This document shows, piece after piece, positions 1 through 64,000 of a DNA stretch of 64,000 bases. Made by a program: the position numbers and the translations under genes. The notes under the pieces are model-generated. The model saw only the letters and a program-made list of their open reading frames with translations. It had not been told where the DNA came from and did not search any database. Position 1 is the first letter of the stretch. Every line of letters starts with the position of its first letter. This DNA is from Obrimoposthia wandeli. Taxonomy: Eukaryota. The stretch covers positions 1 through 64,000 of the forward strand of contig CDROCS010000546.1 of the NCBI GenBank assembly GCA_977020255.1, written 5' to 3'.

Positions 1-2
1 TA

Positions 3-305
3 TTACGTGCTGAGCCACCCATTCGCCACGACGGGCTCGGCTTCTATGCAAATATGCCACAGCAGTTGGAAATCATGCGTTATCATTCGTTGATGGTTGA
101 TCCCGATACGCTGCCGGCGTGCTTAGAAATCACTTCGATTGTCGACGACCAGTTCGCCGATGACGATTTTGCGGCTTCGGCAAAGCGTGGCAGTGAAATC
201 ATGGGGGTGCGCCACCGCGAGTATCCGATTGAGGGTATTCAATACCACCCAGAATCGTTCGCCACTGAAGGCGGCAAGCAATTATTGAAGAACTTCTTGC
301 TCTAA
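3..305 (+). CDS. Class I glutamine amidotransferase, anthranilate/para-aminobenzoate synthase component II (TrpG/PabA type), 5'-truncated by the window edge
   Basis: Frame is open from base 3. Motifs HDG..F...P...MRYHSL and GIQYHPES are typical of TrpG/PabA. Confidence 0.85.
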   Translation, partial: LRAEPPIRHDGLGFYANMPQQLEIMRYHSLMVDPDTLPACLEITSIVDDQFADDDFAASAKRGSEIMGVRHREYPIEGIQYHPESFATEGGKQLLKNFLL

Positions 306-320
306 TTATTTAGCTTCTTT

Positions 321-352
321 TGATCGCACGGCGAATTCACCCCGTGCGATCA
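321..352. terminator. Hairpin between convergent genes, probable bidirectional terminator
   Basis: tgatcgcacgg (321-331) and ccgtgcgatca (342-352) form a perfect 11-bp inverted repeat. Confidence 0.7.
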
Positions 353-362
353 CATACTCTGT

Positions 363-1352
363 CTAATCAATCAGCTTTTTAATCGTCTCAACTAATTCAC
401 TGTTTACTTCACGGCTACCTTGAAACAAGCGCATTTTGTGGCGACGCTGGCCGGGTAAGCGAATGCTGTCCATCGATTCTAGCTTGGCAAAAAACTTTTC
501 TGCGTGCGCAGCCCAATTTTCGCCACCCATAACTTTCGGTGAAATGGCCAAAATAAACTCGCCGCCCTGCGGTGGACCACCATCGCCGTTATCGCCCTCT
601 GCCGCTTCAAAGCTAAAACCCTCCCCAACCATAGGTCCTGCCATCAGCTCGACCATCATCGCGATGGCCGACCCTTTGTGGCCACCAAATGGCAACAGCA
701 CACCTTTAAGAATCTCTTTAGGATCTTCTGTCAGCTCTCCGTTGGGGCCTAAACCGGTGCCTAATGGCACGCTGTGATTGTCGCGCGCGGCGATTTGCAC
801 TTCACCCATCGCCATCGCTGCGGTAGCCATATCAAATACGAGAGGAGGTTTTCCTGGGCGCGGCCAGGCAGATAGCGCTAGGGGTTGGTGCCCAGCAGCA
901 GTACCGCCAACCGGCACCATTGTATAAGAGACAGCAAAACCAGGCCCCGAACCGCGTTCTGCCAGTGCTTCTGTCTCGGGCCACAAGGCGGCAAAGTGAT
1001 GTGAATGAGTCAAACTAAGTGCGGCAATACCACAGGTTTCTGCCGCTTTCGCCAGCATCTCTACACTGCGGTTGATCGCCAGTGGCGCATGGCCGTTTTC
1101 GCCGTGACAGCGTACCAATGCAGGGGTAACTAGTTCAGGTTGCGGGTTGGCCAAGCCGTTTACTTTGCCGCTTTTGAGCGTCGCGACATAACCGGGTATA
1201 CGAAACAGACCATGTGAGGCACTGCCATCGCGCTCGGCACGCATCACCGTATCGGCAACGGCATCAGCATTGGCATGATCGGCGCCGGCATTGGTTAAAC
1301 TGCGGTAAGCTAATTGGTAAATTTCATCGAGCGTCAACGCTTGGGTATTCAT
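363..1352 (-). CDS. Ldh_2-family (malate/L-lactate/sulfolactate/ureidoglycolate/DpkA-like) NAD(P)-dependent oxidoreductase, locally scrambled near 880-950
   Basis: AERDGSASHGLFR, SHHFAALWPE, DMATA and PFGGHKGS motifs. ATG at 1352 follows aaggaaaggt. The conserved GTNP motif lies in a shifted frame. Confidence 0.8.
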   Translation of the reverse strand: MNTQALTLDEIYQLAYRSLTNAGADHANADAVADTVMRAERDGSASHGLFRIPGYVATLKSGKVNGLANPQPELVTPALVRCHGENGHAPLAINRSVEMLAKAAETCGIAALSLTHSHHFAALWPETEALAERGSGPGFAVSYTMVPVGGTAAGHQPLALSAWPRPGKPPLVFDMATAAMAMGEVQIAARDNHSVPLGTGLGPNGELTEDPKEILKGVLLPFGGHKGSAIAMMVELMAGPMVGEGFSFEAAEGDNGDGGPPQGGEFILAISPKVMGGENWAAHAEKFFAKLESMDSIRLPGQRRHKMRLFQGSREVNSELVETIKKLID

Positions 1353-1591
1353 ACCTTTCCTTATTTTCTGCAAATCCCTGTGCGATACGGTATTCAACGA
1401 TGCGTGGCGCAGAGGAGTCTAGTCCATTTTTTAACTGGAAACATATAGTGTTAATTGTACTTTGGCAACGCGAAACCTACCTCCCATATATAAAAGATAA
1501 ATAGCACCGTTACAAGGCCGTGAAAAATCACTGCTTATTTGCTGGAGTATGATAAAATTAACTCAATTTTAACGCTCTCGCTGGTAATTAT

Positions 1592-2228
1592 ATGGATCAA
1601 GACGCTCAACCTAAGCCTAAACGCGTATCACGCAAACTCTGAAACGAAAATACTGCTGGCCATGAAGATAACCATTAAGCGCAATTTGGCTTTCAGGGCG
1701 GCTTGAGTAGCCACGATTGCCGAACAGTCGGGCCTGACTAAGCAAAACTTACTTTATTACTTTCCATCCAAAGAAGTTCTCTACCAGCGTGTGTTAGAAA
1801 ACATCCTCGAGTTATGGATCGATAAAATGGCGCTGCTAGAACAGCGCGGTGACGACCCTAAGTCGATGCTCAGCAGCTATATTCGCGGTAAAATTGAGAT
1901 ATCACAAAGCCATCCTAACGGTTCAAAAGTATTCGCCAATGAATTGATTCACGGTGCACCTCGCTTAAAATCACACTTGCAAGAGCATCTTCTTCCCCAG
2001 CTTGAGGCCGATGTTAAATTGATCCGCACTTGGATCAGCGATGGTAAAATGGATGACGTCGATCCCTACCATTTATTTTTCATGATATGGGCTAGTACCC
2101 AGACCTACGCTGACTTTTCATCGCAAATCGAACTAGCACTCGGAAAACCTAAACTAGAAGAGCAGGATTTTGAGACCGCGGTGGAATTCCTCACGACCAT
2201 GATTCTCAAAGGCTTGGGAATCTCTTAA
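1592..2228 (+). CDS. rutR: RutR-like TetR-family regulator; 5' part (about 1640-1706) is frame-disrupted (pseudogene or assembly error)
   Basis: HTH VATIAEQSGLTKQNLLYYFPSKE from 1707. C-terminal FANELIHGAP and DPYHLFFMIWASTQTYADF closely resemble RutR. Fragments KILLA and AQFGFQG lie in different frames upstream. Confidence 0.8.
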
Positions 2229-2602
2229 CTCTCTAAAGGCAATATGCTTTGCGCTGAAAAACACGAGTAGTTCGACTACTCGTGAGCCTTAACCTGGGCA
2301 AGTACATCTCCTCAAAAATACGCTGACTTTTCATCGCAAATCGCACTAACAATTGGAAAACCAATGCTAGAAGAGCAGGATTTTGAGACCGCGGTGGAAT
2401 TCCTCACGACCATGATTCTCAAAGGCTTGGGAATCTCTTAACTCTCTAAAGGCAATATGCTTTGCGCTGAAAAACACGAGTAGTTCGACTACTCGTGAGC
2501 CTTAACCTGGGCAAGTACACCTCCTCATAAAATACGCTGACTTTTCATCGCAAATCGCACTAATAATTGGAAAACCAATGCTAGAAGAGCAAGATTTTGA
2601 GA
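2107..2602 (+). repeat. Tandem duplication, about 2.3 copies of a 213-214 bp unit (rutR 3' end plus hairpin)
   Basis: acgctgacttttcatcgcaaatcg starts at 2107, 2320 and 2534. Confidence 0.95.
2262..2284 (+). terminator. Hairpin after rutR (second copy at 2475-2497)
   Basis: cacgagtagt-tcg-actactcgtg, a perfect 10-bp stem. Confidence 0.55.
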
Positions 2603-2860
2603 TAGGGCCCAGCCCCCTAACCCAATGATGCTGAAGGTTGAGCCTTGTCAGCCTTTTCGAGCAATTTAGCCACTCGTACAGTATCTACCCCCTCCACTTC
2701 GATAACTTTGGCTAGCTTTAACGAGCAGAAATATAGCCCCCTAGATTTTCCCTCTCTGTGGCTCCTTGCACTTAATCTCACCAAACGCTTTGCTTAATCT
2801 TTAGCCAAAACAAACTAACTCATTGTTAAACAATGATATTAAATTTATCAAAATTAACTA

Positions 2861-2876
2861 TTGACCAACTGGTCAA
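2861..2876. promoter_or_regulatory. RutR-type operator, box 1
   Basis: TTGACCAACTGGTCAA is an exact match to the E. coli RutR consensus TTGACCAnnTGGTCAA. Confidence 0.85.
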
Positions 2877-2893
2877 GTACTGGATAGTATATA

Positions 2894-2909
2894 TTGACCA
2901 AACGGTAAA
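2894..2909. promoter_or_regulatory. RutR-type operator, box 2
   Basis: TTGACCAAACGGTAAA has 2 mismatches to the consensus and starts 33 bp after box 1. Confidence 0.7.
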
Positions 2910-3016
2910 ACTTTAGTTAAAAAGTAACACTGTAAAAACAACGAATAATAAATATAAAACGAGATCACTAACCGCCGTATTTTGCGGAATAGGATACTCG
3001 GTGTTGGAGAATTGGC

Positions 3017-4144
3017 ATGCTATCTATGGCACAGGCACTGGCTCTTGAAGGAGTGAGTGGCTCTGAACTCGATCAATTACGGCTACAAGCAAGCGCTGTG
3101 CGTGAATTGCACTGGGGCGATATCGTCACCTACTCGCGCAAGGTGTTTGTTCCACTGACCAATATGTGCCGTGACACTTGTACTTACTGTACTTTCGTCA
3201 AGCACCCAGATTCCCCCCTAGCCAACATAATGACCCCTGCACAAGTTATGAATGTGGTTGAGCAAGGGCAGAAAATGGGCTGTAAAGAAGTACTTTTCAG
3301 TTTGGGAGAAAAGCCCGAACGACGCTACGCGAAAGCCAAAGAAATGCTGGGGAACTTAGGTTACCAGCACATGACGGACTACTTGCACGATGTCTGCCAG
3401 CAAGTAATAGATGAGAGCGACATGCTACCTCACATCAACGTTGGCACCATGAGTTCAGACGAAATCCGTTTGTTAAAGCCAGTCAGTGCCAGCATGGGGA
3501 TGATGTTAGAAACCGTGTCAAAACGTTTACTCGTCAAAGGTAATGTCCATTACGCCTGTCCTGACAAAGTACCGCGTCAACGTTTACGTACCCTAGAGCG
3601 CGCCGGCAAGTTAGATGTCCCTTTCACCACCGGTATTTTGATCGGTATTGGTGAAAACTGGCAGGAACGCATTGAGAGCCTCATCGCGATCAACGAAATC
3701 CACCAGCAGTACGGTCATATTCAAGAAGTTATCGTCCAGAATTTTTGCGCCAAACCAGACACTGGAATGGCCAATGCTCCCGAGCCTGACCTAGATGACA
3801 TGTTGCGTACACTCGCCGTAGCCCGTCTTATTTTAGATCCCTCTATCAGCTTGCAAGCTCCACCGAATTTACAGGCCCGCTACAGCGCTTACCTAAACTC
3901 TGGAATCAACGATTGGGGCGGTATCTCGCCATTGACGTTAGATCACATCAATCCAGAGCGTGCCTGGCCGCAGATCGAGCAACTGGCGCAGGCCAGTGCG
4001 GAGAATAATTATCGCTTGCAAGAGCGTCTGGCTATTTACCCAAGCTATCAAAATTTACCCGAGCGCTATTTAAACGACAACATCGCGCATCGCGTTAGCA
4101 GTATTGCTCGCGCTGATGGCCTCGCAGCCGTGCAGTGTCTATAA
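3017..4144 (+). CDS. cofG: FO synthase subunit CofG (radical SAM)
   Basis: TYSRKVFVPLTNMCRDTCTYC (CxxxCxxC), SMGMMLE, PFTTGILIGIGE, IQEVIVQNF, GINDWGGISP. RBS ggaga upstream. Confidence 0.9.
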   Translation: MLSMAQALALEGVSGSELDQLRLQASAVRELHWGDIVTYSRKVFVPLTNMCRDTCTYCTFVKHPDSPLANIMTPAQVMNVVEQGQKMGCKEVLFSLGEKPERRYAKAKEMLGNLGYQHMTDYLHDVCQQVIDESDMLPHINVGTMSSDEIRLLKPVSASMGMMLETVSKRLLVKGNVHYACPDKVPRQRLRTLERAGKLDVPFTTGILIGIGENWQERIESLIAINEIHQQYGHIQEVIVQNFCAKPDTGMANAPEPDLDDMLRTLAVARLILDPSISLQAPPNLQARYSAYLNSGINDWGGISPLTLDHINPERAWPQIEQLAQASAENNYRLQERLAIYPSYQNLPERYLNDNIAHRVSSIARADGLAAVQCL

Positions 4145-4234
4145 AAGATGTACCCATGTTATTTGCACAGCAGATAGCGGCGCCAAAACAATAACAGCAG
4201 CTCGCTAATCACCAATGCAGCCATAGCGCACAAG

Positions 4235-5485
4235 GTGTTAGAGCAGCGAGAGAGGAAAGCCGACGTGAAGATTGAACAGATTCATAACAACACGACAGCA
4301 AATATCAACTGGCCGAGTGTCAGCCCAACCACTGCCGCTATTTTGCAAAGCGCACTGGCTGGGGATGAAGTGAGCGAAGCACAGGGTACTCACCTTTTTA
4401 TGTGTCTTGGCGATGATGTTAAGGCCATTACCCAGTGTGCCGATATTTTGCGCCAGCGCGCCGTCGGCGACAGTGCCAGCTACGTCATTACCCGCAATAT
4501 CAACTTCACCAACATTTGCTACATGGGCTGTAAATTCTGCGGTTTCGCCAAACGTAAAACCGCCGCTGAAGCTGAACTATTACCCATGGCAGAAATTGCC
4601 AAGCGCGCTCAAGAGGCGTGGGACCGAGGCGCCACTGAAGTCTGTATTCAAGGTGGCTTACACCCAGACCTACGCCCGGAACACTACCGTGAAATACTGT
4701 TAACCATTAAAGCTCAAGTGCCTGACATGCACATTCACGCCTTCTCGCCATTTGAAATTTGGTATGGCGCACTCAAAAGCAAGTTGTCATATCGTGAATT
4801 CATTCAAGATTTGATGGATTGTGGCCTAGGTTCAATGCCCGGCACCGCAGCAGAAATTCTCGATGTAGAAATTCGTCAACAACTCACTCGTGACAAGTTG
4901 ACCACCGCACAGTGGGTCGAAATCATTAGTACTGCGCATCAACTCGGCTTGCCGACAACGTCAACGATTATGTACGGCCATATCGATCAGCCCCATCACT
5001 GGTCAGCTCACATTGCGCTACTACGTGACATGCAAAAACAACACGGCGGTTTCACTGAGTTCGTGCCGCTAGGTTTTGTGCACTACGAATCACCACTGTA
5101 CACCGATCGTAAAAAGCTAAAATTGAATGTCCGCCCCGGACCTACCGAGCGCGAAAATATTCTGATGCACGCCGTGTCACGCATCATGCTCAACGGTTGG
5201 ATCGATAATATCCAGGCCTCTTGGGTCAAATTAGGTCCCGACTATGCCCGTCAAATGCTTAGATCTGGCGCCAATGATTTGGGCGGTACATTAATGGATG
5301 AAAGTATTACTCGCTCATCAGGCGGCACCCACGGTGAAGAAATATCCCCAGAGCAGATGCAGCAGATGGCACATGATGCTGGCTTATCGCCCTATCGTCG
5401 CAGTACTTTATACGCAGAATTAGAACGCTTTCCACTCACCGTGAATAACAATTTGATTGCCACCTCTCGCGGGGCTGTTGCATGA
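4235..5485 (+). CDS. cofH: FO synthase subunit CofH (radical SAM); start codon uncertain
   Basis: RNINFTNICYMGCKFC, EVCIQGG, HAFSPFE, SMPGTAAEIL, NIQASWVK, ANDLGGTLMDESI. Confidence 0.9.
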   Translation: MLEQRERKADVKIEQIHNNTTANINWPSVSPTTAAILQSALAGDEVSEAQGTHLFMCLGDDVKAITQCADILRQRAVGDSASYVITRNINFTNICYMGCKFCGFAKRKTAAEAELLPMAEIAKRAQEAWDRGATEVCIQGGLHPDLRPEHYREILLTIKAQVPDMHIHAFSPFEIWYGALKSKLSYREFIQDLMDCGLGSMPGTAAEILDVEIRQQLTRDKLTTAQWVEIISTAHQLGLPTTSTIMYGHIDQPHHWSAHIALLRDMQKQHGGFTEFVPLGFVHYESPLYTDRKKLKLNVRPGPTERENILMHAVSRIMLNGWIDNIQASWVKLGPDYARQMLRSGANDLGGTLMDESITRSSGGTHGEEISPEQMQQMAHDAGLSPYRRSTLYAELERFPLTVNNNLIATSRGAVA

Positions 5486-6441
5486 GCCAGAAAATCTTAT
5501 TATTAGCAGGGGGCGTCGGCGGTGCCAAAATGGCCGAAGGCTTATTGCACTCTAGCGCTGGCGAGCAATTCAGTATTTTAGGTAACATTGCTGATGATCA
5601 AGAAATTCACGGCCTTTGGGTATCACCTGACATAGATACTGTCACTTATACTTTAACCGATCGTATCGATCGCGAAAAAGGCTGGGGCTTAAAGAGTGAG
5701 AGTAATCGGACCTTAGATGCACTCAATACTTTAGGTGCTGACACGTGGATGTACTTGGGCGATCAGGATTTTGCCACTCATATCTACCGTACTGAACAGC
5801 GCAAAAAGGGACTGCGTCCCAGTGTGATCGCCGCCGATATCGCACAGAAACTCGGCCTCACTGTTCCATTGTTGCTACCCACCGATGACATCGTACAAAC
5901 CAAGCTTAATACCGATTTGGGTTGGCTCGATTTTCAAAGCTATTTTGTGCGTCATCAGTGCAGCCCACAGATTAATCATATCGTCTTTGAAGGAGCTACC
6001 CAAGCGAGTGCGACACCTGAGGCACTGGCGGCCATTGGCGAAGCTGATATTATTATTTTCGCCCCGAGTAATCCTATTGTCAGTATTGGGGCAATTTTAG
6101 CGGTTCCCGCTATCAAGCAAGCTATCGCTGAGAGTAAGGCTTATAAATTGGCAGTATCACCCTTAATTGGCGGTAAAACCGTTAAAGGTCCTGCAGATGA
6201 CATGCTACGTGCCAGCGGTATCCGCTGTGATTCATTAGGTGTGGCGCAGCACTATCGCGATTTAATAGACGCCATCGTGATCGATCAATGTGACAACCAA
6301 CTCAGTGCCCCCATCGAAGCGCTAGGTTTAGCCGTACATAGCAGCCAAACTTTGATGCAAAACCGTCAAGATAAAATCGCGCTAGCCGAATTTTTATTAC
6401 AGTGTGTCCCAAGTTCACAAACACAGCGGGAGGCTTGCTAA
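5482..6441 (+). CDS. cofD: Phospholactate/phosphoenolpyruvate transferase CofD (FbiA)
   Basis: LAGGVGGAK, SPDIDTVTYTL, LGDQDFATH, APSNPIVSI, VSPLIGG and KGPA motifs. ATGA overlap with cofH. Confidence 0.93.
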   Translation: MSQKILLLAGGVGGAKMAEGLLHSSAGEQFSILGNIADDQEIHGLWVSPDIDTVTYTLTDRIDREKGWGLKSESNRTLDALNTLGADTWMYLGDQDFATHIYRTEQRKKGLRPSVIAADIAQKLGLTVPLLLPTDDIVQTKLNTDLGWLDFQSYFVRHQCSPQINHIVFEGATQASATPEALAAIGEADIIIFAPSNPIVSIGAILAVPAIKQAIAESKAYKLAVSPLIGGKTVKGPADDMLRASGIRCDSLGVAQHYRDLIDAIVIDQCDNQLSAPIEALGLAVHSSQTLMQNRQDKIALAEFLLQCVPSSQTQREAC

Positions 6442-7136
6442 TGCGATCCGGTAAAGGCCTTTGCATTGTCATCCCGATGAAAAATCCACAAGACTCAAAG
6501 CAACGATTGCGTTCAGTGCTCGGTAGTAATGAGCGCCAATCACTGGCATTGATTCTGTTTAATCAAACTCTAAATTTTCTACGTCGGCACTTTAACACCA
6601 CCGATGTTCTGGTCGTGACTCCCTCACAGCGTATTGCTGATATGAGTCACAACCTTGGGGCTCGCAGCTTGCTGGAAGATGCATTGCCTAAACACGATGA
6701 GCGAGACCTCAACGGAGCGCTTTCAGGTGCTGCGCTGTGGTGCTGCGAGCAAGGTTATAGCAGCCAGCTTATTTTACCTGCTGACATTGTCGATCTCGAC
6801 TTTGTGGAGCTGCAACAACTCATTGCCGGAAAAATCACTGCCCCGAGTGTCACTATTTGCCCGGCAAGTGATGGCGGTACCAATGCACTACTCACGAGTC
6901 CGCCGGATATTATTCCCTTCAGCTATGGCTTCAATTCCAGCACACAACACTCTTTGGCGGCCAGTATTCAGGGGATAGAGCCGCGCCTACTTAAGTTGGA
7001 AAAACTCGCTTTTGATTTAGACACCCCGCGCGATTACCAAAGCGCCTGTGGCCACTCAGTTATTGGCAATTCACTGGCACAACTAGCGCAACACAGTCAT
7101 CAGCAAAACCGCAAACAACACAGGGCATCCCTATGA
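6441..7136 (+). CDS. cofC: Guanylyltransferase CofC (FbiD)
   Basis: VIPMK..SKQRL, PADI, GGTNAL, F.YG..S..H and DLDTPRD motifs. ATG at 6441 overlaps the cofD stop. Confidence 0.9.
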   Translation: MRSGKGLCIVIPMKNPQDSKQRLRSVLGSNERQSLALILFNQTLNFLRRHFNTTDVLVVTPSQRIADMSHNLGARSLLEDALPKHDERDLNGALSGAALWCCEQGYSSQLILPADIVDLDFVELQQLIAGKITAPSVTICPASDGGTNALLTSPPDIIPFSYGFNSSTQHSLAASIQGIEPRLLKLEKLAFDLDTPRDYQSACGHSVIGNSLAQLAQHSHQQNRKQHRASL

Positions 7137-7936
7137 ACTCACCTGCACAGATAGCCACCGAGGTAGAACAGGTACAGATGCTTGCCATTACCGGTATTCC
7201 AGACATTGTCCCTGGAGACGATTTAGCCACTGAGATCCTCAAGGCAATGCAAGGATTGTCACTCTCACTGCGCGATGGTGACATTTTAGTGATTGCCCAC
7301 AAGGTGGTCTCTAAAGCAGAGGGACGGATCGTTAAATTGGCCGATGTAACCCCCAGTGAGCAAGCATTAGAACTCGCGCAAAAACTCAACAAAGACCCAG
7401 CTAAAGTACAGTGTGTCTTAGATGAATCAACTCGGATAGTACGCGCCAACAAGCGTCCCGATCAGGATGAAGGTTTAATTATTGCCGAACATAAACTCGG
7501 CTTTATTTGCGCTAACGCCGCTGTCGATGAGTCCAATGTCGACCAACCCGGTCACGTTATTTTATTACCTAAAGACCCCGATCACAGCGCACGTCAAATT
7601 TGCGCTGCGCTTGAGCGCACCACTGATACGCAGATCGGCATCGTGATCACTGACACATTTGGTCGTCCTTGGCGCACCGGCTTAGTTAATGTCGCCATTG
7701 GTTTAGCGAATGTGCCGAGCAACGTCAACATGGCGGGTGAATCTGACGCTTACGGTCGTGAACTGCGTGTGACTGTGCCCGCATTGGCAGATGAGCTGGC
7801 CGCAGCATCTGGCCTATTAATGAGCAAAGAGGGTAAAAAGCCGGTGTTGTTATTTCGTGGTGTACCTTGGCAGCGTTGCCAGAGCAGCGCTCGCGATTTA
7901 ATACGCCCAGCAACAGAAGATTTATTTAGACAGTAA
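7133..7936 (+). CDS. cofE: Coenzyme F420-0:L-glutamate ligase CofE, single domain with no nitroreductase
   Basis: [30 protein letters not shown] and [10 protein letters not shown] motifs. 267 aa. Confidence 0.92.
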
Positions 7937-7974
7937 GCAGTAGCAAACTAATTTCACACAGAGGAAAAATAACA

Positions 7975-8646
7975 ATGACAATAGCTATTCTCGGCGGAAC
8001 AGGCCCTCAAGGTAAAGGATTAGCACTGCGTTTTGCCAAAGCAGGTGTCGATGTCATTCTCGGTTCGCGCGATGCAGCGCGCGCCGCCGATATCGCCAGT
8101 GAACTCAACGCCGCTATTCCAGGTGCGCCCGGTACAATTAGCGGCAGCGATAATATAAGCGCGGTGCAAGGCGCAAAAGAACATGTTGTGCTAGCAGTCC
8201 CTTATAGCGCGCACAACGCCACGCTTAATGATATTAAAGCGGACTTGGCGGGCAAGATACTGATCGACATTGTCGTACCGCTAAAAGATGGCGACCCCAA
8301 AGCGGTCGACATGCCGGTGGAAGGTTCTGCAACTGAAGCCGCACAGGCGATACTGGGGGCAGACATTCCAGTGGTCGGTGCCCTGCACAATGTCTCTGCT
8401 ATTTCTTTGAATAAGCTAGACGTTCCAATCAACTGCGATATTTTGGTGTGCGGTAACAATTTAGCGGCCAAGGAGAAAGTGATCACCCTCGTTCAAACTC
8501 TTGGCGTGCAAGCCTATAACGTTGGCCCTGCCGTCAACGCGCGCTGCGTCGAGGCGATCACCCCGATCCTTATACGTCTCAACATTTCCAAGAAAGTCCC
8601 TTTCTCCCACGCTGGGATAAAGATATGTGCACCACAAGATCATTAA
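7975..8646 (+). CDS. npdG: NADPH-dependent F420 reductase (Fno/NpdG)
   Basis: [36 protein letters not shown] and ALHNVSA motifs. Located in the cof operon. Confidence 0.9.
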
Positions 8647-8789
8647 GAAGCTTTTGATTTAAGTTTCAAAACAAACAATAAAAAACGAGTGCTGATTTAC
8701 CTCAGTTCTCATTTGTCTCGGTGCTGATAGATAGTCTTTCAGATGATGCTATCACGCCTCACTAACGAGAGTTTTCTCAGGAGTTAAAC

Positions 8790-9794
8790 ATGGAATTTGG
8801 TATTACATTTAAAGGGTTTGTCGAGCCACAAAGAGCACGTAATTTAGTGAGACAAGCGGAAGAAGCTGGCTTTACCCACTGCTGGTTTTACGATTCGCAT
8901 GTATTGTGGCGCGAGTGCTACCCCGCCATTGCAATGTGCATGGAGCACACCACTAAAATGAAGTTCGGCCCCTGTGTAACTAACCCTAATTCACGCGATT
9001 GGTCAGTGGCTGCCAGCTTATTTGGCAGCTTGGCTAAGCAGAGTAACGGTCGCTTTGTCGTCGGTCTTGGCCGCGGTGACAGCGCAATGCGTGTCATGGG
9101 TAAAAAACCAGCCAACTTGGCACGTGTTGCTGAATTCACTCAAAAAGTTAAAGCGATGGTGCGCGGTGAAGAAGTGCAATACGGTGAGAGCCCAGAGCCG
9201 GTAAAATTCCCTTGGGCAGATGGCTATGAACTACCTATACACATTGGCGCCTACGGTCCTAAAGCCCTAAAAACAGCGGGCGAAGTAGGTGACGGTGTTA
9301 TTTTGCAAATTGCCGACCCTTCACTGGTTAAATGGTTTGCCGAGCAGGCAATCAGTGCCGGTAAAGAAGCGGGGCGTGATATGTCGAACTTCCAAGTTAT
9401 CGCCTCTGCTCCCGCATACATGGGTGACATGGATAAATGCCGTGAAGCGACACGTTGGTTCCCTGCGATGGTCGGTAACCACGTGGCTGATATCGTCGAA
9501 AAATACGGTGCCCACTCAGGTTTAGTGCCAGAAAGTTTGACCAATTATATCGAGCAGCGTAAAGGCTATGATTATTCAAAACACGGTCAGAGCGACAATC
9601 CATACTTGGATTTCATCACCAATGACATCATCGACAGCTTCAGCGTATTAGGTGAGCCAGATGCCCACATCAAGAAGATACAAGAGTTAGAAGCCGTTGG
9701 TACTACCCAGTTCAATATCTATCTGGATAGCGGTGATGAAGAGCAAATTATTGCCGATTATGCCAACAAGATCATTCCAGCTTTTCGCAAGTAA
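8790..9794 (+). CDS. Luciferase-like (LLM), probably F420-dependent oxidoreductase resembling the CPS_4043 (TIGR03842) family
   Basis: Mer-like TIM barrel: AEEAGF..CWFYDSH, GPCVTNP..R, GRF.VGLGRGDS, GAYGPKAL..AGEVGDG. Family name is recalled and not HMM-checked. Confidence 0.8.
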   Translation: MEFGITFKGFVEPQRARNLVRQAEEAGFTHCWFYDSHVLWRECYPAIAMCMEHTTKMKFGPCVTNPNSRDWSVAASLFGSLAKQSNGRFVVGLGRGDSAMRVMGKKPANLARVAEFTQKVKAMVRGEEVQYGESPEPVKFPWADGYELPIHIGAYGPKALKTAGEVGDGVILQIADPSLVKWFAEQAISAGKEAGRDMSNFQVIASAPAYMGDMDKCREATRWFPAMVGNHVADIVEKYGAHSGLVPESLTNYIEQRKGYDYSKHGQSDNPYLDFITNDIIDSFSVLGEPDAHIKKIQELEAVGTTQFNIYLDSGDEEQIIADYANKIIPAFRK

Positions 9795-9803
9795 TTGAAA
9801 GAA

Positions 9804-9825
9804 ATGCGCGGTACCTACCGCGCAT
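9804..9825 (+). other. Intercistronic hairpin without U-tract
   Basis: atgcgcggta-cc-taccgcgcat, a perfect inverted repeat between the LLM gene and the hydrolase. Confidence 0.6.
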
Positions 9826-9840
9826 CACAGGACAAATCCG

Positions 9841-11073
9841 ATGAAAGACATAAAAGTTAACGGCCAGCGTCTCTGGGATAGCTTGATGGAAATGGCTAAG
9901 ATTGGCGCCACTGAAAAAGGCGGCGTCTGCCGTTTAGCCCTCACCGATTTAGACCGAGAAGGTCGCGACCTTTTCGTCGCTTGGTGTAAAGAGGCTGGCT
10001 GCACAATCAAAATTGATAAAATGGGTAACATCTTTGCCCGCCGTGCCGGTAAAAATAACGACCTACCACCCGTTGTAATGGGCAGTCATTTAGACACTCA
10101 GCCCACGGGTGGTAAGTTCGATGGAATTTACGGTGTGCTGGCAGGGCTTGAAGTTATTCGCACCCTCAACGATAACAACATTGAGACCGCCGCTCCGATA
10201 GAAGCGTCTGTGTGGACCAATGAAGAGGGATCACGTTTTCCGCCTGCCATGGTTGCCTCTGGTGTGTTTGCCGGTGTCTTCGATCTAGAATACGGTTTGA
10301 GCCGCGCTGATCTCGATGGAAAAACCATGGGAGAAGAATTAGAGCGTATCGGCTACGCGGGCGCTGAAGAAATGGGCAACCGCACGATCAAAGCGTTCTT
10401 TGAGGCTCATATCGAACAGGGCCCTATTTTAGAGGACGAGAACATCACTATTGGTGTTGTCACCGATGCGCAAGGACAGCGCTGGTATGAAGTGCGCTTA
10501 ACCGGACAGGAAGCACACGCCGGACCCACTCCGATGTCGCGCCGCAAAGATGCGCTAGTCGGTGCCGCGCGTATTATTGATGAGGTAAACAGAATCGGCC
10601 TCGCCAATGCACCACTGGCTTGCTCAACGGTTGGTTTAATGCAGATACATCCCAATTCACGTAATGTCATTCCCGGCGAAGTTTTTTTCACCGTGGACTT
10701 TCGCCATCCAGATGATGCTGTGCTCTCTAAGATGGATAGCGCGTTACGCGAATTTGTCGCTAAAAGCAGTAAGGAGCTAGGGTTAGAACTAGATTTTCAA
10801 GAAATTTGGTACTCACCTCCTGTACCTTTTAATAAATCTTGTGTCGACTCAGTGCGCGAAGCGGCAAAAAAGGCTGGTTATAGCCACCGTGATATTGTCA
10901 GTGGCGCCGGTCATGACGCCTGCTATATCTCACGTGTTGCGCCTACTGCTATGGTATTTGTTCCCTGTGAAGGCGGCATCAGCCATAACGAAATCGAAAA
11001 CGCTGAGCCAGAGCATCTAGAAGCTGGCTGTAACGTATTGATTCAGGCAGTATTGCTACAAGCAAACGATTAA
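9841..11073 (+). CDS. M20-family Zn-dependent hydrolase, beta-ureidopropionase / N-carbamoyl-L-amino acid amidohydrolase (PydC-like)
   Basis: RLWDSLMEMAKIGAT, GSHLDTQPTGGKFDG, WTNEEGSRF, EAHIEQGP, HAGPTPM, SGAGHDA and GGISHN motifs. Confidence 0.88.
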   Translation: MKDIKVNGQRLWDSLMEMAKIGATEKGGVCRLALTDLDREGRDLFVAWCKEAGCTIKIDKMGNIFARRAGKNNDLPPVVMGSHLDTQPTGGKFDGIYGVLAGLEVIRTLNDNNIETAAPIEASVWTNEEGSRFPPAMVASGVFAGVFDLEYGLSRADLDGKTMGEELERIGYAGAEEMGNRTIKAFFEAHIEQGPILEDENITIGVVTDAQGQRWYEVRLTGQEAHAGPTPMSRRKDALVGAARIIDEVNRIGLANAPLACSTVGLMQIHPNSRNVIPGEVFFTVDFRHPDDAVLSKMDSALREFVAKSSKELGLELDFQEIWYSPPVPFNKSCVDSVREAAKKAGYSHRDIVSGAGHDACYISRVAPTAMVFVPCEGGISHNEIENAEPEHLEAGCNVLIQAVLLQAND

Positions 11074-11270
11074 TCACGACGCTGGCGTACTCTCGCCAGC
11101 GACTTTTCCACCTGCCACCGGCCCTCGTCAAAAACCGCTTCTGATTACCTCCCCACTGACCATCTAAACAAGCGTTTTACTAAAAAGATCAATATGTACC
11201 TTAGGACACTACCTTTAAACTGAACGCTATATTAACATTGCCTGAATATAAAATTACTGAGGACACGGCG

Positions 11271-12924
11271 ATGGGTAACCCTTACTTGCGCGAAGCTAAC
11301 AATTTAAAGGCCGCATTTGTAGCCAGTAGCCAAAATATCTCTGAAACTCAGGTTGTTGATGCGAGAGGTTTAAGCTTTAAGCAGATGATCACTGAATTTA
11401 CCGAGATCAACTTTCCCAGTGGTAGAAATTTAAAGCAAAAAATAAATTGGGCTCGGGCTAATTTTTCAGATCAAATAAGCGCTGAAGATTACGGTCAAGT
11501 TCCAAAGAATAAAAACCGTGCCTGGAAAAAATGGAAGAAATTGATATCTGCCGCTATTCTCGAGGATGTCGCTGCTAATCAACTCCCTCTGGAAGAAGTT
11601 AATCCTGTCGTAAGACCAGAAGTAGTCGAACCAGAGATGGAAGCTGTCAGCACTAGCGAAATTAAAGCTAAACCTGAGCCTGAAATTACGGTTAACCCCG
11701 CGCCTCCTGCCGAAGTAATCGACGCTGTCAGCACTGGCGAAATTAAAGCTAAACCTGAGCCTGAAATTACGGTTAATCCCGCGCCTCCTGCCGAAGTAAT
11801 CGATGCTGTCAGCACTGGCGAAATTAAAATTAAACCTGAGCCTGAAATTACGGTTAACCCCGCGCCTCCAGCCGAAGTACTTGGTGCTGTTAGTACTAGC
11901 GAAATTAAAGCTAAACCTGAGCCTGAAATCACGGTTAACCCCGCGCCTCCTGCCGAAGTAATTGATGCTGTCAGCACTGGCGAAATTAAAGCTAAACCTA
12001 AGCCCGAAATTACGGTTAATCCCGCGCCTCCAGCTGAAGTACTTGGTGCTGTTAGTACTAGCGAAATTAAAGCTAAACCTGAGCCTGAGCCTGAAATTAC
12101 GGTTAATCCCGCGCCTCCAGCTGAAGCACCCATAATGATGCTTAAAAAGCAAACCCTGAGCCTGACATTACGGTTAATCAAGTAATTGATGCTGTCAGCA
12201 CTGGCGAAATCAAAGCTAAACCTGAGCCAGAAATTACGGTTAATCCCGCGCCTCCTGCCGAAGTAATTGATGCTGTCAGCACTGGCGAAATCAAAGCTAA
12301 ACCTGAGCCAGAAATTACGGTTAATCCCGCGCCTCCTGCCGAAGTAATTGACGCTGTCAGCACTGCTAAAGCTAAACCTGACGAAATCACGGTTAATCCT
12401 ATGCCTCCTGCCGAGAATTTGACGCTGTCAGCACTGGCGAGATCAAGCCTAAACCTGAACCCGAAATCACGGTTAACCCCGCACCTCCAACCGAAGGACT
12501 TGATGCTGTCAGTACTGGAGAAATTAAACCTGACCTTGGCGTTACGGTTAATCCAGCTCCCCCTATTATTCAACCCGAATTGGCCACCATGACTTCGCTT
12601 CTTATGCCTGAACATGACGTCATGATCATCACTAACCCAATGCCATTATTCGAAGATAATAGTTTTATAGGGATCAGCGACATCAAATCTGAGACTGAAG
12701 TGTCTGCTAGCCCTATTCTGATAAGTCCAATGTTAGATATACATTTAGATGACATGCTAGATATGTCCATTGATGATATATCCGCAGCACTGGCTAGTTT
12801 GAGTGCACCATTGGCCAGTGCTGCGCACTCAGAACCGCTGGAGCAACCTATGGCTCACTTTGATCAGGGAATCCTTTCTGCAAACGCTGACTTAGTAAGA
12901 GACGATTTAGTGGTAGATGCGTAA
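11271..12924 (+). CDS. Hypothetical protein with Pro/Glu-rich 27-aa tandem repeats, interrupted by two frame changes inside the repeat
   Basis: RBS gagga before ATG 11271. The repeat is read in one frame to about 12125, a second from about 12182 and a third from 12421, which runs into the acidic tail ending at 12924. Confidence 0.6.
11643..12563 (+). repeat. 81-bp coding tandem repeat (AVSTGEIKAKPEPEITVNPAPPAEVID), about 12 units
   Basis: Unit starts at 11643, 11724, 11805, 11886, 11967, 12048, a degenerate unit near 12135, then 12191, 12272, 12353, 12424 and 12505. Confidence 0.95.
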
Positions 12925-12943
12925 AAGTCACCTATACTAAATA

Positions 12944-12980
12944 GCAGGCACAGCCAAGTCACCTATAAGGCTGTGTCTGC
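12944..12980 (+). terminator. Hairpin between the repeat gene and the ferritin-like gene
   Basis: gcaggcacagcc pairs with ggctgtgtctgc (12 bp, one G-U). Confidence 0.5.
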
Positions 12981-13014
12981 CATTTACGCTCTCCTTAGCT
13001 AAGCGATACTCTTT

Positions 13015-13677
13015 ATGAATAGAATCCAACAATATTGGTATAATCAGGCAATTGCTGAATACACTTCCTCAGCACGTACCGTAGAATTAACGCATTGGAT
13101 GCAACAACTATCTATCAGCCCGGATTTGGTTCGCGATGCAATCCGTATTTGTGACGATGAGATGGTTCATGCCCAAATGTGCTACGACATTGCTCTCAAA
13201 GTAGGCTGTAATCAAAGTTTACCACTGGACACTATGCAGCTGACTCTCACTAAAGAATATCAACCTCTAACTAAGTCGATGCTCTTAATCATCGTGCAGT
13301 CCTATTGCTTTGGCGAAACCGTCGCTGTACCACTCTTCTCGGCGATGCGTAAGTCATCCTCGGAACCCGATGTCCTCAAAGTGTTTGATCGTGTGTTGGA
13401 AGATGAGCCACGCCACGCCAAATTTGGCTGGTTAACCCTCGCTTGGTGCTATGAAAATATTCGTGAGATTAAAGAATGGCTACCGGAAATAGTGCCGGTG
13501 GCGTTATCGCGTATACGCCAAGCCTATGCAAATCATCCACCATTTAATCCCGTGTTAACGCCTGAAGAACTAGCCTGGGGTTTATTCCCCCGCGAGCGCT
13601 ACGGTGAAATTCTCGATAAAACCATCGCCACTACCTACACTCAGCGTCTAGCTCACTACAATATTAAGCTCTCCTAA
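13015..13677 (+). CDS. Ferritin-like diiron four-helix-bundle protein
   Basis: Ligand pattern E (IAEY), DEMVH, E (GETVA), DEPRH, i.e. E..ExxH..E..ExxH. Confidence 0.75.
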   Translation: MNRIQQYWYNQAIAEYTSSARTVELTHWMQQLSISPDLVRDAIRICDDEMVHAQMCYDIALKVGCNQSLPLDTMQLTLTKEYQPLTKSMLLIIVQSYCFGETVAVPLFSAMRKSSSEPDVLKVFDRVLEDEPRHAKFGWLTLAWCYENIREIKEWLPEIVPVALSRIRQAYANHPPFNPVLTPEELAWGLFPRERYGEILDKTIATTYTQRLAHYNIKLS

Positions 13678-13848
13678 ATCTTACCTGCGATTAGCATTCG
13701 TTATTTCGGGTAAAGGATTTTCTGCGCAAACAGTTTTGCATCTTTAAGATGCGCCAAAACAACAGAACGGGAATAAAGTAAAACTCTGCTTCTCTGTTGT
13801 TCTCTCTTAGCTTTATACTTCGTGCTCAATAGGGATAGGTGTAAGCTC

Positions 13849-14298
13849 ATGAATGAGAATAAAAACAACGTTAAAACAATATTACAGTGGGCCGCGGGGA
13901 TCGTCGTTCTGCTAGTTATTTATATCACTAGTACGACTATGTCATGGGCGCCTGATACGAAAACCCATCGCAGTTCAAACTATAATGGAATCGACTACAC
14001 CATCCGCATTTATTACTTTCCCGCTCGCAAGGAAGCCGCTATTGCGATGGCAGAATATTTTAGCCGTGACAAATATCGTATAGAAACAATACCGGCCTTA
14101 GAAGTCCCTAGCCTGCAAGATAAACGCTACGGTACCAGTTACCTGTATTTTAATAATGCAGATATTACTCAAGCACTACAGATAAAAAAACACTTGGAAC
14201 AGATCGTCGGCTTTCCCATTAACGGTTACCGTCGCAATGAGCCCGTGGTTGACCCTTCGATGATGTTTGTACTGACCGATAAAAGAGTCGACTCTTAA
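13849..14298 (+). CDS. Hypothetical membrane-anchored protein, paralog A
   Basis: One N-terminal hydrophobic helix. Clearly homologous to 15093-15569. Confidence 0.65.
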   Translation: MNENKNNVKTILQWAAGIVVLLVIYITSTTMSWAPDTKTHRSSNYNGIDYTIRIYYFPARKEAAIAMAEYFSRDKYRIETIPALEVPSLQDKRYGTSYLYFNNADITQALQIKKHLEQIVGFPINGYRRNEPVVDPSMMFVLTDKRVDS

Positions 14299-15092
14299 AT
14301 ACCTTTGGCTAACAAAGGCGCATTATCGACGTCCTCTGCAAAATTAACCTCATGGCTCCGTCACGTGTGCATTTTATGTGTGCCGTACTTAAAGCCTGAA
14401 AATTGATCTACTCAATAATATGACTAAGCATATCGTGTGACCGTTTCAACTTATCTAGTAGCTTGCTTTCATTAGTTGGCCATCTACAACACTTTTTGAA
14501 TTTCACCGCAAACCCATTGTTTGGACTAGACGATATGACATCCCCGCCTACCCTGTCCTGCAAATACACGAAAGCCCAGTTATTTATCAATTTCAGAAAA
14601 TAGCGTTTTAGCTTTACTCAGGTATTCACAATTGAAAGACCTATAACGCATCTCTTTTGACTAATTCACTTCTTTACTGGCGCATAAAGCCACTAACCTA
14701 GTATATATTTTACCTATAGCTATTTGTTTTCCTCAATATTTCTTGTTATCAACGTCAAAAATATAAAAGTAACCGATGACTACAGTCCCTTTATTACTTA
14801 ACGCCAGTTAATTAACAGATAAAAACGTAGCAATTAATCAATAGAAATCAAACGAGTGCCTCACATATGTTTTTTAAATAACGACTAATCACTCCATTCG
14901 ACAGGTTTAACAATGCAAGTTATTTGCGACAAATGCTGCTGATTAGTGCTCGTATACGACATTATTAACACCATATTGACATTAAATTCAAACTAACTAT
15001 GAGCCGAATATAAACAAAACATTAACCTGATATGACTCCTACTTTATTGATATAAAAGAATTTAGCATTCCCCTTTAAAACAAAATAAAAAT

Positions 15093-15569
15093 ATGCCTAT
15101 ACTAGGTAAAATTCCTAGGTCAACAAAAATGAACAGTACCCAAACAAAATTATTTTTACGCTGCCTTTTTGTCATCGTCGTCATATTATTGACCTATTTA
15201 ATTACTGTGCGCGTAACTGTCGATAAACCAACCACACCCAGTGAAGGTTTTGGTTTAAATAACCCTGAGTACTCAATCAAGGTTTATTACTTTCCCTCTA
15301 AGAAAAACGTCGCGATGGCATTGGCTGAATATTTTAGCCACGAAAAATATCGCATAACAATTGCATCAGCACTCTCTGAAAAAGAGCTCTTTGCTAAGCG
15401 CTATAGCCCTTACTACTTATTTTTTAACAACCAAGATACCGCGCAAGCGATGTCGATTAAAACTAAGCTAGAGCAAGTCATTGGTTATCCTATTAATGGT
15501 TACCGTCGTAGCAATGCGCTGTCATCACCCTCGATGATACTGGTGTTAACAGATAAGACGATGTCTTAA
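15093..15569 (+). CDS. Hypothetical membrane-anchored protein, paralog B (start may be 15129)
   Basis: Shares Y.I..YYFP.K..A.A.AEYFS..KYRI, PINGYRR and PSM..VLTDK with 13849-14298. Confidence 0.65.
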   Translation: MPILGKIPRSTKMNSTQTKLFLRCLFVIVVILLTYLITVRVTVDKPTTPSEGFGLNNPEYSIKVYYFPSKKNVAMALAEYFSHEKYRITIASALSEKELFAKRYSPYYLFFNNQDTAQAMSIKTKLEQVIGYPINGYRRSNALSSPSMILVLTDKTMS

Positions 15570-15605
15570 TAAGGTAGCTCCAAACACTTGCTTGTTCTTT
15601 CAAGG

Positions 15606-16721
15606 TTAATTTAGTTCGATCCAACACTGATTGTCGTTGGATCGCCAAGCGGCATCGATAATTTCACTGACCGCTAAACCATCGCTAAACTGTGGCCATT
15701 TTGTATGACCGCTGTCGATAGCCGCTAAAAAATCTCTAGCTTCCAAAATTAACTGATCCTGATAACCCGTGCCATGCCCCGGTCCCTCACAAAACAGCCC
15801 GTAATCGGGATGGTCAGTACCCGTTAGTATTTTGCGAAACCCTCGCTGTGCCTCCGGACCTTCATTCAAATAAAGCCACAATGCATTTTGATCCTCTTGA
15901 TCAAAGCGCAAGGCACCTTTAGTACCACTGACTTCGTAGGCAAAACCCATCTTGCGTCCAGTGGCAATACGGCTAAAGGATAAATGCCCGCTAAAACCTT
16001 TGGCAAACGTGCAGATAAACTGTCCTTGGTCATCGTTCGTCACTTCTTGCTGACCCTTTTTAGGCGGCCGTAATGAGTGCACCGTTTCTATCTGAGCGCA
16101 CAGTTTACTTATAGGTCCCATCAAAAACAGCGCCGCGTTAATCATATGAGGCGCTAAGTCCCCCATCGTACCGTTTGCCCTATCACAGGTGCGCCAGCTG
16201 GCCATCTGCTGTGGGTCGGCATAAAAATCTTCGCTGTGTTCACCGCGAAAATAGGTGATATCACCCAACACACCTGAATCAATCAGCTGTTTGGCATATT
16301 GAGTCGCTGGGGTGCGTATATAGTTAAAACCAAGCATATTGACGGTATTATTCTGTGCCGCCAAAGAGACCATCTCACGAGCATCCTCTAGTGAGCCGCC
16401 CAATGGCTTTTCACACAGTACGGGTTTGCCAAGTTTGGCAGCTAGACGGTAGATTTCGCAATGTGTTTGCTGTGGACTGGCGATCACTATCGCCTCAACT
16501 TTAGGGTCTTCTACCAATGTTTGCCAATTCGCTGTCGATCGTTTGAAGCCGAGTTCTGCTGCTTTGATAGCAGCACCTTCAGTCGTCGTGGTGCAGATCA
16601 TTTCACACACTGGTCGTAAATATGTATTACACAGTGCACCGACTGCCTGCAGCGCAACCGCATGGCGTTTTCCCATATAACCCGCGCCGATTACTCCAAT
16701 ACCTATCGCCTTAGTTGTCAT
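15606..16721 (-). CDS. Gfo/Idh/MocA oxidoreductase (inositol dehydrogenase-like)
   Basis: IGVIGAGYMG and VLCEKPL motifs. Lies in the iol cluster. Confidence 0.85.
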   Translation of the reverse strand: MTTKAIGIGVIGAGYMGKRHAVALQAVGALCNTYLRPVCEMICTTTTEGAAIKAAELGFKRSTANWQTLVEDPKVEAIVIASPQQTHCEIYRLAAKLGKPVLCEKPLGGSLEDAREMVSLAAQNNTVNMLGFNYIRTPATQYAKQLIDSGVLGDITYFRGEHSEDFYADPQQMASWRTCDRANGTMGDLAPHMINAALFLMGPISKLCAQIETVHSLRPPKKGQQEVTNDDQGQFICTFAKGFSGHLSFSRIATGRKMGFAYEVSGTKGALRFDQEDQNALWLYLNEGPEAQRGFRKILTGTDHPDYGLFCEGPGHGTGYQDQLILEARDFLAAIDSGHTKWPQFSDGLAVSEIIDAAWRSNDNQCWIELN

Positions 16722-17554
16722 TTATCTTCACCTAAGATTGTTAAAATACGCAGCGCTTCCTCTTCAATATATGGCATCAGCTTTTGCATAAAATATTGGC
16801 GATCGTACTGCTCGGGCTCTTCGTTCATTAGACGCCGCAGGTTAGTGCCAATCACTTGACGAAGAGAGGTGCCTACATTGAATTTTGCCACTGCACTGCG
16901 TTTAAGTGTCAGTAAATCCGCATCTCGAATTCCCGACGTCCCATGGATTACCAGTGGGACGTCTACTAACTGTTCAATACGTTGTAATCGATCGAAATCA
17001 ATTGTGCTACTCGGTGTCGATAAACGATGGATATTACCGACCGCCACTGCCACACAATCTATACCACTTTCACTGGCATAACGCGCCGCTTCTTCTGGTT
17101 CACTAAAGACAGATTTAATGTGATCGCGACCCTCTTCATAGGGCACTGAGCCAATTTCACCTTCGACGCTGATATTCAGCGCATGTGCAACTTGCACAAC
17201 CTGTTGAGTACGGCGAATATTTTCATTGAGAGATAGCTGCGAGCCATCGAACATCACCGAGCTATACCCTGCATCCATTGCCTGATAAACCACGGCCTCA
17301 TCGTAGCAATGGTCCAAATGCAAACACACAGGTGCACTACTTCGAGCGATCATCGGCAGTAACATACCCGCGAGTGTTTTCACTCCCAATTGCTCTACCA
17401 TATCCTTATTGGTTGCCAATATCACCGGACACTGTCGTTTTTGTGCCGCGTTAATAATCGCCTGTGCATCTTCAAAACCGAAAACATTACAGCAGGCAAT
17501 TGCGCCTTTACTGGCACTGGCTTGGGGAAGTATTTGATTGAGGTTAACTAACAT
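16718..17554 (-). CDS. iolJ: Class II aldolase, IolJ-like (6-phospho-5-dehydro-2-deoxy-gluconate aldolase)
   Basis: LHLDH, SSVMFDGS, VEGEIG, AVGNIH, LVIHGTSG and KFNVGT motifs. The iol context supports the symbol. Confidence 0.75.
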   Translation of the reverse strand: MLVNLNQILPQASASKGAIACCNVFGFEDAQAIINAAQKRQCPVILATNKDMVEQLGVKTLAGMLLPMIARSSAPVCLHLDHCYDEAVVYQAMDAGYSSVMFDGSQLSLNENIRRTQQVVQVAHALNISVEGEIGSVPYEEGRDHIKSVFSEPEEAARYASESGIDCVAVAVGNIHRLSTPSSTIDFDRLQRIEQLVDVPLVIHGTSGIRDADLLTLKRSAVAKFNVGTSLRQVIGTNLRRLMNEEPEQYDRQYFMQKLMPYIEEEALRILTILGEDK

Positions 17555-17634
17555 GCGTATCCTCTTTGTTACAGCACAATTCGGTGCTGCTCATCATTAT
17601 TGAGAGCTCATCGCCACGTCTAAGTAACTATGCG

Positions 17635-18486
17635 CTACTTAAATTTGGCCACCATATCTTTGATACCAGGGATCGTATGTACTTGATACTCGTGATGCGG
17701 ATCCCAGTATTGACGCAGCGATTTGGATTTCTCGCCCACGATAATAGTGAAGTAATACATTTCATAACCCGGGGCTGCAACGCTGGGGTGGTACCCTTTA
17801 TCAATGGCAATGACACTACCCGTTTTGACATGATATGCAGGGCCGCAGTCATCTTCATTTTCATAGAGAAACTGTGCCCCAAACCCCTTCCCTGGATTGA
17901 AACGAAATTGATATACCTCTTCGAAGCGTGTCTCCATCGGTGGCCGCTCTATATCATGTTTATGTGAGGGAAAACCTGACCACCCGCCGGCCCCTACTGT
18001 AAAGAGTTCACTCACCAGCAAACGGCCACGCAAGTCTGCATTCTTTTGTCCGAGTATGTGTTTTATTTTACGGTGTGTTTTGGTGTCATCGCTGCCATAT
18101 TGCACAGTGTCTTCCAACGTATCGCCATCACTCACCATAAAGGGTGTCAGCTGTTTATCGTAGCGACCGCCGGCGATAAATATATCTGCCTGTTCACTCG
18201 TACAATGAATAACCGCCTCTCTCGCTAAAGGAATATAAACTGAGGCCGGATCCCCGCTCCAAACATCTTTACGACGCCCTATATTAGTAAAAGACTCACC
18301 GGCAACTTCAATATCACAACGACCACCCGCTAACACCACTATTGACTCGTAATTATCTAGACAATAACGATAGCTCTCTCCAAGCTTTAAATGAACGTTG
18401 TTGAAATAACACAGCGGCGTCGTGTCATCATTTACATCGATAATCGCTTGGTTCTGATTGTCATATGGAGCGATATGCTTCCCCAT
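17635..18486 (-). CDS. iolB: 5-deoxy-glucuronate isomerase
   Basis: SELFTVGAGGWSGFPSHKHD, EEVY.FRF and GYHP motifs. Confidence 0.88.
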   Translation of the reverse strand: MGKHIAPYDNQNQAIIDVNDDTTPLCYFNNVHLKLGESYRYCLDNYESIVVLAGGRCDIEVAGESFTNIGRRKDVWSGDPASVYIPLAREAVIHCTSEQADIFIAGGRYDKQLTPFMVSDGDTLEDTVQYGSDDTKTHRKIKHILGQKNADLRGRLLVSELFTVGAGGWSGFPSHKHDIERPPMETRFEEVYQFRFNPGKGFGAQFLYENEDDCGPAYHVKTGSVIAIDKGYHPSVAAPGYEMYYFTIIVGEKSKSLRQYWDPHHEYQVHTIPGIKDMVAKFK

Positions 18487-18488
18487 GA

Positions 18489-19496
18489 TTAGTCTCCTGT
18501 TGTTATTTTATAGTTGTGTTGCGCCATAAACTCGATCAGCTGTCCTAAGTTAGGTAACGCTTGGGTACAGCTAGTACCTGCGACATTGATCGCTGCACTT
18601 GCAGCGCCCATAGCCACCGCATCTTCAAGAGAATAGGCATGCGTTAAGGCGTAAAGTAACGTACCTGCGAATGCATCACCGGCACCAAAAGGCTTCAGTG
18701 CTTGTACGTTGAATACCGGGCCTGCGAACGCCTCACCAATGGCCGGGTACACGTTGGATCCATCCTCTCCAGCTTTAATAATCACCAGCGAACAGCCCTG
18801 CTTCAAAAGTGCCTTCGCCCTCTTTTCATCTGTGCCAACTGCGTCTAAATCGATCACTTCAAGAATGTCAAATTCTTCCGTGTTGCCAATGACAACGTCA
18901 CAAAGTGCTACCGCCAATTGATAGTACAGTGAGGCAGTTTCAACATCTGGCCAAGAATATGCACGATAATCCATGTCTAGTACGACAAGCGTATTCACAC
19001 TGCGTGCACGTTTCATCGCTAGTAAAGTCGCCTCTCTTGATGGGCTTGCACACAGTGCTGTGCCTGAAATAAGCAGCATTTTTGCCTTGGCAATATAGTG
19101 AGTATCTATCTGCTGTACCCGCAGCGCTAAGTCTGCGGCACTGTTGCGGTAAAGTACGACTTCAGGCTGTTCTGGCTGCATTTGAGTGATTGCCAAACTC
19201 GTGCGCGTACCACTGCTATCGACCTGCATTCCATCGAGATTAACCCCTTGTTGGCGTAAATAATCACAGACGTAATCACCTAAACCATCTGCCGATACAC
19301 AGCCAATAAACCCGGCCTTACCACCAAGTTTTGCCACTGCCGTTGCAATATTGGCGGGTGAGCCGCCGACGTATTTATCAAAACCGCTAACCTCTCCCAA
19401 AGAGGTATGCGATTGTTGCGCGTATAGATCAACACCTGCTCGCCCCAGACAGATAACATCTAATTCACGGTTTTTCTCGAACGTTAACATCGCCAT
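18489..19496 (-). CDS. iolC: 5-dehydro-2-deoxygluconokinase (PfkB family), stand-alone
   Basis: LGRAGVDLY, GGSPANIA, DMDYR and GAGDAF motifs. 335 aa with no C-terminal aldolase domain. Confidence 0.88.
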   Translation of the reverse strand: MAMLTFEKNRELDVICLGRAGVDLYAQQSHTSLGEVSGFDKYVGGSPANIATAVAKLGGKAGFIGCVSADGLGDYVCDYLRQQGVNLDGMQVDSSGTRTSLAITQMQPEQPEVVLYRNSAADLALRVQQIDTHYIAKAKMLLISGTALCASPSREATLLAMKRARSVNTLVVLDMDYRAYSWPDVETASLYYQLAVALCDVVIGNTEEFDILEVIDLDAVGTDEKRAKALLKQGCSLVIIKAGEDGSNVYPAIGEAFAGPVFNVQALKPFGAGDAFAGTLLYALTHAYSLEDAVAMGAASAAINVAGTSCTQALPNLGQLIEFMAQHNYKITTGD

Positions 19497-19639
19497 CAGA
19501 TAACCTCCTTCACTGATTCATCAACACGATTCATTCCAGCCGATTGAATAGGTTGCGGTTTCGTATAGAGATCAACGCCAAGGCGCCCCAGACAGATAAC
19601 ATCCAATTCACGGTTTTTCTCTAACGCCAGCGGACTCAT
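19496..19639 (-). pseudogene. 47-codon relic duplicating the N-terminus of iolC
   Basis: MSPLALEKNRELDVICLGRLGVDLY versus IolC MAMLTFEKNRELDVICLGRAGVDLY. TGATG overlaps at both ends. Confidence 0.8.
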
Positions 19640-20826
19640 CAGAAAGAGACCCAGGCTGAATCATTATCTGCCGACTCAACACAACACTCCAACAGGCGAA
19701 CACCTTCTATGCCGTCATCAATATCGGGGAACCAGATCTTAGCCAATGCCTGTTTGTCATCGCGATCCATGGCATCCATCGCTAAGGCATAGCGATGATA
19801 CAAGTTAGCCCAAGATTCAAAAAAGCCCTCTGGATGGCCACCGCCAATACGATTGCAACTCACTGCATCATCATCAGCCATATAACCCATTCCGCGCTCA
19901 AGTGTTTGCGCCGGCTGTCCTTGCATCTCTAGCAGTAACTGGTTGGGCCTTTCATCCCACCATTCAATGCTGCCTTTTTCACCGACAACGCGGACAATTT
20001 GACGATGCATTGAACCGGCATTAACTGAACTTGCCCACAGAGTTCCCACCGCACCACTTTCAAATTTGAGCATGACATGCGCGTTATCTTCCAAGGGAGC
20101 ACGTGAGGCAACAAAGCTCTGGCGCATGCAACTTAGCTTTTCTACTTTGAGGTCTGTCATCAAACTGGCGAGATAAAAGGTATGCGTTCCCAAATCACCG
20201 AGCACATAACTAGGCCCTGATATCTGTGGATTCATCCGCCATTTGGCACCTGGGCTGTGCTCTTCAATCGCAGTGTTATGAAAACCGTGTGCAAAGCTCA
20301 TATTAACGACCCGTACCGCTCCAATGTCACCGCGTGCAATCATCGCCCGTGCTTGATGAACTGTCTGGTAACCCGAGTAGCCATACATCACGGCAAATAC
20401 TTTACCCAACGCTTGCGCCTGGGCTTTTAGCTTTTCTGACTCGGCGACGGTAAAAGTCACTGGTTTCTCACATATCACATGTAAACCGGCTTCCAATGCG
20501 GCACTGCAAATAGCAAAATGCGTACCATTGGGTGTTGCCACTGACACCGCTTGAATACCATCTTCACGCTGACTTTCAGCGGAAAACATAGCTTGATAAT
20601 CACTGTAGCAGCGATCTGCAGCGACCCCTAAATTGGTAGCGAATTCTTGGTTGCGTGCTGGATCGAGATCAAAACAACCAGCCTCTAAACAAAATAAATT
20701 ATCTCTAGCTGCCGCTGCGCGATGGGCGTGACCAATTTCACTACCGCGACCACCCCCTACCATTGCCCAGCGAATTGGCTGTGCTAATCTTCTCTCTTCG
20801 TTAAACATTTTTAACCTCTTATGCAA
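19639..20826 (-). CDS. Gfo/Idh/MocA oxidoreductase
   Basis: RWAMVGGG.GS.IG..H, ICEKP, GDLGTH and GHPEGF motifs. Confidence 0.85.
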   Translation of the reverse strand: MHKRLKMFNEERRLAQPIRWAMVGGGRGSEIGHAHRAAAARDNLFCLEAGCFDLDPARNQEFATNLGVAADRCYSDYQAMFSAESQREDGIQAVSVATPNGTHFAICSAALEAGLHVICEKPVTFTVAESEKLKAQAQALGKVFAVMYGYSGYQTVHQARAMIARGDIGAVRVVNMSFAHGFHNTAIEEHSPGAKWRMNPQISGPSYVLGDLGTHTFYLASLMTDLKVEKLSCMRQSFVASRAPLEDNAHVMLKFESGAVGTLWASSVNAGSMHRQIVRVVGEKGSIEWWDERPNQLLLEMQGQPAQTLERGMGYMADDDAVSCNRIGGGHPEGFFESWANLYHRYALAMDAMDRDDKQALAKIWFPDIDDGIEGVRLLECCVESADNDSAWVSF

Positions 20827-20924
20827 ACCTTCACTCGTTACATCGTGTAAAGGTCTCTTATTATTAATTTCTGCTAAATTCTGCTCGACTGGGCGTGTAA
20901 AATTTTATTGTGTATGCGATAGAC

Positions 20925-22802
20925 TTACATGCCACGGCGTTGTTTTTTCCGGCCGATATCCCACTGTTCACGCGCGGCATTAACCTCTGGACGAGATGAC
21001 ACTTGCGGTAATCCCACTTCCCACCAGGCATCGACATTCGACCAGCGATAGGCATCTGTTTCTACCACTATCACGTAACTGACATCACTGGCTTTCGCCC
21101 TTGCCATCGCTTGTTCCATATCATTGGCATTATTAATTTTTTCAGCTCTGGCCCCCATACTCTGAGCGTGCTTTACAAAGTCGACCCGCGGTAACTCCCC
21201 ACTTTGGCGACGATGAGCACAATCTTGTAACAAGTTATTAAAGGACTGATTTCCGGTATTATTCTGTAATTTATTAATTACCGCATAGCCTGCGTTATCA
21301 CAGACCACCACTATCATTTTGTGACCGCTGAGTACCGAGCTGTAAATATCAGAGTTCATGATGAGATAAGAGCCATCACCTACCATCACAATGACTTCAC
21401 GCTCGGGCTCCGCTATTTTGGCGCCCCAGCCTCCCGCCAGCTCGTAGCCCATACAAGAGAAACCAAACTCGACATCAAAATTACCGCGACTACGTGCCAA
21501 CCAGTTCATATTTAGTTCTGCTGGCAATCCTCCGGCAGCCGTCAGAACTTTATCCTGCGGCGCCGCGCTGCGATTCACTGCGCCTATAATTTGCGCATAA
21601 GAGGAAAGCGGCGTGCCATCTAACGCGGTACGCTGAGCAACCTTATCCAACCATTGCTGACGCAGATTTCCTGCCGTACTTAACCAAGCTTTCCGCTCCT
21701 TTACCCTGGATTGAGACAACAACCCCGACAGCTGGTTTAAGGTGTCGCGAGCATCGGCAATAACCGCCAACGCGTTGTGTTTTATCGCATCAAAGCGCGC
21801 GGTATTGATCGTAACTAACTGCATATCAGGGTTTTCAAACAGCGACCAAGACCCCGTAACGAAATCCTGCAACCTAGTCCCTATCGCCAAAACAAAATCC
21901 GCCTGTTTTGCCAGCGCATTGGCACTGTCTGATCCCGTAGGCCCTATCGGTCCGCAATTGAGTGGCTCACTTGCTTCTAATAGTGTGCGCCCTGCTATCG
22001 TTTCGACCACGGGAATAGAAAACGTCTGAGCAAAATCAAGCAGCACTTGCTCTGCGCCACTGTAAAAAACACCGCCACCGGCAATAATTAATGGCTGCTC
22101 GGCGCGACTGATCGCCGCTACTAAACTCTGTAAATCACACTGTTCAGGCTGAGGTCTGCGAATTCTATGCACTTTGGGTTGGAAAAAACTAAGCGGATAG
22201 TCATAACAGGCCCCTTGAACATCTTGTGGCAAGCCGATAAATACAGGGCCGCAATCAGCCGGATCTAACATCGTGGCAATGGCTTGAGGTAAACTTTGCA
22301 TCAACTGTTCTGGACTAGTTATACGATCCCAATAACGGGTAACGGCTTTAAAAGCATCATTAACGGTGGTCGTTGGACTATTAAAATGCTCAACTTGCTG
22401 TAATACGGGGTCGGGTAATCGGCTGTTAAAGACATCCCCACTGAGTAGGAGTAAAGGCAGGCGGTTGGTATGCGCCACTCCCGCTGCTGTCACCATATTC
22501 GTGGCGCCGGGCCCTACTGATGAAGTTGCTATCGCAATTTTACGACGTCGATGTGCCTTGGCATAGGCGGTTGCAGCCAATGCCATTGATTGCTCATTTT
22601 GACCGCGCCAGGTCGGGATCACCGCTTGGCTCTGTGCCAATTCTTGGCCGAGACAGGTCACATTGCCGTGACCAAAAATAGCGAATGCGCTACCGAATAA
22701 CTGCTCTATTTCACCTTCATGCTCAAGCATTTGCACCGTTAGATACTTGATCAGCGCTTGCGCCACACTTAGACGAATACAATTTTTCTCAACCTCTGCC
22801 AT
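20925..22802 (-). CDS. iolD: THcHDO hydrolase (TPP-dependent)
   Basis: FAIFGHGNV, QNEQSMA, SVGPGATN, FGFSCMGYE and GDGSY motifs. Confidence 0.93.
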   Translation of the reverse strand: MAEVEKNCIRLSVAQALIKYLTVQMLEHEGEIEQLFGSAFAIFGHGNVTCLGQELAQSQAVIPTWRGQNEQSMALAATAYAKAHRRRKIAIATSSVGPGATNMVTAAGVAHTNRLPLLLLSGDVFNSRLPDPVLQQVEHFNSPTTTVNDAFKAVTRYWDRITSPEQLMQSLPQAIATMLDPADCGPVFIGLPQDVQGACYDYPLSFFQPKVHRIRRPQPEQCDLQSLVAAISRAEQPLIIAGGGVFYSGAEQVLLDFAQTFSIPVVETIAGRTLLEASEPLNCGPIGPTGSDSANALAKQADFVLAIGTRLQDFVTGSWSLFENPDMQLVTINTARFDAIKHNALAVIADARDTLNQLSGLLSQSRVKERKAWLSTAGNLRQQWLDKVAQRTALDGTPLSSYAQIIGAVNRSAAPQDKVLTAAGGLPAELNMNWLARSRGNFDVEFGFSCMGYELAGGWGAKIAEPEREVIVMVGDGSYLIMNSDIYSSVLSGHKMIVVVCDNAGYAVINKLQNNTGNQSFNNLLQDCAHRRQSGELPRVDFVKHAQSMGARAEKINNANDMEQAMARAKASDVSYVIVVETDAYRWSNVDAWWEVGLPQVSSRPEVNAAREQWDIGRKKQRRGM

Positions 22803-22857
22803 TTGACTACCCTAATTATTTTTCTTCAGTAAACGATAAAACATTTCTAACTATTTT

Positions 22858-22871
22858 TGCAAACGTTTTCA
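22858..22871. promoter_or_regulatory. LacI-type operator candidate 1 in the iolD/iolE divergent region
   Basis: TGCAAACGTTTTCA, a near-palindrome with central CG. Confidence 0.55.
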
Positions 22872-22950
22872 TTGCAATTCAGCTAATATCGCAATTTTTG
22901 CTCTAAAACCTAGTTTAATCTATTATTTAACAATAATACGATTGACTTTT

Positions 22951-22964
22951 TGAAAACGTTATCA
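22951..22964. promoter_or_regulatory. LacI-type operator candidate 2
   Basis: TGAAAACGTTATCA, a near-palindrome with central CG. Confidence 0.55.
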
Positions 22965-23013
22965 CAATAATGTGTTTGTTTTATAACCAATATCGATCTG
23001 GGAAAAATAATAA

Positions 23014-23904
23014 ATGAAGTTACAGCTTTCAAATGCACCCTGCTCTTGGGGTATCGAGTTTGCAGATGCAGAAAAGAACCTACCTTGGCAGCAAGTCCTC
23101 AACGAGATAAGCAGCGCTGGGTACAGCGCCACTGAGCTTGGTCCTCTCGGCTTTTTACCCACTGACATTTCACAGTTACGCGATGAGCTGGCTCAGCGCA
23201 AATTACAAGTCATTGCAGGCACTGCGTTTCAACACTTTCACGACAGAACGCAGCGCGATAAAATTTTGGACGTTACTCGGCAAAACTGTAAAACTTTACA
23301 AGCGCTAGGCGCAAAATACATGGTCGTGATCGATCATGTTGTCTCTCCGCGCACTGATCAAGCAGGCCAAGTAAATAGCGCGACTCGTTTGAATAGTAGC
23401 GACTGGAACGCCATGATGGAGACTATTCGTCAAACCAGCGACATCTGTTTAGCCCATGACATTCAACCGACGCTGCACCCCCATACGGGCTGTTATATCG
23501 AATATCGCGATGAGCTAGATAGAGCAATGGATGACCTGCCAGCAGAGTTAGTAAGTCTGTGTGTCGATACGGGGCACTGCTACTACGCCGGGATGAAAGC
23601 GGAAGACATCATCAGCCAATACGCGGACAGAATCGCCTATCTTCACTTTAAAGATATAGACGCCGTGGTGCACAACAAAGTCGTCAACCAAGGGATAGAT
23701 TTTTACCGCGCTATCAGCCAGGGCGTTTTTTGCCCACTGGGAAAAGGGGCCGTTAATTTTGAAGCAGTGCGCGCTGCCCTTGAACAGATCAACTATCAAG
23801 GCTGGGTAACCGTAGAGCAAGACATGGACCCTGCTATAGCAAACAACCCTCTGCAGAATGCGATCAATAGCCGCGAATTTATCGAGCGTCATATAATGCA
23901 ATAA
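23014..23904 (+). CDS. iolE: myo-inosose-2 dehydratase-like TIM-barrel enzyme
   Basis: NAPCSWG, TELGP, HPHTG, DTGH, HFKD and VEQD motifs. Confidence 0.82.
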   Translation: MKLQLSNAPCSWGIEFADAEKNLPWQQVLNEISSAGYSATELGPLGFLPTDISQLRDELAQRKLQVIAGTAFQHFHDRTQRDKILDVTRQNCKTLQALGAKYMVVIDHVVSPRTDQAGQVNSATRLNSSDWNAMMETIRQTSDICLAHDIQPTLHPHTGCYIEYRDELDRAMDDLPAELVSLCVDTGHCYYAGMKAEDIISQYADRIAYLHFKDIDAVVHNKVVNQGIDFYRAISQGVFCPLGKGAVNFEAVRAALEQINYQGWVTVEQDMDPAIANNPLQNAINSREFIERHIMQ

Positions 23905-24020
23905 CGGGTCTTTACTCACTTAACTGATGATAGTGATATAAGGGTAAATAAACGCCGCTTGCATAGGTTTTTGAATAGGCAGTGCAGCGGCCATCAATAA
24001 CAATAATCGACAGGTGATAC

Positions 24021-25145
24021 ATGACAATAACCACGGTTGACCAGAAAAATACAGCAAGCGATGACGACGAGCGCGTCCGCAAGGAATCCCTGATAGGTAA
24101 TCTACTGAGGCGCCCAGAACTTGGCTCTGTGTCGGGCGCACTCTTAGTTTTTCTCTTCTTTGCCATTGTCGCTGGTGACTCAGGAATGTTCAATGCGGAT
24201 GGTATTTTGAACTGGACCACCGTTTCTGCTCAGCTCGGGATTTTAGCAATAGGCGCCTGTTTACTGATGATCTCCGGCGAATTCGACCTATCCATTGGTT
24301 CTATGATTGGCTTTGCCGGAATGATGATGTCTATCCCCGCACTCTATTGGGGTTGGCCGGTGTGGACCTGTATTTTGTTCGCTTTTGCTGGCGCCATGTT
24401 TATCGGCTTTATCAACGGCTATATTGTCGTTCGCACTGGCTTACCCTCATTTATAGTCTCCCTTGCCTTCTTATTTATATTGCGAGGCTTAACTATCGCC
24501 CTGTCGATATTATTTACCAATAAGACCATCGTATCTGGTGTCTCAGAAGTGGCAGAAGGTGATTGGTTAGCGGCTGCCTTTGGTGGTCAAATTGGCACAT
24601 CCTTCTTCAATTGGTTAGCAAGTGTCGGCGGCATAGAGACCTACAGCGATGGCAGCCCTATTGTCACCGGTATTCCCATGGTCATTGTGTGGTGGTTACT
24701 CTTAGCGACAATTGCTTCATTCGTCTTATTACGCACCAAATTTGGCAACTGGATCTTTGCCTGCGGTGGCGACGCTAAAGCGGCCAAGAATGTTGGGGTA
24801 CCCACCGATCGCGTCAAAATTTCACTGTTTATGTTTACCGCATTTTGCGCCACGGTATTCGCCGCCTGCCAAGTATTTGAGTTTGGCTCTGCTGCTGCAG
24901 ATCGCGGCTTGCTCAAAGAATTTGAAGCAATTATTGCAGTGGTCATTGGCGGCGCACTGCTCACCGGTGGTTATGGTTCAGTGATCGGCGCGTGTTTTGG
25001 CGCGCTGATATTTGGCGTAGTACAAATGGGTATTTTCTTTACCGGGGCAGATTCGGATTGGTTTCGCGTCTTTCTCGGCATCATGTTACTCGCCGCTGTG
25101 CTATTCAATAATTTCATTCGCAAGCGTGTCACTGGCTCACGCTAG
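24021..25145 (+). CDS. Sugar (inositol) ABC transporter permease
   Basis: GEFDLSIGS and [13 protein letters not shown] motifs. Multiple TM helices. Confidence 0.9.
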
Positions 25146-25167
25146 TCATCACTTAAGGAGTTATAAG

Positions 25168-25962
25168 ATGAGTGAATTTATTCTCGAATTAAAAAAAGTC
25201 AGCCGCTACTTCGGCTCGGTCATAGCCCTCAAAGACATCGACATGCAAGTAAAACTCGGCGAAGTCCACTGCTTACTCGGCGATAACGGCGCAGGTAAAT
25301 CTACCTTGATTAAGACCTTAGCTGGAGTGCACGCCCCCTCTGAGGGCGATTTCTTATTCAATGGTAAAACGGCAGTATTTAGCTCTCCCAAGGATGCACT
25401 TGATAGCGGTATTGCCACGGTTTACCAGGATTTGGCACTCGTCAATTTAATGAGTGTAACGCGCAATTTCTTTATGGGCCGAGAGATCACTAAAAAATGG
25501 GGTCCCTTTACCGTGTTTGACACCCAGCGAGCTAATCAAATAGCCCGTGATGGCCTCGCTGAGATGGGCATTGATGTCCGTGACCCGGAACACCCTATCG
25601 GCACAATGTCAGGCGGTGAACGTCAGTGCTTGGCAATAGCGCGCGCTATTCACTTCGGTGCCAAAGTACTTATTTTGGATGAGCCTACAGCGGCGCTTGG
25701 AGTCAAACAGTCAGCCAATGTACTCAAGGTCGTTGCCCGGGCTAGATCTCGTGGTTTGGCGGTTATTCTGATCACTCACAATGTGCATCACGCCTATCCC
25801 GTAGCCGATCGCTTTACCTTGCTAAACCGCGGTAAAAGTTTAGGCACTTGGCTTAAAGATGAGGTCAGTCGTGAAGAAATTCTCGAAATGATGGCCGGGG
25901 GACAAGAGTTAGAAAACTTAGAGGCTGAACTGGCAGAGTTCAGTCGCTTAGATCAAGCGTAA
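25168..25962 (+). CDS. Sugar ABC transporter ATP-binding protein
   Basis: [16 protein letters not shown] and ILDEPTA motifs. RBS aaggag before ATG 25168. Confidence 0.92.
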
Positions 25963-26010
25963 TTCTGTAAAAAAACACCACTATAACGATAAAAATCTGG
26001 AGATTTTACG

Positions 26011-26982
26011 ATGAAAAATAAATTTACCCAGCTGGTACGCAAAACAGCTACTCTGGGCCTTACCTGCAGTTTATTGGCACTGCCTCTTGCCCTTTCAAGC
26101 ACTGCACAAGCCGCCGGCGAGCGCTTTGTTTTAATTAGCCATGCCGATGATGCGGACTCTTGGTGGAATACCATCAAAACGGCGCTGCGCGAAGCGTCAG
26201 AACAATTGGATGTTACAACGGAGTATCGCAACCCTCCCACCGGCGACCTCGCCGATATGGCACGTATTGTCGAGCAAGTAGTTGCCTCTAACCCTGATGG
26301 TATCATTTTGCCGATTACCGATTTTGACGTACTCAGTGGCCCTATAGCCAAGGCGGTAAAAAAGGGCATCCCTGTCATCACTATTAACTCAGGCAGCCAT
26401 GAGCAGAGTGAAAAATGGGGCGCGCTATTACATGTAGGTCAACCTGAATACGCCGCGGGTCAAGGCGCGGGGAAACGCGCCAAAGCGGCCGGCATTAAAA
26501 GTTTTGTCTGTATCAATCACTACATAGAAAACCCCTCTTCAATTGAGCGCTGCCAAGGGTTTGCCGATGCCTTAGGTGTGCCCCTCAAAGGAAGCATGAT
26601 TGATGTCGGTAAAGATCCGACTGATATTGAAAAAAAGGTCCAAGCTTTCTTGCGTAGAAACCCCACCACAGAAGCGGTACTAACCTTAGGCCCAACCTCT
26701 GCTCATCCGACCCTGCGCGCTTTAGAAAAAAACCATAAAGCCGGTAATATCTACTTCGGTACTTTCGATTTGAGCAGTGAGATAGCCAAAGCAGTTAAAT
26801 CTGGGGTGATCAGTTTCGCCATTGATCAACAACCGTACCTGCAAGGTTACATGCCAGTCTCGATCTTGACTAACTATGTTCGCTACGGTGTTGTACCCGG
26901 CAACCATATAAACTCAGGCCCAGGCTTTGTCACTAAAGCAAACATCGCCCAGGTAGAAAAACTCGCGGGCGAATATCGTTAA
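26011..26982 (+). CDS. Sugar ABC transporter periplasmic binding protein
   Basis: Signal peptide ending AQA. Peripla_BP_4-like motifs (PVITINSG, FAIDQQPYLQGY). Confidence 0.9.
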   Translation: MKNKFTQLVRKTATLGLTCSLLALPLALSSTAQAAGERFVLISHADDADSWWNTIKTALREASEQLDVTTEYRNPPTGDLADMARIVEQVVASNPDGIILPITDFDVLSGPIAKAVKKGIPVITINSGSHEQSEKWGALLHVGQPEYAAGQGAGKRAKAAGIKSFVCINHYIENPSSIERCQGFADALGVPLKGSMIDVGKDPTDIEKKVQAFLRRNPTTEAVLTLGPTSAHPTLRALEKNHKAGNIYFGTFDLSSEIAKAVKSGVISFAIDQQPYLQGYMPVSILTNYVRYGVVPGNHINSGPGFVTKANIAQVEKLAGEYR

Positions 26983-27010
26983 GCGTTTGCTATCGGATTT
27001 TAATCCCTAC

Positions 27011-27038
27011 AGCGCACCACCTCATTAGGGGGTGCGCT
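27011..27038 (+). terminator. Hairpin after the ABC operon
   Basis: agcgcacc ... ggtgcgct inverted repeat. Confidence 0.5.
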
Positions 27039-27101
27039 AGTGCATTCATATTTGATATCCGCTATTCTTGCGGCGACCCTATTTCTATTAAGGCATGTAC
27101 C

Positions 27102-28130
27102 TTGGCTGCTCCGACAAAAATCAACAAAAAAACAAAGATAACCGTCGTTGAAGTTGCAGCCGCCGCTGGGGTTTCTGTCTCTGCGGTTTCTAGAGCTTTT
27201 TCCAATGGCAGTTGCTCCGCGGTAATGCGCGAGAAAGTGTTTGCCGCCGCCAAAGAACTCGATTACAAACCCAATCGCCTAGCGCGAGGGCTCAAAGCCA
27301 AATCTTCATTGATCGGCATCTTAGTGACTGATTTTGAGAACCCCGCTTATCTACCTATTCTTCAGCAATTTAGCGCTGAAATTCAACAGCGTAATTGTCA
27401 CAGCCTCTTAGTCAATGCCAGCGATAATCGCAGCATCACTGAAGCGCTAGATTTAGTGATGGAATACCATGTCGATGGTTTAATTGTCACCGCAACCTCG
27501 CTGCCTCAAGAGCTGGTAGATGCCTGTAACGAGCAAAATGTGCCGGTGGTCTGCTTTGCTCGAAACTCAATGAGTACCGGCGCCAGTGCCGTTTACTGTG
27601 ACAATATTAGCAACGGTAAAATGGCGGCAGATTTACTGCTAGAAGCCGGTTATCGCAAACCCGCATTTGTCAGTGGTCCTGTAGGAGCGATTACTTCACG
27701 TGAGAGGCAGCGCGGCTTTATCAATCGCCTGGTCGAGCGTGGCTGCGAAGACTGGCAAGTTGTTGAAGGTGGAAGCCATAGCTATGATGCAGGCTACCAA
27801 GCGACTTGTAAGTTATTAGAGATTTCAGATCGCCCGGACTCTATTTTCTTTACCGATGATATTATGGCCTGTGGCGGGATGGATGCCGCGCGATATCGTT
27901 TTAATCTCAGTGTGCCCGAGCAAATCGGCATTATCGGGGTCGATGATATTCAACTGGCCAGCAGCCCAGCCTACCAGTTAACAACCATCAAACAGCCTTT
28001 TCCAGAAATGGTCACTGCCAGTGTCGATACGCTATTTAGCCAAATAGATAAGCCGGAGACCGCTGCTCAACAAATAATTTTTCCCTGCGAACTCATTGTC
28101 CGCCGCTCGACCTCAAACATTATTACATAG
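27102..28130 (+). CDS. LacI-family transcriptional regulator (probable iol repressor)
   Basis: HTH VVEVAAAAGVSVSAVSRAF, then YKPNRLARGL and a periplasmic-binding-fold effector domain. Confidence 0.9.
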   Translation: MAAPTKINKKTKITVVEVAAAAGVSVSAVSRAFSNGSCSAVMREKVFAAAKELDYKPNRLARGLKAKSSLIGILVTDFENPAYLPILQQFSAEIQQRNCHSLLVNASDNRSITEALDLVMEYHVDGLIVTATSLPQELVDACNEQNVPVVCFARNSMSTGASAVYCDNISNGKMAADLLLEAGYRKPAFVSGPVGAITSRERQRGFINRLVERGCEDWQVVEGGSHSYDAGYQATCKLLEISDRPDSIFFTDDIMACGGMDAARYRFNLSVPEQIGIIGVDDIQLASSPAYQLTTIKQPFPEMVTASVDTLFSQIDKPETAAQQIIFPCELIVRRSTSNIIT

Positions 28131-28231
28131 CCACTTACTAGTGCTGTAACCATACCTGCGCACGCGTTTTATCCATTCCTAGAAGCATACCCTAAACAAA
28201 GCCCCCAACAGCTAAAGCACCCTCTAGAGCA

Positions 28232-29617
28232 CTAAATAACCACATCCCCTTGTTGCTGTAATTGTTGTAATACTTCGGCGAAAACAGCAACTCCCTGCTC
28301 GAATAATACACGAGTGGCAGGCCCGCCAAGAGAGATTCTGAGGGCATTGTAGCGCAGTGGATTAGAGGCTGTGCAGAATACATCTGCGGTGCGCACTTTG
28401 ACGTTGCGCGCCAATAGTAAACCGCTGAGCTGGTGCATATTAATCGTATTGGGAAGTTCCAGCCATATGTTTAAACCCCCTAGACGAGCAGGTAACTGTA
28501 AATCGCTGAACAGCTGTTTAAACACTTGTTGTCGGTAGCATAGCTCTTGCTCCAATAACTGTTGATTACGCTGGTAATGCTCCGTGTTAATCACCCGCGA
28601 AATGAGCTCGAAATTAATGGGAGAGACCATCCAACACTGACTATGTATTTGGTTTTTTAACGCCTGCTGTAAGGTTTTGGGTGCCAGTAAATAGCCAATC
28701 CTCAGTCCACCGGCAAAGTATTTAGATAAACTCGATAAATAGATTACACGGGAACTGTCTAGCTGCTGTAATGGGCATCGCCACTGCTGACTCAGCGTGT
28801 AATTAACGTCATCTTCGATAATATAAAATTGGTGGATGTGACTTAACTCCACCAACTTCTGACGCTGCTGATCACTGTATTGTATATTGGTCGGGTTTTG
28901 CATATTGGGGGTAATATAAACAACTTTAACCGCTTGTTGCTGGCATATTTCAGCTAATTCATCTAGATCTATTCCCGCACTCGTCAAAGTGACAGTCCGG
29001 CAATTCAAGCCACTTGCCTGAGCCGCTTTAGTAAAACCAGGGTACGTTAAACTCTCGTGTACAACAGTGTCACCTGCGTTAGTTAACACTTGTAAACAAC
29101 TGTAAATACCCTGCTGTGCCCCCTGGGTGAAAATTAACTCCTCAGCCTCTAATACTATACCTTTAGCACTTAACCACTGTGCAAAAGTGACTTTATGTCT
29201 AGCGACACCGTCAATGGCATAAGTCATCACTTGTTGCAGAGCCCGACTGTCATCAGCCAGTTCATGCATAGCCTGAGCCAAAATGTTTTGCTGCCCCAGC
29301 ATCGGCTGCATACTCGCTGCAAAATCAATTATTTCGCCTTTAACAACGCACTCTAATGGCGCATTTACATAAGTACCCGCCCCACGCTTGGCAACCACTA
29401 ATGCTCTTGTTTCCGCCAGAGCATAGCCACGAGTAACGGTACCATGGGTTACATTTAACACATCGGCCAACCAGCGCTGCGCCGGCATTTTTTGCCCATG
29501 CACAAGCTCACCGCTGGCGATTGCCGTTTCAATTTGAGCCGCCAAAGCTTGATATTTAGCCTGGGACTGACAATCGGTCACAAAGCGCTGTAGATCGGGA
29601 TTCCAAATTGTATTCAT
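28232..29617 (-). CDS. MocR/GabR-family regulator (GntR HTH plus PLP aminotransferase-like domain)
   Basis: MPAQRWLADVLNVTHGTVTRGY, IIEDD and SLSKYFAGGLRIG motifs. Confidence 0.9.
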   Translation of the reverse strand: MNTIWNPDLQRFVTDCQSQAKYQALAAQIETAIASGELVHGQKMPAQRWLADVLNVTHGTVTRGYALAETRALVVAKRGAGTYVNAPLECVVKGEIIDFAASMQPMLGQQNILAQAMHELADDSRALQQVMTYAIDGVARHKVTFAQWLSAKGIVLEAEELIFTQGAQQGIYSCLQVLTNAGDTVVHESLTYPGFTKAAQASGLNCRTVTLTSAGIDLDELAEICQQQAVKVVYITPNMQNPTNIQYSDQQRQKLVELSHIHQFYIIEDDVNYTLSQQWRCPLQQLDSSRVIYLSSLSKYFAGGLRIGYLLAPKTLQQALKNQIHSQCWMVSPINFELISRVINTEHYQRNQQLLEQELCYRQQVFKQLFSDLQLPARLGGLNIWLELPNTINMHQLSGLLLARNVKVRTADVFCTASNPLRYNALRISLGGPATRVLFEQGVAVFAEVLQQLQQQGDVVI

Positions 29618-29681
29618 AACAATAAACTTATTGCCCCATTTTAGCTAGTGTGAGAAATTACACGCAGATACAGTTATTAAT

Positions 29682-29697
29682 ATTGTATGCATACAAT
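29682..29697. promoter_or_regulatory. Palindromic operator candidate between MocR and LysE genes
   Basis: ATTGTATGCATACAAT is a perfect 16-bp palindrome. A related ATTGTATTCATAACAAT at 29607-29623 overlaps the MocR start codon. Confidence 0.6.
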
Positions 29698-29722
29698 TTA
29701 TAAATATCAAGAGGAATATACC

Positions 29723-30325
29723 TTGAATACTGCACTGTTAGATTTAGTTCCAACATTAGCGCTCTTTTGTTTGGTGACGACACTCACCCCTGGACCTAAC
29801 AATATACTTTTAGCACATTCGGGTGCACACTTTGGCATCCGAAAAACATTACCTCACGTCTTGGGGATTCGCGTTGGAATGACTGCCTTGCACTTAACTA
29901 TTCTGCTAGGTTTGGGGGAATTATTTAAACAGTGGCCAGTGATGCAACAATTATTGAGCTTTATAGCCAGCGGTTACATCGTCTATATTGCGGTCAAAAT
30001 TGCCTTTAATAAAGCCCCTAATGATCGAAGTGCCACTAACCCTATGAGCTTTATTCAGGCGGCTAGTTTCCAGCTAATAAATCCAAAGTCTTGGGCAATG
30101 CTACTGACCGCTAGTACCGTTTTCACCTTGCAGAATGATTTGTTTTGGCCCTCCGCTATATTGGGTATTGTGATGTTTAATACTGCGACATTACCTGGTA
30201 CTTTTATGTGGATCAGTATTGGCAAGCTTGTCTCAAGCAGATTGGCTCAACCAAAATTCAATCAACGATTTAACGGTTGTATGAGTTTATTACTGCTCAT
30301 GACGTTACCCATGCTGTTCTTATAA
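29723..30325 (+). CDS. LysE/RhtB-family amino acid exporter
   Basis: TPGPNN and FQLINPKSW motifs. RBS gagga before TTG 29723. Confidence 0.88.
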   Translation: MNTALLDLVPTLALFCLVTTLTPGPNNILLAHSGAHFGIRKTLPHVLGIRVGMTALHLTILLGLGELFKQWPVMQQLLSFIASGYIVYIAVKIAFNKAPNDRSATNPMSFIQAASFQLINPKSWAMLLTASTVFTLQNDLFWPSAILGIVMFNTATLPGTFMWISIGKLVSSRLAQPKFNQRFNGCMSLLLLMTLPMLFL

Positions 30326-30693
30326 CTCGTCCATCACTTACGCGTTGTGCTAATCATGAATAAAGCGCTAGGCATTAGCGCTGGAGAAATAAAACGCCAG
30401 AGTTAGCGTGCCTGTGATATCGCTTAGCAATTGATTTTATGCGCTGTGACCATTTGATTAATAGCTGGGATATGCTCAGTAATTTATCAATATATATACA
30501 TAACACACGCGAACAGCGTGTGAGCACAGAACCGATATTGAGTGCTGTAATCAATGAGATCAGGGGTGATTTTTTTTACCCAGTTCCGCTCGGTGTTTTA
30601 TATCCAAGCCTCTGTGCTCAACAGCAGCTCTATCATGAATGATTAAGATATTATCTAGCAATGCTCCCATAGATCAATAATGGCGGGGCATCT

Positions 30694-30724
30694 GTAAAAC
30701 CGCTACTCTGGGCAGCGGTTTTAC
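30694..30724. terminator. Terminator of the carnitine/BCCT operon
   Basis: gtaaaaccgct ... agcggttttac, a perfect 11-bp inverted repeat just past the BCCT stop. Confidence 0.7.
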
Positions 30725-30732
30725 GTGTTTAA

Positions 30733-32382
30733 CTAACTCGTTTGCGAATTTAATGTCACTGCTGATGAATCTTGCCACAGTGATTTAAGCATCCCTAAAG
30801 TCATAATAATAATGACCACGCTTAAAGGTAGTGCAGCGGCGATGTTAGCGGTTTGTAATGCACTCAACCCTCCAGACACTAGTAATACAGCGGCCACAAG
30901 ACCGATCACCACACCCCAGAAAACTCGGAAGATTTGTGGTGGTTGCTCATTCCCCAGCGAGAGAATTGTGGTGAGCACTAGCGTGCCAGAATCGGAAGAT
31001 GTTACGAACCAACTCAGTAGTAAAAATACCATCGCAGCATTTAGAATCCATCCTAGTGCACCGTTACCTGCAACGTTTTCTGCACTGGCAAACAGTGCCG
31101 CGGGTAAATTCCAGTCATTAACCAGATCGATTAATCCTGCGCTACCAACGCCTTGTGCGGCCGTTAGTTCTTGATGAATAGCCGTGCCACCAAAAATGCA
31201 TAGCCAGATAAAAATAACAGTTGTCGGTACCAATAACACCCCGATCACAAACTCTCGCATGGTACGGCCGTGTGAAATACGCGCAATAAATAAACCGACG
31301 AAAGGAGCCCACGCTAACCACCAGCCCCAGTAAAAGACGGTCCAGCCATTTTGCCAGCTAGCAGGCCCTTCTTCCGAGGGAAACCACAATCCCATTGGAA
31401 TGAAATTAACCAGATAATCAAGGGATGAATCGGCAAACATTGTCAGTAACCATTGTGTCGGGCCGCCGAACAAGAAAAATGCCACCACCACAATTGAAAT
31501 CAACACATTCCATTGCGAAATAATTTTGATACCGCGGCCCACACCCGACATTGCTGATAAGATAGAGATCACCGAGATCATTGCAATCAGCACCAGTTGA
31601 GTGGTGGTGCCTGCATCAACGCCAATCAAGCGCTCAAGGCCCACTGCCATTTGGCTAACACCTAAACCCAGAGAAGTGGCAACGCCGAACACACAACCCA
31701 TCACTCCAATTAAATCGACAGCATGCCCTATAGGGCCGTATATTTTATCGCCGATAAAAGGGTAGAGGGCAGAGCGTAGCGCCAGTGGTAGTTTTTTGCG
31801 GTAAGCGAAATAGGCAAGAGACAAACCGACAATCACATAGACTGCCCAGCCGTGAAACCCCCAGTGAAAATACGTCACACGTAATGCAGCGACACCGCGT
31901 TCATAGTCAATAGCAGTGGCTCCAACTAAATCGGCATAGGGATTATTGGGATAGCCAAATGCAGCGGCGTTATCTAGGTAAAATATAGGTTCAGCCACAC
32001 CAAAGAAAAGAATGCCGATGCCTATACCGGCGGAAAACAACATGGAAAACCATGAAAAACGACTGAATTCCGGCCGGCTATCATCGTCACCCAAGCGAAT
32101 GCTACCAAACTTACTCAGGGCAACAAACACACAGGCAGCAATCATGAAGACAATTGCCACCATGTAATACCAGCCAAACACATTTTCTATCCAACTACGT
32201 GTTGCACCAAACAGCGTAGCTGCCAGCTCATTATTGGTGGCGGTAAATACAACAAAAAGTAACACAGAAAGCGCAGCGCTTATTGTCATACCCCGGTGCA
32301 TACCTTTAAAGACCCCTGTGTGACACAATAATTCTGCCTTAAAGACAGTTGTGTGCTCAGCGGTTGATTTATTCGAAGACAT
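30733..32382 (-). CDS. BCCT-family (betaine/carnitine/choline) transporter
   Basis: SMLFSAGIGIG, TYFHWG.HGW, WTVFYWGWWLAWAPFVG and VTSSDSG motifs. Confidence 0.93.
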   Translation of the reverse strand: MSSNKSTAEHTTVFKAELLCHTGVFKGMHRGMTISAALSVLLFVVFTATNNELAATLFGATRSWIENVFGWYYMVAIVFMIAACVFVALSKFGSIRLGDDDSRPEFSRFSWFSMLFSAGIGIGILFFGVAEPIFYLDNAAAFGYPNNPYADLVGATAIDYERGVAALRVTYFHWGFHGWAVYVIVGLSLAYFAYRKKLPLALRSALYPFIGDKIYGPIGHAVDLIGVMGCVFGVATSLGLGVSQMAVGLERLIGVDAGTTTQLVLIAMISVISILSAMSGVGRGIKIISQWNVLISIVVVAFFLFGGPTQWLLTMFADSSLDYLVNFIPMGLWFPSEEGPASWQNGWTVFYWGWWLAWAPFVGLFIARISHGRTMREFVIGVLLVPTTVIFIWLCIFGGTAIHQELTAAQGVGSAGLIDLVNDWNLPAALFASAENVAGNGALGWILNAAMVFLLLSWFVTSSDSGTLVLTTILSLGNEQPPQIFRVFWGVVIGLVAAVLLVSGGLSALQTANIAAALPLSVVIIIMTLGMLKSLWQDSSAVTLNSQTS

Positions 32383-32674
32383 AATCTTTCCTGTGAAGTT
32401 ATTATTTTTGAGATCTCAACGTAACGTCTGTCCTCAATGATGCGGCGTTAAAAATCGGCCCGCTAAACTCATTTACATTGGTAAACTTCGTTATTACACC
32501 AATTTTTTCCTTGCCTCATCACCTTTCACGACGTTCTAGCGAGGTCTAATTTTATGAAAAGCCTTATTTTGAACGAACGATTCCCTAGCGTGTGCCATTG
32601 ATTAATTTAAGAAAAAAAGGGGAGGAGAAATCCGCCCCTAAAACTAAGCTGTGATACTTAGCCGTGATCGTGTG

Positions 32675-34147
32675 TTAGCCGCGCGATTTGGCGACAATTG
32701 CGTTACCGGCACCTTCAGGCGGCGTCAGTAATTGGTGTTGCTGATAAATACTTTCTAGTTTTTTCTCGACGACGGGTGCGGCCGGACAAGTACGTCCTGT
32801 ATTGAGATCAACATGCAGTAACATATGCTCTCCCGTGGCCAACAACCTTTCATCACTGTACAGGCTATGGAACAAATGCATCCGCTTGGCATCGCAGCTA
32901 ATTAGTTGCGTTTTCACCTGTAACGCACCGCCTAACTTGACTTCATCCAAGTGGCGAATGTGTGTCTCTACTGTGAAATAGCTCTGTCCGTCTTCAACGT
33001 ACTGCTCATCTGCGCCGACATGATGCATGAAATTGTCAGTAGCCATACTCATCACTTGTAGATAATTTGACTCATTCATATGACCGTTGTAATCAATCCA
33101 CGCCGGGAGTACTTTACCGTTGAACATGATCAATGGCTTAGCTTCATCCACTTGTTCTGGCGCACTGGGGCTGTATTGGGCTAAACGCTGGTCGTGTTCA
33201 CGCAGCATTTCACCGACACCCCAATTAGCGTCTTTTTGGACGCGCATAATGCCCACTAAATTGTCATCGCGAATACGCTCAAGTTCGCGAATACTGTGCA
33301 TGCCTGACTGTGCATCTGACTGATCGGCAATTTTTTGCACCAGCTCGTCGGTGAGTTCAGGCACGTCCATCAGTTTGGTCCAAGGCCAGGCAAGCGCCGG
33401 TCCGAATTGCCCGATGAAGTGCGCCATCCCCGCCTCGCCCCCGGCGATACGGTAAGTTTCAAATAAGCCCATTTGCGCCCAGCGCAATCCGAAGCCAAAG
33501 CGAATAGCGTCATCAATTTCCTCGGTAGTGGCGATATCATCTTTAATCAACCACAAACCTTCACGCCATACCGCCTCAAGCAGTCTATCGGCGATATGAG
33601 CATCAATCTCTTTTCGCACAACCAGCGGCTTCATTCCTATGCCACTGAGTAACTCGCTAGCAGCAGTTACTTGCTCAGCACTTGTATGACTACTGGGTAC
33701 AACCTCAACCAGCGGTACTAGGTACACTGGATTAAAAGGATGAGCGACCAGTATTTGCGCCGGATTTTTTGCACCTTGCTGTAATTCACTCGGCTTAAAG
33801 CCAGAAGTCGATGAGCCAATAATAGCTTGGGCTGTGCAATACTGTTGCACCTGTCCAAGAATTTTGTGTTTTAGCTCTAAACGCTCAGGTACGCTCTCCT
33901 GGATCCACTGTGCTTTTGAAACAGCTTCTTCTAAGCTAGCGCAAAAGGTCAGTGTGCCCTCATCTGGCATCGCTACATCAGCCAATGCAGGCAGTGAGCG
34001 TCGCGCATTCGCTAAAACTTCTTCTACCTTGCGCTGTGCATCAGGAGCTGGATCAAACACGTTAACATTCCAGCCATGCAATAAAAATCTAGCGACCCAA
34101 CCGCCACCAATAACGCCGCCACCAATACATGCTGCTATTCTAGTCAT
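32675..34147 (-). CDS. lcdH: L-carnitine 3-dehydrogenase fused to a C-terminal thioesterase domain (CdhA-CdhB type)
   Basis: GGGVIGGGW, QESVPERL, HPFNPVYL and GLRWAQMG motifs. C-terminal WIDYNGHMNE hotdog domain. Confidence 0.9.
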   Translation of the reverse strand: MTRIAACIGGGVIGGGWVARFLLHGWNVNVFDPAPDAQRKVEEVLANARRSLPALADVAMPDEGTLTFCASLEEAVSKAQWIQESVPERLELKHKILGQVQQYCTAQAIIGSSTSGFKPSELQQGAKNPAQILVAHPFNPVYLVPLVEVVPSSHTSAEQVTAASELLSGIGMKPLVVRKEIDAHIADRLLEAVWREGLWLIKDDIATTEEIDDAIRFGFGLRWAQMGLFETYRIAGGEAGMAHFIGQFGPALAWPWTKLMDVPELTDELVQKIADQSDAQSGMHSIRELERIRDDNLVGIMRVQKDANWGVGEMLREHDQRLAQYSPSAPEQVDEAKPLIMFNGKVLPAWIDYNGHMNESNYLQVMSMATDNFMHHVGADEQYVEDGQSYFTVETHIRHLDEVKLGGALQVKTQLISCDAKRMHLFHSLYSDERLLATGEHMLLHVDLNTGRTCPAAPVVEKKLESIYQQHQLLTPPEGAGNAIVAKSRG

Positions 34148-34186
34148 TCTTTTTCCTCGCACTTCCATTACTATGAAAGCTAAATA

Positions 34187-34957
34187 TTAAGGGGCCAAAC
34201 TCTCAGTATTACCGTCGATCGACAGCGCTTGGCCGGATATTTTATCACCACCTTGGGATGCCAAAAACAACGCCATGTTAGCGATGTCTTGCGCTTTTAC
34301 CCAGGTTTTCATCGAGACTCCACGTACGTAAAAATCTCGTACTTGCTGCTCCGGCAAACCTTTGGCACTAGCTTCTGCAGCAATCACCGCATCCATTCGC
34401 TCACCTTCAACAGCACCTGGACACAGGGCATTAACACGGATGTTGTGAGGCCCTAGCTCCATCGCCAGCGTTTCCATCAAACCAATCACCGCCCATTTCG
34501 CCGATGCATAGGCGCTGCGATAGGGATAACCCATCAATCCAGCAGTTGATGAGGTCAATAGCAGCAGACCATTGCCCTGGGTTTTAAACACTTTGGCAGC
34601 ACTGCGGGCTGTCAGAAATGCGCCATCGACATTAACTCGATGGCAGGCGCGCCAAGCGCTGTAATCCAAAGTATCAATGGCCCCTGCAGGTCCTGCTGTC
34701 CCAGCGTTAGCACAGACAACGTCCAGCTTGCCCCAACGTTTATCTAACTGCTCGAACAACTGCAGTACCGCCGCTTCGTCAGCGATGTCGAGACAGTCAA
34801 AATAGTGTTCAGGATATTGCTGTGCCATCTGCTCGACTGCAGCACCGTCAATATCGACCACCGCGACTTGGTCACCGCGTTGGATAAAAGCTTGGGCCAT
34901 CGCCTTGCCTATACCGCTGGCACCAGCGGTAATTAGTATGTGTTGCATCTGTAGCAT
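34187..34957 (-). CDS. Short-chain dehydrogenase/reductase
   Basis: TAGASGIG, ANAG, YASAK and RVNALCPG motifs. Confidence 0.9.
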   Translation of the reverse strand: MLQMQHILITAGASGIGKAMAQAFIQRGDQVAVVDIDGAAVEQMAQQYPEHYFDCLDIADEAAVLQLFEQLDKRWGKLDVVCANAGTAGPAGAIDTLDYSAWRACHRVNVDGAFLTARSAAKVFKTQGNGLLLLTSSTAGLMGYPYRSAYASAKWAVIGLMETLAMELGPHNIRVNALCPGAVEGERMDAVIAAEASAKGLPEQQVRDFYVRGVSMKTWVKAQDIANMALFLASQGGDKISGQALSIDGNTESLAP

Positions 34958-34977
34958 CCTCAGACTTTTATGCCGCC

Positions 34978-35895
34978 TTATCTAGATAGCGGAGCGCGTT
35001 TAACCAGCTTCATTTTTTCGCGCACTTGTGCTGGGGTCATCAATGTCGCCCCCATGTTAGTGACGATCGTAGCTGCACGTTCTACTAGCTGAGCGTTTGT
35101 CGCTAACTGCCCTTTACCCAACCACAAGTTGTCTTCAAGGCCGACACGAATATTTCCACCTGCTAGCATTGCCGCTGCGGTGAATGGCATTTGATTACGT
35201 CCGATAGAGAAGGCAGAAAAAGTCCAAGACTCTGGGATATTATTGACCATTGCCATAAAGGTATTCAGATCATCCGGGGCGCCCCATGGAATCCCCATGC
35301 ACAACTGGATCATCACTGGGTCTTCAATAATTCCCTCTGACACTAGTTGCTTAGCTAACCACAGGTGACCTGTATCAAAGACTTCGATTTCAGGGCGAAC
35401 ACCCATGTCCGTCATCTTTTGACCCATCGCACGCAACATACCCGGTGTGTTGGTCATCACATAATCCGCCTCGGCGAAGTTCATGGTGCCACAGTCTAAA
35501 GTACAGATCTCAGGTAGGCACTGACGCACATGCTCGACACGCTCAGTAGCGCCGACCATATCTGTCCCTGCTTGATTTAATGGGAAGGGCGATTCTGCAT
35601 CGCCAAAGACAATATCTCCTCCCATGCCCGCTGTCAGGTTAAGCACCATGTCTACTTCTGATTCACGTACTCGCTCCGTCAACTCGCGATAGAGTTCGAC
35701 ATCTCGACTGGGAGCACCTGTTTCTGGATCGCGAACATGACAGTGCACGACTGCCGCACCTGCTTTGGCCGCTTCGATACAACTATCAGCAATTTCTTTG
35801 GGGCTGCGAGGAACATGAGGCGAGCGATCTTGAGTGCCACCAGAGCCGGTCACTGCACAGGTAATAAACGGAGCTGTATTAGGTTGTAAAGGCAT
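34978..35895 (-). CDS. cdhC: BKACE-family beta-keto acid cleavage enzyme (3-dehydrocarnitine cleavage, CdhC-like)
   Basis: ITCAVTG, HCHVRDP, LDCGTMNF, EIEVFDTGH and RVGLEDN motifs. Carnitine context. Confidence 0.85.
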   Translation of the reverse strand: MPLQPNTAPFITCAVTGSGGTQDRSPHVPRSPKEIADSCIEAAKAGAAVVHCHVRDPETGAPSRDVELYRELTERVRESEVDMVLNLTAGMGGDIVFGDAESPFPLNQAGTDMVGATERVEHVRQCLPEICTLDCGTMNFAEADYVMTNTPGMLRAMGQKMTDMGVRPEIEVFDTGHLWLAKQLVSEGIIEDPVMIQLCMGIPWGAPDDLNTFMAMVNNIPESWTFSAFSIGRNQMPFTAAAMLAGGNIRVGLEDNLWLGKGQLATNAQLVERAATIVTNMGATLMTPAQVREKMKLVKRAPLSR

Positions 35896-35998
35896 GTTGT
35901 TATCTCATCGATTGTTTATTTTTGCGTATAATCTCACTATAACACCGTATATAGTTTGCATTTAGCGCACTAAATTTGATAATAAACGAAAAATAGAG

Positions 35999-36958
35999 AT
36001 GTTTATGCCATTATTTTCACCTCACTCAGACACCCTAAATGTCGTGCTCTTACTGTTACCTGAGTCTTCACTGATGTCACTTGCTGCAACGCTAGATACG
36101 ATGCGTGCCGCCAACCGGCTATCTGGACGCCAGTTATTTAAGTGGAAGGTTTTAAGTTTAGATGGCTGCGCCGTTGAATTATCGTGCGGCCAGAAAATCC
36201 AACCTGACGCTAGTTTTGCCGAACCCTGTGAGGGTGATTTACTGGTATGTATTGCCGCTTTTCACCACGCCTGGTATATGCCAGAACTGCAATTACGACA
36301 TTTCAAACATCAGGCAAAGCACTTTGACTATCTCGGTGCGGTAGAGTCTGGCAGTTGGATTTTAGCGCGCGCGGGTATGTTAGAAAATAAAAGAGCGACT
36401 ACCCACTGGGAGGATTTAGAAGATTTCCGCGACAGCTACCCACAGATAACAGTCCTCCCCGACCGCTACATCATTGATGGTAAGGTATTTACCACTGGAG
36501 GCGCATCACCGACAATCGACCTAATGCTGCATTTAATTGCCATGCGTTATGGTCATCCCCTAGCCTTAGAGGTGGCGAGTATCTTTATCTACGATGGCGG
36601 TAGGGCGCAAGCCCCACAACCGCTGGTATCACTAGGCCCCCTACTACAGCTTGCACCCCGAGTCAGCACCGCGGTAAACCTAATGACACAGCATATAGAT
36701 GAGCCACTAACGATAGAGCACATTGCCTTACACTTAGGAATGTCTAGTCGAAATTTACAGCTGTTATTTAAACGGGAATTAGGCGTGAGCCCCCACGCTT
36801 ATTACAAACGATTACGTTTACAAAGTGCCAAGCGGTTAGTGGATGATAGTCATCACAACATGCTGGAAATTGCCGTGCGCACAGGGTTTAGTTCACTGGC
36901 GGTATTTTCACGTGAATTTAAAAAATATTACGGGAAGAGCCCTCGACAATATCGCTAA
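35999..36958 (+). CDS. cdhR: GlxA-family AraC regulator (CdhR-like)
   Basis: LDTMRAANR, TTHWED and C-terminal AraC HTH (EIAVRTGF). Divergent from the carnitine operon. Confidence 0.82.
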   Translation: MFMPLFSPHSDTLNVVLLLLPESSLMSLAATLDTMRAANRLSGRQLFKWKVLSLDGCAVELSCGQKIQPDASFAEPCEGDLLVCIAAFHHAWYMPELQLRHFKHQAKHFDYLGAVESGSWILARAGMLENKRATTHWEDLEDFRDSYPQITVLPDRYIIDGKVFTTGGASPTIDLMLHLIAMRYGHPLALEVASIFIYDGGRAQAPQPLVSLGPLLQLAPRVSTAVNLMTQHIDEPLTIEHIALHLGMSSRNLQLLFKRELGVSPHAYYKRLRLQSAKRLVDDSHHNMLEIAVRTGFSSLAVFSREFKKYYGKSPRQYR

Positions 36959-37005
36959 GTGGTAAATACCTTTTAGCCGAATTTAACCCGATAATTCCAG
37001 ATTAT

Positions 37006-37437
37006 TCATTTTTTGTAGGACATAAGTTTAGCTTTCAGAACAACTATGAAGGGAAATAAAGCCACCAATAATGATAGTAACGCACCAGTCATCATCGTTT
37101 GCAGGTAAGCACCAAGAAAGTGGTGAGTCGGCAAGCTAAATACTTCGATAATTGCACCCGCTAAAATTCCCGCCCATATATCGATAAACACTACACATTG
37201 TAACAACGCTCTAATTAAAGCCCCAAGATAAAGTGCCCGTATTAGCGAACGCTTAGCTCTACGTGCTAAGTATAACTCTAGTGAGCTGTAAATTATTACC
37301 CAACTGAATATAGCCAACAGCATCCCTATAATATAGCCGGGCTCACCATTACTTGGGTAACCTAAACTAAAACCGGCGATAGCATTAATACTCACCAGTA
37401 CAGCCCACTTACTGAACACCTTGGCAAAATAAATCAT
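37006..37437 (-). CDS. Hypothetical 4-TM membrane protein downstream of tpsB
   Basis: 143 aa, four hydrophobic segments, starts 7 bp after the tpsB stop. Confidence 0.6.
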   Translation of the reverse strand: MIYFAKVFSKWAVLVSINAIAGFSLGYPSNGEPGYIIGMLLAIFSWVIIYSSLELYLARRAKRSLIRALYLGALIRALLQCVVFIDIWAGILAGAIIEVFSLPTHHFLGAYLQTMMTGALLSLLVALFPFIVVLKAKLMSYKK

Positions 37438-37444
37438 AGTAATA

Positions 37445-39076
37445 TCAATTAAACTTCTTGGCCCACTGTAACCAAAGTCGAGGTTCTTTATCTGGTGCAG
37501 TTATTGCTTCTGTATCACTACGCCATGCTGCCGTCACACTTACATTACCTAGCGATTGGTGACGGTAGACAACTGATGCACCTATACCTGACAATTTCTT
37601 AGTGTTATCTGTATTAGTTTGCGCTGAATGCTTCTTGGTTTCGCCAAAACCTGCATCTACAAAACCGCTGAAAGTCCACGCTGAATTAAACCTATAAAAA
37701 AGTTCAACGCTGGACAGGACACCCACATCGACTAAGCCTTCACCTTGTGGGTAAGCACGTACAGCATCAGCTCCGCCGAGTGAAAATTTATGTGCACTAG
37801 CCAAATTAGTCGAACTATGCTGCCCACTAATAGCTCCTTTTATTGTGAAGTTATCACCCAGTAAACGATTGTGCTGTAAAGAGATTTCCATTTTAGAAAA
37901 TGAACCTTCTATTGGGTCCTGCTGCACTTTATCCTCAACATTACCTACCTCTAATTTGGCACTCCAGTCAGTTCGGTTACCTGGATTACTAAAGTCGCCG
38001 TAAAGCGAAAAATCAACACTTTTTATCTTACGATCGCTGGTTTGTAAAGTAAGTGTAGAATCATCATATTGGCTTAAGCGGTAATTAACATCCGTGTAAA
38101 TATTCGAGTTTAAACTACGACGCCACGGGTAATGCAGGCCAATTTTAAAAGTATCACTCTTTCCATTGGCGTCTAAAGCACTGAACTCCTCTCCCAATTC
38201 ATAGTGTGTATTGCTATAACCAAGTTTGAGCGCTAAACCATCATATCCAATAGGTAAATCTGCATCTAATGCGATGTAGCTATACTGCGTGCCACCACTC
38301 ACTAAACTCAATAGGTATCGACCACCATAACCTGCAGGATCATTGAGCTGTAATATTGTGCCGCCCCGGACCGCATTTGTGTATCTGTTACCCTTATTGT
38401 CCAAAGTAAGATTACCTTGCAACAATGGCTGCTCTTTAGCAGTTATTCCTAAATTAGTCTCTCCGCGCCGTGCTCCTGGGCTAAAGGTTCCTTGGACTGC
38501 TACTCCACGGTCAGCGAGTAACCTAAGCTTACGCTCAATTACAGAACTGCTAAGTGGCGTACTTGCTAAACCCTCAAAATAGCCACGCATTCTTGCTTCA
38601 TCAATACGACCGTCAATTTCTAAGGCAAGCCCTCCAAGCAAGCCTTCGAGGATTTCAATTTTGAGTGATTTATCGCTGATATCTTGCTGCGGTAGGTAAG
38701 CGGTCGCCATAAAATAGCCCATTTGCCTATAGTAGCGAGTGACTTTAGTCGCTATATTCTTCAGTCCGATAAAGTCTTGCGCTCTATCTAACTGGGAGTC
38801 GATCACCAACTTTAACTGCTGATCGCTCAATACGGTATTCCCGCTAAAAATCACCTCCTTTATTATAACTTTGGGACCTTTCCCTAAACTCTCCGAAGGC
38901 TCAGGTAAAGGCCTAGAAAGGTCTATATCAGACTCTGGCAGTATATCCCGTTCAATAACAGGTGAACTTTGTTGGATTACTCCCCCATCTGGTACGACCG
39001 GTGTAGCCGCACGTACACATGCAGACAGCATACTCAAAGCCACTAATATGATTTTTATTCTCTTAGTTACAAGCAT
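37445..39076 (-). CDS. TpsB (ShlB/FhaC/HecB) two-partner secretion outer-membrane transporter
   Basis: Signal peptide. POTRA motif Y.R..GY..A.AYLPQQ. DNKGNRYT, VRAYPQG and a terminal aromatic beta-strand. Confidence 0.9.
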   Translation of the reverse strand: MLVTKRIKIILVALSMLSACVRAATPVVPDGGVIQQSSPVIERDILPESDIDLSRPLPEPSESLGKGPKVIIKEVIFSGNTVLSDQQLKLVIDSQLDRAQDFIGLKNIATKVTRYYRQMGYFMATAYLPQQDISDKSLKIEILEGLLGGLALEIDGRIDEARMRGYFEGLASTPLSSSVIERKLRLLADRGVAVQGTFSPGARRGETNLGITAKEQPLLQGNLTLDNKGNRYTNAVRGGTILQLNDPAGYGGRYLLSLVSGGTQYSYIALDADLPIGYDGLALKLGYSNTHYELGEEFSALDANGKSDTFKIGLHYPWRRSLNSNIYTDVNYRLSQYDDSTLTLQTSDRKIKSVDFSLYGDFSNPGNRTDWSAKLEVGNVEDKVQQDPIEGSFSKMEISLQHNRLLGDNFTIKGAISGQHSSTNLASAHKFSLGGADAVRAYPQGEGLVDVGVLSSVELFYRFNSAWTFSGFVDAGFGETKKHSAQTNTDNTKKLSGIGASVVYRHQSLGNVSVTAAWRSDTEAITAPDKEPRLWLQWAKKFN

Positions 39077-39295
39077 TCTCTGCCTTTGATGAAAAGTATT
39101 TTGTTATCAACTTTACCTACCGTTCCAGCTACTGTGTTGCATATTTTAAATTCATTGGCTAATCAATCACAAATGTAGTCACCGATATCTCGACACTAGT
39201 GAAAACATTAAACATGCGACCTATATTATTCTGCCATTTTAAAACAATCATTTATGAGCCTATTCTAGATTTTGTAAAATAATATTTCGGAATAA

Positions 39296-42073
39296 TCATT
39301 CATTCGTCTTTAATTTAAGCCCACCGTTGACAACTACTAGAGGTGCATTGTTTTCAGCAAAGCATCCAACACTTCCCTCTTCACAGGTCATTGCTTTGAA
39401 ATCTGGGTGCGTTTCTTCCACTATAAGTTGCGCTGCGTTCAGACCATGACTACTTGAACTTTCTCCTATACCAAAACCATCGGTATTCTGGGCACTATTC
39501 CAATAACTCGTCGCTATAGTGCTATTAGTAGCTTTACCCACTAAGGCACCTCTATTTGTGATACCACCTGTATCGGTTGCTCCTAGGTCATCTTTAACCT
39601 GCCCACCAAAGTAACCATTAGTAATAACTGCCTCATTTGCAAAGCCAACAATCCCTCCTGCTGGATAGTAAACAGCACCATCATTACTTTTTACTTTTAC
39701 ATCACCTAATGCATAAACATCAGTTATATATACCTTGTCTGAAGTGATACTTGTTGTCCTGCCCACAACCCCAGCTACACCCGTATTCGTAGAGATAGTC
39801 CCAGCTCCACTGGTTAATATTTCAATATTTGATAACGAGTATGACTGTGTGACAGATGTAGTTCCACCTGAAGTAATATCACGTAACAACCCTACGATTC
39901 CACCTACGCTACCGCCATTTGAGGCACTGGAAGTCCCTGAAACACTTCCCGAACTGTGGCTTTTACTAATGGTACTGTCATCCAGATAACCTACTATTCC
40001 ACCCAGTTTCTGAGCATTAGTGTTCGACCAAACTTTCCCAGCATAGCTAACATTTTCGAACGTTGAATTGGTTGTCGCTCTTCCTGCTATACCGCCCAAA
40101 TTTTTATCCCCACGCACTTCACCCGACGCCAATGAATCAGTCACATTTACCGTGACTCCCAAACCAAGCAGACCACCAACATGCTTCGCCCCGTAAACGG
40201 TTCCCACGACTTCACTGCCACTTATTTTAGTATTTGTAGCATTACCAATGAGCCCACCAGTTGCTTCTGCACTTCCATTACCTATATCCGCTTTGACGCT
40301 GCTATTGTAAATATTCACGCTGTCACCGGTGCCTACCAGACCGCCCAAGTTTAGTGTAGTCGCGAGCACTTGCACGGTACTGTGCACATTATCAATCGTT
40401 AGGTTATTACCGGTCCCCACCACTGCACCGACATTGCTATCCCCGGCAACAGTTCCATCCAGTGTTGTGTTGCGAAAATAGCTATCAGTCGCTGCCTGCT
40501 CGAATAATCCGACATCAGTGTCTGCCAGCTGGCTAATGGTGAGATTGTTGATGCTGTGACCTAAACCATCAAACCCCTGTAGGCTTGCGGTGAGTGGCGT
40601 GAATGCGCCCGTCAGTGTTATGTCGCTCCCCAGTGCAAAGTGATCCACCGTATTAATGGCGGCTAAATCAGCTTCACTGTTTATCATCTGATATACCTGT
40701 CCATCACGATCATAAACCGCATTACTACCGCTGAGCGCTATCTCTCCTGCGGTGCCAAAAATAACCTTCTGATCTTGAGCGAACTCCGCTGCGCTGTAAG
40801 CTTTGTTCCAGTTGCTCCCACTGTTATAACTAAGTCCAGTATCTAGAGTTACTCCACTAAAATTGCCAGTTGCGGTGATGACCGCATTGATTTCTATATT
40901 GCGCTCAGCTTGTAATGTCAGGACGCTGTTGTTCGTGCTCCAAGTGAGGTCACTGTTAACTTTGATGTCCCCATTTCCCGCCACTGCACTCGCTTCTGAT
41001 GTGGTTTGCACTGTCACGGAACCTGCCGCCAATGCAGTTTGCAATGCAGATACAGCTAAAGACCCTACCGCCCCGCTATTATCGATAGTGACGTCCTTTG
41101 GATCAATCAACCACAGACCACTGTCAGCCAACAGCGATTGGGTATTCACCACCGCTCCTTTCTTTACCGTCACTGTCGCGGCCGACGTTTCGACGAATCC
41201 ACCGTTTCCAGTGCTAGAGGATACATCTAAGGTGCCCGTTAGCGTCGTGGTCCCGACATTCATATCCGCCAAGAGGATTATTTTTCCCTCTTTTTCTGCA
41301 ATACCCTGCGCTTGAATGACGCCACTATTATTAACCGCCGCACCCAACAGCGCATCAGCGGCTTCTGCTCGTAACAGTACTTGACCACCATCAGCGTGAA
41401 TAAGTTGCTGATTATCTACTAGCGCATCGTAAGTACCCTGTTGTATGTCAACCGCCAATAGCTTATCGCTGCCAAAGCTAAGTTTAATGCGATCCCCCGC
41501 GGCCATTACCACTGCAGCGTCCCCTGCTGCACTTGAGCTTGCGACTAGCCAACCCTGATTAGTCACTTGATTCCCTAATAATGCAATGGTATTGGCATTA
41601 ATGTTACCTTGGTTCAAAATTGCCCCAAGCGCTCCATTACTCTGGAATTGGTAGTTGCCACTGAGAAAATCGCTGTCATTAATATTGAGCGTGGATGCCA
41701 CCAGCGCCCCGACTTCGACTTGAGCTCCCGGGGCGAAAGTTACTCCGTTAGGATTGACTAAGAACACTTGGCCGTTGGCTTGCATCTTGCCAAGAATCGC
41801 AGAAGGGTTGGTACCTGTGACCCGGTTCAAAGTCACTGAACTGATACTAGGTTGCACAAAAGTAACACTCTCGTTGGCCTGAATATCAAAGCCTTGCCAA
41901 TTAATAATCGCTTTAGCGCTCTGCTGTTGCACATTGAGCGTGGTAGCACTCGATTGTAAGGTGACACTACCGGCGACAACACTACCGTTTTGCGGCAATG
42001 CCAATAGCGGCTGGCTCAGTAATAGCATATTGGCACAGGCAATCGCTATACGTATCTTATTCTGTCTATTCAT
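39296..42073 (-). CDS. TpsA exoprotein: filamentous-haemagglutinin N-terminal (TPS) domain plus GLUG-like repeats (ORF open to 42133)
   Basis: LPQNGSVVAG, AIINWQGF, LNRV and VFLVNPNG secretion-domain motifs. About 10 GG(L/I)(V/I)G repeats. Confidence 0.88.
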   Translation of the reverse strand: MNRQNKIRIAIACANMLLLSQPLLALPQNGSVVAGSVTLQSSATTLNVQQQSAKAIINWQGFDIQANESVTFVQPSISSVTLNRVTGTNPSAILGKMQANGQVFLVNPNGVTFAPGAQVEVGALVASTLNINDSDFLSGNYQFQSNGALGAILNQGNINANTIALLGNQVTNQGWLVASSSAAGDAAVVMAAGDRIKLSFGSDKLLAVDIQQGTYDALVDNQQLIHADGGQVLLRAEAADALLGAAVNNSGVIQAQGIAEKEGKIILLADMNVGTTTLTGTLDVSSSTGNGGFVETSAATVTVKKGAVVNTQSLLADSGLWLIDPKDVTIDNSGAVGSLAVSALQTALAAGSVTVQTTSEASAVAGNGDIKVNSDLTWSTNNSVLTLQAERNIEINAVITATGNFSGVTLDTGLSYNSGSNWNKAYSAAEFAQDQKVIFGTAGEIALSGSNAVYDRDGQVYQMINSEADLAAINTVDHFALGSDITLTGAFTPLTASLQGFDGLGHSINNLTISQLADTDVGLFEQAATDSYFRNTTLDGTVAGDSNVGAVVGTGNNLTIDNVHSTVQVLATTLNLGGLVGTGDSVNIYNSSVKADIGNGSAEATGGLIGNATNTKISGSEVVGTVYGAKHVGGLLGLGVTVNVTDSLASGEVRGDKNLGGIAGRATTNSTFENVSYAGKVWSNTNAQKLGGIVGYLDDSTISKSHSSGSVSGTSSASNGGSVGGIVGLLRDITSGGTTSVTQSYSLSNIEILTSGAGTISTNTGVAGVVGRTTSITSDKVYITDVYALGDVKVKSNDGAVYYPAGGIVGFANEAVITNGYFGGQVKDDLGATDTGGITNRGALVGKATNSTIATSYWNSAQNTDGFGIGESSSSHGLNAAQLIVEETHPDFKAMTCEEGSVGCFAENNAPLVVVNGGLKLKTNE

Positions 42074-42474
42074 TCTGCCAAAACCGTTAGTCATACCCGA
42101 TGAGCTTACTTTCTTCATTTCAATTCCCAACATTTAAAGCCAATTCTAATACGACTACCTGCTTAGTCATCTCTATTGAATAACTTATTAATAATGAGAT
42201 ATAAGAGATTAGAACTAGCGAATTCTTAACCTTAATTAACTTTAGTACAAGATATCTAAAACGCTAATTTCAATGAAAAAATAAGGAAATTTAATAGATG
42301 GATTATATAAATTTAGTGGTATGCGACCCAGAATCTTGCGATGGGAGATGTCGTTTAACTTTCATCGTGGAGAGAAAATATAAAGGTATAAAGGCTAACG
42401 TCGTAGTGAGTGTAAATAACTCCGGCTACGCTAGCCTTGATTAGCGTTGTGGAACGCCAAAACTTAGATAGGTT

Positions 42475-43200
42475 TTAGGTGAGTTTGTAACGTAAAAAAG
42501 CACAAATCCAACTGGCAACTAGTTCGCGCTGTATCGGGTTTGCAATATTCTCTATCGCCTGGCTACTCAGTTCGTGTGGCAGCAGTTTAAGGTCGCGCCG
42601 GTTAGTCAAAAGTTTACCGGTATAATTGGCGTCAAATTCTGGATGCCCCTGAAAAGAAATCGCTTTATCATTAAAATTTAGCGCCGCGTAAGGGCAAAAA
42701 CTCGAACTGGCAATAACTTGGGTGCCCGGCGGTAGCTCAACCACCTGATCTTGGTGGTAAGCTTGGATAGAAAATTGCGCTGAAGAGTTGTCCATCCAAG
42801 ATTCATGTCTATCAACTTGATATTGGGTAACACCCAGACTCCAGCCCTTATCTGATTTGATCACCTTGCCACCTAGCGCTTGTGCCACTAGTTGATGACC
42901 GAAGCAGATGCCTATGACAGGCACGTTGGACTGATAAGCAGACACGATCAAGTTCGACAGCGGGGCTATCCAAGGATGATCTTCATAGACACCAAACTTT
43001 GATCCAGTAATTAGCCAAGCATCACAGCTATTAGGATCCACCGGTATCTCACCATCAAGTACTGCATAGTACTTAAAATTCAAATTCGCATCGACTGCCC
43101 CCAACAACTGGCTAAACATATCCGGATAGCTACCGTGCTCCACACGATATTCTTGCGGTGGCAGACCTGTTTCTAAAATACCGATTGTGATTGTTTTCAT
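42475..43200 (-). CDS. Class I glutamine amidotransferase (GMP-synthase-like), possible gamma-glutamyl hydrolase
   Basis: LITGS, GICFGHQ and FQGHPE triad motifs. Confidence 0.85.
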   Translation of the reverse strand: MKTITIGILETGLPPQEYRVEHGSYPDMFSQLLGAVDANLNFKYYAVLDGEIPVDPNSCDAWLITGSKFGVYEDHPWIAPLSNLIVSAYQSNVPVIGICFGHQLVAQALGGKVIKSDKGWSLGVTQYQVDRHESWMDNSSAQFSIQAYHQDQVVELPPGTQVIASSSFCPYAALNFNDKAISFQGHPEFDANYTGKLLTNRRDLKLLPHELSSQAIENIANPIQRELVASWICAFLRYKLT

Positions 43201-43282
43201 TTATAAACCTTTTGATTACTTAGATCACACCGATACACACCTCCCAAAGATTGAGAGGTGCCTTACAAGACGGCGGGATTTA

Positions 43283-44671
43283 TTATACTTTTAACAAGTA
43301 AGTATCATATTCTAGACGGCTAATCCAGCTGGCAAAGCTCTGTTCTTCACTTTGTTTAACGCCGCAGAAAACGCGCTGCATCTCACTGCCGAAATATTCA
43401 CTGACAAAGCTCGACTCGGTCATCTGCTCAATCGCGATTGCCCAATGCCGGGTCATCGGCTTCAATTGCGTTAAGTCCGAATCATTCTGCAGCGCAGCTT
43501 TTGGCATGACGCCTTCTGCCAACCCCTTATGCATCCCCGCTAATACTGCGGCGATGACCAGATAAGGGTTGGCATCGGCGCCGGACACACGGTGCTCCAA
43601 TCGCGCATCATTACCTTTAATAGCGGGCACTCGCACTGCTGCAGCGCGATGATCATAACCCCAACAAGGGCTCACTGGTGCAAAACAACCGGGGGTATAG
43701 CGTCGATACGAATTGGCGTGAGGGGCGTAAATTAACTGAGTCTGCTCCATGGTATCCAGTAGCCCTGCCACTGCATGTGCCAGTAACGGATTAATACAAT
43801 CACTGTCACTGCTAAACACATTGCGCCCGGCACTGTCATTCAAGCTGGCATGTACATGCATGCCGTTACCCATTTCTTGAGCGTACACTTTTGCCATAAA
43901 GCTGGCGCGTAAATTGTACTTTTTCGACACTTGTTTAATTAGGCGTTTAAGAAGTATTGCTTGATCGGCAGCAAGTAGTGCATCAGCACAGTGTAGTAAA
44001 TTGATTTCAAACTGGCCCGGGCCACACTCGGCAATAGTTGTATCCACAGGCAAATTTTGCAGTTGTGCTGTGTCTAAAATATCTTGTAATACCTCATCGT
44101 ATTGCTCGAGCAGTTCCATGCTGTACTGCTGGCCTTCAACCAGTTGCTCACCTTCGGCATTGATAGGCCGCTGTGGTTCGCCTTCAACCCTGACAGGATC
44201 AATAAAATAGAATTCGAGCTCTGTCGCTACCACCGGTGTTAATTGTTGTGCTGCAAATCGTTTGAGCTGTCTCTCTAAGGCGACTCTGGCACTATACTCG
44301 CAAGGGCGCATTCCCTCTTGATCTATCATGGTGAGTAACATCTGTGCACTGGGTACGTTTGCCCAAGGCACTGGTGCCAACGTTTCAATTATCGGCAGGC
44401 AAATACCATCGGGATCGCCGACATTCAGCCCCAGTCCTAATTCTGGAGTATCGTCACTCCAAATATTGGCAAAACACGCTGAGCGCGGTAAACGAAATGC
44501 GCCTTTACTCAATTTAATCAACGAGCTGACTGGCAGCCACTTTCCGCGTAACACACCGTTCAGATCAACCAAAAGTAACTCTAAGCGCTGCGTGTCTGGG
44601 TAGCGCTGTAAAAAATCTGCAACACCTTGCTCGAACGCCGATACATCAAAATCGTAATCTACTAACTGCAT
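43283..44671 (-). CDS. Glutamine synthetase-like gamma-glutamylpolyamine synthetase (PuuA/PauA-like)
   Basis: DLNGVLRGK, ELEFY, GQFEINL, GNGMHVH and EHRVSGADANPY motifs. Confidence 0.88.
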   Translation of the reverse strand: MQLVDYDFDVSAFEQGVADFLQRYPDTQRLELLLVDLNGVLRGKWLPVSSLIKLSKGAFRLPRSACFANIWSDDTPELGLGLNVGDPDGICLPIIETLAPVPWANVPSAQMLLTMIDQEGMRPCEYSARVALERQLKRFAAQQLTPVVATELEFYFIDPVRVEGEPQRPINAEGEQLVEGQQYSMELLEQYDEVLQDILDTAQLQNLPVDTTIAECGPGQFEINLLHCADALLAADQAILLKRLIKQVSKKYNLRASFMAKVYAQEMGNGMHVHASLNDSAGRNVFSSDSDCINPLLAHAVAGLLDTMEQTQLIYAPHANSYRRYTPGCFAPVSPCWGYDHRAAAVRVPAIKGNDARLEHRVSGADANPYLVIAAVLAGMHKGLAEGVMPKAALQNDSDLTQLKPMTRHWAIAIEQMTESSFVSEYFGSEMQRVFCGVKQSEEQSFASWISRLEYDTYLLKV

Positions 44672-44682
44672 ACTTTTTCTCT

Positions 44683-45025
44683 TTATTTATTATTTGCCGC
44701 GAATAGGCAAAGTAAATTGAGCGCGACTGTCGTCGCCGCTAACGAGGTAATTTGGCCGACATTTCCACCACGTCCATCCACACTGCATTGATCCCCTATA
44801 GGCCCGCTGTAATACAAATACCTGGCCGATTGGTCACTGACAAATCGAAGGGACCACCGACCATTGCACATAGACATCAGTTAACACCTTAGTGTAGGCG
44901 CGCCGCATAAAGCTCAGTATTCCACTGTAGACCAGCTCACCTATCGTGCCACAGCACGACTCGCGAGCAAGCGCCAAGTCAATTTTTTGAAACTCATCAG
45001 TGCCGCTAGCTAAACCTTTCATCAC
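44683..45025 (-). pseudogene. Possible decayed N-terminus of a PuuB-like FAD oxidoreductase
   Basis: Fragments LTDVYV..(VGG) and IG....DGRGGNVGQI resemble TDVCIIGGG and IGWGASGRNGGQ in shifting frames. Confidence 0.3.
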
Positions 45026-45032
45026 TTACTCT

Positions 45033-45857
45033 CTAAGTCGTTGCCTTGGCTTGTTGCTCGTAAAGGCGTTTTTTCAGCGCTGCACGTTTGGTCACTAATG
45101 ATGCAGCAACGACGCCGACGGAGACAATTAAGATCAAGATAGTGGACAGTGCATTAATTTGCGGATTTAGACCTAGGCGTACTTGGGAATAAATTTTCAT
45201 GGGTAGTGTTGTAGCACCAGGTCCTGAAGTGAAGGAAGCAATCACTAAATCATCCAAGGATAACGTAAAAGCTAACAACCAAGCGGCAAAGATAGAAGGG
45301 GCTATAATCGGCAGAGTCACCTGTAAAAAAGCGGTCAGTTTATTGCAACCCAAATCCAGTGCCGCTTCTTCAAGTGAATTATCAAAGGTGACTAAGCGCG
45401 AGGAAACCACCACCGCGACATAACACATGCTAAATGTGATATGCGCCATAGTGATAGTCCAAAACCCACGGTCAAAACCCAGAGCAACAAAGAGTAATAA
45501 CAGCGATAACCCAGTAATCACTTCAGGCATTACCAGTGGCGCGTAGATCATCCCCGAAAAGAGGGTACGCCCTTTAAATAAGCCCCCGCGAGTCAACACT
45601 AACGCGCCTAAAGTACCCAGTACTGTGGCCAAACTGGCACTGACGAAAGCCACTTTACAGGTCATCCAAGCCGCGTCGAGGAACGCATCATTTTCCAAGA
45701 GACTGGCGTACCATTTAGTAGAGAACCCACCCCACACCGTCACTAATTTTGACTTATTAAAACTAAACAAAATCAGTAGCAAAATGGGAATATACAAGAA
45801 GGCAAAGCCAAAGACTAAGGAGGTAATATTAAACCAGCTAAAACGATTAACACTCAT
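45033..45857 (-). CDS. potI: Putrescine ABC transporter permease
   Basis: FLYIPI..LI.FSFN.S, EEAALDLG and LSLDD motifs. Confidence 0.9.
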   Translation of the reverse strand: MSVNRFSWFNITSLVFGFAFLYIPILLLILFSFNKSKLVTVWGGFSTKWYASLLENDAFLDAAWMTCKVAFVSASLATVLGTLGALVLTRGGLFKGRTLFSGMIYAPLVMPEVITGLSLLLLFVALGFDRGFWTITMAHITFSMCYVAVVVSSRLVTFDNSLEEAALDLGCNKLTAFLQVTLPIIAPSIFAAWLLAFTLSLDDLVIASFTSGPGATTLPMKIYSQVRLGLNPQINALSTILILIVSVGVVAASLVTKRAALKKRLYEQQAKATT

Positions 45858-46765
45858 TAGTTCTGCCCCTTCAATTCACGTTCTTGCATCTTTTGGAAGA
45901 GCACTATCGGTACAATCAATAAGAGCAGTAACACGACTGCCACCGCTGAAGATACTGGCCAATCCCGGTTATTAAAGAACTCACCCCACAATGTTTTACC
46001 TATCATCAAGGTGCTTGAACCGCCGAGTAAATCTGGAATAACGAACTCCCCCATTGCAGGAATAAAAACCAAGAAGCAGCCCGCGATAATCCCTGGTAAC
46101 GCCAATGGCACGATAATCACCCAGAATGTTTTCAATTGAGTACAACCCAAATCGAGAGCCGCTTCCAATAAGCTGTAATCAATTTTCTCTAATGCCGCAT
46201 AAAGTGGCAGCACCATGAAAGGTAAATACGAGTACACAATACCGATATAAACCGCAATATCAGTATTGAGAATAATCAAAGGCTGATCGATCACCCCGAT
46301 ATACATCAAAAAATTATTGAGTAGCCCCTCTGGCTTTAAAATACCTATCCAAGCATAAACTCGAATAAGAAAGCTGGTCCAAAACGGTAAGATAATCAGC
46401 ATTACTAAGGTGGCGCGCCACTGTGGCGGTGTTTTTGCCATACCATAGGCAATGGGAAAGCCTATCATTAGGGTCAATAATGTGGATATTAAGGCAATTT
46501 TTAAACTTGATAGATAGGAGCGCCAATAAAGGTCATCCTCCACTAAGTAAAGGTAGTTTTCAAAATCTAGCTCACTGATTAATTGCCAAATACCAGCCAA
46601 GCCAGCGGAGCTGTCATACACGGGAACGTAAGGTGGCCGCGCGGTGGCAATATCTGAGAAGGACATTTTGACCACAGATGCAAAGGGTAATAAAAAAAGC
46701 ACTAGCAGCCAGATAAAAGGTATCGCGATGAGCATCACGCGACCCCAATTTATGGATTTATTCAT
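45857..46765 (-). CDS. potH: Putrescine ABC transporter permease
   Basis: LPFWTSFLIRVYAW, LEAALDLG and NRDWP motifs. Confidence 0.9.
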   Translation of the reverse strand: MNKSINWGRVMLIAIPFIWLLVLFLLPFASVVKMSFSDIATARPPYVPVYDSSAGLAGIWQLISELDFENYLYLVEDDLYWRSYLSSLKIALISTLLTLMIGFPIAYGMAKTPPQWRATLVMLIILPFWTSFLIRVYAWIGILKPEGLLNNFLMYIGVIDQPLIILNTDIAVYIGIVYSYLPFMVLPLYAALEKIDYSLLEAALDLGCTQLKTFWVIIVPLALPGIIAGCFLVFIPAMGEFVIPDLLGGSSTLMIGKTLWGEFFNNRDWPVSSAVAVVLLLLLIVPIVLFQKMQERELKGQN

Positions 46766-46772
46766 CGTTTCG

Positions 46773-47918
46773 CTACTCCGTTAAGACCACGGGGGCATCG
46801 GCATTCCAGGAGAGCCAGACATCATCCTCCCAAGTGATAGAGCGCTTTTTCAGGCGATTGCGATTGACTCGCTGGGTTTTAATCATCGTGCCATCCGCTA
46901 ATTTCACGTGATAGGTAGACGTATTCCCGATATAGGCGATATCCCACACTTTACCTTGTATAAGATTATCCTCGCCTTCAGGCTTTTCTTTGCTAATCGC
47001 TATTTTTTCTGGGCGCAGTGCCAGCCAGACTTGGCTATCGATTTGTAGCTGTTTATCGGTATCGGCACAGAGCTCTGCCTCCAACTGGCTGCTAAATTTG
47101 GCGCAACCTTGGGTGGTAGAAAGGTGCTGTGCCTGAATAAAGTTCACATCGCCGATAAAATCAGCAACGTAACGCGAACTGGGTTCTTCGTAGATGATAT
47201 CTGGTGTAGCCACTTGCATCACCTTGCCGTGATCCATTACCGCTATACGACTGGAGACAGTCATCGCCTCTTCTTGATCGTGGGTGACGATGACAAAGGT
47301 CATGCCTAACTCTTCCTGCAAATTCATCAATTCGAACTGGGTCTGCTCGCGCAGTTTTTTGTCCAGCGCGCCAAGAGGCTCATCAAGTAGCAACAACTTA
47401 GGTTTTTTTGCCAGTGAACGGGCTAATGCCACACGCTGACGCTGGCCTCCTGATAGCTGTTCCGGACGGCGTCTGGCAAAACCCTCCAATTTGACCAATG
47501 CCAGCATTTCACGAACCCGCTGATCTATTTCACGCTTGGGCCGTTTCTCCTGCTTCAAGCCAAAAGCGATATTTTGCTCGATAGTCATATGGGGAAAAAG
47601 CGCGTAGGACTGAAACATCATGTTAACCGGCCGCTTGTTCGGCGGCACGGCTGATACATCTTCACCACCGATAAAAATACGTCCACTGGTCGGCGTTTCG
47701 AACCCGCCGAGTAAGCGCATCAAGGTCGTTTTTCCACAACCGGAAGGGCCTAAGAGCGAATAGAATTCTCGCTCGTAAATATCCAAGGTTAAATTGGATA
47801 TCGCGGTGAAATCACCATATTTTTTGGTGACATTTTCAAAGCGAATTAACGGCTCAACATTGTCGTCTAACCAGGGCTCACACACATCGCCAGCGCCTTT
47901 TTGTTCGGGAGAATTCAT
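46773..47918 (-). CDS. potG: Putrescine ABC transporter ATP-binding protein
   Basis: GPSGCGKT, LSGGQRQR and LLDEP motifs. Confidence 0.9.
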   Translation of the reverse strand: MNSPEQKGAGDVCEPWLDDNVEPLIRFENVTKKYGDFTAISNLTLDIYEREFYSLLGPSGCGKTTLMRLLGGFETPTSGRIFIGGEDVSAVPPNKRPVNMMFQSYALFPHMTIEQNIAFGLKQEKRPKREIDQRVREMLALVKLEGFARRRPEQLSGGQRQRVALARSLAKKPKLLLLDEPLGALDKKLREQTQFELMNLQEELGMTFVIVTHDQEEAMTVSSRIAVMDHGKVMQVATPDIIYEEPSSRYVADFIGDVNFIQAQHLSTTQGCAKFSSQLEAELCADTDKQLQIDSQVWLALRPEKIAISKEKPEGEDNLIQGKVWDIAYIGNTSTYHVKLADGTMIKTQRVNRNRLKKRSITWEDDVWLSWNADAPVVLTE

Positions 47919-47984
47919 CGACGTACCTAAAGCTTAATTTGAGGAGAGATGACATAGCCGGACGCTAGCGCCCGGCAATTTTAG

Positions 47985-49091
47985 CTACTGCCCGGTTTTA
48001 ATCCGCGTCCAGGTACGGTTCATGAAACGGGTGTACTTGGGCCCATCGGCCGTGTGAGTAAAGAGGTTTTTCATCGTCGCATCATTGGGGTAGATGGCTG
48101 GATCTTCCAATACCGCTTTATCTAGGTATTGTTGTGATGCTTTATTACCGTTGGCGTAGTTAATATAATTACTCGCTTTAGCAATCACTTCTGGACGCAA
48201 AATATAGTTGAGGAAGATATGTGCCTCTTCTACGTTTTTAGCATCGGAGGGAATAGCCATTTGATCAAACCAAACTTGAGCGCCCTCTTTGGGGATGCGG
48301 TAACCCACTTCGATACCGTTATTTGCTTCATCAGCGCGATCACGCGCCTGCAAAATATCCCCAGACCAACCCAGTGCGACACAACCATCACCGTTGGCCA
48401 GTGCACTGATAAATTCCGATGAATGGAACTTGCGCACATACTGGCGAATATTATTAAACACCGCCTCCGCTTTTTTGATTTCGGCTTTGTCTTTGGTGTT
48501 TGGATCTAGGCCTAGATACTGTAGAGCTGCTGGGATTGTCTCTGTCGGTGCATCTAAAATATAGATACCACAATCAGCGAGGGAGGCTGCATTGGCTGGA
48601 TCAAAAATCAAACTGTATGAATCAACGGGTGCATTGGCAATACGCTCAGCCACTTTGGCTTTGTTGTAACCAATACCGGTGGTTCCCCACATGTAGTTGA
48701 TCGAATGCGCATTATCAGGGTCATAAGCAGACGTAGTTTTTTGAATATCATCCCAGGCATGTTTCAAATTGGGTAATTTAGATTTATCGAGTTTTTGAAA
48801 AATACCTGCCTGAATTTGACGTTTTAGGAAGGAGCCCGATGGGGTAACAATGTCATAACCCGAGGCGCCGGTGAGCATTTTGGTTTCAACCATTTCATTG
48901 GAATCGAAAACATCATAGTTAACTTTTATCCCCGTTTCTTTTTCAAAATCGGTAATAATGCTTTCATCGATATAGTCCGACCAATTGTAAACATTGAGAC
49001 TCCGATCAGCAGCCTGTGCCGCTCCCGCTGCAAATAACGTTGCTACAGCAGTGCCTAGCAGGCGCTTTTTGAATGATCCTTTTGCTATCAT
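47985..49091 (-). CDS. potF: Putrescine-binding periplasmic protein
   Basis: VYNWSDYI, YDVFDSNE, YMWGTTGIGYN and GWSGD motifs. Signal peptide from ATG 49091. Confidence 0.9.
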   Translation of the reverse strand: MIAKGSFKKRLLGTAVATLFAAGAAQAADRSLNVYNWSDYIDESIITDFEKETGIKVNYDVFDSNEMVETKMLTGASGYDIVTPSGSFLKRQIQAGIFQKLDKSKLPNLKHAWDDIQKTTSAYDPDNAHSINYMWGTTGIGYNKAKVAERIANAPVDSYSLIFDPANAASLADCGIYILDAPTETIPAALQYLGLDPNTKDKAEIKKAEAVFNNIRQYVRKFHSSEFISALANGDGCVALGWSGDILQARDRADEANNGIEVGYRIPKEGAQVWFDQMAIPSDAKNVEEAHIFLNYILRPEVIAKASNYINYANGNKASQQYLDKAVLEDPAIYPNDATMKNLFTHTADGPKYTRFMNRTWTRIKTGQ

Positions 49092-49244
49092 CGTGCGTTC
49101 CTCGTCTATTATTTTTGTAAGTTCAAGGAAATATGCGGCTAAGCCTCCACGTTCCCTAATTGTCAGAGGCGTTTTGGCTGTGTTCACATGCTTCCAAGGT
49201 ATCGCCTATATTCAAAATCGCACATTTATTTCAACTAATCAATA

Positions 49245-49258
49245 TTTGTGATCACAAA
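49245..49258. promoter_or_regulatory. Palindromic operator in the potF/GntR divergent region
   Basis: TTTGTGATCACAAA, a perfect 14-bp palindrome. Confidence 0.7.
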
Positions 49259-49353
49259 ATTTGTATTTTTTTTATCCATGTCGTTTAATGTTCTTAACAC
49301 TTTTTTAACATGCAAGCAGCACCATCGCTATACCACTAAGGGGGGATGTCGCT

Positions 49354-49995
49354 ATGACGGATCAAAGCCTTACGATCAATGAATCGACCTATCGAGCATT
49401 GCGAGAAAAGATTCTCTTTGGCGAACTAGCACCTGGAAAACCGGTCACTATCCGCGGCCTAGCTCAATCACTCGAGGTCAGTCCCACACCGGTAAGGGAG
49501 AGCGTACGGCGTTTGATTGCCGAGCGGGCACTTACCATGCACGATAATCGTCGCGTTTCCATTCCGATAATGGACAACCGGCGTTTTCAAGAAATTCGCC
49601 TTGCCAGGCTTCTGCTCGAACCTGAAATGGCCATGCAAGCAGTGGCGAGCATTCAACAAAGTGATATTGAACGCTTGATAAGTATAGATGAGAAAATGGA
49701 TATAGCTTTAGAAAACCAAGACTTAGTAGGCTACATGCGCGGAAATTACGAATTTCATTTCACCATCTATCGTCTGGCATCACAAGATGTACTATTGAGC
49801 TTAGTCGAAAGTTTATGGCTGCAATTTGGCCCCTATATGCGCCAGGTTTATGACCGCATTGGCAGAGTACCTATCGATGATCAGCACCGAGTGGCCACAA
49901 AATCACTTATTGCCCGCGATAGTATTGGCTTCAAGAATGCTATTGTCGAAGATTTGCAGCAGGGCATGACCTTTATCGGATTCGACAAGCCGTAA
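49354..49995 (+). CDS. GntR-family (FCD domain) regulator
   Basis: LAQSLEVSPTPVRES HTH plus an FCD-like C-terminus (NYEFHFTIY). Confidence 0.9.
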   Translation: MTDQSLTINESTYRALREKILFGELAPGKPVTIRGLAQSLEVSPTPVRESVRRLIAERALTMHDNRRVSIPIMDNRRFQEIRLARLLLEPEMAMQAVASIQQSDIERLISIDEKMDIALENQDLVGYMRGNYEFHFTIYRLASQDVLLSLVESLWLQFGPYMRQVYDRIGRVPIDDQHRVATKSLIARDSIGFKNAIVEDLQQGMTFIGFDKP

Positions 49996-50105
49996 CGGTT
50001 GAGACAACGCTATCTGTTTCAGTTATTTGAAATATTTACCCGTTATTTTTTAGCAGCTTAGGAGATGTTTTAACCATCTCTAGTGAAAAGGGATTGACTT
50101 TATTA

Positions 50106-50135
50106 TTTTGTGATCACAAAATGTGATCACAAATA
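50106..50135. promoter_or_regulatory. Tandem TGTGATCACA operators upstream of the second gamma-glutamylation operon
   Basis: TTTTGTGATCACAAAA (50106-50121) is immediately followed by TGTGATCACA (50122-50131). Confidence 0.7.
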
Positions 50136-50250
50136 TTAAATTGTATGTCGTGAATGACAAGTAACACCCTGTTCACCATGAACTAAGCTAAAAACATACA
50201 ACAGCGTTACTTGATAGCCAATCTGGCTATCAAGCTAAACATGCAAAAAT

Positions 50251-51660
50251 TTGGATACGAATATGACTACCAACAGCGGCAAAGTAAACAATTTAAAGAT
50301 TGATCTTAATCAGTTGCCAAAAAAGACTGAAGAGCTACGCGCGTTTATGTCGCGTTATAAAATTGATGAAGTTGAGTGCACTATTCCTGACATTCACGGC
50401 GTGGCTCGCGGCAAGGCCATGCCGGCGAGTAAATTCGCTAGCTCAACTCCAACCTTCCTTCCCTTCAGTATTTTTTTCCAAAGTATTACCGGCCAATATA
50501 TCGATTACAGCAGCGAGCAGTATGATACTGAAACCGATATGTTGCTTGTCCCCGATTTAAGCACTATTCGTCCCATTCCATGGGCTCGCTATCCTAGTTT
50601 GCACGTTATCCATGATATCCATTACCTCTCTGGCGAACCGGTGATGTGCGCGCCACGTAACCAATTAAAACACGTATTAAAACTCTATGCCGAGCAAGGC
50701 TGGAAGCCAGTCGTCGCTCCAGAGTTAGAGTTCTACCTCACTAAGACCAATATCGATCCAGATCAACCGCTTGAACCCCCTGTTGGCCGCTCTGGTCGCC
50801 AGAGTGTCGGCCGTCAAGCTTACTCGATGGCAGCGATCGATGAATATGAACCAATCATTGAAGATATTTACGAGTTTGCTGAAGCGCAAGGGCTGGTCAT
50901 TGACACCATTATCCAAGAGGGCGGTGCCGCGCAACTTGAGATAAACATGGACCACGGCGACCCACTTTTCCTTGCCGACAGTGTATTTTTATTCAAGCGA
51001 CTCATCCGTGAGGCGGCACTTCGTCATAATTGTTACGCCACATTTATGGCTAAGCCGATGACTAGTCAACCCGGTAGCGCGATGCACATTCACCAATCAG
51101 TTATTGATATAAAGAGCGGTGACAATATATTTAACGATGCCAATGATCAGGCGACTGACCATTTTTATCACTTTATTGGCGGTCATCAAAAGTATTTAGA
51201 GGCGGCTACCTGCCTGCTCGCGCCCTACGTCAATTCATACCGCAGACTCGTACCCAGTGGCTCGGCGCCGATCAATTTGGAATGGTCTTTTGACAATCGC
51301 TCTGCTGGGATACGTGTTCCTATTAGCGCACCGCAATCACGGCGCGTCGAGAACCGTATTTCCGGAGTCGACACTAACCCCTACAGCGCCATTGCCGCCA
51401 GCTTAGCAACTGGATACTTAGGCATGATGAATAAAACCAAACCACGTAAACAGTTTGTCGGTGAGGCCTATCATGCCGACTATGGTCTGCCGCGCAGCTT
51501 ACTCGAAGCACTGACCAAGTTTGAGGAGTGCACTGAGTTGCGCGAAATCCTCGGCGAGGAATTTTCCAGTATTTATAGCGCATTAAAAACACACGAATTT
51601 GATGAGTTTATGCAAGTTGTCAGCCCTTGGGAGCGCGAACATTTGCTGCTAACCGTATAG
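50251..51660 (+). CDS. Glutamine synthetase-like gamma-glutamylpolyamine synthetase (SpuI/PauA-like)
   Basis: PDIHGVARGK, APELEFY, EGGAAQLEIN, GSAMHIH and ENRISG.DTNPY motifs. Confidence 0.88.
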   Translation: MDTNMTTNSGKVNNLKIDLNQLPKKTEELRAFMSRYKIDEVECTIPDIHGVARGKAMPASKFASSTPTFLPFSIFFQSITGQYIDYSSEQYDTETDMLLVPDLSTIRPIPWARYPSLHVIHDIHYLSGEPVMCAPRNQLKHVLKLYAEQGWKPVVAPELEFYLTKTNIDPDQPLEPPVGRSGRQSVGRQAYSMAAIDEYEPIIEDIYEFAEAQGLVIDTIIQEGGAAQLEINMDHGDPLFLADSVFLFKRLIREAALRHNCYATFMAKPMTSQPGSAMHIHQSVIDIKSGDNIFNDANDQATDHFYHFIGGHQKYLEAATCLLAPYVNSYRRLVPSGSAPINLEWSFDNRSAGIRVPISAPQSRRVENRISGVDTNPYSAIAASLATGYLGMMNKTKPRKQFVGEAYHADYGLPRSLLEALTKFEECTELREILGEEFSSIYSALKTHEFDEFMQVVSPWEREHLLLTV

Positions 51661-51746
51661 CGATAGCTATCACCTAAAACAAAAACAATCATACACCTGA
51701 CAGCCAAAACGCAGCGCTATGCTCGTTTGCACTTGGAGATACATAT

Positions 51747-53123
51747 ATGACGAACCAAACACAGGCAATGCAACAGGCCAACAGTGCTCACCACATCCAG
51801 CCATTTACCGATAATAAAGAACTAGCTGAGAAAGGTGCACGTATCATTACTAGAGCCGAAGGCTGTTATATTTGGGACTCTGAGGGCAATAAAATTCTCG
51901 ACGGGATGGCCGGGTTGTGGTGTATGAATGTTGGCTACGGCCGCGATGAAATTGTTGATGCCGTAGCTACCCAAATGCGTCAACTACCCTATTACAATAC
52001 GTTCTTCCAAACGAGCCATCCACCGGCTATCGCTCTCGCTGAACGCCTGGCGAGATTGGCACCTGCACATATCAATCACGTCTTTTTTACCGGTTCTGGC
52101 TCTGATGCAAACGACACTATCTTGCGCATGGTTCGCCACTATTGGGCAAGTTTGGGTAAAAAGAACAAAAAAGTAGTGATCTCACGCAAAAATGCCTACC
52201 ACGGTTCAACTGTCGCCGGTGCCAGTTTAGGTGGCATGAAAGGCATGCACGAACAGGGAGACCTACCTATCCCCAATATCAGTCATATCAACCAGCCATA
52301 CTGGTATGCTGAGGGCGGTGATATGGACCCCAATGAATTCGGTTTGGCACGCGCACGCGAGCTGGAAGCTGAAATTGATAGGCTCGGTGAGGACAACGTT
52401 GCCGCTTTCATTGCTGAGCCCGTACAAGGCGCCGGTGGGGTAATTATTCCCCCCGCAACTTATTGGCCAGAAATTCAACGCATCTGCAATGAGCGAGAAA
52501 TCTTGTTAATTGCCGACGAAGTCATCACAGGCTTTGGCCGCACCGGCAATTGGTTCGCCAGTGAAACTTTTGATATCAAGCCCGATTTTATGCCGATCGC
52601 CAAAGGTCTGAGTTCAGGTTATTTACCGATAGGTGGAGTGATGCTCAGTGATCGCGCTGCGAAAGTATTGATTCAAGAGGGTGGTGAATTCAATCACGGC
52701 TACACTTATTCAGGCCATCCCTCATCCTGTGCCGCAGCGCTGGCAAACTTAGATATTATAGAGCGCGAGGGGTTAGTCGAGCGCGTACGCGATGATATCG
52801 GTCCTTACATGCAGCAACGTTGGGCTGAACTAGCGGAACATCCAATGGTCGGCGAAGCGCGAATGATAGGTTTAATGGGCGCGATCGAGCTCTCTGCTGA
52901 TAAGGCTAAACGCGCGGCTTTCACTTCAGAAAAAGGAACCGTCGGCCTACTGTGCCGAGAAAATTGCTTTGATCACAACATCGTGATGCGCCACGTCGGT
53001 GATACCATGATTATTTCACCACCACTGACTATTAGCCGCGATCAGGTCGATGTTTTAGTGGATACCGCCAAGTTATGTCTAGATTTGACCTGGCAGCAAG
53101 CTCAGGATGCGGGCTACTGTTAA
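51747..53123 (+). CDS. spuC: Class III aminotransferase (putrescine/polyamine:pyruvate, SpuC-like)
   Basis: DGMAGLWC, AYHGST, AEPVQGAGG, ADEV.TGFGR, AKGLSSGY and HGYTYSGHP motifs. Confidence 0.85.
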   Translation: MTNQTQAMQQANSAHHIQPFTDNKELAEKGARIITRAEGCYIWDSEGNKILDGMAGLWCMNVGYGRDEIVDAVATQMRQLPYYNTFFQTSHPPAIALAERLARLAPAHINHVFFTGSGSDANDTILRMVRHYWASLGKKNKKVVISRKNAYHGSTVAGASLGGMKGMHEQGDLPIPNISHINQPYWYAEGGDMDPNEFGLARARELEAEIDRLGEDNVAAFIAEPVQGAGGVIIPPATYWPEIQRICNEREILLIADEVITGFGRTGNWFASETFDIKPDFMPIAKGLSSGYLPIGGVMLSDRAAKVLIQEGGEFNHGYTYSGHPSSCAAALANLDIIEREGLVERVRDDIGPYMQQRWAELAEHPMVGEARMIGLMGAIELSADKAKRAAFTSEKGTVGLLCRENCFDHNIVMRHVGDTMIISPPLTISRDQVDVLVDTAKLCLDLTWQQAQDAGYC

Positions 53124-53174
53124 TCATTTTTAAGGGCGCTATGCGCCCGTTACGACATTGCAAAAGAGGTCACT

Positions 53175-54485
53175 ATGAAGTTCTCAGGGCGTTTTCTCCA
53201 CCACAATGATATAGCAGGACAGTATCCCGACTCCTATTACGCGGCAACTGCTCAAGGGTTAGCCAGCTACCCTTCCCAGCAAGGTGAAGAAGAGAGCGAT
53301 GTCTGTATCATTGGCGCCGGGTTTACTGGATTATCTGCCGCACTTCACTTGGCTAAGGCGGGGCTCAAGGTTACTTTACTTGAGGCGCATCGTGTTGGAT
53401 GGGGGGCTTCAGGGCGAAACGGAGGGCAATTAGGCGTAGGACAACGGGTCGAACAAGAAGAGCTGGAAGCTCAGTACGGCTCTGCTACAGCCCATCAACT
53501 GTGGGAGTTGTCACTGGAGTCAGTTCAACTGTGCAAAGACTTAATAAGTCAATACAACATAGACTGTGATCTTACGCCCGGCATACTCCACGCCGATCAC
53601 AAAGCCAAATACGTCGCCGATAGTTTGGCAACGGCAGAACATCTGCAAAGTGAGTACAACTACGACAAAGTACGCTTTATTGAGCGCAATGAAATACGCG
53701 ACATGGTCGGTTCCGACGCTTATCATGGCGGCTGTCTTTACAGTGAAGCTGCCCACTTACACCCACTTAATTTTGCGTTGGGATTAGCGCGCGCCGCGGT
53801 GGCAGCGGGTGTGACTATTTACGAAAACTCAGAAGTACTGAGTTACACCAAAGATGACCCCGCTGTCATTACTCTGTCCGAGGGTCGGATAAAATCGCGC
53901 TTTGTTCTGCTTGCTTGCAACGGCTACTTAGACGATTTGGATCCTAAAGTGGCCAAGAAAATAATGCCCATTAATAATTTCATTGTCGCTACCGAACCAT
54001 TAGGCGACGCAGCTGCTAACTTGATACGAGATAATGTAGCCGTGGCTGACTCTAGGTTTGTCATCAATTATTTTCGTCTTAGTGCCGACAAGCGTATGTT
54101 ATTCGGTGGCGGCGAGAATTACAGCTTTAAATTCCCCAGCGATATCAAAAACTTCGTCACTAAGCCTATGTTGGAGATCTATCCACAGCTTGAAGGGGTG
54201 AAGTTAGATTATGGCTGGGGAGGAACACTGGGGATCACGGTCAATCGAATGCCCTTCCTCGACCGCTTAGCACCAAACGTACTCTGCGCAGTGGGCTACT
54301 CCGGCCACGGTATTGGTATGGCTACTTTTTGCGGTAAATTAATGGCCGATGCAATCAACACCACTGCCACAAAATTTGATGTAATGGCTGAGGTACCTAC
54401 TCCCACTTTCCCCGGTGGCACACTCTTGCGCTGGCCGGGGTTAGTACTAGCGATGACTTACTATTCCATACGTGACAAGCTGTAA
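53175..54485 (+). CDS. puuB: FAD-dependent oxidoreductase, gamma-glutamylputrescine oxidase-like
   Basis: SYYAAT, DVCIIGAGFTG, GASGRNGGQ and GYSGHG motifs. Confidence 0.85.
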   Translation: MKFSGRFLHHNDIAGQYPDSYYAATAQGLASYPSQQGEEESDVCIIGAGFTGLSAALHLAKAGLKVTLLEAHRVGWGASGRNGGQLGVGQRVEQEELEAQYGSATAHQLWELSLESVQLCKDLISQYNIDCDLTPGILHADHKAKYVADSLATAEHLQSEYNYDKVRFIERNEIRDMVGSDAYHGGCLYSEAAHLHPLNFALGLARAAVAAGVTIYENSEVLSYTKDDPAVITLSEGRIKSRFVLLACNGYLDDLDPKVAKKIMPINNFIVATEPLGDAAANLIRDNVAVADSRFVINYFRLSADKRMLFGGGENYSFKFPSDIKNFVTKPMLEIYPQLEGVKLDYGWGGTLGITVNRMPFLDRLAPNVLCAVGYSGHGIGMATFCGKLMADAINTTATKFDVMAEVPTPTFPGGTLLRWPGLVLAMTYYSIRDKL

Positions 54486-54765
54486 GGCTGCACTAAGAAC
54501 AGCTAACAGGCCGTTTAGCATCATTACTCTACATCTATGCGCCGCTATATATCCTAGGAGTTTTTAGAGAGCTTCTGCGTTCTATTTTAAGCTGACATAC
54601 CGTTCTTTGATAATTGATGAGCAATTACTCGAAGCTGCCCAGAAAAAAAGAGCGACGCGGATAACTGTGTTCTGTTATCGAGACACTACCGTATCTGGGC
54701 GCCTCATATGTTCTAAACCGTTATTAAATGCTGTTTTCTATCTGACTGAATAGGTCATACGTAAC

Positions 54766-56559
54766 TTATTCAGTTCCGTAAATACTCGCCCTATACGTCA
54801 AAAATTGTTGGTAGATGTCATCGAGACTGTTGGGCCGGTGAATCAAATAACCTTGTAACATATCGCAATTTAAGCTTTTACACATATCATATTGCTCGAT
54901 AGTTTCTATCCCTTCAGCCACTATTTTCATGTTCAAGCGATGACCCATTTCGACGATCCCTGCCACCAGTGCCTGGTTACGCTTTTTCCTTTGAATGTCT
55001 TTAATTAACGAGATGTCAATTTTCAGATAATCCATCGGAAACTCAATAATGTGTTTTACCGATGTGTAACCGGTACCGAAATCATCCAATGCAATACTGA
55101 CCTCGCGTTTACGTAATTTTTTTACTTGTCGTAAACACGAGCGGGTATCTTTGATGACTTGTCGTTCAGTGAGTTCAAGGCAGATCAGTGACGCTGGGAT
55201 TTGATACTCATCCAACCATTCGAAGAACTGATCACAAAATACCGCACTGGATAGCTGAGAAGCGGTGACATTAATTTTGATACGATTCAGTCTTTGCTCA
55301 CTCTGGGTAAAGCGTACAAACAAATCTCCTGCACTACTCAGCACTACCTTAGTTAATTGATTGATCACCGGGCTATTTTCAAAAATAGGAATGAATTCTC
55401 CCGGGCTGACGCTGCCCATTTGCTCCGAATTCCAACGTAATAGCGCCTCAAAAATATAAGATTCGCTATCCGCTAGGTCTTCAACACGTTGAAAAAAAAC
55501 ACTGAACTCGCTGCGCTCTATCGCACCATTGAATGCACTTTGAATCTGTAATTTACGGGCATATTTGCGATCAAGTTCTTTGGTGTAAAAGCCAACTATT
55601 GTGTCGTTTTCTGCCTGAGACTTCACCTCGTACATTGCATAGTCAGCGTGCTTCATCAACATCTCTAAATTGGGCGCTTGAGGGTAGTAAGCGACACCGA
55701 TTGATGGCAAGTTCTGAATTTGTTTCTTCTCAATATTAAACGGTGATTCAAACGCTAGAATCAGTCGATCAATCAACTGATACACTTCTTCATCTTGCTT
55801 GAGGAAATCGGTGAAAATAATAAATTCATCGCCGCCGATACGCCCGACAAAATCAGTTTTTCGCGCAGTTTCTTGCAGCCGTTGTGCAACTTGCTTGAGC
55901 AGCTCATCGCCCACCGTATGGCCAAAGTTATCATTGACGTTCTTAAAATCGTTTAAGTCGAGGTACAACAACGCAAATCGCTGATCACTGCGCTTGGCAC
56001 GCTCTATCATTTGCGTAATGGATATTTCAAAATGGGCACGATTAGGCAATTTGGTCAGAAAATCTGTATGGGCTAAATGCTGCAAGATATCGTTTTTTTC
56101 TTCGATATCATTAAGTGATTGTCGCAGAGCCAAATCTACTTTTTTGCGCTCTTTAGCGTAGTGTAAACTACGTGCTAGTAGCTGCGGGGTAATTTGATTT
56201 TTGGTGAGAAAATCCTGAACACCTAATTTAAATGAAGCGGCGGCTGTCTCTAAGTCGCCTTGTGCTGTCAGAATAACAATAGGCAGTGAAGGGTATAGAT
56301 CATTGAGGTGTGTCACTCCACTGGGGCCTGAACTATCGGGCAGATTCATGTCGAGAATCAGCACATCAAATGTGCGTTTGGCCAGTGCCGCTTCTATATC
56401 TGTAAAATTTTTTACGCTTTCTAACGTAAACTGCCCTTGATAGGCTTCCTCTAACATAGCGCGCACAATAGCTTCATCGACCGGGCTGTCTTCAGCGATC
56501 AGAAAGACGTTGCATCCTCTCTCTCTGGTATTCGCTAACAGCACTGGCTTTTCTGTCAT
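54766..56559 (-). CDS. REC-GGDEF-EAL response regulator (c-di-GMP cyclase/phosphodiesterase)
   Basis: REC LILDMNLPD, DFLTKLPNR, RIGGDEF, EALLRW, DDFGTGY and QGY motifs, all apparently intact. Confidence 0.92.
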   Translation of the reverse strand: MTEKPVLLANTRERGCNVFLIAEDSPVDEAIVRAMLEEAYQGQFTLESVKNFTDIEAALAKRTFDVLILDMNLPDSSGPSGVTHLNDLYPSLPIVILTAQGDLETAAASFKLGVQDFLTKNQITPQLLARSLHYAKERKKVDLALRQSLNDIEEKNDILQHLAHTDFLTKLPNRAHFEISITQMIERAKRSDQRFALLYLDLNDFKNVNDNFGHTVGDELLKQVAQRLQETARKTDFVGRIGGDEFIIFTDFLKQDEEVYQLIDRLILAFESPFNIEKKQIQNLPSIGVAYYPQAPNLEMLMKHADYAMYEVKSQAENDTIVGFYTKELDRKYARKLQIQSAFNGAIERSEFSVFFQRVEDLADSESYIFEALLRWNSEQMGSVSPGEFIPIFENSPVINQLTKVVLSSAGDLFVRFTQSEQRLNRIKINVTASQLSSAVFCDQFFEWLDEYQIPASLICLELTERQVIKDTRSCLRQVKKLRKREVSIALDDFGTGYTSVKHIIEFPMDYLKIDISLIKDIQRKKRNQALVAGIVEMGHRLNMKIVAEGIETIEQYDMCKSLNCDMLQGYLIHRPNSLDDIYQQFLTYRASIYGTE

Positions 56560-56567
56560 AATAGATC

Positions 56568-57281
56568 CTACTGCAAATAATGGTAGCTAACTTGTAAACC
56601 GCCCAATGCGGAGCTAGCAAAACTAAGTTGTGACTCATTGAGCTGCGCGATACGCGCACAATAACTGAGTCCGACGCCTAAATGATCAAGATCCGCTTGC
56701 TCAGTTGTACTACTAAATAGCTTAGTCAAAGAATTGTATTTTGCTTCATCAACACCTGAACCGTTATCTTCTACGGTGAAGCTCACGCTCTGATCGGCTC
56801 TGATGGCTAAGCCTATACGTACAATTCCCTGCCCTTCTCTATTACAAAATCGCAATGCATTATCGATGAGAGCCTGTACCAATACCTGCCAATGACGCTT
56901 ATTGGTTTGTAACTCTATTGTGGCTATTTCGCTGATTATACGCACGGGAGAAAGCTGCTGTTGCACCTTGTGTTGTTCGCTATTCACTGCACTGGCAATA
57001 CAGCTTTCGACTAACTCTGCAAGGTTAAAATATTGTACTGGCTCACCCACTTTCACGAGTCTGTTATAGACCGCTAAAGCATCAATCATCGCTTGACCGC
57101 GATCTGCACTGAATTTAATTAACTGCATCCAATGGAGTTCTTTTTCATTCAGTCTGTCGGCTATGTCTTCCTCTAACATCGCTGCCAGCTGGCTAACACC
57201 GCGCATTGCGCTGCCCAAATCATGTGAAATTATCTGGGTATATTCTTGTAACATTTCATCACTGTTGAATTTATTTGTCAT
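56568..57281 (-). CDS. Short sensorless histidine kinase (HisKA plus HATPase only)
   Basis: SHDL at residues 18-21, LIDNALRF (N box), EDNGSG and GVGLS motifs. 237 aa. Confidence 0.8.
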   Translation of the reverse strand: MTNKFNSDEMLQEYTQIISHDLGSAMRGVSQLAAMLEEDIADRLNEKELHWMQLIKFSADRGQAMIDALAVYNRLVKVGEPVQYFNLAELVESCIASAVNSEQHKVQQQLSPVRIISEIATIELQTNKRHWQVLVQALIDNALRFCNREGQGIVRIGLAIRADQSVSFTVEDNGSGVDEAKYNSLTKLFSSTTEQADLDHLGVGLSYCARIAQLNESQLSFASSALGGLQVSYHYLQ

Positions 57282-57289
57282 TTCCTCAC

Positions 57290-57721
57290 CTACTTATTCA
57301 GAGGTAACTTCACAATATCTATCCAAAAGGTTTCAATGCTTTGCACCACGTCAATAAAGCTCTTGAACGATACTGGCTTGCTGATAAAGCAGTTAGCATG
57401 CAATTGGTAGGACTCTTTGATATCTAGCGCATCTTGCGAGCTCGATAGAATGATGACAGGTATATCTTTGGTCAGCTCATCCTGTTTAATCGCTTTGAGC
57501 ACCTCTCGACCACTTACCTTAGGTAAATTCAAATCTAATAACACAATATCGGGGCGTACAGCATCACTGTGTTCGCCACGCTTAAATAAATAATCCAGGG
57601 CCATTTCACCATCAGTGACCACTTTGAGAATGTTTCTAAGCTTACCGCGGCTCAATGATTCACGCGTTAATTCGATATCGCCAAGATTATCTTCGATTAG
57701 AAGAATATTGATTGATTCCAT
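57290..57721 (-). CDS. Single-domain response regulator, Rcp1-like
   Basis: ILLIEDN.GD, PDIVLLDLNLPK.SG.EVL and ANCFISKPV motifs. Confidence 0.92.
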   Translation of the reverse strand: MESINILLIEDNLGDIELTRESLSRGKLRNILKVVTDGEMALDYLFKRGEHSDAVRPDIVLLDLNLPKVSGREVLKAIKQDELTKDIPVIILSSSQDALDIKESYQLHANCFISKPVSFKSFIDVVQSIETFWIDIVKLPLNK

Positions 57722-57745
57722 GTATAAAACCTAAGCTAAATAATA

Positions 57746-59719
57746 TTATTGCGGCCTTTTCGGCCAACTAATGCAAAAAGTACTGCCCTGCTCTAAATCA
57801 GATTTCACACTGATCGACCCGTTGTGACGTTCAACTATTCGCTGACAACTGGCCAAGCCAATACCAGTTCCCGGGTATTCACTGTTACCGTGCAGCCGTT
57901 CGAAAATACTGAAAATCTTCGTTTGGTACTGTTCGGCAATACCTATGCCATTATCACTAACGTGGATATACCATTGGCTATCATCCGCGGTGGCACTGAC
58001 CTTTATTAAAGGTTGATCACTATGATTAAATTTCAAACCATTGCTCACTAGATTCAACATTAACTGAAAGAGCTGCGATGGCACTCCTGGCAGGGTAGGT
58101 AAATGTAGATCCCAAACAAGCTCCCCTCTACTACCTTCTATCTGTAATTGTAATGTATCTCTAACCTGTTGGCAGATGTCACTTAGCGCGACTTGCTCGT
58201 AATGGGTAATCGGTTGGTCGTGGCGGCAAAACTCAAGAATATCGTCAATCATATCCTTTGCTCTATCGGCGCCGTCAACCATATAACTTAAATACTCTGA
58301 GCTTTTTTGATCCAATTTATCCGCCAGCGTTTCTGCTAGTAGTGGACCAAAGCTCTGCACCATACGCACCGGTTCTTGTAAATCGTGTGAACAAATATAA
58401 GCAAAGCGCTCCAATTGCTGATTACTCTGCATCAGCTTTGTGTTGCTGTGATTGAGTTTTTGATTGCCTTGATTCAGCTTATAGTTTTGTACTTGCAGTT
58501 GTTCCATCAACTCCAGGCGTTCAGTATCATCAACCACACACACCAAGGTGAACTGCTGAGCGTTTTCTATCAGTGTAATCAACGCTAAACTCATAGAAAC
58601 TTCACGCCCACCGCTCGTTCGTGCTTTGACGTTATTCATGTATTTAGGCGTGTTGTAGTGCTTAGCTTGCTTTAATTCGCTCCAGTGGACTGATAATTCA
58701 TCAGTATCAAATACTTGCACGCTTTCGTTGAGCAGCTGTACTTTACTAAATGAGAATAATTGGCAAATAAACTGGTTCACATCGACGATATTACCTTGGC
58801 TATCTAACAGCAACATGCCCACAGGCGATGAATCGAAGAGTAACTTAAAACGTTTTTCAGACTCCAGAAGTGATTGATTTGAACTCTCTAAATGTTGCAT
58901 CAACGCATTGCGCTTTTGCATATCTTTACGTAAGCGCAAGCCACTTAAACCCGCTAGCGTGATCAACAGGATCACCGCTATGCTCAAAATATATAAATTG
59001 ACGTCACCAAATTGGCTTTTAAGGCGGGTAACCACTAGTACCAGATTATTTTTTATATTTAGTGGTTTACGCAATACATCATCTGAGGCGTCAACTTCAC
59101 TACGACTGACTTCTGCGAGGAAGCTATTTTGGGTATCGCTAAAACTTATCTGATATTTTGCACGTACAGAACCCACCAGCACAGATTCCAACAACGCTTG
59201 ACACGAATAGACTGCAGCAAAAAGACCTCGGAAATGATCCTCTTTGTAAACAGGGTACCAAACTTCAAAAGAACACCCCCCTTGCAGCGCTTCAAACGCT
59301 TGGGTGTATTGAGCTTGCCTCGTTTGTTTAGCGAGAGCCGAAACTCTGGCAGGCTCCTCTAAATCAAGATGCAAACCCACTATTTGTTGATTCCCCTGCA
59401 AAGGAGAAACGCCCCGTATATACAGGTCTTGGTCGACCCAAGTTAAATTGATTAATTCTGGGTGCGCTTGTAAAAAATCCTGGCTGCGCTCTTCAAAGCT
59501 CGAAGGCACTATCTCACCTCTCACCCGCATATCTGCCAGTAATTTCAGGTAATCTAGATCGCCATAGAGGCGCTTTTCAATCGTTGCTACCAACTCATTG
59601 GCCACGCTAGATTGCGCAGCACGCTGCTTGTTTCCTATTAAGACGTCTGCATAATAAGCAATAAATAGCAGTAAAAATACAATCGCAAGCAAGTACCACT
59701 TTAAGTAAATTTTATTCAT
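57746..59719 (-). CDS. CHASE-like/PAS sensor histidine kinase
   Basis: Two TM helices around a periplasmic SPLQGNQQIVGLHL...QGG...PVY domain, then PAS. FAYICSHDLQEP, NGLKF, DNGIG and GTGIGL motifs. Confidence 0.9.
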   Translation of the reverse strand: MNKIYLKWYLLAIVFLLLFIAYYADVLIGNKQRAAQSSVANELVATIEKRLYGDLDYLKLLADMRVRGEIVPSSFEERSQDFLQAHPELINLTWVDQDLYIRGVSPLQGNQQIVGLHLDLEEPARVSALAKQTRQAQYTQAFEALQGGCSFEVWYPVYKEDHFRGLFAAVYSCQALLESVLVGSVRAKYQISFSDTQNSFLAEVSRSEVDASDDVLRKPLNIKNNLVLVVTRLKSQFGDVNLYILSIAVILLITLAGLSGLRLRKDMQKRNALMQHLESSNQSLLESEKRFKLLFDSSPVGMLLLDSQGNIVDVNQFICQLFSFSKVQLLNESVQVFDTDELSVHWSELKQAKHYNTPKYMNNVKARTSGGREVSMSLALITLIENAQQFTLVCVVDDTERLELMEQLQVQNYKLNQGNQKLNHSNTKLMQSNQQLERFAYICSHDLQEPVRMVQSFGPLLAETLADKLDQKSSEYLSYMVDGADRAKDMIDDILEFCRHDQPITHYEQVALSDICQQVRDTLQLQIEGSRGELVWDLHLPTLPGVPSQLFQLMLNLVSNGLKFNHSDQPLIKVSATADDSQWYIHVSDNGIGIAEQYQTKIFSIFERLHGNSEYPGTGIGLASCQRIVERHNGSISVKSDLEQGSTFCISWPKRPQ

Positions 59720-60055
59720 ATTATTCTCTTACTTAACATATTCTAACTATGCCGACTCTATCATCATTACTTATAAACAGTAATATCTTATTGATTTAAA
59801 TCAATTACATTACATTTGAATTTATATTGAGTTCAGCAAGCAAGGTCATTCGTGTTTTATTAAGCTATACAACAGATTGGTGATTAAAGCCCATATCTGG
59901 GCCTATACTGAACCTTAAACAGCAGGAGAGACTCAACCGACTTTTAAGAATGCTGTACATTGATATGCTGAGACTGAAACTAATGGTGGTGTTTAACCCA
60001 ATAACTGTAAACATAGCTATACTGACTTCAGTTTGACCTTATTTGGAGGAGATAA

Positions 60056-60613
60056 ATGCTTGCCCTGTTAGTGATAGATCAGCAAAAGGGAATTGACTCT
60101 GCTTTGCTAGGCCCACGTAATAACCCATTGGCACAACAACAGATTCTTATGCTACTCGCGAAGTGGCGCGAGCGAAAATGGCCTATATTCCATATCCGAC
60201 ATCGTTCAACAGACCCCGCGTCGGTGTTTTGGCCACTGCAACAAGGCTTTCAATTCAAAGAAGAATTCACCCCCCAACTTACAGAGCAACTCATTGAAAA
60301 ATCCGTGCCTTGTGCATTTATTCATAACACTTTGGATGATCAACTCAAACAGCTCAGTGTCGAGGGAGTTGTCATCAGTGGGGCCGCGACCAATAATTCA
60401 GTTGAGTCTACTGCCAGAACCGCAGGAAACCTGCAATATCAAACTTACGTTGTGGAGGATGCCTGCTTTACTTTCGACAAAGCCGATTACTTCGGTACAG
60501 TACACACTGCGGCACAAGTGCATGCGATGTCGTTGGGAAACCTGCACGAAGAGTATGCAACAGTCATAAATTATGAAGAGTTAATGCGAATATTCGCAAT
60601 TTCAACAGACTAA
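60056..60613 (+). CDS. Cysteine hydrolase / isochorismatase family protein
   Basis: LLVIDQQKG, HIRH, TNNSVESTAR and VEDAC motifs. The usual catalytic Cys position (C-V-E-S-T) reads Ser. Confidence 0.85.
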   Translation: MLALLVIDQQKGIDSALLGPRNNPLAQQQILMLLAKWRERKWPIFHIRHRSTDPASVFWPLQQGFQFKEEFTPQLTEQLIEKSVPCAFIHNTLDDQLKQLSVEGVVISGAATNNSVESTARTAGNLQYQTYVVEDACFTFDKADYFGTVHTAAQVHAMSLGNLHEEYATVINYEELMRIFAISTD

Positions 60614-60626
60614 AAAGGAAAATAAA

Positions 60627-60941
60627 ATGATTAGAGTCAGTGTGATGTACCCGAACAATAGCGATGCTACGTTTGATTTCGACTACTACGCCAACCAGCA
60701 TATGACAATGGTTACGGCACTATTAGGTGACACTATAAAAAGTGTCACTATTGATCAAGGCTTCGCTGGAGCAATGCCAGGACAGCCTGCACCTTTTATC
60801 GCAATAGGTCACTTAACGTTTGAATCACTAGAAATTTTTCAACAAGCCTTTGCTCCCCATGCCCAAGAAATACTCGCCGACATTCCCAATTTTGCCAACA
60901 GCCAACCGCAAATACAGATTAGCCAAATATTACCCGGTTAA
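60627..60941 (+). CDS. EthD-family protein
   Basis: MIRVSVMYP..FD.DYY..HM and ADIPNF motifs. Confidence 0.85.
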   Translation: MIRVSVMYPNNSDATFDFDYYANQHMTMVTALLGDTIKSVTIDQGFAGAMPGQPAPFIAIGHLTFESLEIFQQAFAPHAQEILADIPNFANSQPQIQISQILPG

Positions 60942-60950
60942 CTAAAAAAA

Positions 60951-60978
60951 TGGTTACTGGCTTAATCGCCAGTAACCA
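60951..60978 (+). terminator. Terminator after the EthD gene
   Basis: tggttactggc-ttaatc-gccagtaacca, preceded by an A-run. Confidence 0.65.
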
Positions 60979-61175
60979 ACAGGCAGCCAAACTGCAATTC
61001 AGCTTCCTGTACTAATAGCCGCTGATTGAGGGTTACTTAGGAGCCTTTACTCATTACTCTTTGTCCTTAAATAGCCTTCTATAACTATAGGCAAGACCAT
61101 GCCCTTCGTCTAAAGGTCCGCCTCTATTCCTATTTTTCTCGCCACGATTTATCAAGCTCGGCAAGTCACCAATAC

Positions 61176-61247
61176 ATTTCCATAATTATAGAAATATATT
61201 GACAGCTAAGCTGATGTGTTAGATTATAATTCGATAATTATGGAAAT
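61176..61247 (+). promoter_or_regulatory. Promoter with two related dyads upstream of the permease
   Basis: ATTTCCATAATTATAGAAAT (61176-61195) and AATTCGATAATTATGGAAAT (61228-61247) flank TTGACA (61199) and TATAAT (61225). Confidence 0.55.
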
Positions 61248-61320
61248 ATATTTATCAGTTATTGAGAAATAATGACCCTTTATTTCCATATAACCGGAAT
61301 AATAGTTTTGAGGTTTTATC

Positions 61321-62283
61321 ATGCTAGAGTTTTTGAACGCTTTTATTAACAATCCAGAATACCAGCATATGCTGCAAGCCAGTGCTGAAATGTTTGTGCA
61401 GTTATTGCTAGAGCTGACGCTGCTGTTTCTGGCCATTAGCTATCTAGTCTCACTCATCAATCAAAAATTACCTGCCGCACGTATTCAAAAGCTACTTGGG
61501 GCAAAAAAAGGGCGCGGCTATCTCACCGCTGCAGGTCTAGGAGCGGTGACTCCATTTTGCAGTTGCTCGACTATTCCCATGTTAATTGGCTTATTAAAAG
61601 CACGTGCAGGATTTGGCCCAACAATGACGTTCCTTTTCACTTCACCGCTACTCAACCCGATTGTAATTGCCTTGTTCATTCCAATAATCGGTTTGAAAGT
61701 TACCTTATGGTATGCAGCCTTAGCGCTAAGTTTTTCCATCGCCGCGGGTTTATTATTGCAACGTTTCCATTTTGAGCGCTTTATCAAACAAGAGATGTTA
61801 ATCAGCTCTCCTGCAAAATGTAGTCAGGTAGGATCCACCACTAGCGGACATGAGATGGTCATTGTTCAACCGAGTATTTGGCGCAAAGCTTGGCAAGAGA
61901 GCTTCTCGCTATTTCGGACTATGTTTCCCTACATGTTGATTGCCATGCTCATCGGTTCTGTAGTGCACGGTTTTGTCCCCGCCGAATTCTTTGCCGAAAT
62001 AGCCAGTGATGATAACCCAGCGGCTATTCCCACTGCAGCAATAGTCGGTATTCCTCTCTATATTAGAGTGACCGCTCTACTGCCACTAGTTGGCTCTTTT
62101 CTCGCTAAAGGTGTCAGTATGGGAGCAATTATCGCGCTGATAATTGGCAGTGGCGGCGCCAGTTTACCAGAGGTGATTTTGCTAAAAAGACTGTTTCGCT
62201 GGCCGCTGATGGTGGCGTTCCTAAGCGTTATTTTTTCCATGGCAGTGACTGCTGGCTTCACCATAAATTATATAGTCAGCTAG
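61321..62283 (+). CDS. Predicted permease (DUF318/ArsP-like)
   Basis: GAVTPFCSCSTIP, TSPLLNP, GIPLY and ASLPE motifs. Confidence 0.85.
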   Translation: MLEFLNAFINNPEYQHMLQASAEMFVQLLLELTLLFLAISYLVSLINQKLPAARIQKLLGAKKGRGYLTAAGLGAVTPFCSCSTIPMLIGLLKARAGFGPTMTFLFTSPLLNPIVIALFIPIIGLKVTLWYAALALSFSIAAGLLLQRFHFERFIKQEMLISSPAKCSQVGSTTSGHEMVIVQPSIWRKAWQESFSLFRTMFPYMLIAMLIGSVVHGFVPAEFFAEIASDDNPAAIPTAAIVGIPLYIRVTALLPLVGSFLAKGVSMGAIIALIIGSGGASLPEVILLKRLFRWPLMVAFLSVIFSMAVTAGFTINYIVS

Positions 62284-62546
62284 TTTTGTGTGGATGAAAA
62301 CATTTGTCTAGCGCATCGCTTTTAAAACGATGCCTTTATATTATAAATGGCTAGTATTCACTTTAATGGGTATGGGTCAAATAACGGTCTCAAATAATCC
62401 AATTAACACTTCGATTGTCACAATACCCCTCAAACGAGGGTATTAAAAACGGCATCTATCCACTTTAATAGCCCGCTTAAACTATTAGCAATTGAGCAAT
62501 CCCGACTACTACCCGCTGCTAATTTCACTAAAGGTCTATTAAATAA

Positions 62547-64000
62547 ATGCGATACCTCCCTATGCTGGCTCTGTTCGTTGCCGCTATTAGCTTAGCCTTT
62601 TTAGGTTATCCACTGATGTCGACATCTTCGGGTGCCTCTAAAGAGCAAGTGGCATCTGACATTACAATTTCTTCCACCGTTAAATCCGCATGGCTACGCG
62701 AGCGCTTACCTGACGATGCTCTGTTTTATGCTCGTATCCCCCCGCTCTGGTCTAGTCTTTCTTACTCTCAAGATAGCTTTAAATATGCATTGGGTAATTC
62801 ACAGCACACCGAACTGATTGAACAATTGCAAAAGGCGAGTAAAGACTGGCTACAACAGGCAGATCCTGAATTAATTCCACTACTCAATTTGCTTGCGGGG
62901 CAACTTGATGGGCCTTTAGAGGTAGCAGTACTGCCAAGTGCTCCAATGCCTCAGATACTCCTCTCTGCTAGTTTGAATTTACAACAGCCTCAACTGCTAA
63001 CAGCTATCATTGATAGCCTTAGCGAAGCTGGCATCGTCAAAAACGAGGTACGTGCCTTAAGTAATGGCCAAGGAGTATTGTTCACTGAGTTGGGAAGTAC
63101 ACCCTATCGCTGGGATAATGAGAGTAAACGTCTTGATATTTTATTACGTTTAGGAGGTGCTGATTTAGAAGCACTAGACACCGTATTCAACAATTTAACC
63201 TTAAATCCTGGTAGTCCAATGCTCGACAATGAACAGCAAATGGATGCTAGTACTAAAGGGTTATACTTTTGGTTTAACAACCAGCTCGCTTACGCTTTTT
63301 ACCAACCATTACTCGCCGCTGGTAATAGCTGGCTGAACGATTTTGCTATTGCAGAAATACGTACCTTGGCGCTTAGTTGGGGAGTTCGAAATAAGAAAGG
63401 TCGATTAAAAATTCAAGTTGATGCGCCGCACAGTAATTCACTGCGCCAGATATTGCCTGTTGCGGGTAACCATCTCGATTTAGCGACTGCTGGCACCCCT
63501 GTTTTTAGCCTGCTACTTAATATCCCTACATTGAAACAATTACAGCAAAGCAATGATCAGTTACAACGTTTAGGGTTGGAAAACGATATCCTCACTGCTT
63601 TACGAAGTCAGCTCTTTGCAACCGCGAATATAGAGTTACCGGCATTATTAGCGGCCATTGGTCCTGAGGCACTACTGATATCCGACGACGCAGGAGAATA
63701 CTTAGCCGTTAAAATTCGTGATCGAAATGTACTACGCACACTAGAAGCTTCGTTAGATGATACAAACAAAATCGCGGCGAAAACCTCTGGCATTAATCAT
63801 CTCAAGCTTGCTAACCCTTTAACTATGAATAGTAAAAAAGGTATAGGTCTGCCTTTTTACCTCGACGGCTTGCTACGTAATGTAGGGAGTCATTTTTATT
63901 GGCAGGTAGATAAAGATTATTTAATTATCGCCAGCCTAGCGCAAATTCTCAAAGATCGGCAGCAGCTATTGTCACAGCAAAATATTTCACAGTGGTTTAT
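62547..64000 (+). CDS. Hypothetical exported or membrane-anchored protein, 3'-truncated by the window edge (missing from the ORF track)
   Basis: MRYLPMLALFVAAISLAFLG... I read the frame as open to the end of the window. N-terminal hydrophobic segment. Confidence 0.75.
   Translation, partial: MRYLPMLALFVAAISLAFLGYPLMSTSSGASKEQVASDITISSTVKSAWLRERLPDDALFYARIPPLWSSLSYSQDSFKYALGNSQHTELIEQLQKASKDWLQQADPELIPLLNLLAGQLDGPLEVAVLPSAPMPQILLSASLNLQQPQLLTAIIDSLSEAGIVKNEVRALSNGQGVLFTELGSTPYRWDNESKRLDILLRLGGADLEALDTVFNNLTLNPGSPMLDNEQQMDASTKGLYFWFNNQLAYAFYQPLLAAGNSWLNDFAIAEIRTLALSWGVRNKKGRLKIQVDAPHSNSLRQILPVAGNHLDLATAGTPVFSLLLNIPTLKQLQQSNDQLQRLGLENDILTALRSQLFATANIELPALLAAIGPEALLISDDAGEYLAVKIRDRNVLRTLEASLDDTNKIAAKTSGINHLKLANPLTMNSKKGIGLPFYLDGLLRNVGSHFYWQVDKDYLIIASLAQILKDRQQLLSQQNISQWF

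Follow-up and report, generated by a model that had tools for sequence, protein, structure and literature searches.

The reductive breakdown of pyrimidines is known to begin with PreT/PreA (PydA), an NAD(P)H-dependent enzyme that acts upstream of dihydropyrimidinase and beta-ureidopropionase and is often under RutR-type control; its PreA subunit carries a DHOD-like FMN domain with 4Fe-4S clusters, and PreT is a GltD-like subunit. The Rut route of E. coli instead employs RutA, an FMN- and O2-dependent monooxygenase that cleaves the ring. A genetic precedent for the reduction of the C5=C6 bond of uracil by a putative F420/FMN oxidoreductase has been described in the biosynthesis of napsamycin and mureidomycin (PMC10714638). 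According to a 2021 review of F420, studies of F420-dependent enzymes in bacteria had been confined to the Actinobacteria, the trace F420 of Paracoccus denitrificans was regarded as niche-specific, and "why Proteobacteria synthesize this cofactor" was an open question (PMC8498797). We found no publication on a cluster for F420-dependent pyrimidine breakdown.

The window analysed here is a stretch of 64 kb, in which positions 1592-11073 of the + strand carry such a candidate cluster. The initial annotation had read it as encoding an F420H2-dependent uracil/thymine reductase in place of PreTA, a reading to which comparative genomics lends support. Judged from sequence comparison, the electrons probably pass from NADPH via NpdG to F420H2, with which an LLM-class oxidoreductase would reduce uracil and thymine, while dihydropyrimidinase and an M20 amidase would finish the pathway.

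The gene cluster and its regulatory region

The co-oriented run cofG-cofH-cofD-cofC-cofE-npdG-LLM-hydrolase was found exactly where the initial annotation had placed it, and all eight of its genes score above the NCBIfam curated cut-offs:

3017..4144, + strand, cofG, FO synthase radical-SAM subunit (TIGR03550, 472 bits, cut-off 213)
4235..5485, + strand, cofH, FO synthase radical-SAM subunit (TIGR03551, 489 bits, cut-off 374)
5482..6441, + strand, cofD, 2-phospho-L-lactate transferase (TIGR01819, 271 bits, cut-off 257)
6402..7136, + strand, cofC, guanylyltransferase (TIGR03552, 135 bits, cut-off 105)
7133..7936, + strand, cofE, F420-0:glutamate ligase (TIGR01916, 264 bits over 267 aa, cut-off 181)
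7975..8646, + strand, npdG (Fno), NADPH-dependent F420 reductase (TIGR01915, 183 bits, cut-off 149.8)
8790..9794, + strand, LLM-class F420-dependent oxidoreductase (TIGR03842, CPS_4043, 504 bits, cut-off 295.45)
9841..11073, + strand, M20 hydantoinase/carbamoylase-family amidase (TIGR01879, 442 bits, cut-off 204)

The F420 biosynthesis set of CofG, CofH, CofC, CofD and CofE is complete, with all five equivalog models matched above their cut-offs, and the equivalog score for TIGR01915 places the following gene in the NpdG/Fno family. CofE is a single-domain protein without the FbiB-type C-terminal domain, and a gene for 2-phospholactate supply (the 2-phospholactate/PEP/3-PG linker) or for the reduction of dehydro-F420-0 was not found in the cluster. 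Dihydropyrimidinase, permease and pntAB genes are likewise absent from the 64-kb window. The last gene of the run belongs to the hydantoinase/carbamoylase family by its TIGR01879 score and resembles characterised enzymes, with 487 bits to the N-carbamoyl-beta-alanine amidohydrolase of PDB 8c46 and 299 bits to the yeast beta-alanine synthase 1r3n; by this similarity its product is proposed to be an N-carbamoyl-beta-alanine amidohydrolase (beta-ureidopropionase).

Upstream of cofG, the following features were located:

1592..2228, + strand, rutR-like TetR regulator gene (Pfam TetR_C_3, 170 bits; top NCBIfam match RutR)
2106..2602, + strand, 3' end of rutR with its terminator-like hairpin, duplicated in about 2.3 tandem copies of 213 bp (repeat search)
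2861..2876, no strand assigned, RutR box 1, TTGACCAACTGGTCAA (14/14 against TTGACCAnnTGGTCAA, a perfect palindromic consensus)
2894..2909, no strand assigned, RutR box 2, TTGACCAAACGGTAAA (12/14, key positions 4 and 13 retained)

The RutR-like TetR gene that had been claimed here is indeed present, but not as one open frame in the window, where the open part is confined to the C-terminal 145 codons (1791-2228) and, as judged by tblastn and DNA alignment against intact relatives, indels and an in-frame TGA interrupt positions 1638-1712. An independent Logan contig, from a run (X1) that contains 88% of the sampled words, differs from the window exactly at this break, and with its differences the gene encodes an intact RutR-like protein of 211 aa. 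The intact relatives from such clusters score 186-192 bits and do not reach the RutR equivalog cut-offs of 368 and 230 (TIGR03613 and NF011584), on which the E. coli RutR control scores 386 and 464 bits, and the regulator is therefore termed RutR-like (about 40% identity). The uracil-contact residues of E. coli RutR are L74, W77, L78 and W167 (PMC4325133); in eight aligned proteins L74, W77 and W167 are invariant, and position 78 is Leu, Ile or Met.

The duplication at the 3' end of rutR was absent from the initial annotation. Its copies at 2106-2318 and 2319-2531 and the partial copy at 2529-2602 are 96-100% identical, the hairpin CACGAGTAGTTCGACTACTCGTG is present twice, and a Logan contig crosses the junction between copies 2 and 3.

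Both of the RutR-consensus boxes claimed upstream of cofG are confirmed by comparison with the E. coli RutR consensus (PMC2475637), and they are the sole matches with at most two mismatches in 64 kb, where 0.18 would be expected. Box 1 overlaps the -35 element of a promoter-like site at 2861-2890 found in a promoter scan, and box 2 lies immediately downstream of its -10 element. Box pairs with the identical 33-bp spacing are present in two relatives (L002 and L036), and in the related loci as a whole 93 matches were found in 1.52 Mb, where a rough calculation predicts about 5-10. Most of these lie upstream of cofG (32), the M20 gene (10), rutR (9), the NCS1 gene (6) and the dihydropyrimidinase gene (5). 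RutR-type boxes are strongly enriched before cofG and pyrimidine genes across taxa.

Gene neighbourhoods of related loci

The LLM family is a very large one. Of 185,579 species-representative genomes that were scanned, at least 583 contain a relative, and metagenomes contain thousands of 90%-identity clusters. The cluster itself has a patchy distribution across gamma- and alphaproteobacteria, with LLM identities of 75-97% across the classes. A homologue at 50% identity has a different gene context, and the assignment is therefore limited to the tight orthologue group above about 74% identity.

The neighbourhoods were counted in 57 related loci, each with at least 8 kb on either side, and the LLM homologues were found to adjoin dihydropyrimidinases, beta-ureidopropionase-type hydrolases, nucleobase permeases, RutR and genes of beta-alanine catabolism. 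At least one pyrimidine gene is present in 56 of the 57 loci, rutR in 54, a beta-ureidopropionase-type hydrolase (M20 or nitrilase-type CN-hydrolase) in 51, an NCS1 nucleobase permease in 41, and a dihydropyrimidinase (TIGR02033) in 26; pntAB is recurrent as well (pntA in 20/57), as are cytosine deaminase/permease (codBA), the Tsx channel, beta-alanine (omega-)aminotransferase and methylmalonate-semialdehyde dehydrogenase. Taken together, the genes around the LLM account for the whole reductive route apart from the conversion of uracil to dihydrouracil. In tblastn searches with PreT and PreA of E. coli, no match at E <= 1e-3 was obtained in the window or in the 80 loci (1.5 Mb of flanks). Since this search covered flanks and window, the LLM is possibly redundant with preTA rather than a replacement for it.

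In four loci (L041, L043, L050 and L075) the LLM gene directly follows that of dihydropyrimidinase with gaps of 14-80 bp and no cof genes nearby; the gap is 14 bp in Halieaceae, again with cof genes absent nearby, and in a further locus (L028) the LLM gene is followed after 29 bp by a nitrilase-type beta-ureidopropionase. In P. denitrificans an NCS1-dihydropyrimidinase-M20 group is divergent from cofGHDCE-npdG-LLM-rutR. F420 has been detected in this organism only in traces (PMC8498797), which would be explained by an operon that is repressed and pyrimidine-induced.

Such neighbourhoods give membership in a pathway and not the step, and, with the preTA search confined to flanks and window, the uracil reductase could lie elsewhere, the LLM of a RutR/pyrimidine regulon serving some other F420H2-dependent step, such as the reduction of malonate or methylmalonate semialdehyde in a RutE/YdfG-like detoxification, or that of another by-product of the pathway. 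This is unlikely, as the aminotransferase and CoA-acylating dehydrogenase encoded in the clusters already account for semialdehyde removal, uracil reduction is the sole step without a candidate in any of the 80 loci, and the LLM is found in operons with dihydropyrimidinase. It also appears quite unlikely that the cluster degrades other cyclic ureides, such as 5-substituted hydantoins, dihydroorotate-like compounds or a purine-derived intermediate, which the LLM would reduce and the hydantoinase/carbamoylase pair would hydrolyse. D-hydantoinases and M20 carbamoylases are promiscuous families, NCS1 permeases also carry hydantoins and allantoin, and a putative F420-dependent LLM has been proposed to reduce a uric-acid-derived intermediate in Chloroflexota (PMC12507026), but the operators fit the RutR consensus, the uracil contacts of RutR are conserved, the characterised enzyme closest to the M20 protein is an N-carbamoyl-beta-alanine amidohydrolase, and the co-clustering genes include cytosine deaminase/permease, Tsx, the beta-alanine-type aminotransferase and methylmalonate-semialdehyde dehydrogenase. 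Finally, the patchy distribution and horizontally mobile look of the cluster would suit a hitch-hiking island, in which F420 serves general or unrelated redox reactions and the pyrimidine linkage is incidental. We consider this very unlikely, since both linkage and RutR operators are found again in many genera whose gene orders vary, and the LLM remains beside pyrimidine genes even where no cof genes are adjacent.

Family and fold of the LLM oxidoreductase

The suggested HMM check of 8790-9794 places the protein in TIGR03842 above the cut-off, with the match spanning positions 2-332 of 334, and below the equivalog cut-offs of Mer (144 against 348.7 bits and 146.5 against 276 bits). Among solved structures, those closest in fold to its AlphaFold model (pLDDT 92) are Mer, Adf and FGD, and the top 14 structural neighbours are all F420 enzymes, the F420 hydride-transfer enzymes ranking ahead of the FMN monooxygenases. 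Mer (PDB 1z69 and 8qpl) is the closest with a TM-score of about 0.8 and 26-30% identity, and it shares the F420 backstop valine, Asp96/97 and a carboxamide after beta-6; the corresponding Val63, Asp97 and Gln173 are conserved in the LLM. On the substrate side the two differ, as the LLM has a conserved W223-F-P-x-M-V-x-N230-H231 motif in place of the Mer segment and an R257/Y260/D261/Y262/H265 insertion. The catalytic Glu6 of Mer (jMer), located at the end of beta-1, where the E6Q mutant retains 0.4% of kcat (PMC11094777), is absent from all 22 LLM orthologues, with Thr in 14 and Cys in 8. The use of F420 by the LLM is putative and is indicated indirectly by the operon with cofGHDCE and npdG, the F420-enzyme fold neighbours and the conserved residues.

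The initial annotation had also offered an alternative in which the LLM/NpdG pair would be an F420 analogue of RutA/RutF, performing O2-dependent cleavage of the uracil ring with a generator of reduced cofactor. RutA is likewise luciferase-like, within a common fold family, and under RutR, and NpdG parallels the flavin reductase RutF; even so, the alternative is extremely improbable and was not upheld. The RutA family model is not among the 16 NCBIfam matches (E <= 1e-5), rutB/C/D/E/G-type genes are absent from the 29 annotated neighbour-gene clusters, a set that takes in every cluster shared by 10 or more of the 80 loci, and dihydropyrimidinase, which would be useless in the Rut route, is common in the related loci. 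The fold ranking described above, with F420 hydride-transfer enzymes nearest and FMN monooxygenases behind, also stands against it, as does the chemistry of F420, an obligate two-electron carrier with low reactivity towards O2.

Proposed pathway and known systems

In the reductive pathway that we favour, the operon would respond to uracil and thymine, being kept off by the RutR-like repressor at the two operators over the promoter until a pyrimidine is present. F420 would then be made by CofG, CofH, CofD, CofC and CofE and kept reduced by NpdG/Fno with NADPH, and the Mer-like LLM would use F420H2 to reduce the 5,6 double bond of uracil and thymine, taking the place of the Fe-S flavoprotein dihydropyrimidine dehydrogenase (PreT/PreA, PydA) at the entry of the pathway. 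A dihydropyrimidinase, encoded inside the cluster in relatives, would open the ring, and the M20 amidase would release beta-alanine or beta-aminoisobutyrate together with NH3 and CO2. Of this scheme, the identities of the genes, the sequences of the operators, the conservation of the neighbourhoods and the fold are observed; we infer which substrate the LLM uses, that RutR acts as repressor and that uracil is the inducer.

More broadly, we lean, with some reserve, towards a model in which F420 serves a single purpose in hundreds of Proteobacteria from sea and soil and is inducible by pyrimidines, its whole biosynthesis placed under a uracil sensor and feeding one enzyme, a hitherto unrecognised F420H2-dependent dihydropyrimidine dehydrogenase that is not homologous to the known ones; Fno, often together with PntAB, would form a supply line from NADH via NADPH to F420H2. 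Such a cluster would give a concrete answer to why many proteobacteria make F420, and would be a rare case of an entire cofactor pathway controlled by the regulator of the catabolic pathway that it serves. It would also give a very large unassigned LLM family a function and add to the two existing kinds of dihydropyrimidine dehydrogenase a third that is related to neither and contains no Fe-S clusters or flavin, with relevance for F420 biocatalysis and for the recycling of nucleobase nitrogen in the sea.

Among the known systems, PreT/PreA would share with the LLM the reaction catalysed, the position in the pathway and the type of control, whereas the two are not homologous, the LLM having a luciferase-like (beta/alpha)8 fold without Fe-S, FAD or FMN domains, and the hydride would come from F420H2, which requires a dedicated cofactor operon and Fno. 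A change of electron donor in the Pyd pathway is known from the ferredoxin-dependent clostridial PydAc (Wang et al. 2020, as cited in PMC12507026), which is still a PydA homologue with FMN, while here the enzyme family itself would be replaced. RutA/RutF resembles the cluster in the LLM superfamily, RutR, the pyrimidine substrate and the partner reductase, but the partners encoded here are those of the reductive pathway and not of Rut. NpsU and SSGG-03002 of napsamycin and mureidomycin biosynthesis belong to Streptomyces secondary metabolism and, on genetic evidence, act on a uridyl-peptide antibiotic (PMC10714638). In the uricolytic clusters of Chloroflexota, the predicted "yanthine" reductase of the putative F420 luciferase family would likewise stand in for a PydA-like reductase before a cyclic amidohydrolase, although the pathway there is that of purines, and both phylum and gene cluster are different (PMC12507026).

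Operon genes and their neighbourhoods in related loci

The locus had been read in the initial annotation as a candidate RutR-controlled, F420-dependent pathway of pyrimidine catabolism, and the ORF listing and family scans recover the whole gene run on which that reading was based, from cofG to an M20 amidase.

Genes of the operon in the window
3017-4144, +, cofG, above the NCBIfam curated cut-off
4235-5485, +, cofH, above the NCBIfam curated cut-off
5482-6441, +, cofD, above the NCBIfam curated cut-off
6402-7136, +, cofC, above the NCBIfam curated cut-off
7133-7936, +, cofE, above the NCBIfam curated cut-off
7975-8646, +, npdG, above the NCBIfam curated cut-off
8790-9794, +, luciferase-like protein (LLM), TIGR03842, 504 bits vs cut-off 295
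9841-11073, +, M20 amidase, hydantoinase/carbamoylase family, TIGR01879, 442 bits, above the NCBIfam curated cut-off

The genes are closely spaced, with the widest gaps between cofG and cofH (90 bp) and between npdG and the LLM gene (143 bp). The M20 protein matches the solved N-carbamoyl-beta-alanine amidohydrolase 8c46 with 487 bits and the yeast beta-alanine synthase with 299 bits, and CofE is a single-domain protein. The cluster holds no obvious gene for a lactyl-linker source and none for a dehydro-F420-0 reductase; the CofC of Paracoccus denitrificans prefers 2-phospholactate in vitro (PMC8764529). An Ldh_2-family gene (malate/L-lactate dehydrogenase-like; 363-1397, −) directly upstream of rutR was considered as the linker supplier, but its position is kept only in the related locus L036 and it was therefore left out of the system. 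Downstream of the M20 gene, the region 11238-12924 contains a 315-aa ORF (11238-12185) without a family match, which was likewise rejected as a system part, being common only to L002 (425-aa counterpart). Further on lie two paralogous 158-aa ORFs without a Pfam match (13822-14298 and 15093-15569), in a stretch of 38-44% GC compared with ~49% in the operon, and a myo-inositol catabolism-like run on the reverse strand (15606-22802), in which five genes were assigned from Pfam alone (two for GFO/IDH/MocA oxidoreductases and one each for a class II aldolase, a KduI/IolB protein and a PfkB kinase) and are accompanied by a 625-aa ORF. Dihydropyrimidinase, permease and pntAB genes are absent from the 64-kb window.

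A scan for LLM relatives, with one genome per species, gave at least 583 genomes, and neighbourhoods were taken from the best 80, which share 74-97% protein identity with the LLM. Their hosts are gammaproteobacteria (Oceanospirillaceae, Marinomonas, Halomonas/Vreelandella, Amphritea, Colwellia, Vibrio, Alteromonas, Marinobacter, Thalassolituus and Halieaceae) and alphaproteobacteria (Paracoccus, Ensifer and Limimaricola), while the DNA of the window is only 70-79% identical to its nearest relatives. ORFs were called and clustered, and the recurrent clusters were annotated and recounted by tblastn; the counts below are for the 57 loci in which the LLM gene is flanked by 8 kb or more on each side.

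Genes near the LLM gene (57 loci)
rutR, 54/57
M20 amidase, 50/57
M20 or nitrilase-type (CN_hydrolase) beta-ureidopropionase, 51/57
NCS1 nucleobase:cation symporter, 41/57
dihydropyrimidinase (TIGR02033, 607 bits), 26/57
pntA, 20/57
YdcZ-type membrane protein, 14/57
methylmalonate-semialdehyde dehydrogenase, 13/57
omega (beta-alanine-type) aminotransferase, 10/57
ribA, 6/57
Tsx nucleoside channel, 6/57
cytosine deaminase and permease, 4/57

At least one of rutR and the tabulated pyrimidine genes is found in 56 of the 57 loci, and the expectation that LLM homologues lie beside pyrimidine genes is thus borne out for dihydropyrimidinase (26/57), NCS1 (41/57) and beta-ureidopropionase-type genes (51/57). 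The median identities (LLM, 78%; M20 protein, 75%; Cof proteins and NpdG, 44-69%) are biased, since the loci were picked by LLM similarity, and conservation of the LLM was for that reason set aside as an argument.

The genes around the LLM in the relatives cover uptake, cytosine deamination, ring opening, decarbamoylation, transamination and semialdehyde oxidation, and the reductive pathway predicted from them is complete apart from the conversion of uracil or thymine to dihydrouracil or dihydrothymine. No homologues of PreT/PreA, the usual dihydropyrimidine dehydrogenase, were found by tblastn with the E. coli proteins (NC_000913), either in the window or in 1.5 Mb of flanks. Pairs of ~420-aa ORFs, considered as PreT/PreA candidates, proved to be cytosine deaminase/permease, DadA/alanine racemase, helicase or transposase genes. 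Most informative are four loci without adjacent cof genes, in which the dihydropyrimidinase gene ends 14 bp before the LLM gene (L043 and L050, both Halieaceae) or is separated from it by 80 bp (L041) or 43 bp (L075), with NCS1 divergent and rutR and an M20 or CN-hydrolase gene alongside. In L028, the LLM gene is followed after 29 bp by a nitrilase-type beta-ureidopropionase gene and then by NCS1 and dihydropyrimidinase. The LLM gene thus adjoins dihydropyrimidinase and beta-ureidopropionase genes and, by gene order, holds the position usual for pydA. Co-clustered PntAB fits a role as the NADPH source for NpdG, and co-clustered ribA that of a source of the FO precursor.

The arrangement is also present in P. 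denitrificans DSM 413 (L062), where NCS1, dihydropyrimidinase and M20 genes lie on one strand and cofG-cofH-cofD-cofC-cofE-npdG-LLM-rutR runs divergently. According to a 2021 review, no F420-dependent enzyme had been studied in non-actinobacterial bacteria and the reason why Proteobacteria make F420 is an open question (PMC8498797). F420 is reported in P. denitrificans only in traces (PMC8498797), and a repressed, pyrimidine-induced operon would be expected to give such levels in ordinary media.

Some loci depart from this order. In eight from Amphritea and relatives (L054-L059, L064 and L068), no cofG was detected between rutR and cofH (~4000-5700), only a ~75-aa ORF, and in L017 cofG lies ~10 kb downstream, which indicates that in some loci the genes for FO synthase subunits lie apart from the operon. 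Among the deeper LLM homologues, P0121 (50% identity; contig ENA ERZ25067264, 8.4 kb) has as neighbours a luciferase-like protein of 446 aa, a member of the isochorismatase family (the family of RutB) and an amidase, with no pyd genes; these surroundings may represent a different nitrogen-heterocycle catabolic cluster, and the functional claim is therefore confined to the tight orthologue group. The contig of another, P0124, is too short for a neighbourhood comparison.

Modelled fold of the LLM and counterparts of Mer functional positions

The AlphaFold model of the LLM, built with 32 sequences, has a mean pLDDT of 92.3 and a pTM of 0.92. The nearest solved structures are those of Mer, the F420-dependent methylene-tetrahydromethanopterin reductase, from four methanogens (TM ~0.8, 26-30% identity), followed by F420-dependent alcohol dehydrogenase, FGD2 and FGD1, with the FMN-dependent luciferases and monooxygenases ranked lower. 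The TIGR03842 assignment was upheld by the family scan, but the protein is not a Mer itself (144 bits vs cut-off 349), and the alternative that it acts as an F420 analogue of RutA/RutF finds no RutA signature in its favour. The functional positions of the Methanocaldococcus jannaschii Mer (jMer) were mapped through a HMMER alignment onto 22 LLM orthologues.

Functional positions of jMer (positions and roles from PMC11094777) and their LLM counterparts
Glu6 (catalytic; the E6Q mutant retains 0.4% of kcat): Thr 14/22, Cys 8/22, Glu 0/22
Val62 (non-prolyl cis-peptide serving as backstop beneath F420): Val63, invariant
Asp96 (contacts the pyrimidine ring of the pterin): Asp97, invariant
Carboxamide after beta-6 (contacts substrate and F420): Gln173
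Phe233 (hydrophobic substrate-side position): Met227

The Met227 is located within a family-specific conserved stretch, W223-F224-P225...N230-H231, and a second conserved insertion (R257, Y260, D261, Y262 and H265) has no counterpart in Mer. With Val63, Asp97 and Gln173 kept, the Glu6 replaced and new motifs present, the enzyme looks to have kept its cofactor side and to have a rebuilt substrate side. In dihydroorotate dehydrogenases and in dihydropyrimidine dehydrogenase, a Ser or Cys serves as the acid/base at the pyrimidine C5 and, speculatively, the alternation of Thr and Cys at the former Glu6 position would match such a role.

Operators and the RutR-like regulator

The E. coli RutR consensus is 5'-TTGACCAnnTGGTCAA-3', in which positions 4 and 13 weigh most (PMC2475637). 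Upstream of cofG, a first box, TTGACCAACTGGTCAA (2861-2876), matches it at 14/14 positions and a second, TTGACCAAACGGTAAA (2894-2909), at 12/14 with positions 4 and 13 retained; no other site in the 64 kb comes within two mismatches of the consensus, and 0.18 such sites would be expected. The first box overlies the -35 hexamer of a promoter-like site (2861-2890, identified by consensus match alone) and the second is located directly past the -10, an arrangement that would suit repression. The paired boxes recur at an equal 33-bp spacing in the close relatives L002 and L036. Across all loci and 30 kb of the window (1.52 Mb), the same scan gave 93 matches against a back-of-envelope expectation of 5-10, and they include sites upstream of cofG (32), M20 (10), rutR (9), NCS1 (6), dihydropyrimidinase (5) and pntAA (2).

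The RutR-like TetR gene that had been reported upstream of the operon (1592-2228) is homologous to such proteins along its entire length (Pfam TetR_C_3, 170 bits; top NCBIfam match RutR), but in the window its frame is open only from 1791 on. Compared with the intact genes of L036, L002, L001 and L006, there is a 2-bp gap near 1638 and one extra base near both 1677 and 1700, and a TGA falls in frame at 1704-1706. An independent assembly was available in the Logan contigs of a sequencing run that contains 88% of sampled words of the stretch, and one of these alone covers 1620-2188. It differs within 1638-1712 by +CA, +G, -2, -1, -1 and 12 substitutions and by a single base in the next 476 bp, and applying the differences restores an open frame for a protein of 211 aa, which can be aligned with the relatives throughout. 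The reading of rutR as a pseudogene, which would leave the operon constitutive, was rejected on this intact frame. Because the contig differs exactly at the break and restores the protein, a fault in assembly or consensus, or else a minor haplotype, is the more likely explanation, rather than the organism's state. Either a very local cluster of such errors or a second haplotype with about half the depth would give these five indels and 12 substitutions in a span of 75 bp.

Of the uracil-contacting residues of E. coli RutR, namely L74, W77, L78 and W167 (PMC4325133), L74, W77 and W167 are invariant in the cluster-linked proteins and L78 is Leu, Ile or Met. The cluster regulators share ~40% identity with E. 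coli RutR, score under the NCBI equivalog cut-offs and are therefore labelled RutR-like. A 213-bp unit, consisting of the final ~125 bp of rutR and a terminator-like hairpin, is repeated in tandem ~2.3 times at 2106-2602 (two full copies at 96% identity and 74 bp of a third). In L001 and L002, a ~262-aa ORF, in opposite orientations, is found between rutR and cofG instead of the repeat.

Proposed pathway and its precedents

As the family memberships suggest, NADPH, topped up from NADH via PntAB in many relatives, would reduce F420 through NpdG. In the putative LLM reaction, a hydride from F420H2 would be transferred to C6 of uracil or thymine and C5 protonated. Ring opening would then fall to a dihydropyrimidinase, a family found in the relatives and not in the window, and the M20 amidase, judged by its close similarity to a characterised enzyme, would release beta-alanine or beta-aminoisobutyrate, NH3 and CO2. 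Operator match and conserved ligand residues suggest that the RutR-like repressor leaves both operators once uracil or thymine binds. The gene evidence leads us to propose a pathway variant in which dihydropyrimidine dehydrogenase gives way to an enzyme unrelated to it, together with a dedicated operon for the cofactor.

In the full-text literature outside subscription journals, no F420-dependent route of pyrimidine catabolism was found, nor any function assigned to TIGR03842/CPS_4043, and the database names of the family are all generic. Genetic work on mureidomycin biosynthesis has shown that a putative F420/FMN oxidoreductase reduces the uracil C5=C6 bond (PMC10714638), and in a uricolytic cluster of Chloroflexota an F420-dependent LLM has been proposed bioinformatically to replace a PydA-like reductase (PMC12507026).

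What the first reader, a model, noticed from the sequence alone, without database searches (positions are those of the whole stretch)
2861..2909. Two RutR boxes place cofactor F420 biosynthesis under apparent pyrimidine control
Seen: TTGACCAACTGGTCAA (exact consensus) and TTGACCAAACGGTAAA, 33 bp apart (about three helical turns), 108-155 bp upstream of cofG and just downstream of the RutR-like gene. Inference: they form a cooperative double operator. I know of no described nucleobase-responsive control of a cof operon.
Basis: partly seen in the sequence, partly recalled or inferred. Interest (0 to 1): 0.7.

Follow-up and report, generated by a model that had tools for sequence, protein, structure and literature searches.

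The report
RutR operators on F420 operon promoter
Two binding sites for a uracil-sensing repressor sit on the promoter of the genes that make cofactor F420, and the same layout recurs in dozens of marine bacteria, which suggests that the unexplained F420 of Proteobacteria serves pyrimidine breakdown.

Summary
TTGACCAACTGGTCAA (2861-2876) and TTGACCAAACGGTAAA (2894-2909) lie 33 bp apart, 156-108 bp before cofG.

They are not chance. In 66 of 78 orthologous cof loci from Gamma- and Alphaproteobacteria, the same box lies within 350 bp upstream of cofG. That is 152 times the density found elsewhere in those loci. Thirty loci carry a pair 31-35 bp apart.

Box 1 overlaps the -35 element, a conserved TAGTAT -10 lies between the boxes, and box 2 covers the predicted start site. 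This is a repressor layout.

The linked TetR regulators keep the uracil-contacting and DNA-contacting residues of E. coli RutR. In relatives the same box also precedes NCS1 permease-dihydropyrimidinase, carbamoylase and CN-hydrolase genes.

Among 251 sampled Pseudomonadales, the F420-dependent LLM enzyme and PreA/PydA never co-occur, and all nine LLM genomes carry a dihydropyrimidinase. In Rhodobacterales they do co-occur, so strict replacement is not general.

The window's rutR looks frameshifted, but read-derived contigs from a public run give an intact 211-aa gene.

I found no paper linking RutR or pyrimidine catabolism with F420. The scan reached the same reading on another contig of this assembly (s1-204575).

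The parts
1592..2228 (+). rutR/pydR-like TetR regulator gene. As assembled it is frameshifted between 1638 and 1712. The read-derived version is an intact 211-aa gene.
   Evidence: The C-terminal 145 aa match TIGR03613 RutR at 1.9e-34. Alignment to orthologues L016 and L017 shows indels of -2, +2 and +1. A Logan contig of run X1 carries compensating indels and 12 substitutions in 1638-1712. Applying them gives an open 211-aa frame, 84% identical to L016.
2106..2602 (.). Tandem duplication (period 213, 2.3 copies, 96% alike) of the 3' end of rutR together with its hairpin.
   Evidence: Tandem Repeats Finder. One end-to-start repeat junction is bridged by a read-derived contig covering 2372-2563. 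It explains why the rutR-cofG gap is 789 bp here against 312-389 bp in L016 and L017.
2861..2876 (.). Operator box 1, a perfect RutR palindrome. Its left half, TTGACC, is the predicted -35 hexamer (2861-2866).
   Evidence: Mean information content is 1.53 bits across 19 loci, against 0.55 upstream and 0.27 downstream.
2885..2890 (+). Predicted -10 hexamer TAGTAT, 18 bp after the -35.
   Evidence: Promoter scan. The TAnnnT pattern is conserved at the same offset in related loci.
2894..2909 (.). Operator box 2 (TTGACCAAACGGTAAA). It starts 4 bp after the -10, so it covers the predicted transcription start.
   Evidence: 1.61 bits. In relatives it usually reads TTTACCnnnTGGTAAA.
3017..4144 (+). 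cofG (FO synthase subunit), first gene of the controlled operon.
   Evidence: TIGR03550, 472 bits against a cut-off of 213.
4235..5485 (+). cofH
   Evidence: TIGR03551, 489 bits against a cut-off of 374.
5482..6441 (+). cofD
   Evidence: TIGR01819, 271 bits against a cut-off of 257.
6402..7136 (+). cofC
   Evidence: TIGR03552, 135 bits against a cut-off of 105.
7133..7936 (+). cofE
   Evidence: TIGR01916, 264 bits against a cut-off of 181.
7975..8646 (+). npdG/Fno, NADPH-dependent F420 reductase.
   Evidence: TIGR01915, 183 bits against a cut-off of 150.
8790..9794 (+). Mer-like LLM-class F420-dependent oxidoreductase (TIGR03842). It is the candidate uracil/thymine reductase.
   Evidence: TIGR03842, 504 bits against a cut-off of 295. 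The closest solved structure is F420-dependent methylene-H4MPT reductase 1z69, 2e-33.
9841..11073 (+). M20 carbamoylase / allantoate-amidohydrolase-type hydrolase, the candidate N-carbamoyl-beta-alanine amidohydrolase.
   Evidence: NF006769, 695 bits; TIGR01879 hydantoinase/carbamoylase family, 442 bits. It follows the LLM gene in most gammaproteobacterial loci and has its own boxes in L018, L028 and L084.

Best explanation
The two boxes are real operators for the adjacent RutR/PydR-like TetR repressor, and they sit on the core promoter of the cofGHDCE-npdG-LLM-carbamoylase operon. Box 1 overlaps the -35 hexamer. Box 2 begins just after the -10 and covers the start site.

Without ligand, a regulator dimer on each box blocks RNA polymerase. 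Binding of uracil, and possibly thymine, releases the repressor. F420 synthesis, F420 reduction by Fno, the F420-dependent LLM reductase and the carbamoylase are then switched on together. In relatives, a separately boxed NCS1 permease-dihydropyrimidinase operon is switched on with them.

Shown here: the boxes, their conservation, the promoter geometry, the regulon content, and the conserved ligand and DNA contact residues. Inferred: actual binding, repression, the identity of the inducer, and the enzyme activity of the LLM protein.
For: - **Conservation.** 66 of 78 usable orthologous loci have a site within 350 bp upstream of cofG, and 30 have a pair 31-35 bp apart. Density is 3.56 sites per kb there against 0.023 per kb elsewhere, a 152-fold difference. 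The two other cof operons in the same assembly also carry boxes.
- **Footprint.** Information content peaks on box 1 (1.53 bits), on the TAgtaT -10 and on box 2 (1.61 bits). Flanks score 0.55 and 0.27 bits. The promoter scan finds TTGACC-18-TAGTAT.
- **Regulator linkage.** A RutR-like gene lies within 8 kb in most loci.
- **Ligand pocket.** W77, Y97, K101, W167, Q171 and Q179 of E. coli RutR are invariant in 28 linked regulators. L74 and L134 are nearly so. Position 78 is L, I, V or M. Overall identity is only 32-44% (residues from PMC4325133).
- **DNA contacts.** K51, L55, Y56 and K61 are conserved (PMC2952853).
- **Regulon.** Strict genome-wide scans of five relatives give 0-4 sites per genome. 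The non-cof sites precede NCS1 permease-dihydropyrimidinase, CN-hydrolase or M20 genes.
- **Pathway context.** All five relatives have a dihydropyrimidinase above cut-off, and none has PreA/PydA or RutA. Contig C546 itself has an intact dihydropyrimidinase at 77318-78754.
Against: - No binding, expression or ligand data exist, and no RNA run holds the locus.
- The regulator scores 190 and 186 bits, below the RutR equivalog cut-offs of 368 and 230, so it is a distinct subfamily.
- As assembled, the window's regulator gene is frameshifted. The intact version rests on one read-derived contig at depth about 4.6.
- 12 of 78 loci, mostly Alphaproteobacteria, show no recognisable box.
- A second RutR-like paralogue exists in the relatives. 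It has W77L and a different recognition helix.
Confidence: 0.8

Rival explanations
1. The boxes are real operators of the linked TetR regulator, but its ligand is not uracil or thymine. It could be a dihydropyrimidine, a hydantoin, another N-heterocycle or a deazaflavin precursor. The operon would then serve a catabolic or detoxifying route other than pyrimidine breakdown.
For: The regulator falls below the RutR equivalog cut-offs. Position 78, which sets uracil-versus-thymine specificity in E. coli, varies among L, I, V and M. The M20 and CN-hydrolase genes are only assigned at family level. In Rhodobacterales the F420 cluster coexists with PreA/PydA in about half of the cases.
Against: All six polar and stacking uracil contacts are invariant in 28 regulators. 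The regulon includes a bona fide dihydropyrimidinase (TIGR02033, 590-618 bits) and an NCS1 nucleobase permease. A Tsx nucleoside channel lies in the Motiliproteus cluster.
Confidence: 0.12
2. In this particular bacterium the regulator is dead, broken by frameshifts in its helix-turn-helix region. The boxes would then be relics and the cof operon would be expressed constitutively.
For: The assembled sequence has a -2, a +2 and a +1 indel and a TGA stop within 1638-1712 relative to orthologues. The gene's 3' end is tandemly duplicated. No other copy above 75% identity lies outside the two other cof-bearing contigs.
Against: The only read-derived contig covering 1620-2188 (run X1, which holds 76% of the stretch's words) differs from the window exactly there. 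Applying its differences gives an open 211-aa frame with an orthologue-like helix-turn-helix. Both boxes are perfectly preserved. The rest of the 1.6-kb stretch matches the reads.
Confidence: 0.06
3. The conserved pattern is only a strong promoter (UP element, -35, -10) with chance dyad symmetry. It is not a repressor site.
For: TTGACC is close to the sigma-70 -35 consensus, and the boxes flank a -10.
Against: Box 2 usually starts TTTACC, which is not -35-like, and lies downstream of the -10. The right half-sites GGTAAA and GGTCAA are as conserved as the left ones. The same 16-mer recurs before NCS1-dihydropyrimidinase, M20, CN-hydrolase and rutR genes. In Rhodobacteraceae a single full palindrome lies 31-45 bp before the ATG.
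Confidence: 0.02

Closest known systems
Escherichia coli RutR and its RUT box (rutAG, rutR, carAB P1)
   Same: Both use a 16-bp palindrome TTGACCAnnTGGTCAA. The regulators share the TetR fold, with best PDB hits 3LOC and 4JYK at 2.6e-48. The uracil-contact residues and the DNA-contact residues K51, L55, Y56 and K61 are conserved (PMC4325133, PMC2952853).
   Different: Identity is 32-44%, below NCBI's equivalog cut-offs. The target here is an F420 biosynthesis operon, not rut or carAB. RutA was not found in the five relatives. There are two sites on one core promoter, whereas E. coli RutR is reported to bind single sites as one dimer (PMC2952853).
Pseudomonas putida PydR (RutR-like repressor of the dihydropyrimidine dehydrogenase gene; Hidese et al. 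2012, as cited in PMC4325133)
   Same: Both are RutR-like TetR repressors of the first step of reductive pyrimidine catabolism, with a conserved uracil pocket. Functionally this is the nearest analogue.
   Different: PydR controls a PydA/PreA-type enzyme. Here no such gene is found in the Pseudomonadales relatives, and the repressed operon instead makes F420 plus an F420-dependent LLM enzyme. I did not compare sequences with PydR directly.
Putative F420-dependent luciferase-family reductase replacing the PF01180-type reductase in the reductive uric-acid pathway of Chloroflexota (PMC12507026)
   Same: Both are bioinformatic proposals that an F420 LLM enzyme displaces a DHO_dh-fold nucleobase reductase inside an otherwise conserved hydantoinase/carbamoylase-type pathway.
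   Different: That case concerns a different phylum and substrate (a purine-derived intermediate). No regulator or operator was described, and no F420 biosynthesis genes lie under the same control.
QacR-type paired TetR operators
   Same: Both have two TetR-family dimers on one promoter region.
   Different: QacR binds two dimers cooperatively on one 28-bp site (PMC2952853). Here two separate 16-bp palindromes lie 33 bp apart, and cooperativity is untested.

Membership tests
RutR operator (RUT box) | 16-bp palindrome matching TTGACCANNTGGTCAA | tested here: met
   Box 1 has 0 mismatches and box 2 has 2. The consensus is from PMC2952853.
RutR operator (RUT box) | Conserved position upstream of orthologous target genes | tested here: met
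   Found in 66 of 78 loci, a 152-fold enrichment. Information content peaks on the boxes.
RutR operator (RUT box) | Bound by the regulator and released by uracil | not testable with these tools
   This needs EMSA or footprinting.
RutR/PydR subfamily of TetR regulators | Score above the curated RutR equivalog cut-off (TIGR03613 368 bits; NF011584 230 bits) | tested here: not met
   The intact orthologue L016 scores 190.4 and 186.4 bits. RutR is still the top family by more than 140 bits.
RutR/PydR subfamily of TetR regulators | Uracil-binding residues L74, W77, L78, Y97, K101, L134, W167, Q171 and Q179 | tested here: met
   They are conserved in 28 cof-linked regulators and in the window's C-terminal part. 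Position 78 is L, I, V or M (PMC4325133).
RutR/PydR subfamily of TetR regulators | DNA-contact residues K51, L55, Y56 and K61 in the helix-turn-helix | tested here: met
   The K-x-N-L/M-L-Y-Y-F-P-S-K motif is conserved in the close cof-linked regulators and in the read-derived version of the window's gene (PMC2952853).
RutR/PydR subfamily of TetR regulators | Intact reading frame in this organism | tested here: inconclusive
   The assembly is frameshifted. One read-derived contig at depth 4.6 is in frame.
Reductive pyrimidine catabolism (Pyd) regulon | Dihydropyrimidinase present and under the same motif | tested here: met
   TIGR02033 scores 590-618 bits in all 5 relatives. Boxes precede the NCS1-dihydropyrimidinase operon in G002 and G003. 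An intact copy lies on C546 at 77318-78754, but its upstream region could not be fetched.
Reductive pyrimidine catabolism (Pyd) regulon | N-carbamoyl-beta-alanine amidohydrolase | tested here: inconclusive
   An M20 carbamoylase-family gene (9841-11073) and CN-hydrolase genes sit under the motif. The assignment is at family level only.
Reductive pyrimidine catabolism (Pyd) regulon | PydA/PreA-type dihydropyrimidine dehydrogenase (PF01180 fold) | tested here: not met
   None was found in the 5 relatives; the only PF01180 proteins are PyrD-type. There is no overlap with LLM-positive genomes among 251 Pseudomonadales. It does co-occur in 4 of 7 Rhodobacterales cof genomes.

The most novel reading that the evidence does not exclude
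In marine Gamma- and Alphaproteobacteria, cofactor F420 exists mainly to drive reductive pyrimidine catabolism. Uracil or thymine releases a RutR-like repressor, which induces F420 synthesis, Fno and a Mer-like LLM enzyme (TIGR03842). That enzyme would act as an F420H2-dependent dihydropyrimidine dehydrogenase. It would replace PydA/PreA in Pseudomonadales and supplement it in Rhodobacterales. Repression without pyrimidines would also explain why only trace F420 was found in Paracoccus and Oligotropha cultures.
Probability: 0.5. Interest if true: 0.85.

Novelty: new variant of a known kind. Interest (0 to 1): 0.78.

Why it matters
The 2021 review of F420 (PMC8498797) states that no F420-dependent enzyme of these bacteria has been studied. 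It also reports only trace F420 in Paracoccus denitrificans and Oligotropha carboxidovorans, and says experimental work is needed to establish the cofactor's role.

A conserved uracil-type operator on the cof promoter supplies three testable things: an inducer to try (uracil or thymine), a pathway (reductive pyrimidine catabolism) and a candidate enzyme (the TIGR03842 LLM protein). It would also be the first nucleobase-responsive control of a cofactor-biosynthesis operon of this kind. It would add a third cofactor solution, after NAD(P)H and ferredoxin, for the first step of pyrimidine reduction.

Tried and rejected
- **Assembly-wide motif scan.** Uninformative. G000 is 1.35 Gb in 6912 contigs, holds several bacteria, and its 5 perfect hits equal chance.
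- **'Dead regulator, relic operators'.** This was my own reading. I withdrew it after reads gave an in-frame gene.
- **Riboswitch or other RNA element in 2200-3100.** Only a chance-level Rfam hit, E = 0.37.
- **A second PF01180 gene in G003 as PydA.** It is a PyrD-type dihydroorotate dehydrogenase.
- **Strict mutual exclusion of the LLM enzyme and PreA as a general rule.** It holds in the Pseudomonadales sample and fails in Rhodobacterales.
- **A box upstream of rutR itself in the window and close relatives.** None found. Autoregulatory-looking boxes occur only where rutR is divergent from the M20 gene (L071, L084).
- **Ney et al. 2017 (ISME J).** Not held in the library.

Full report
**Observation**

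TTGACCAACTGGTCAA is at 2861-2876, a perfect match to the RutR consensus. TTGACCAAACGGTAAA is at 2894-2909, with two mismatches. They are 33 bp apart start to start, and the cofG ATG is at 3017.

They are the only sites in the window within one mismatch of TTKACCNNNNGGTMAA. The tool's shuffles at three mismatches or fewer are unremarkable (5 found against 3.0 expected). The case for non-randomness therefore rests on the perfect palindrome, its neighbour and, above all, on conservation.

A scan of the window's 'own genome' is meaningless. G000 is a 1.35-Gb assembly of 6912 contigs, and five perfect hits is what chance gives. It also holds at least three different cof operons, on C546, C5947 and C2422, at 76-77% CofG identity. 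The window is therefore a bacterial contig inside a mixed or host-associated assembly.

**Genes**

Downstream on the + strand lie, in order:
- cofG, cofH, cofD, cofC and cofE
- npdG/Fno
- an LLM-class F420-dependent oxidoreductase of family TIGR03842 (504 bits)
- an M20 carbamoylase / allantoate-amidohydrolase-type hydrolase

The LLM protein's nearest solved relative is F420-dependent methylene-H4MPT reductase. Upstream lies a RutR-like TetR gene (1592-2228), followed by a 213-bp tandem duplication of its 3' end (2106-2602).

**Conservation**

A search with CofG in one genome per species returned 80 loci. The closest are a Pseudomonadales MAG (91%), Gammaproteobacteria bacterium AS21 (87%), Motiliproteus and Nitrincola. 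More distant ones include Halopseudomonas, Halomonas, Marinobacter, Colwellia and Vibrio olivae, plus Alphaproteobacteria (Rhodobacteraceae, Cohaesibacter, Rhizobiaceae).

The cofGHDCE-npdG-LLM order is kept throughout. The M20 gene follows in most Gammaproteobacteria, and a RutR-like gene lies within 8 kb in most loci.

| Measure | Result |
|---|---|
| Usable loci with a site (≤1 mismatch) within 350 bp upstream of cofG | 66 of 78 |
| Loci with a pair 31-35 bp apart | 30 |
| Site density upstream of cofG | 3.56 per kb |
| Site density in the other 1.1 Mb of the loci | 0.023 per kb |
| Enrichment | 152-fold |

Many of the 'background' sites in fact precede M20, CN-hydrolase or rutR genes. The two other cof operons of the same assembly have boxes too.

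**Architecture**

Aligned on box 1, 19 loci with 33-bp spacing give this layout:
- an A/T-rich stretch
- TTGACCAnnTGGTAAA
- a conserved TAgtaT 18 bp after TTGACC
- TT(G/T)ACCnnnTGGTAAA

Information content is 1.53 bits on box 1 and 1.61 bits on box 2, against 0.55 bits upstream and 0.27 bits downstream. The promoter scan independently calls TTGACC-18-TAGTAT.

Box 1 therefore overlaps the -35, and box 2 starts 4 bp after the -10 and covers the predicted start. This is the geometry of repression by occlusion. It also gives a reason for the fixed spacing that does not need cooperativity. No Rfam family explains the leader.

**The regulator**

The intact orthologue (L016) is closest to E. coli RutR among solved structures (3LOC, 2.6e-48). 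RutR is its top family hit, but at 190 and 186 bits it stays below the equivalog cut-offs of 368 and 230.

The uracil contacts of E. coli RutR are L74, W77, L78, Y97 (printed 'Tyr79' in the paper; the alignment gives Y97), K101, L134, W167, Q171 and Q179 (PMC4325133). In 28 cof-linked regulators:
- W77, Y97, K101, W167, Q171 and Q179 are invariant.
- L74 and L134 are nearly invariant.
- Position 78, the thymine-excluding residue, is L, I, V or M.

Overall identity is only 32-44%. The DNA-contact residues K51, L55, Y56 and K61 (PMC2952853) are conserved as well.

A second RutR-like paralogue in the relatives has W77L and a different recognition helix. The cof-linked type is therefore the only one of the two RutR-like copies with the complete uracil pocket.

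**Regulon and pathway logic**

Strict scans of five relatives' genomes give only 0-4 sites each. Apart from the cof pair, the sites are:
- two boxes before an NCS1 permease-dihydropyrimidinase operon in Nitrincola
- one before a CN-hydrolase-NCS1-dihydropyrimidinase cluster in an Oceanospirillales genome
- one before a CN-hydrolase, and one beside a dihydropyrimidinase, in AS21

Motiliproteus clusters add ribA and a Tsx nucleoside channel.

All five genomes have a dihydropyrimidinase above cut-off. None has RutA or a PreA/PydA-type enzyme; their PF01180 proteins are PyrD-type. Contig C546 itself carries an intact dihydropyrimidinase at 77318-78754, just outside the window.

Counts among 251 sampled Pseudomonadales:

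| Gene family | Genomes |
|---|---|
| LLM enzyme (TIGR03842) above cut-off | 9 |
| PreA above cut-off | 15 |
| Both | 0 |
| LLM genomes with a dihydropyrimidinase | 9 of 9, mostly about 10 kb from the LLM gene |
| PreA genomes with a dihydropyrimidinase | 10 of 15 |

Given the 24 genomes with a dihydropyrimidinase, zero overlap has a hypergeometric probability of 0.0015. This figure is my arithmetic and is not corrected for phylogeny.

Against a simple replacement story, PreA is nearly universal in Rhodobacterales (178 of 201). Across the sample and the four handles, 4 of 7 distinct cof-bearing genomes there have it and 3 lack it.

**The regulator gene in this window**

As assembled, it has a -2, a +2 and a +1 indel and a TGA stop within 1638-1712 relative to orthologues. 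I first read this as a pseudogene.

The one public run that holds the stretch (X1, 76% of words, probably the source sample) gives a contig over 1620-2188 that differs from the window only in that 75-bp patch. The differences are +CA after 1638, +G after 1661, -2 at 1670, -1 at 1677, -1 at 1701 and twelve substitutions. Applying them yields an open 211-aa frame, 84% identical to L016, with an orthologue-like helix-turn-helix.

The frameshifts are therefore most likely a local consensus error or a strain variant. Depth is only about 4.6, so this is not settled. A repeat junction of the tandem duplication is bridged by a read-derived contig, so the duplication is at least partly real.

**Literature**

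No paper in the library holds both RutR and F420. None links F420 with dihydropyrimidine, dihydropyrimidinase, ureidopropionase or pyrimidine catabolism in bacteria of this kind.

The 2021 review says the role of F420 in Proteobacteria is unknown and that only trace amounts were found in two Alphaproteobacteria. The nearest idea in print is a putative F420 LLM reductase replacing a PF01180 enzyme in the uric-acid pathway of Chloroflexota (PMC12507026). Subscription journals are not covered.

The scan's own notes hold the same reading for another contig of this assembly (s1-204575). They also hold a pathway-level note on this window (s1-198669). These are not independent evidence.

**Verdict**

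The element is a RutR/PydR-type operator pair, which is a known kind. Its target, an F420 biosynthesis operon fused to pyrimidine-catabolic genes, is new as far as I could find. Binding, the inducer and the LLM enzyme's activity remain inferences.

Noticed in passing
window 1638-1712: A 75-bp patch of the assembled rutR differs from the only read-derived contig by 5 indel events and 12 substitutions, while the flanks are identical. It is either a local consensus error or a divergent strain allele.
   Followed up: yes
window 2106-2602: A 213-bp tandem duplication (2.3 copies, 96% alike) covers the last ~120 bp of rutR plus a 10-bp-stem hairpin. It lengthens the rutR-cofG spacer to 789 bp. Bins 2206-2313 had no read-derived contig.
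   Followed up: partly
G000 contigs C546, C5947, C2422, C4268: The 1.35-Gb assembly holds at least three related bacteria, each with its own cof operon and RutR-like gene, plus many other RutR homologues at about 40% identity. It behaves like a host-plus-microbiome or metagenome assembly.
   Followed up: partly
L018:15150-15767 and L028:14921-16374: Motiliproteus cof clusters carry GTP cyclohydrolase II (ribA, which supplies the FO precursor). One also carries a Tsx-like nucleoside channel between the LLM and M20 genes, with a box pair before M20.
   Followed up: partly
L138:5208-5822 and L139:4806-5426: A second RutR-like paralogue in Nitrincola and AS21 keeps Y97, K101, W167, Q171 and Q179 but has W77L and a different recognition helix. 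Its ligand and targets are unknown, and one neighbour is a SelO/YdiU-family gene.
   Followed up: partly
window 11238-12924: An ORF with no Pfam match follows the M20 gene. L016 has an unannotated 442-aa ORF at the same position.
   Followed up: no
window 15606-22802: A minus-strand cluster looks like inositol catabolism: IolB/KduI, a PfkB kinase, a class-II aldolase and two Gfo/Idh/MocA oxidoreductases.
   Followed up: no
window 54-1397: The upstream synteny of PabA-type glutamine amidotransferase, then an Ldh_2-family dehydrogenase, then rutR is shared with AS21 (L017) and the closest MAG (L016).
   Followed up: partly
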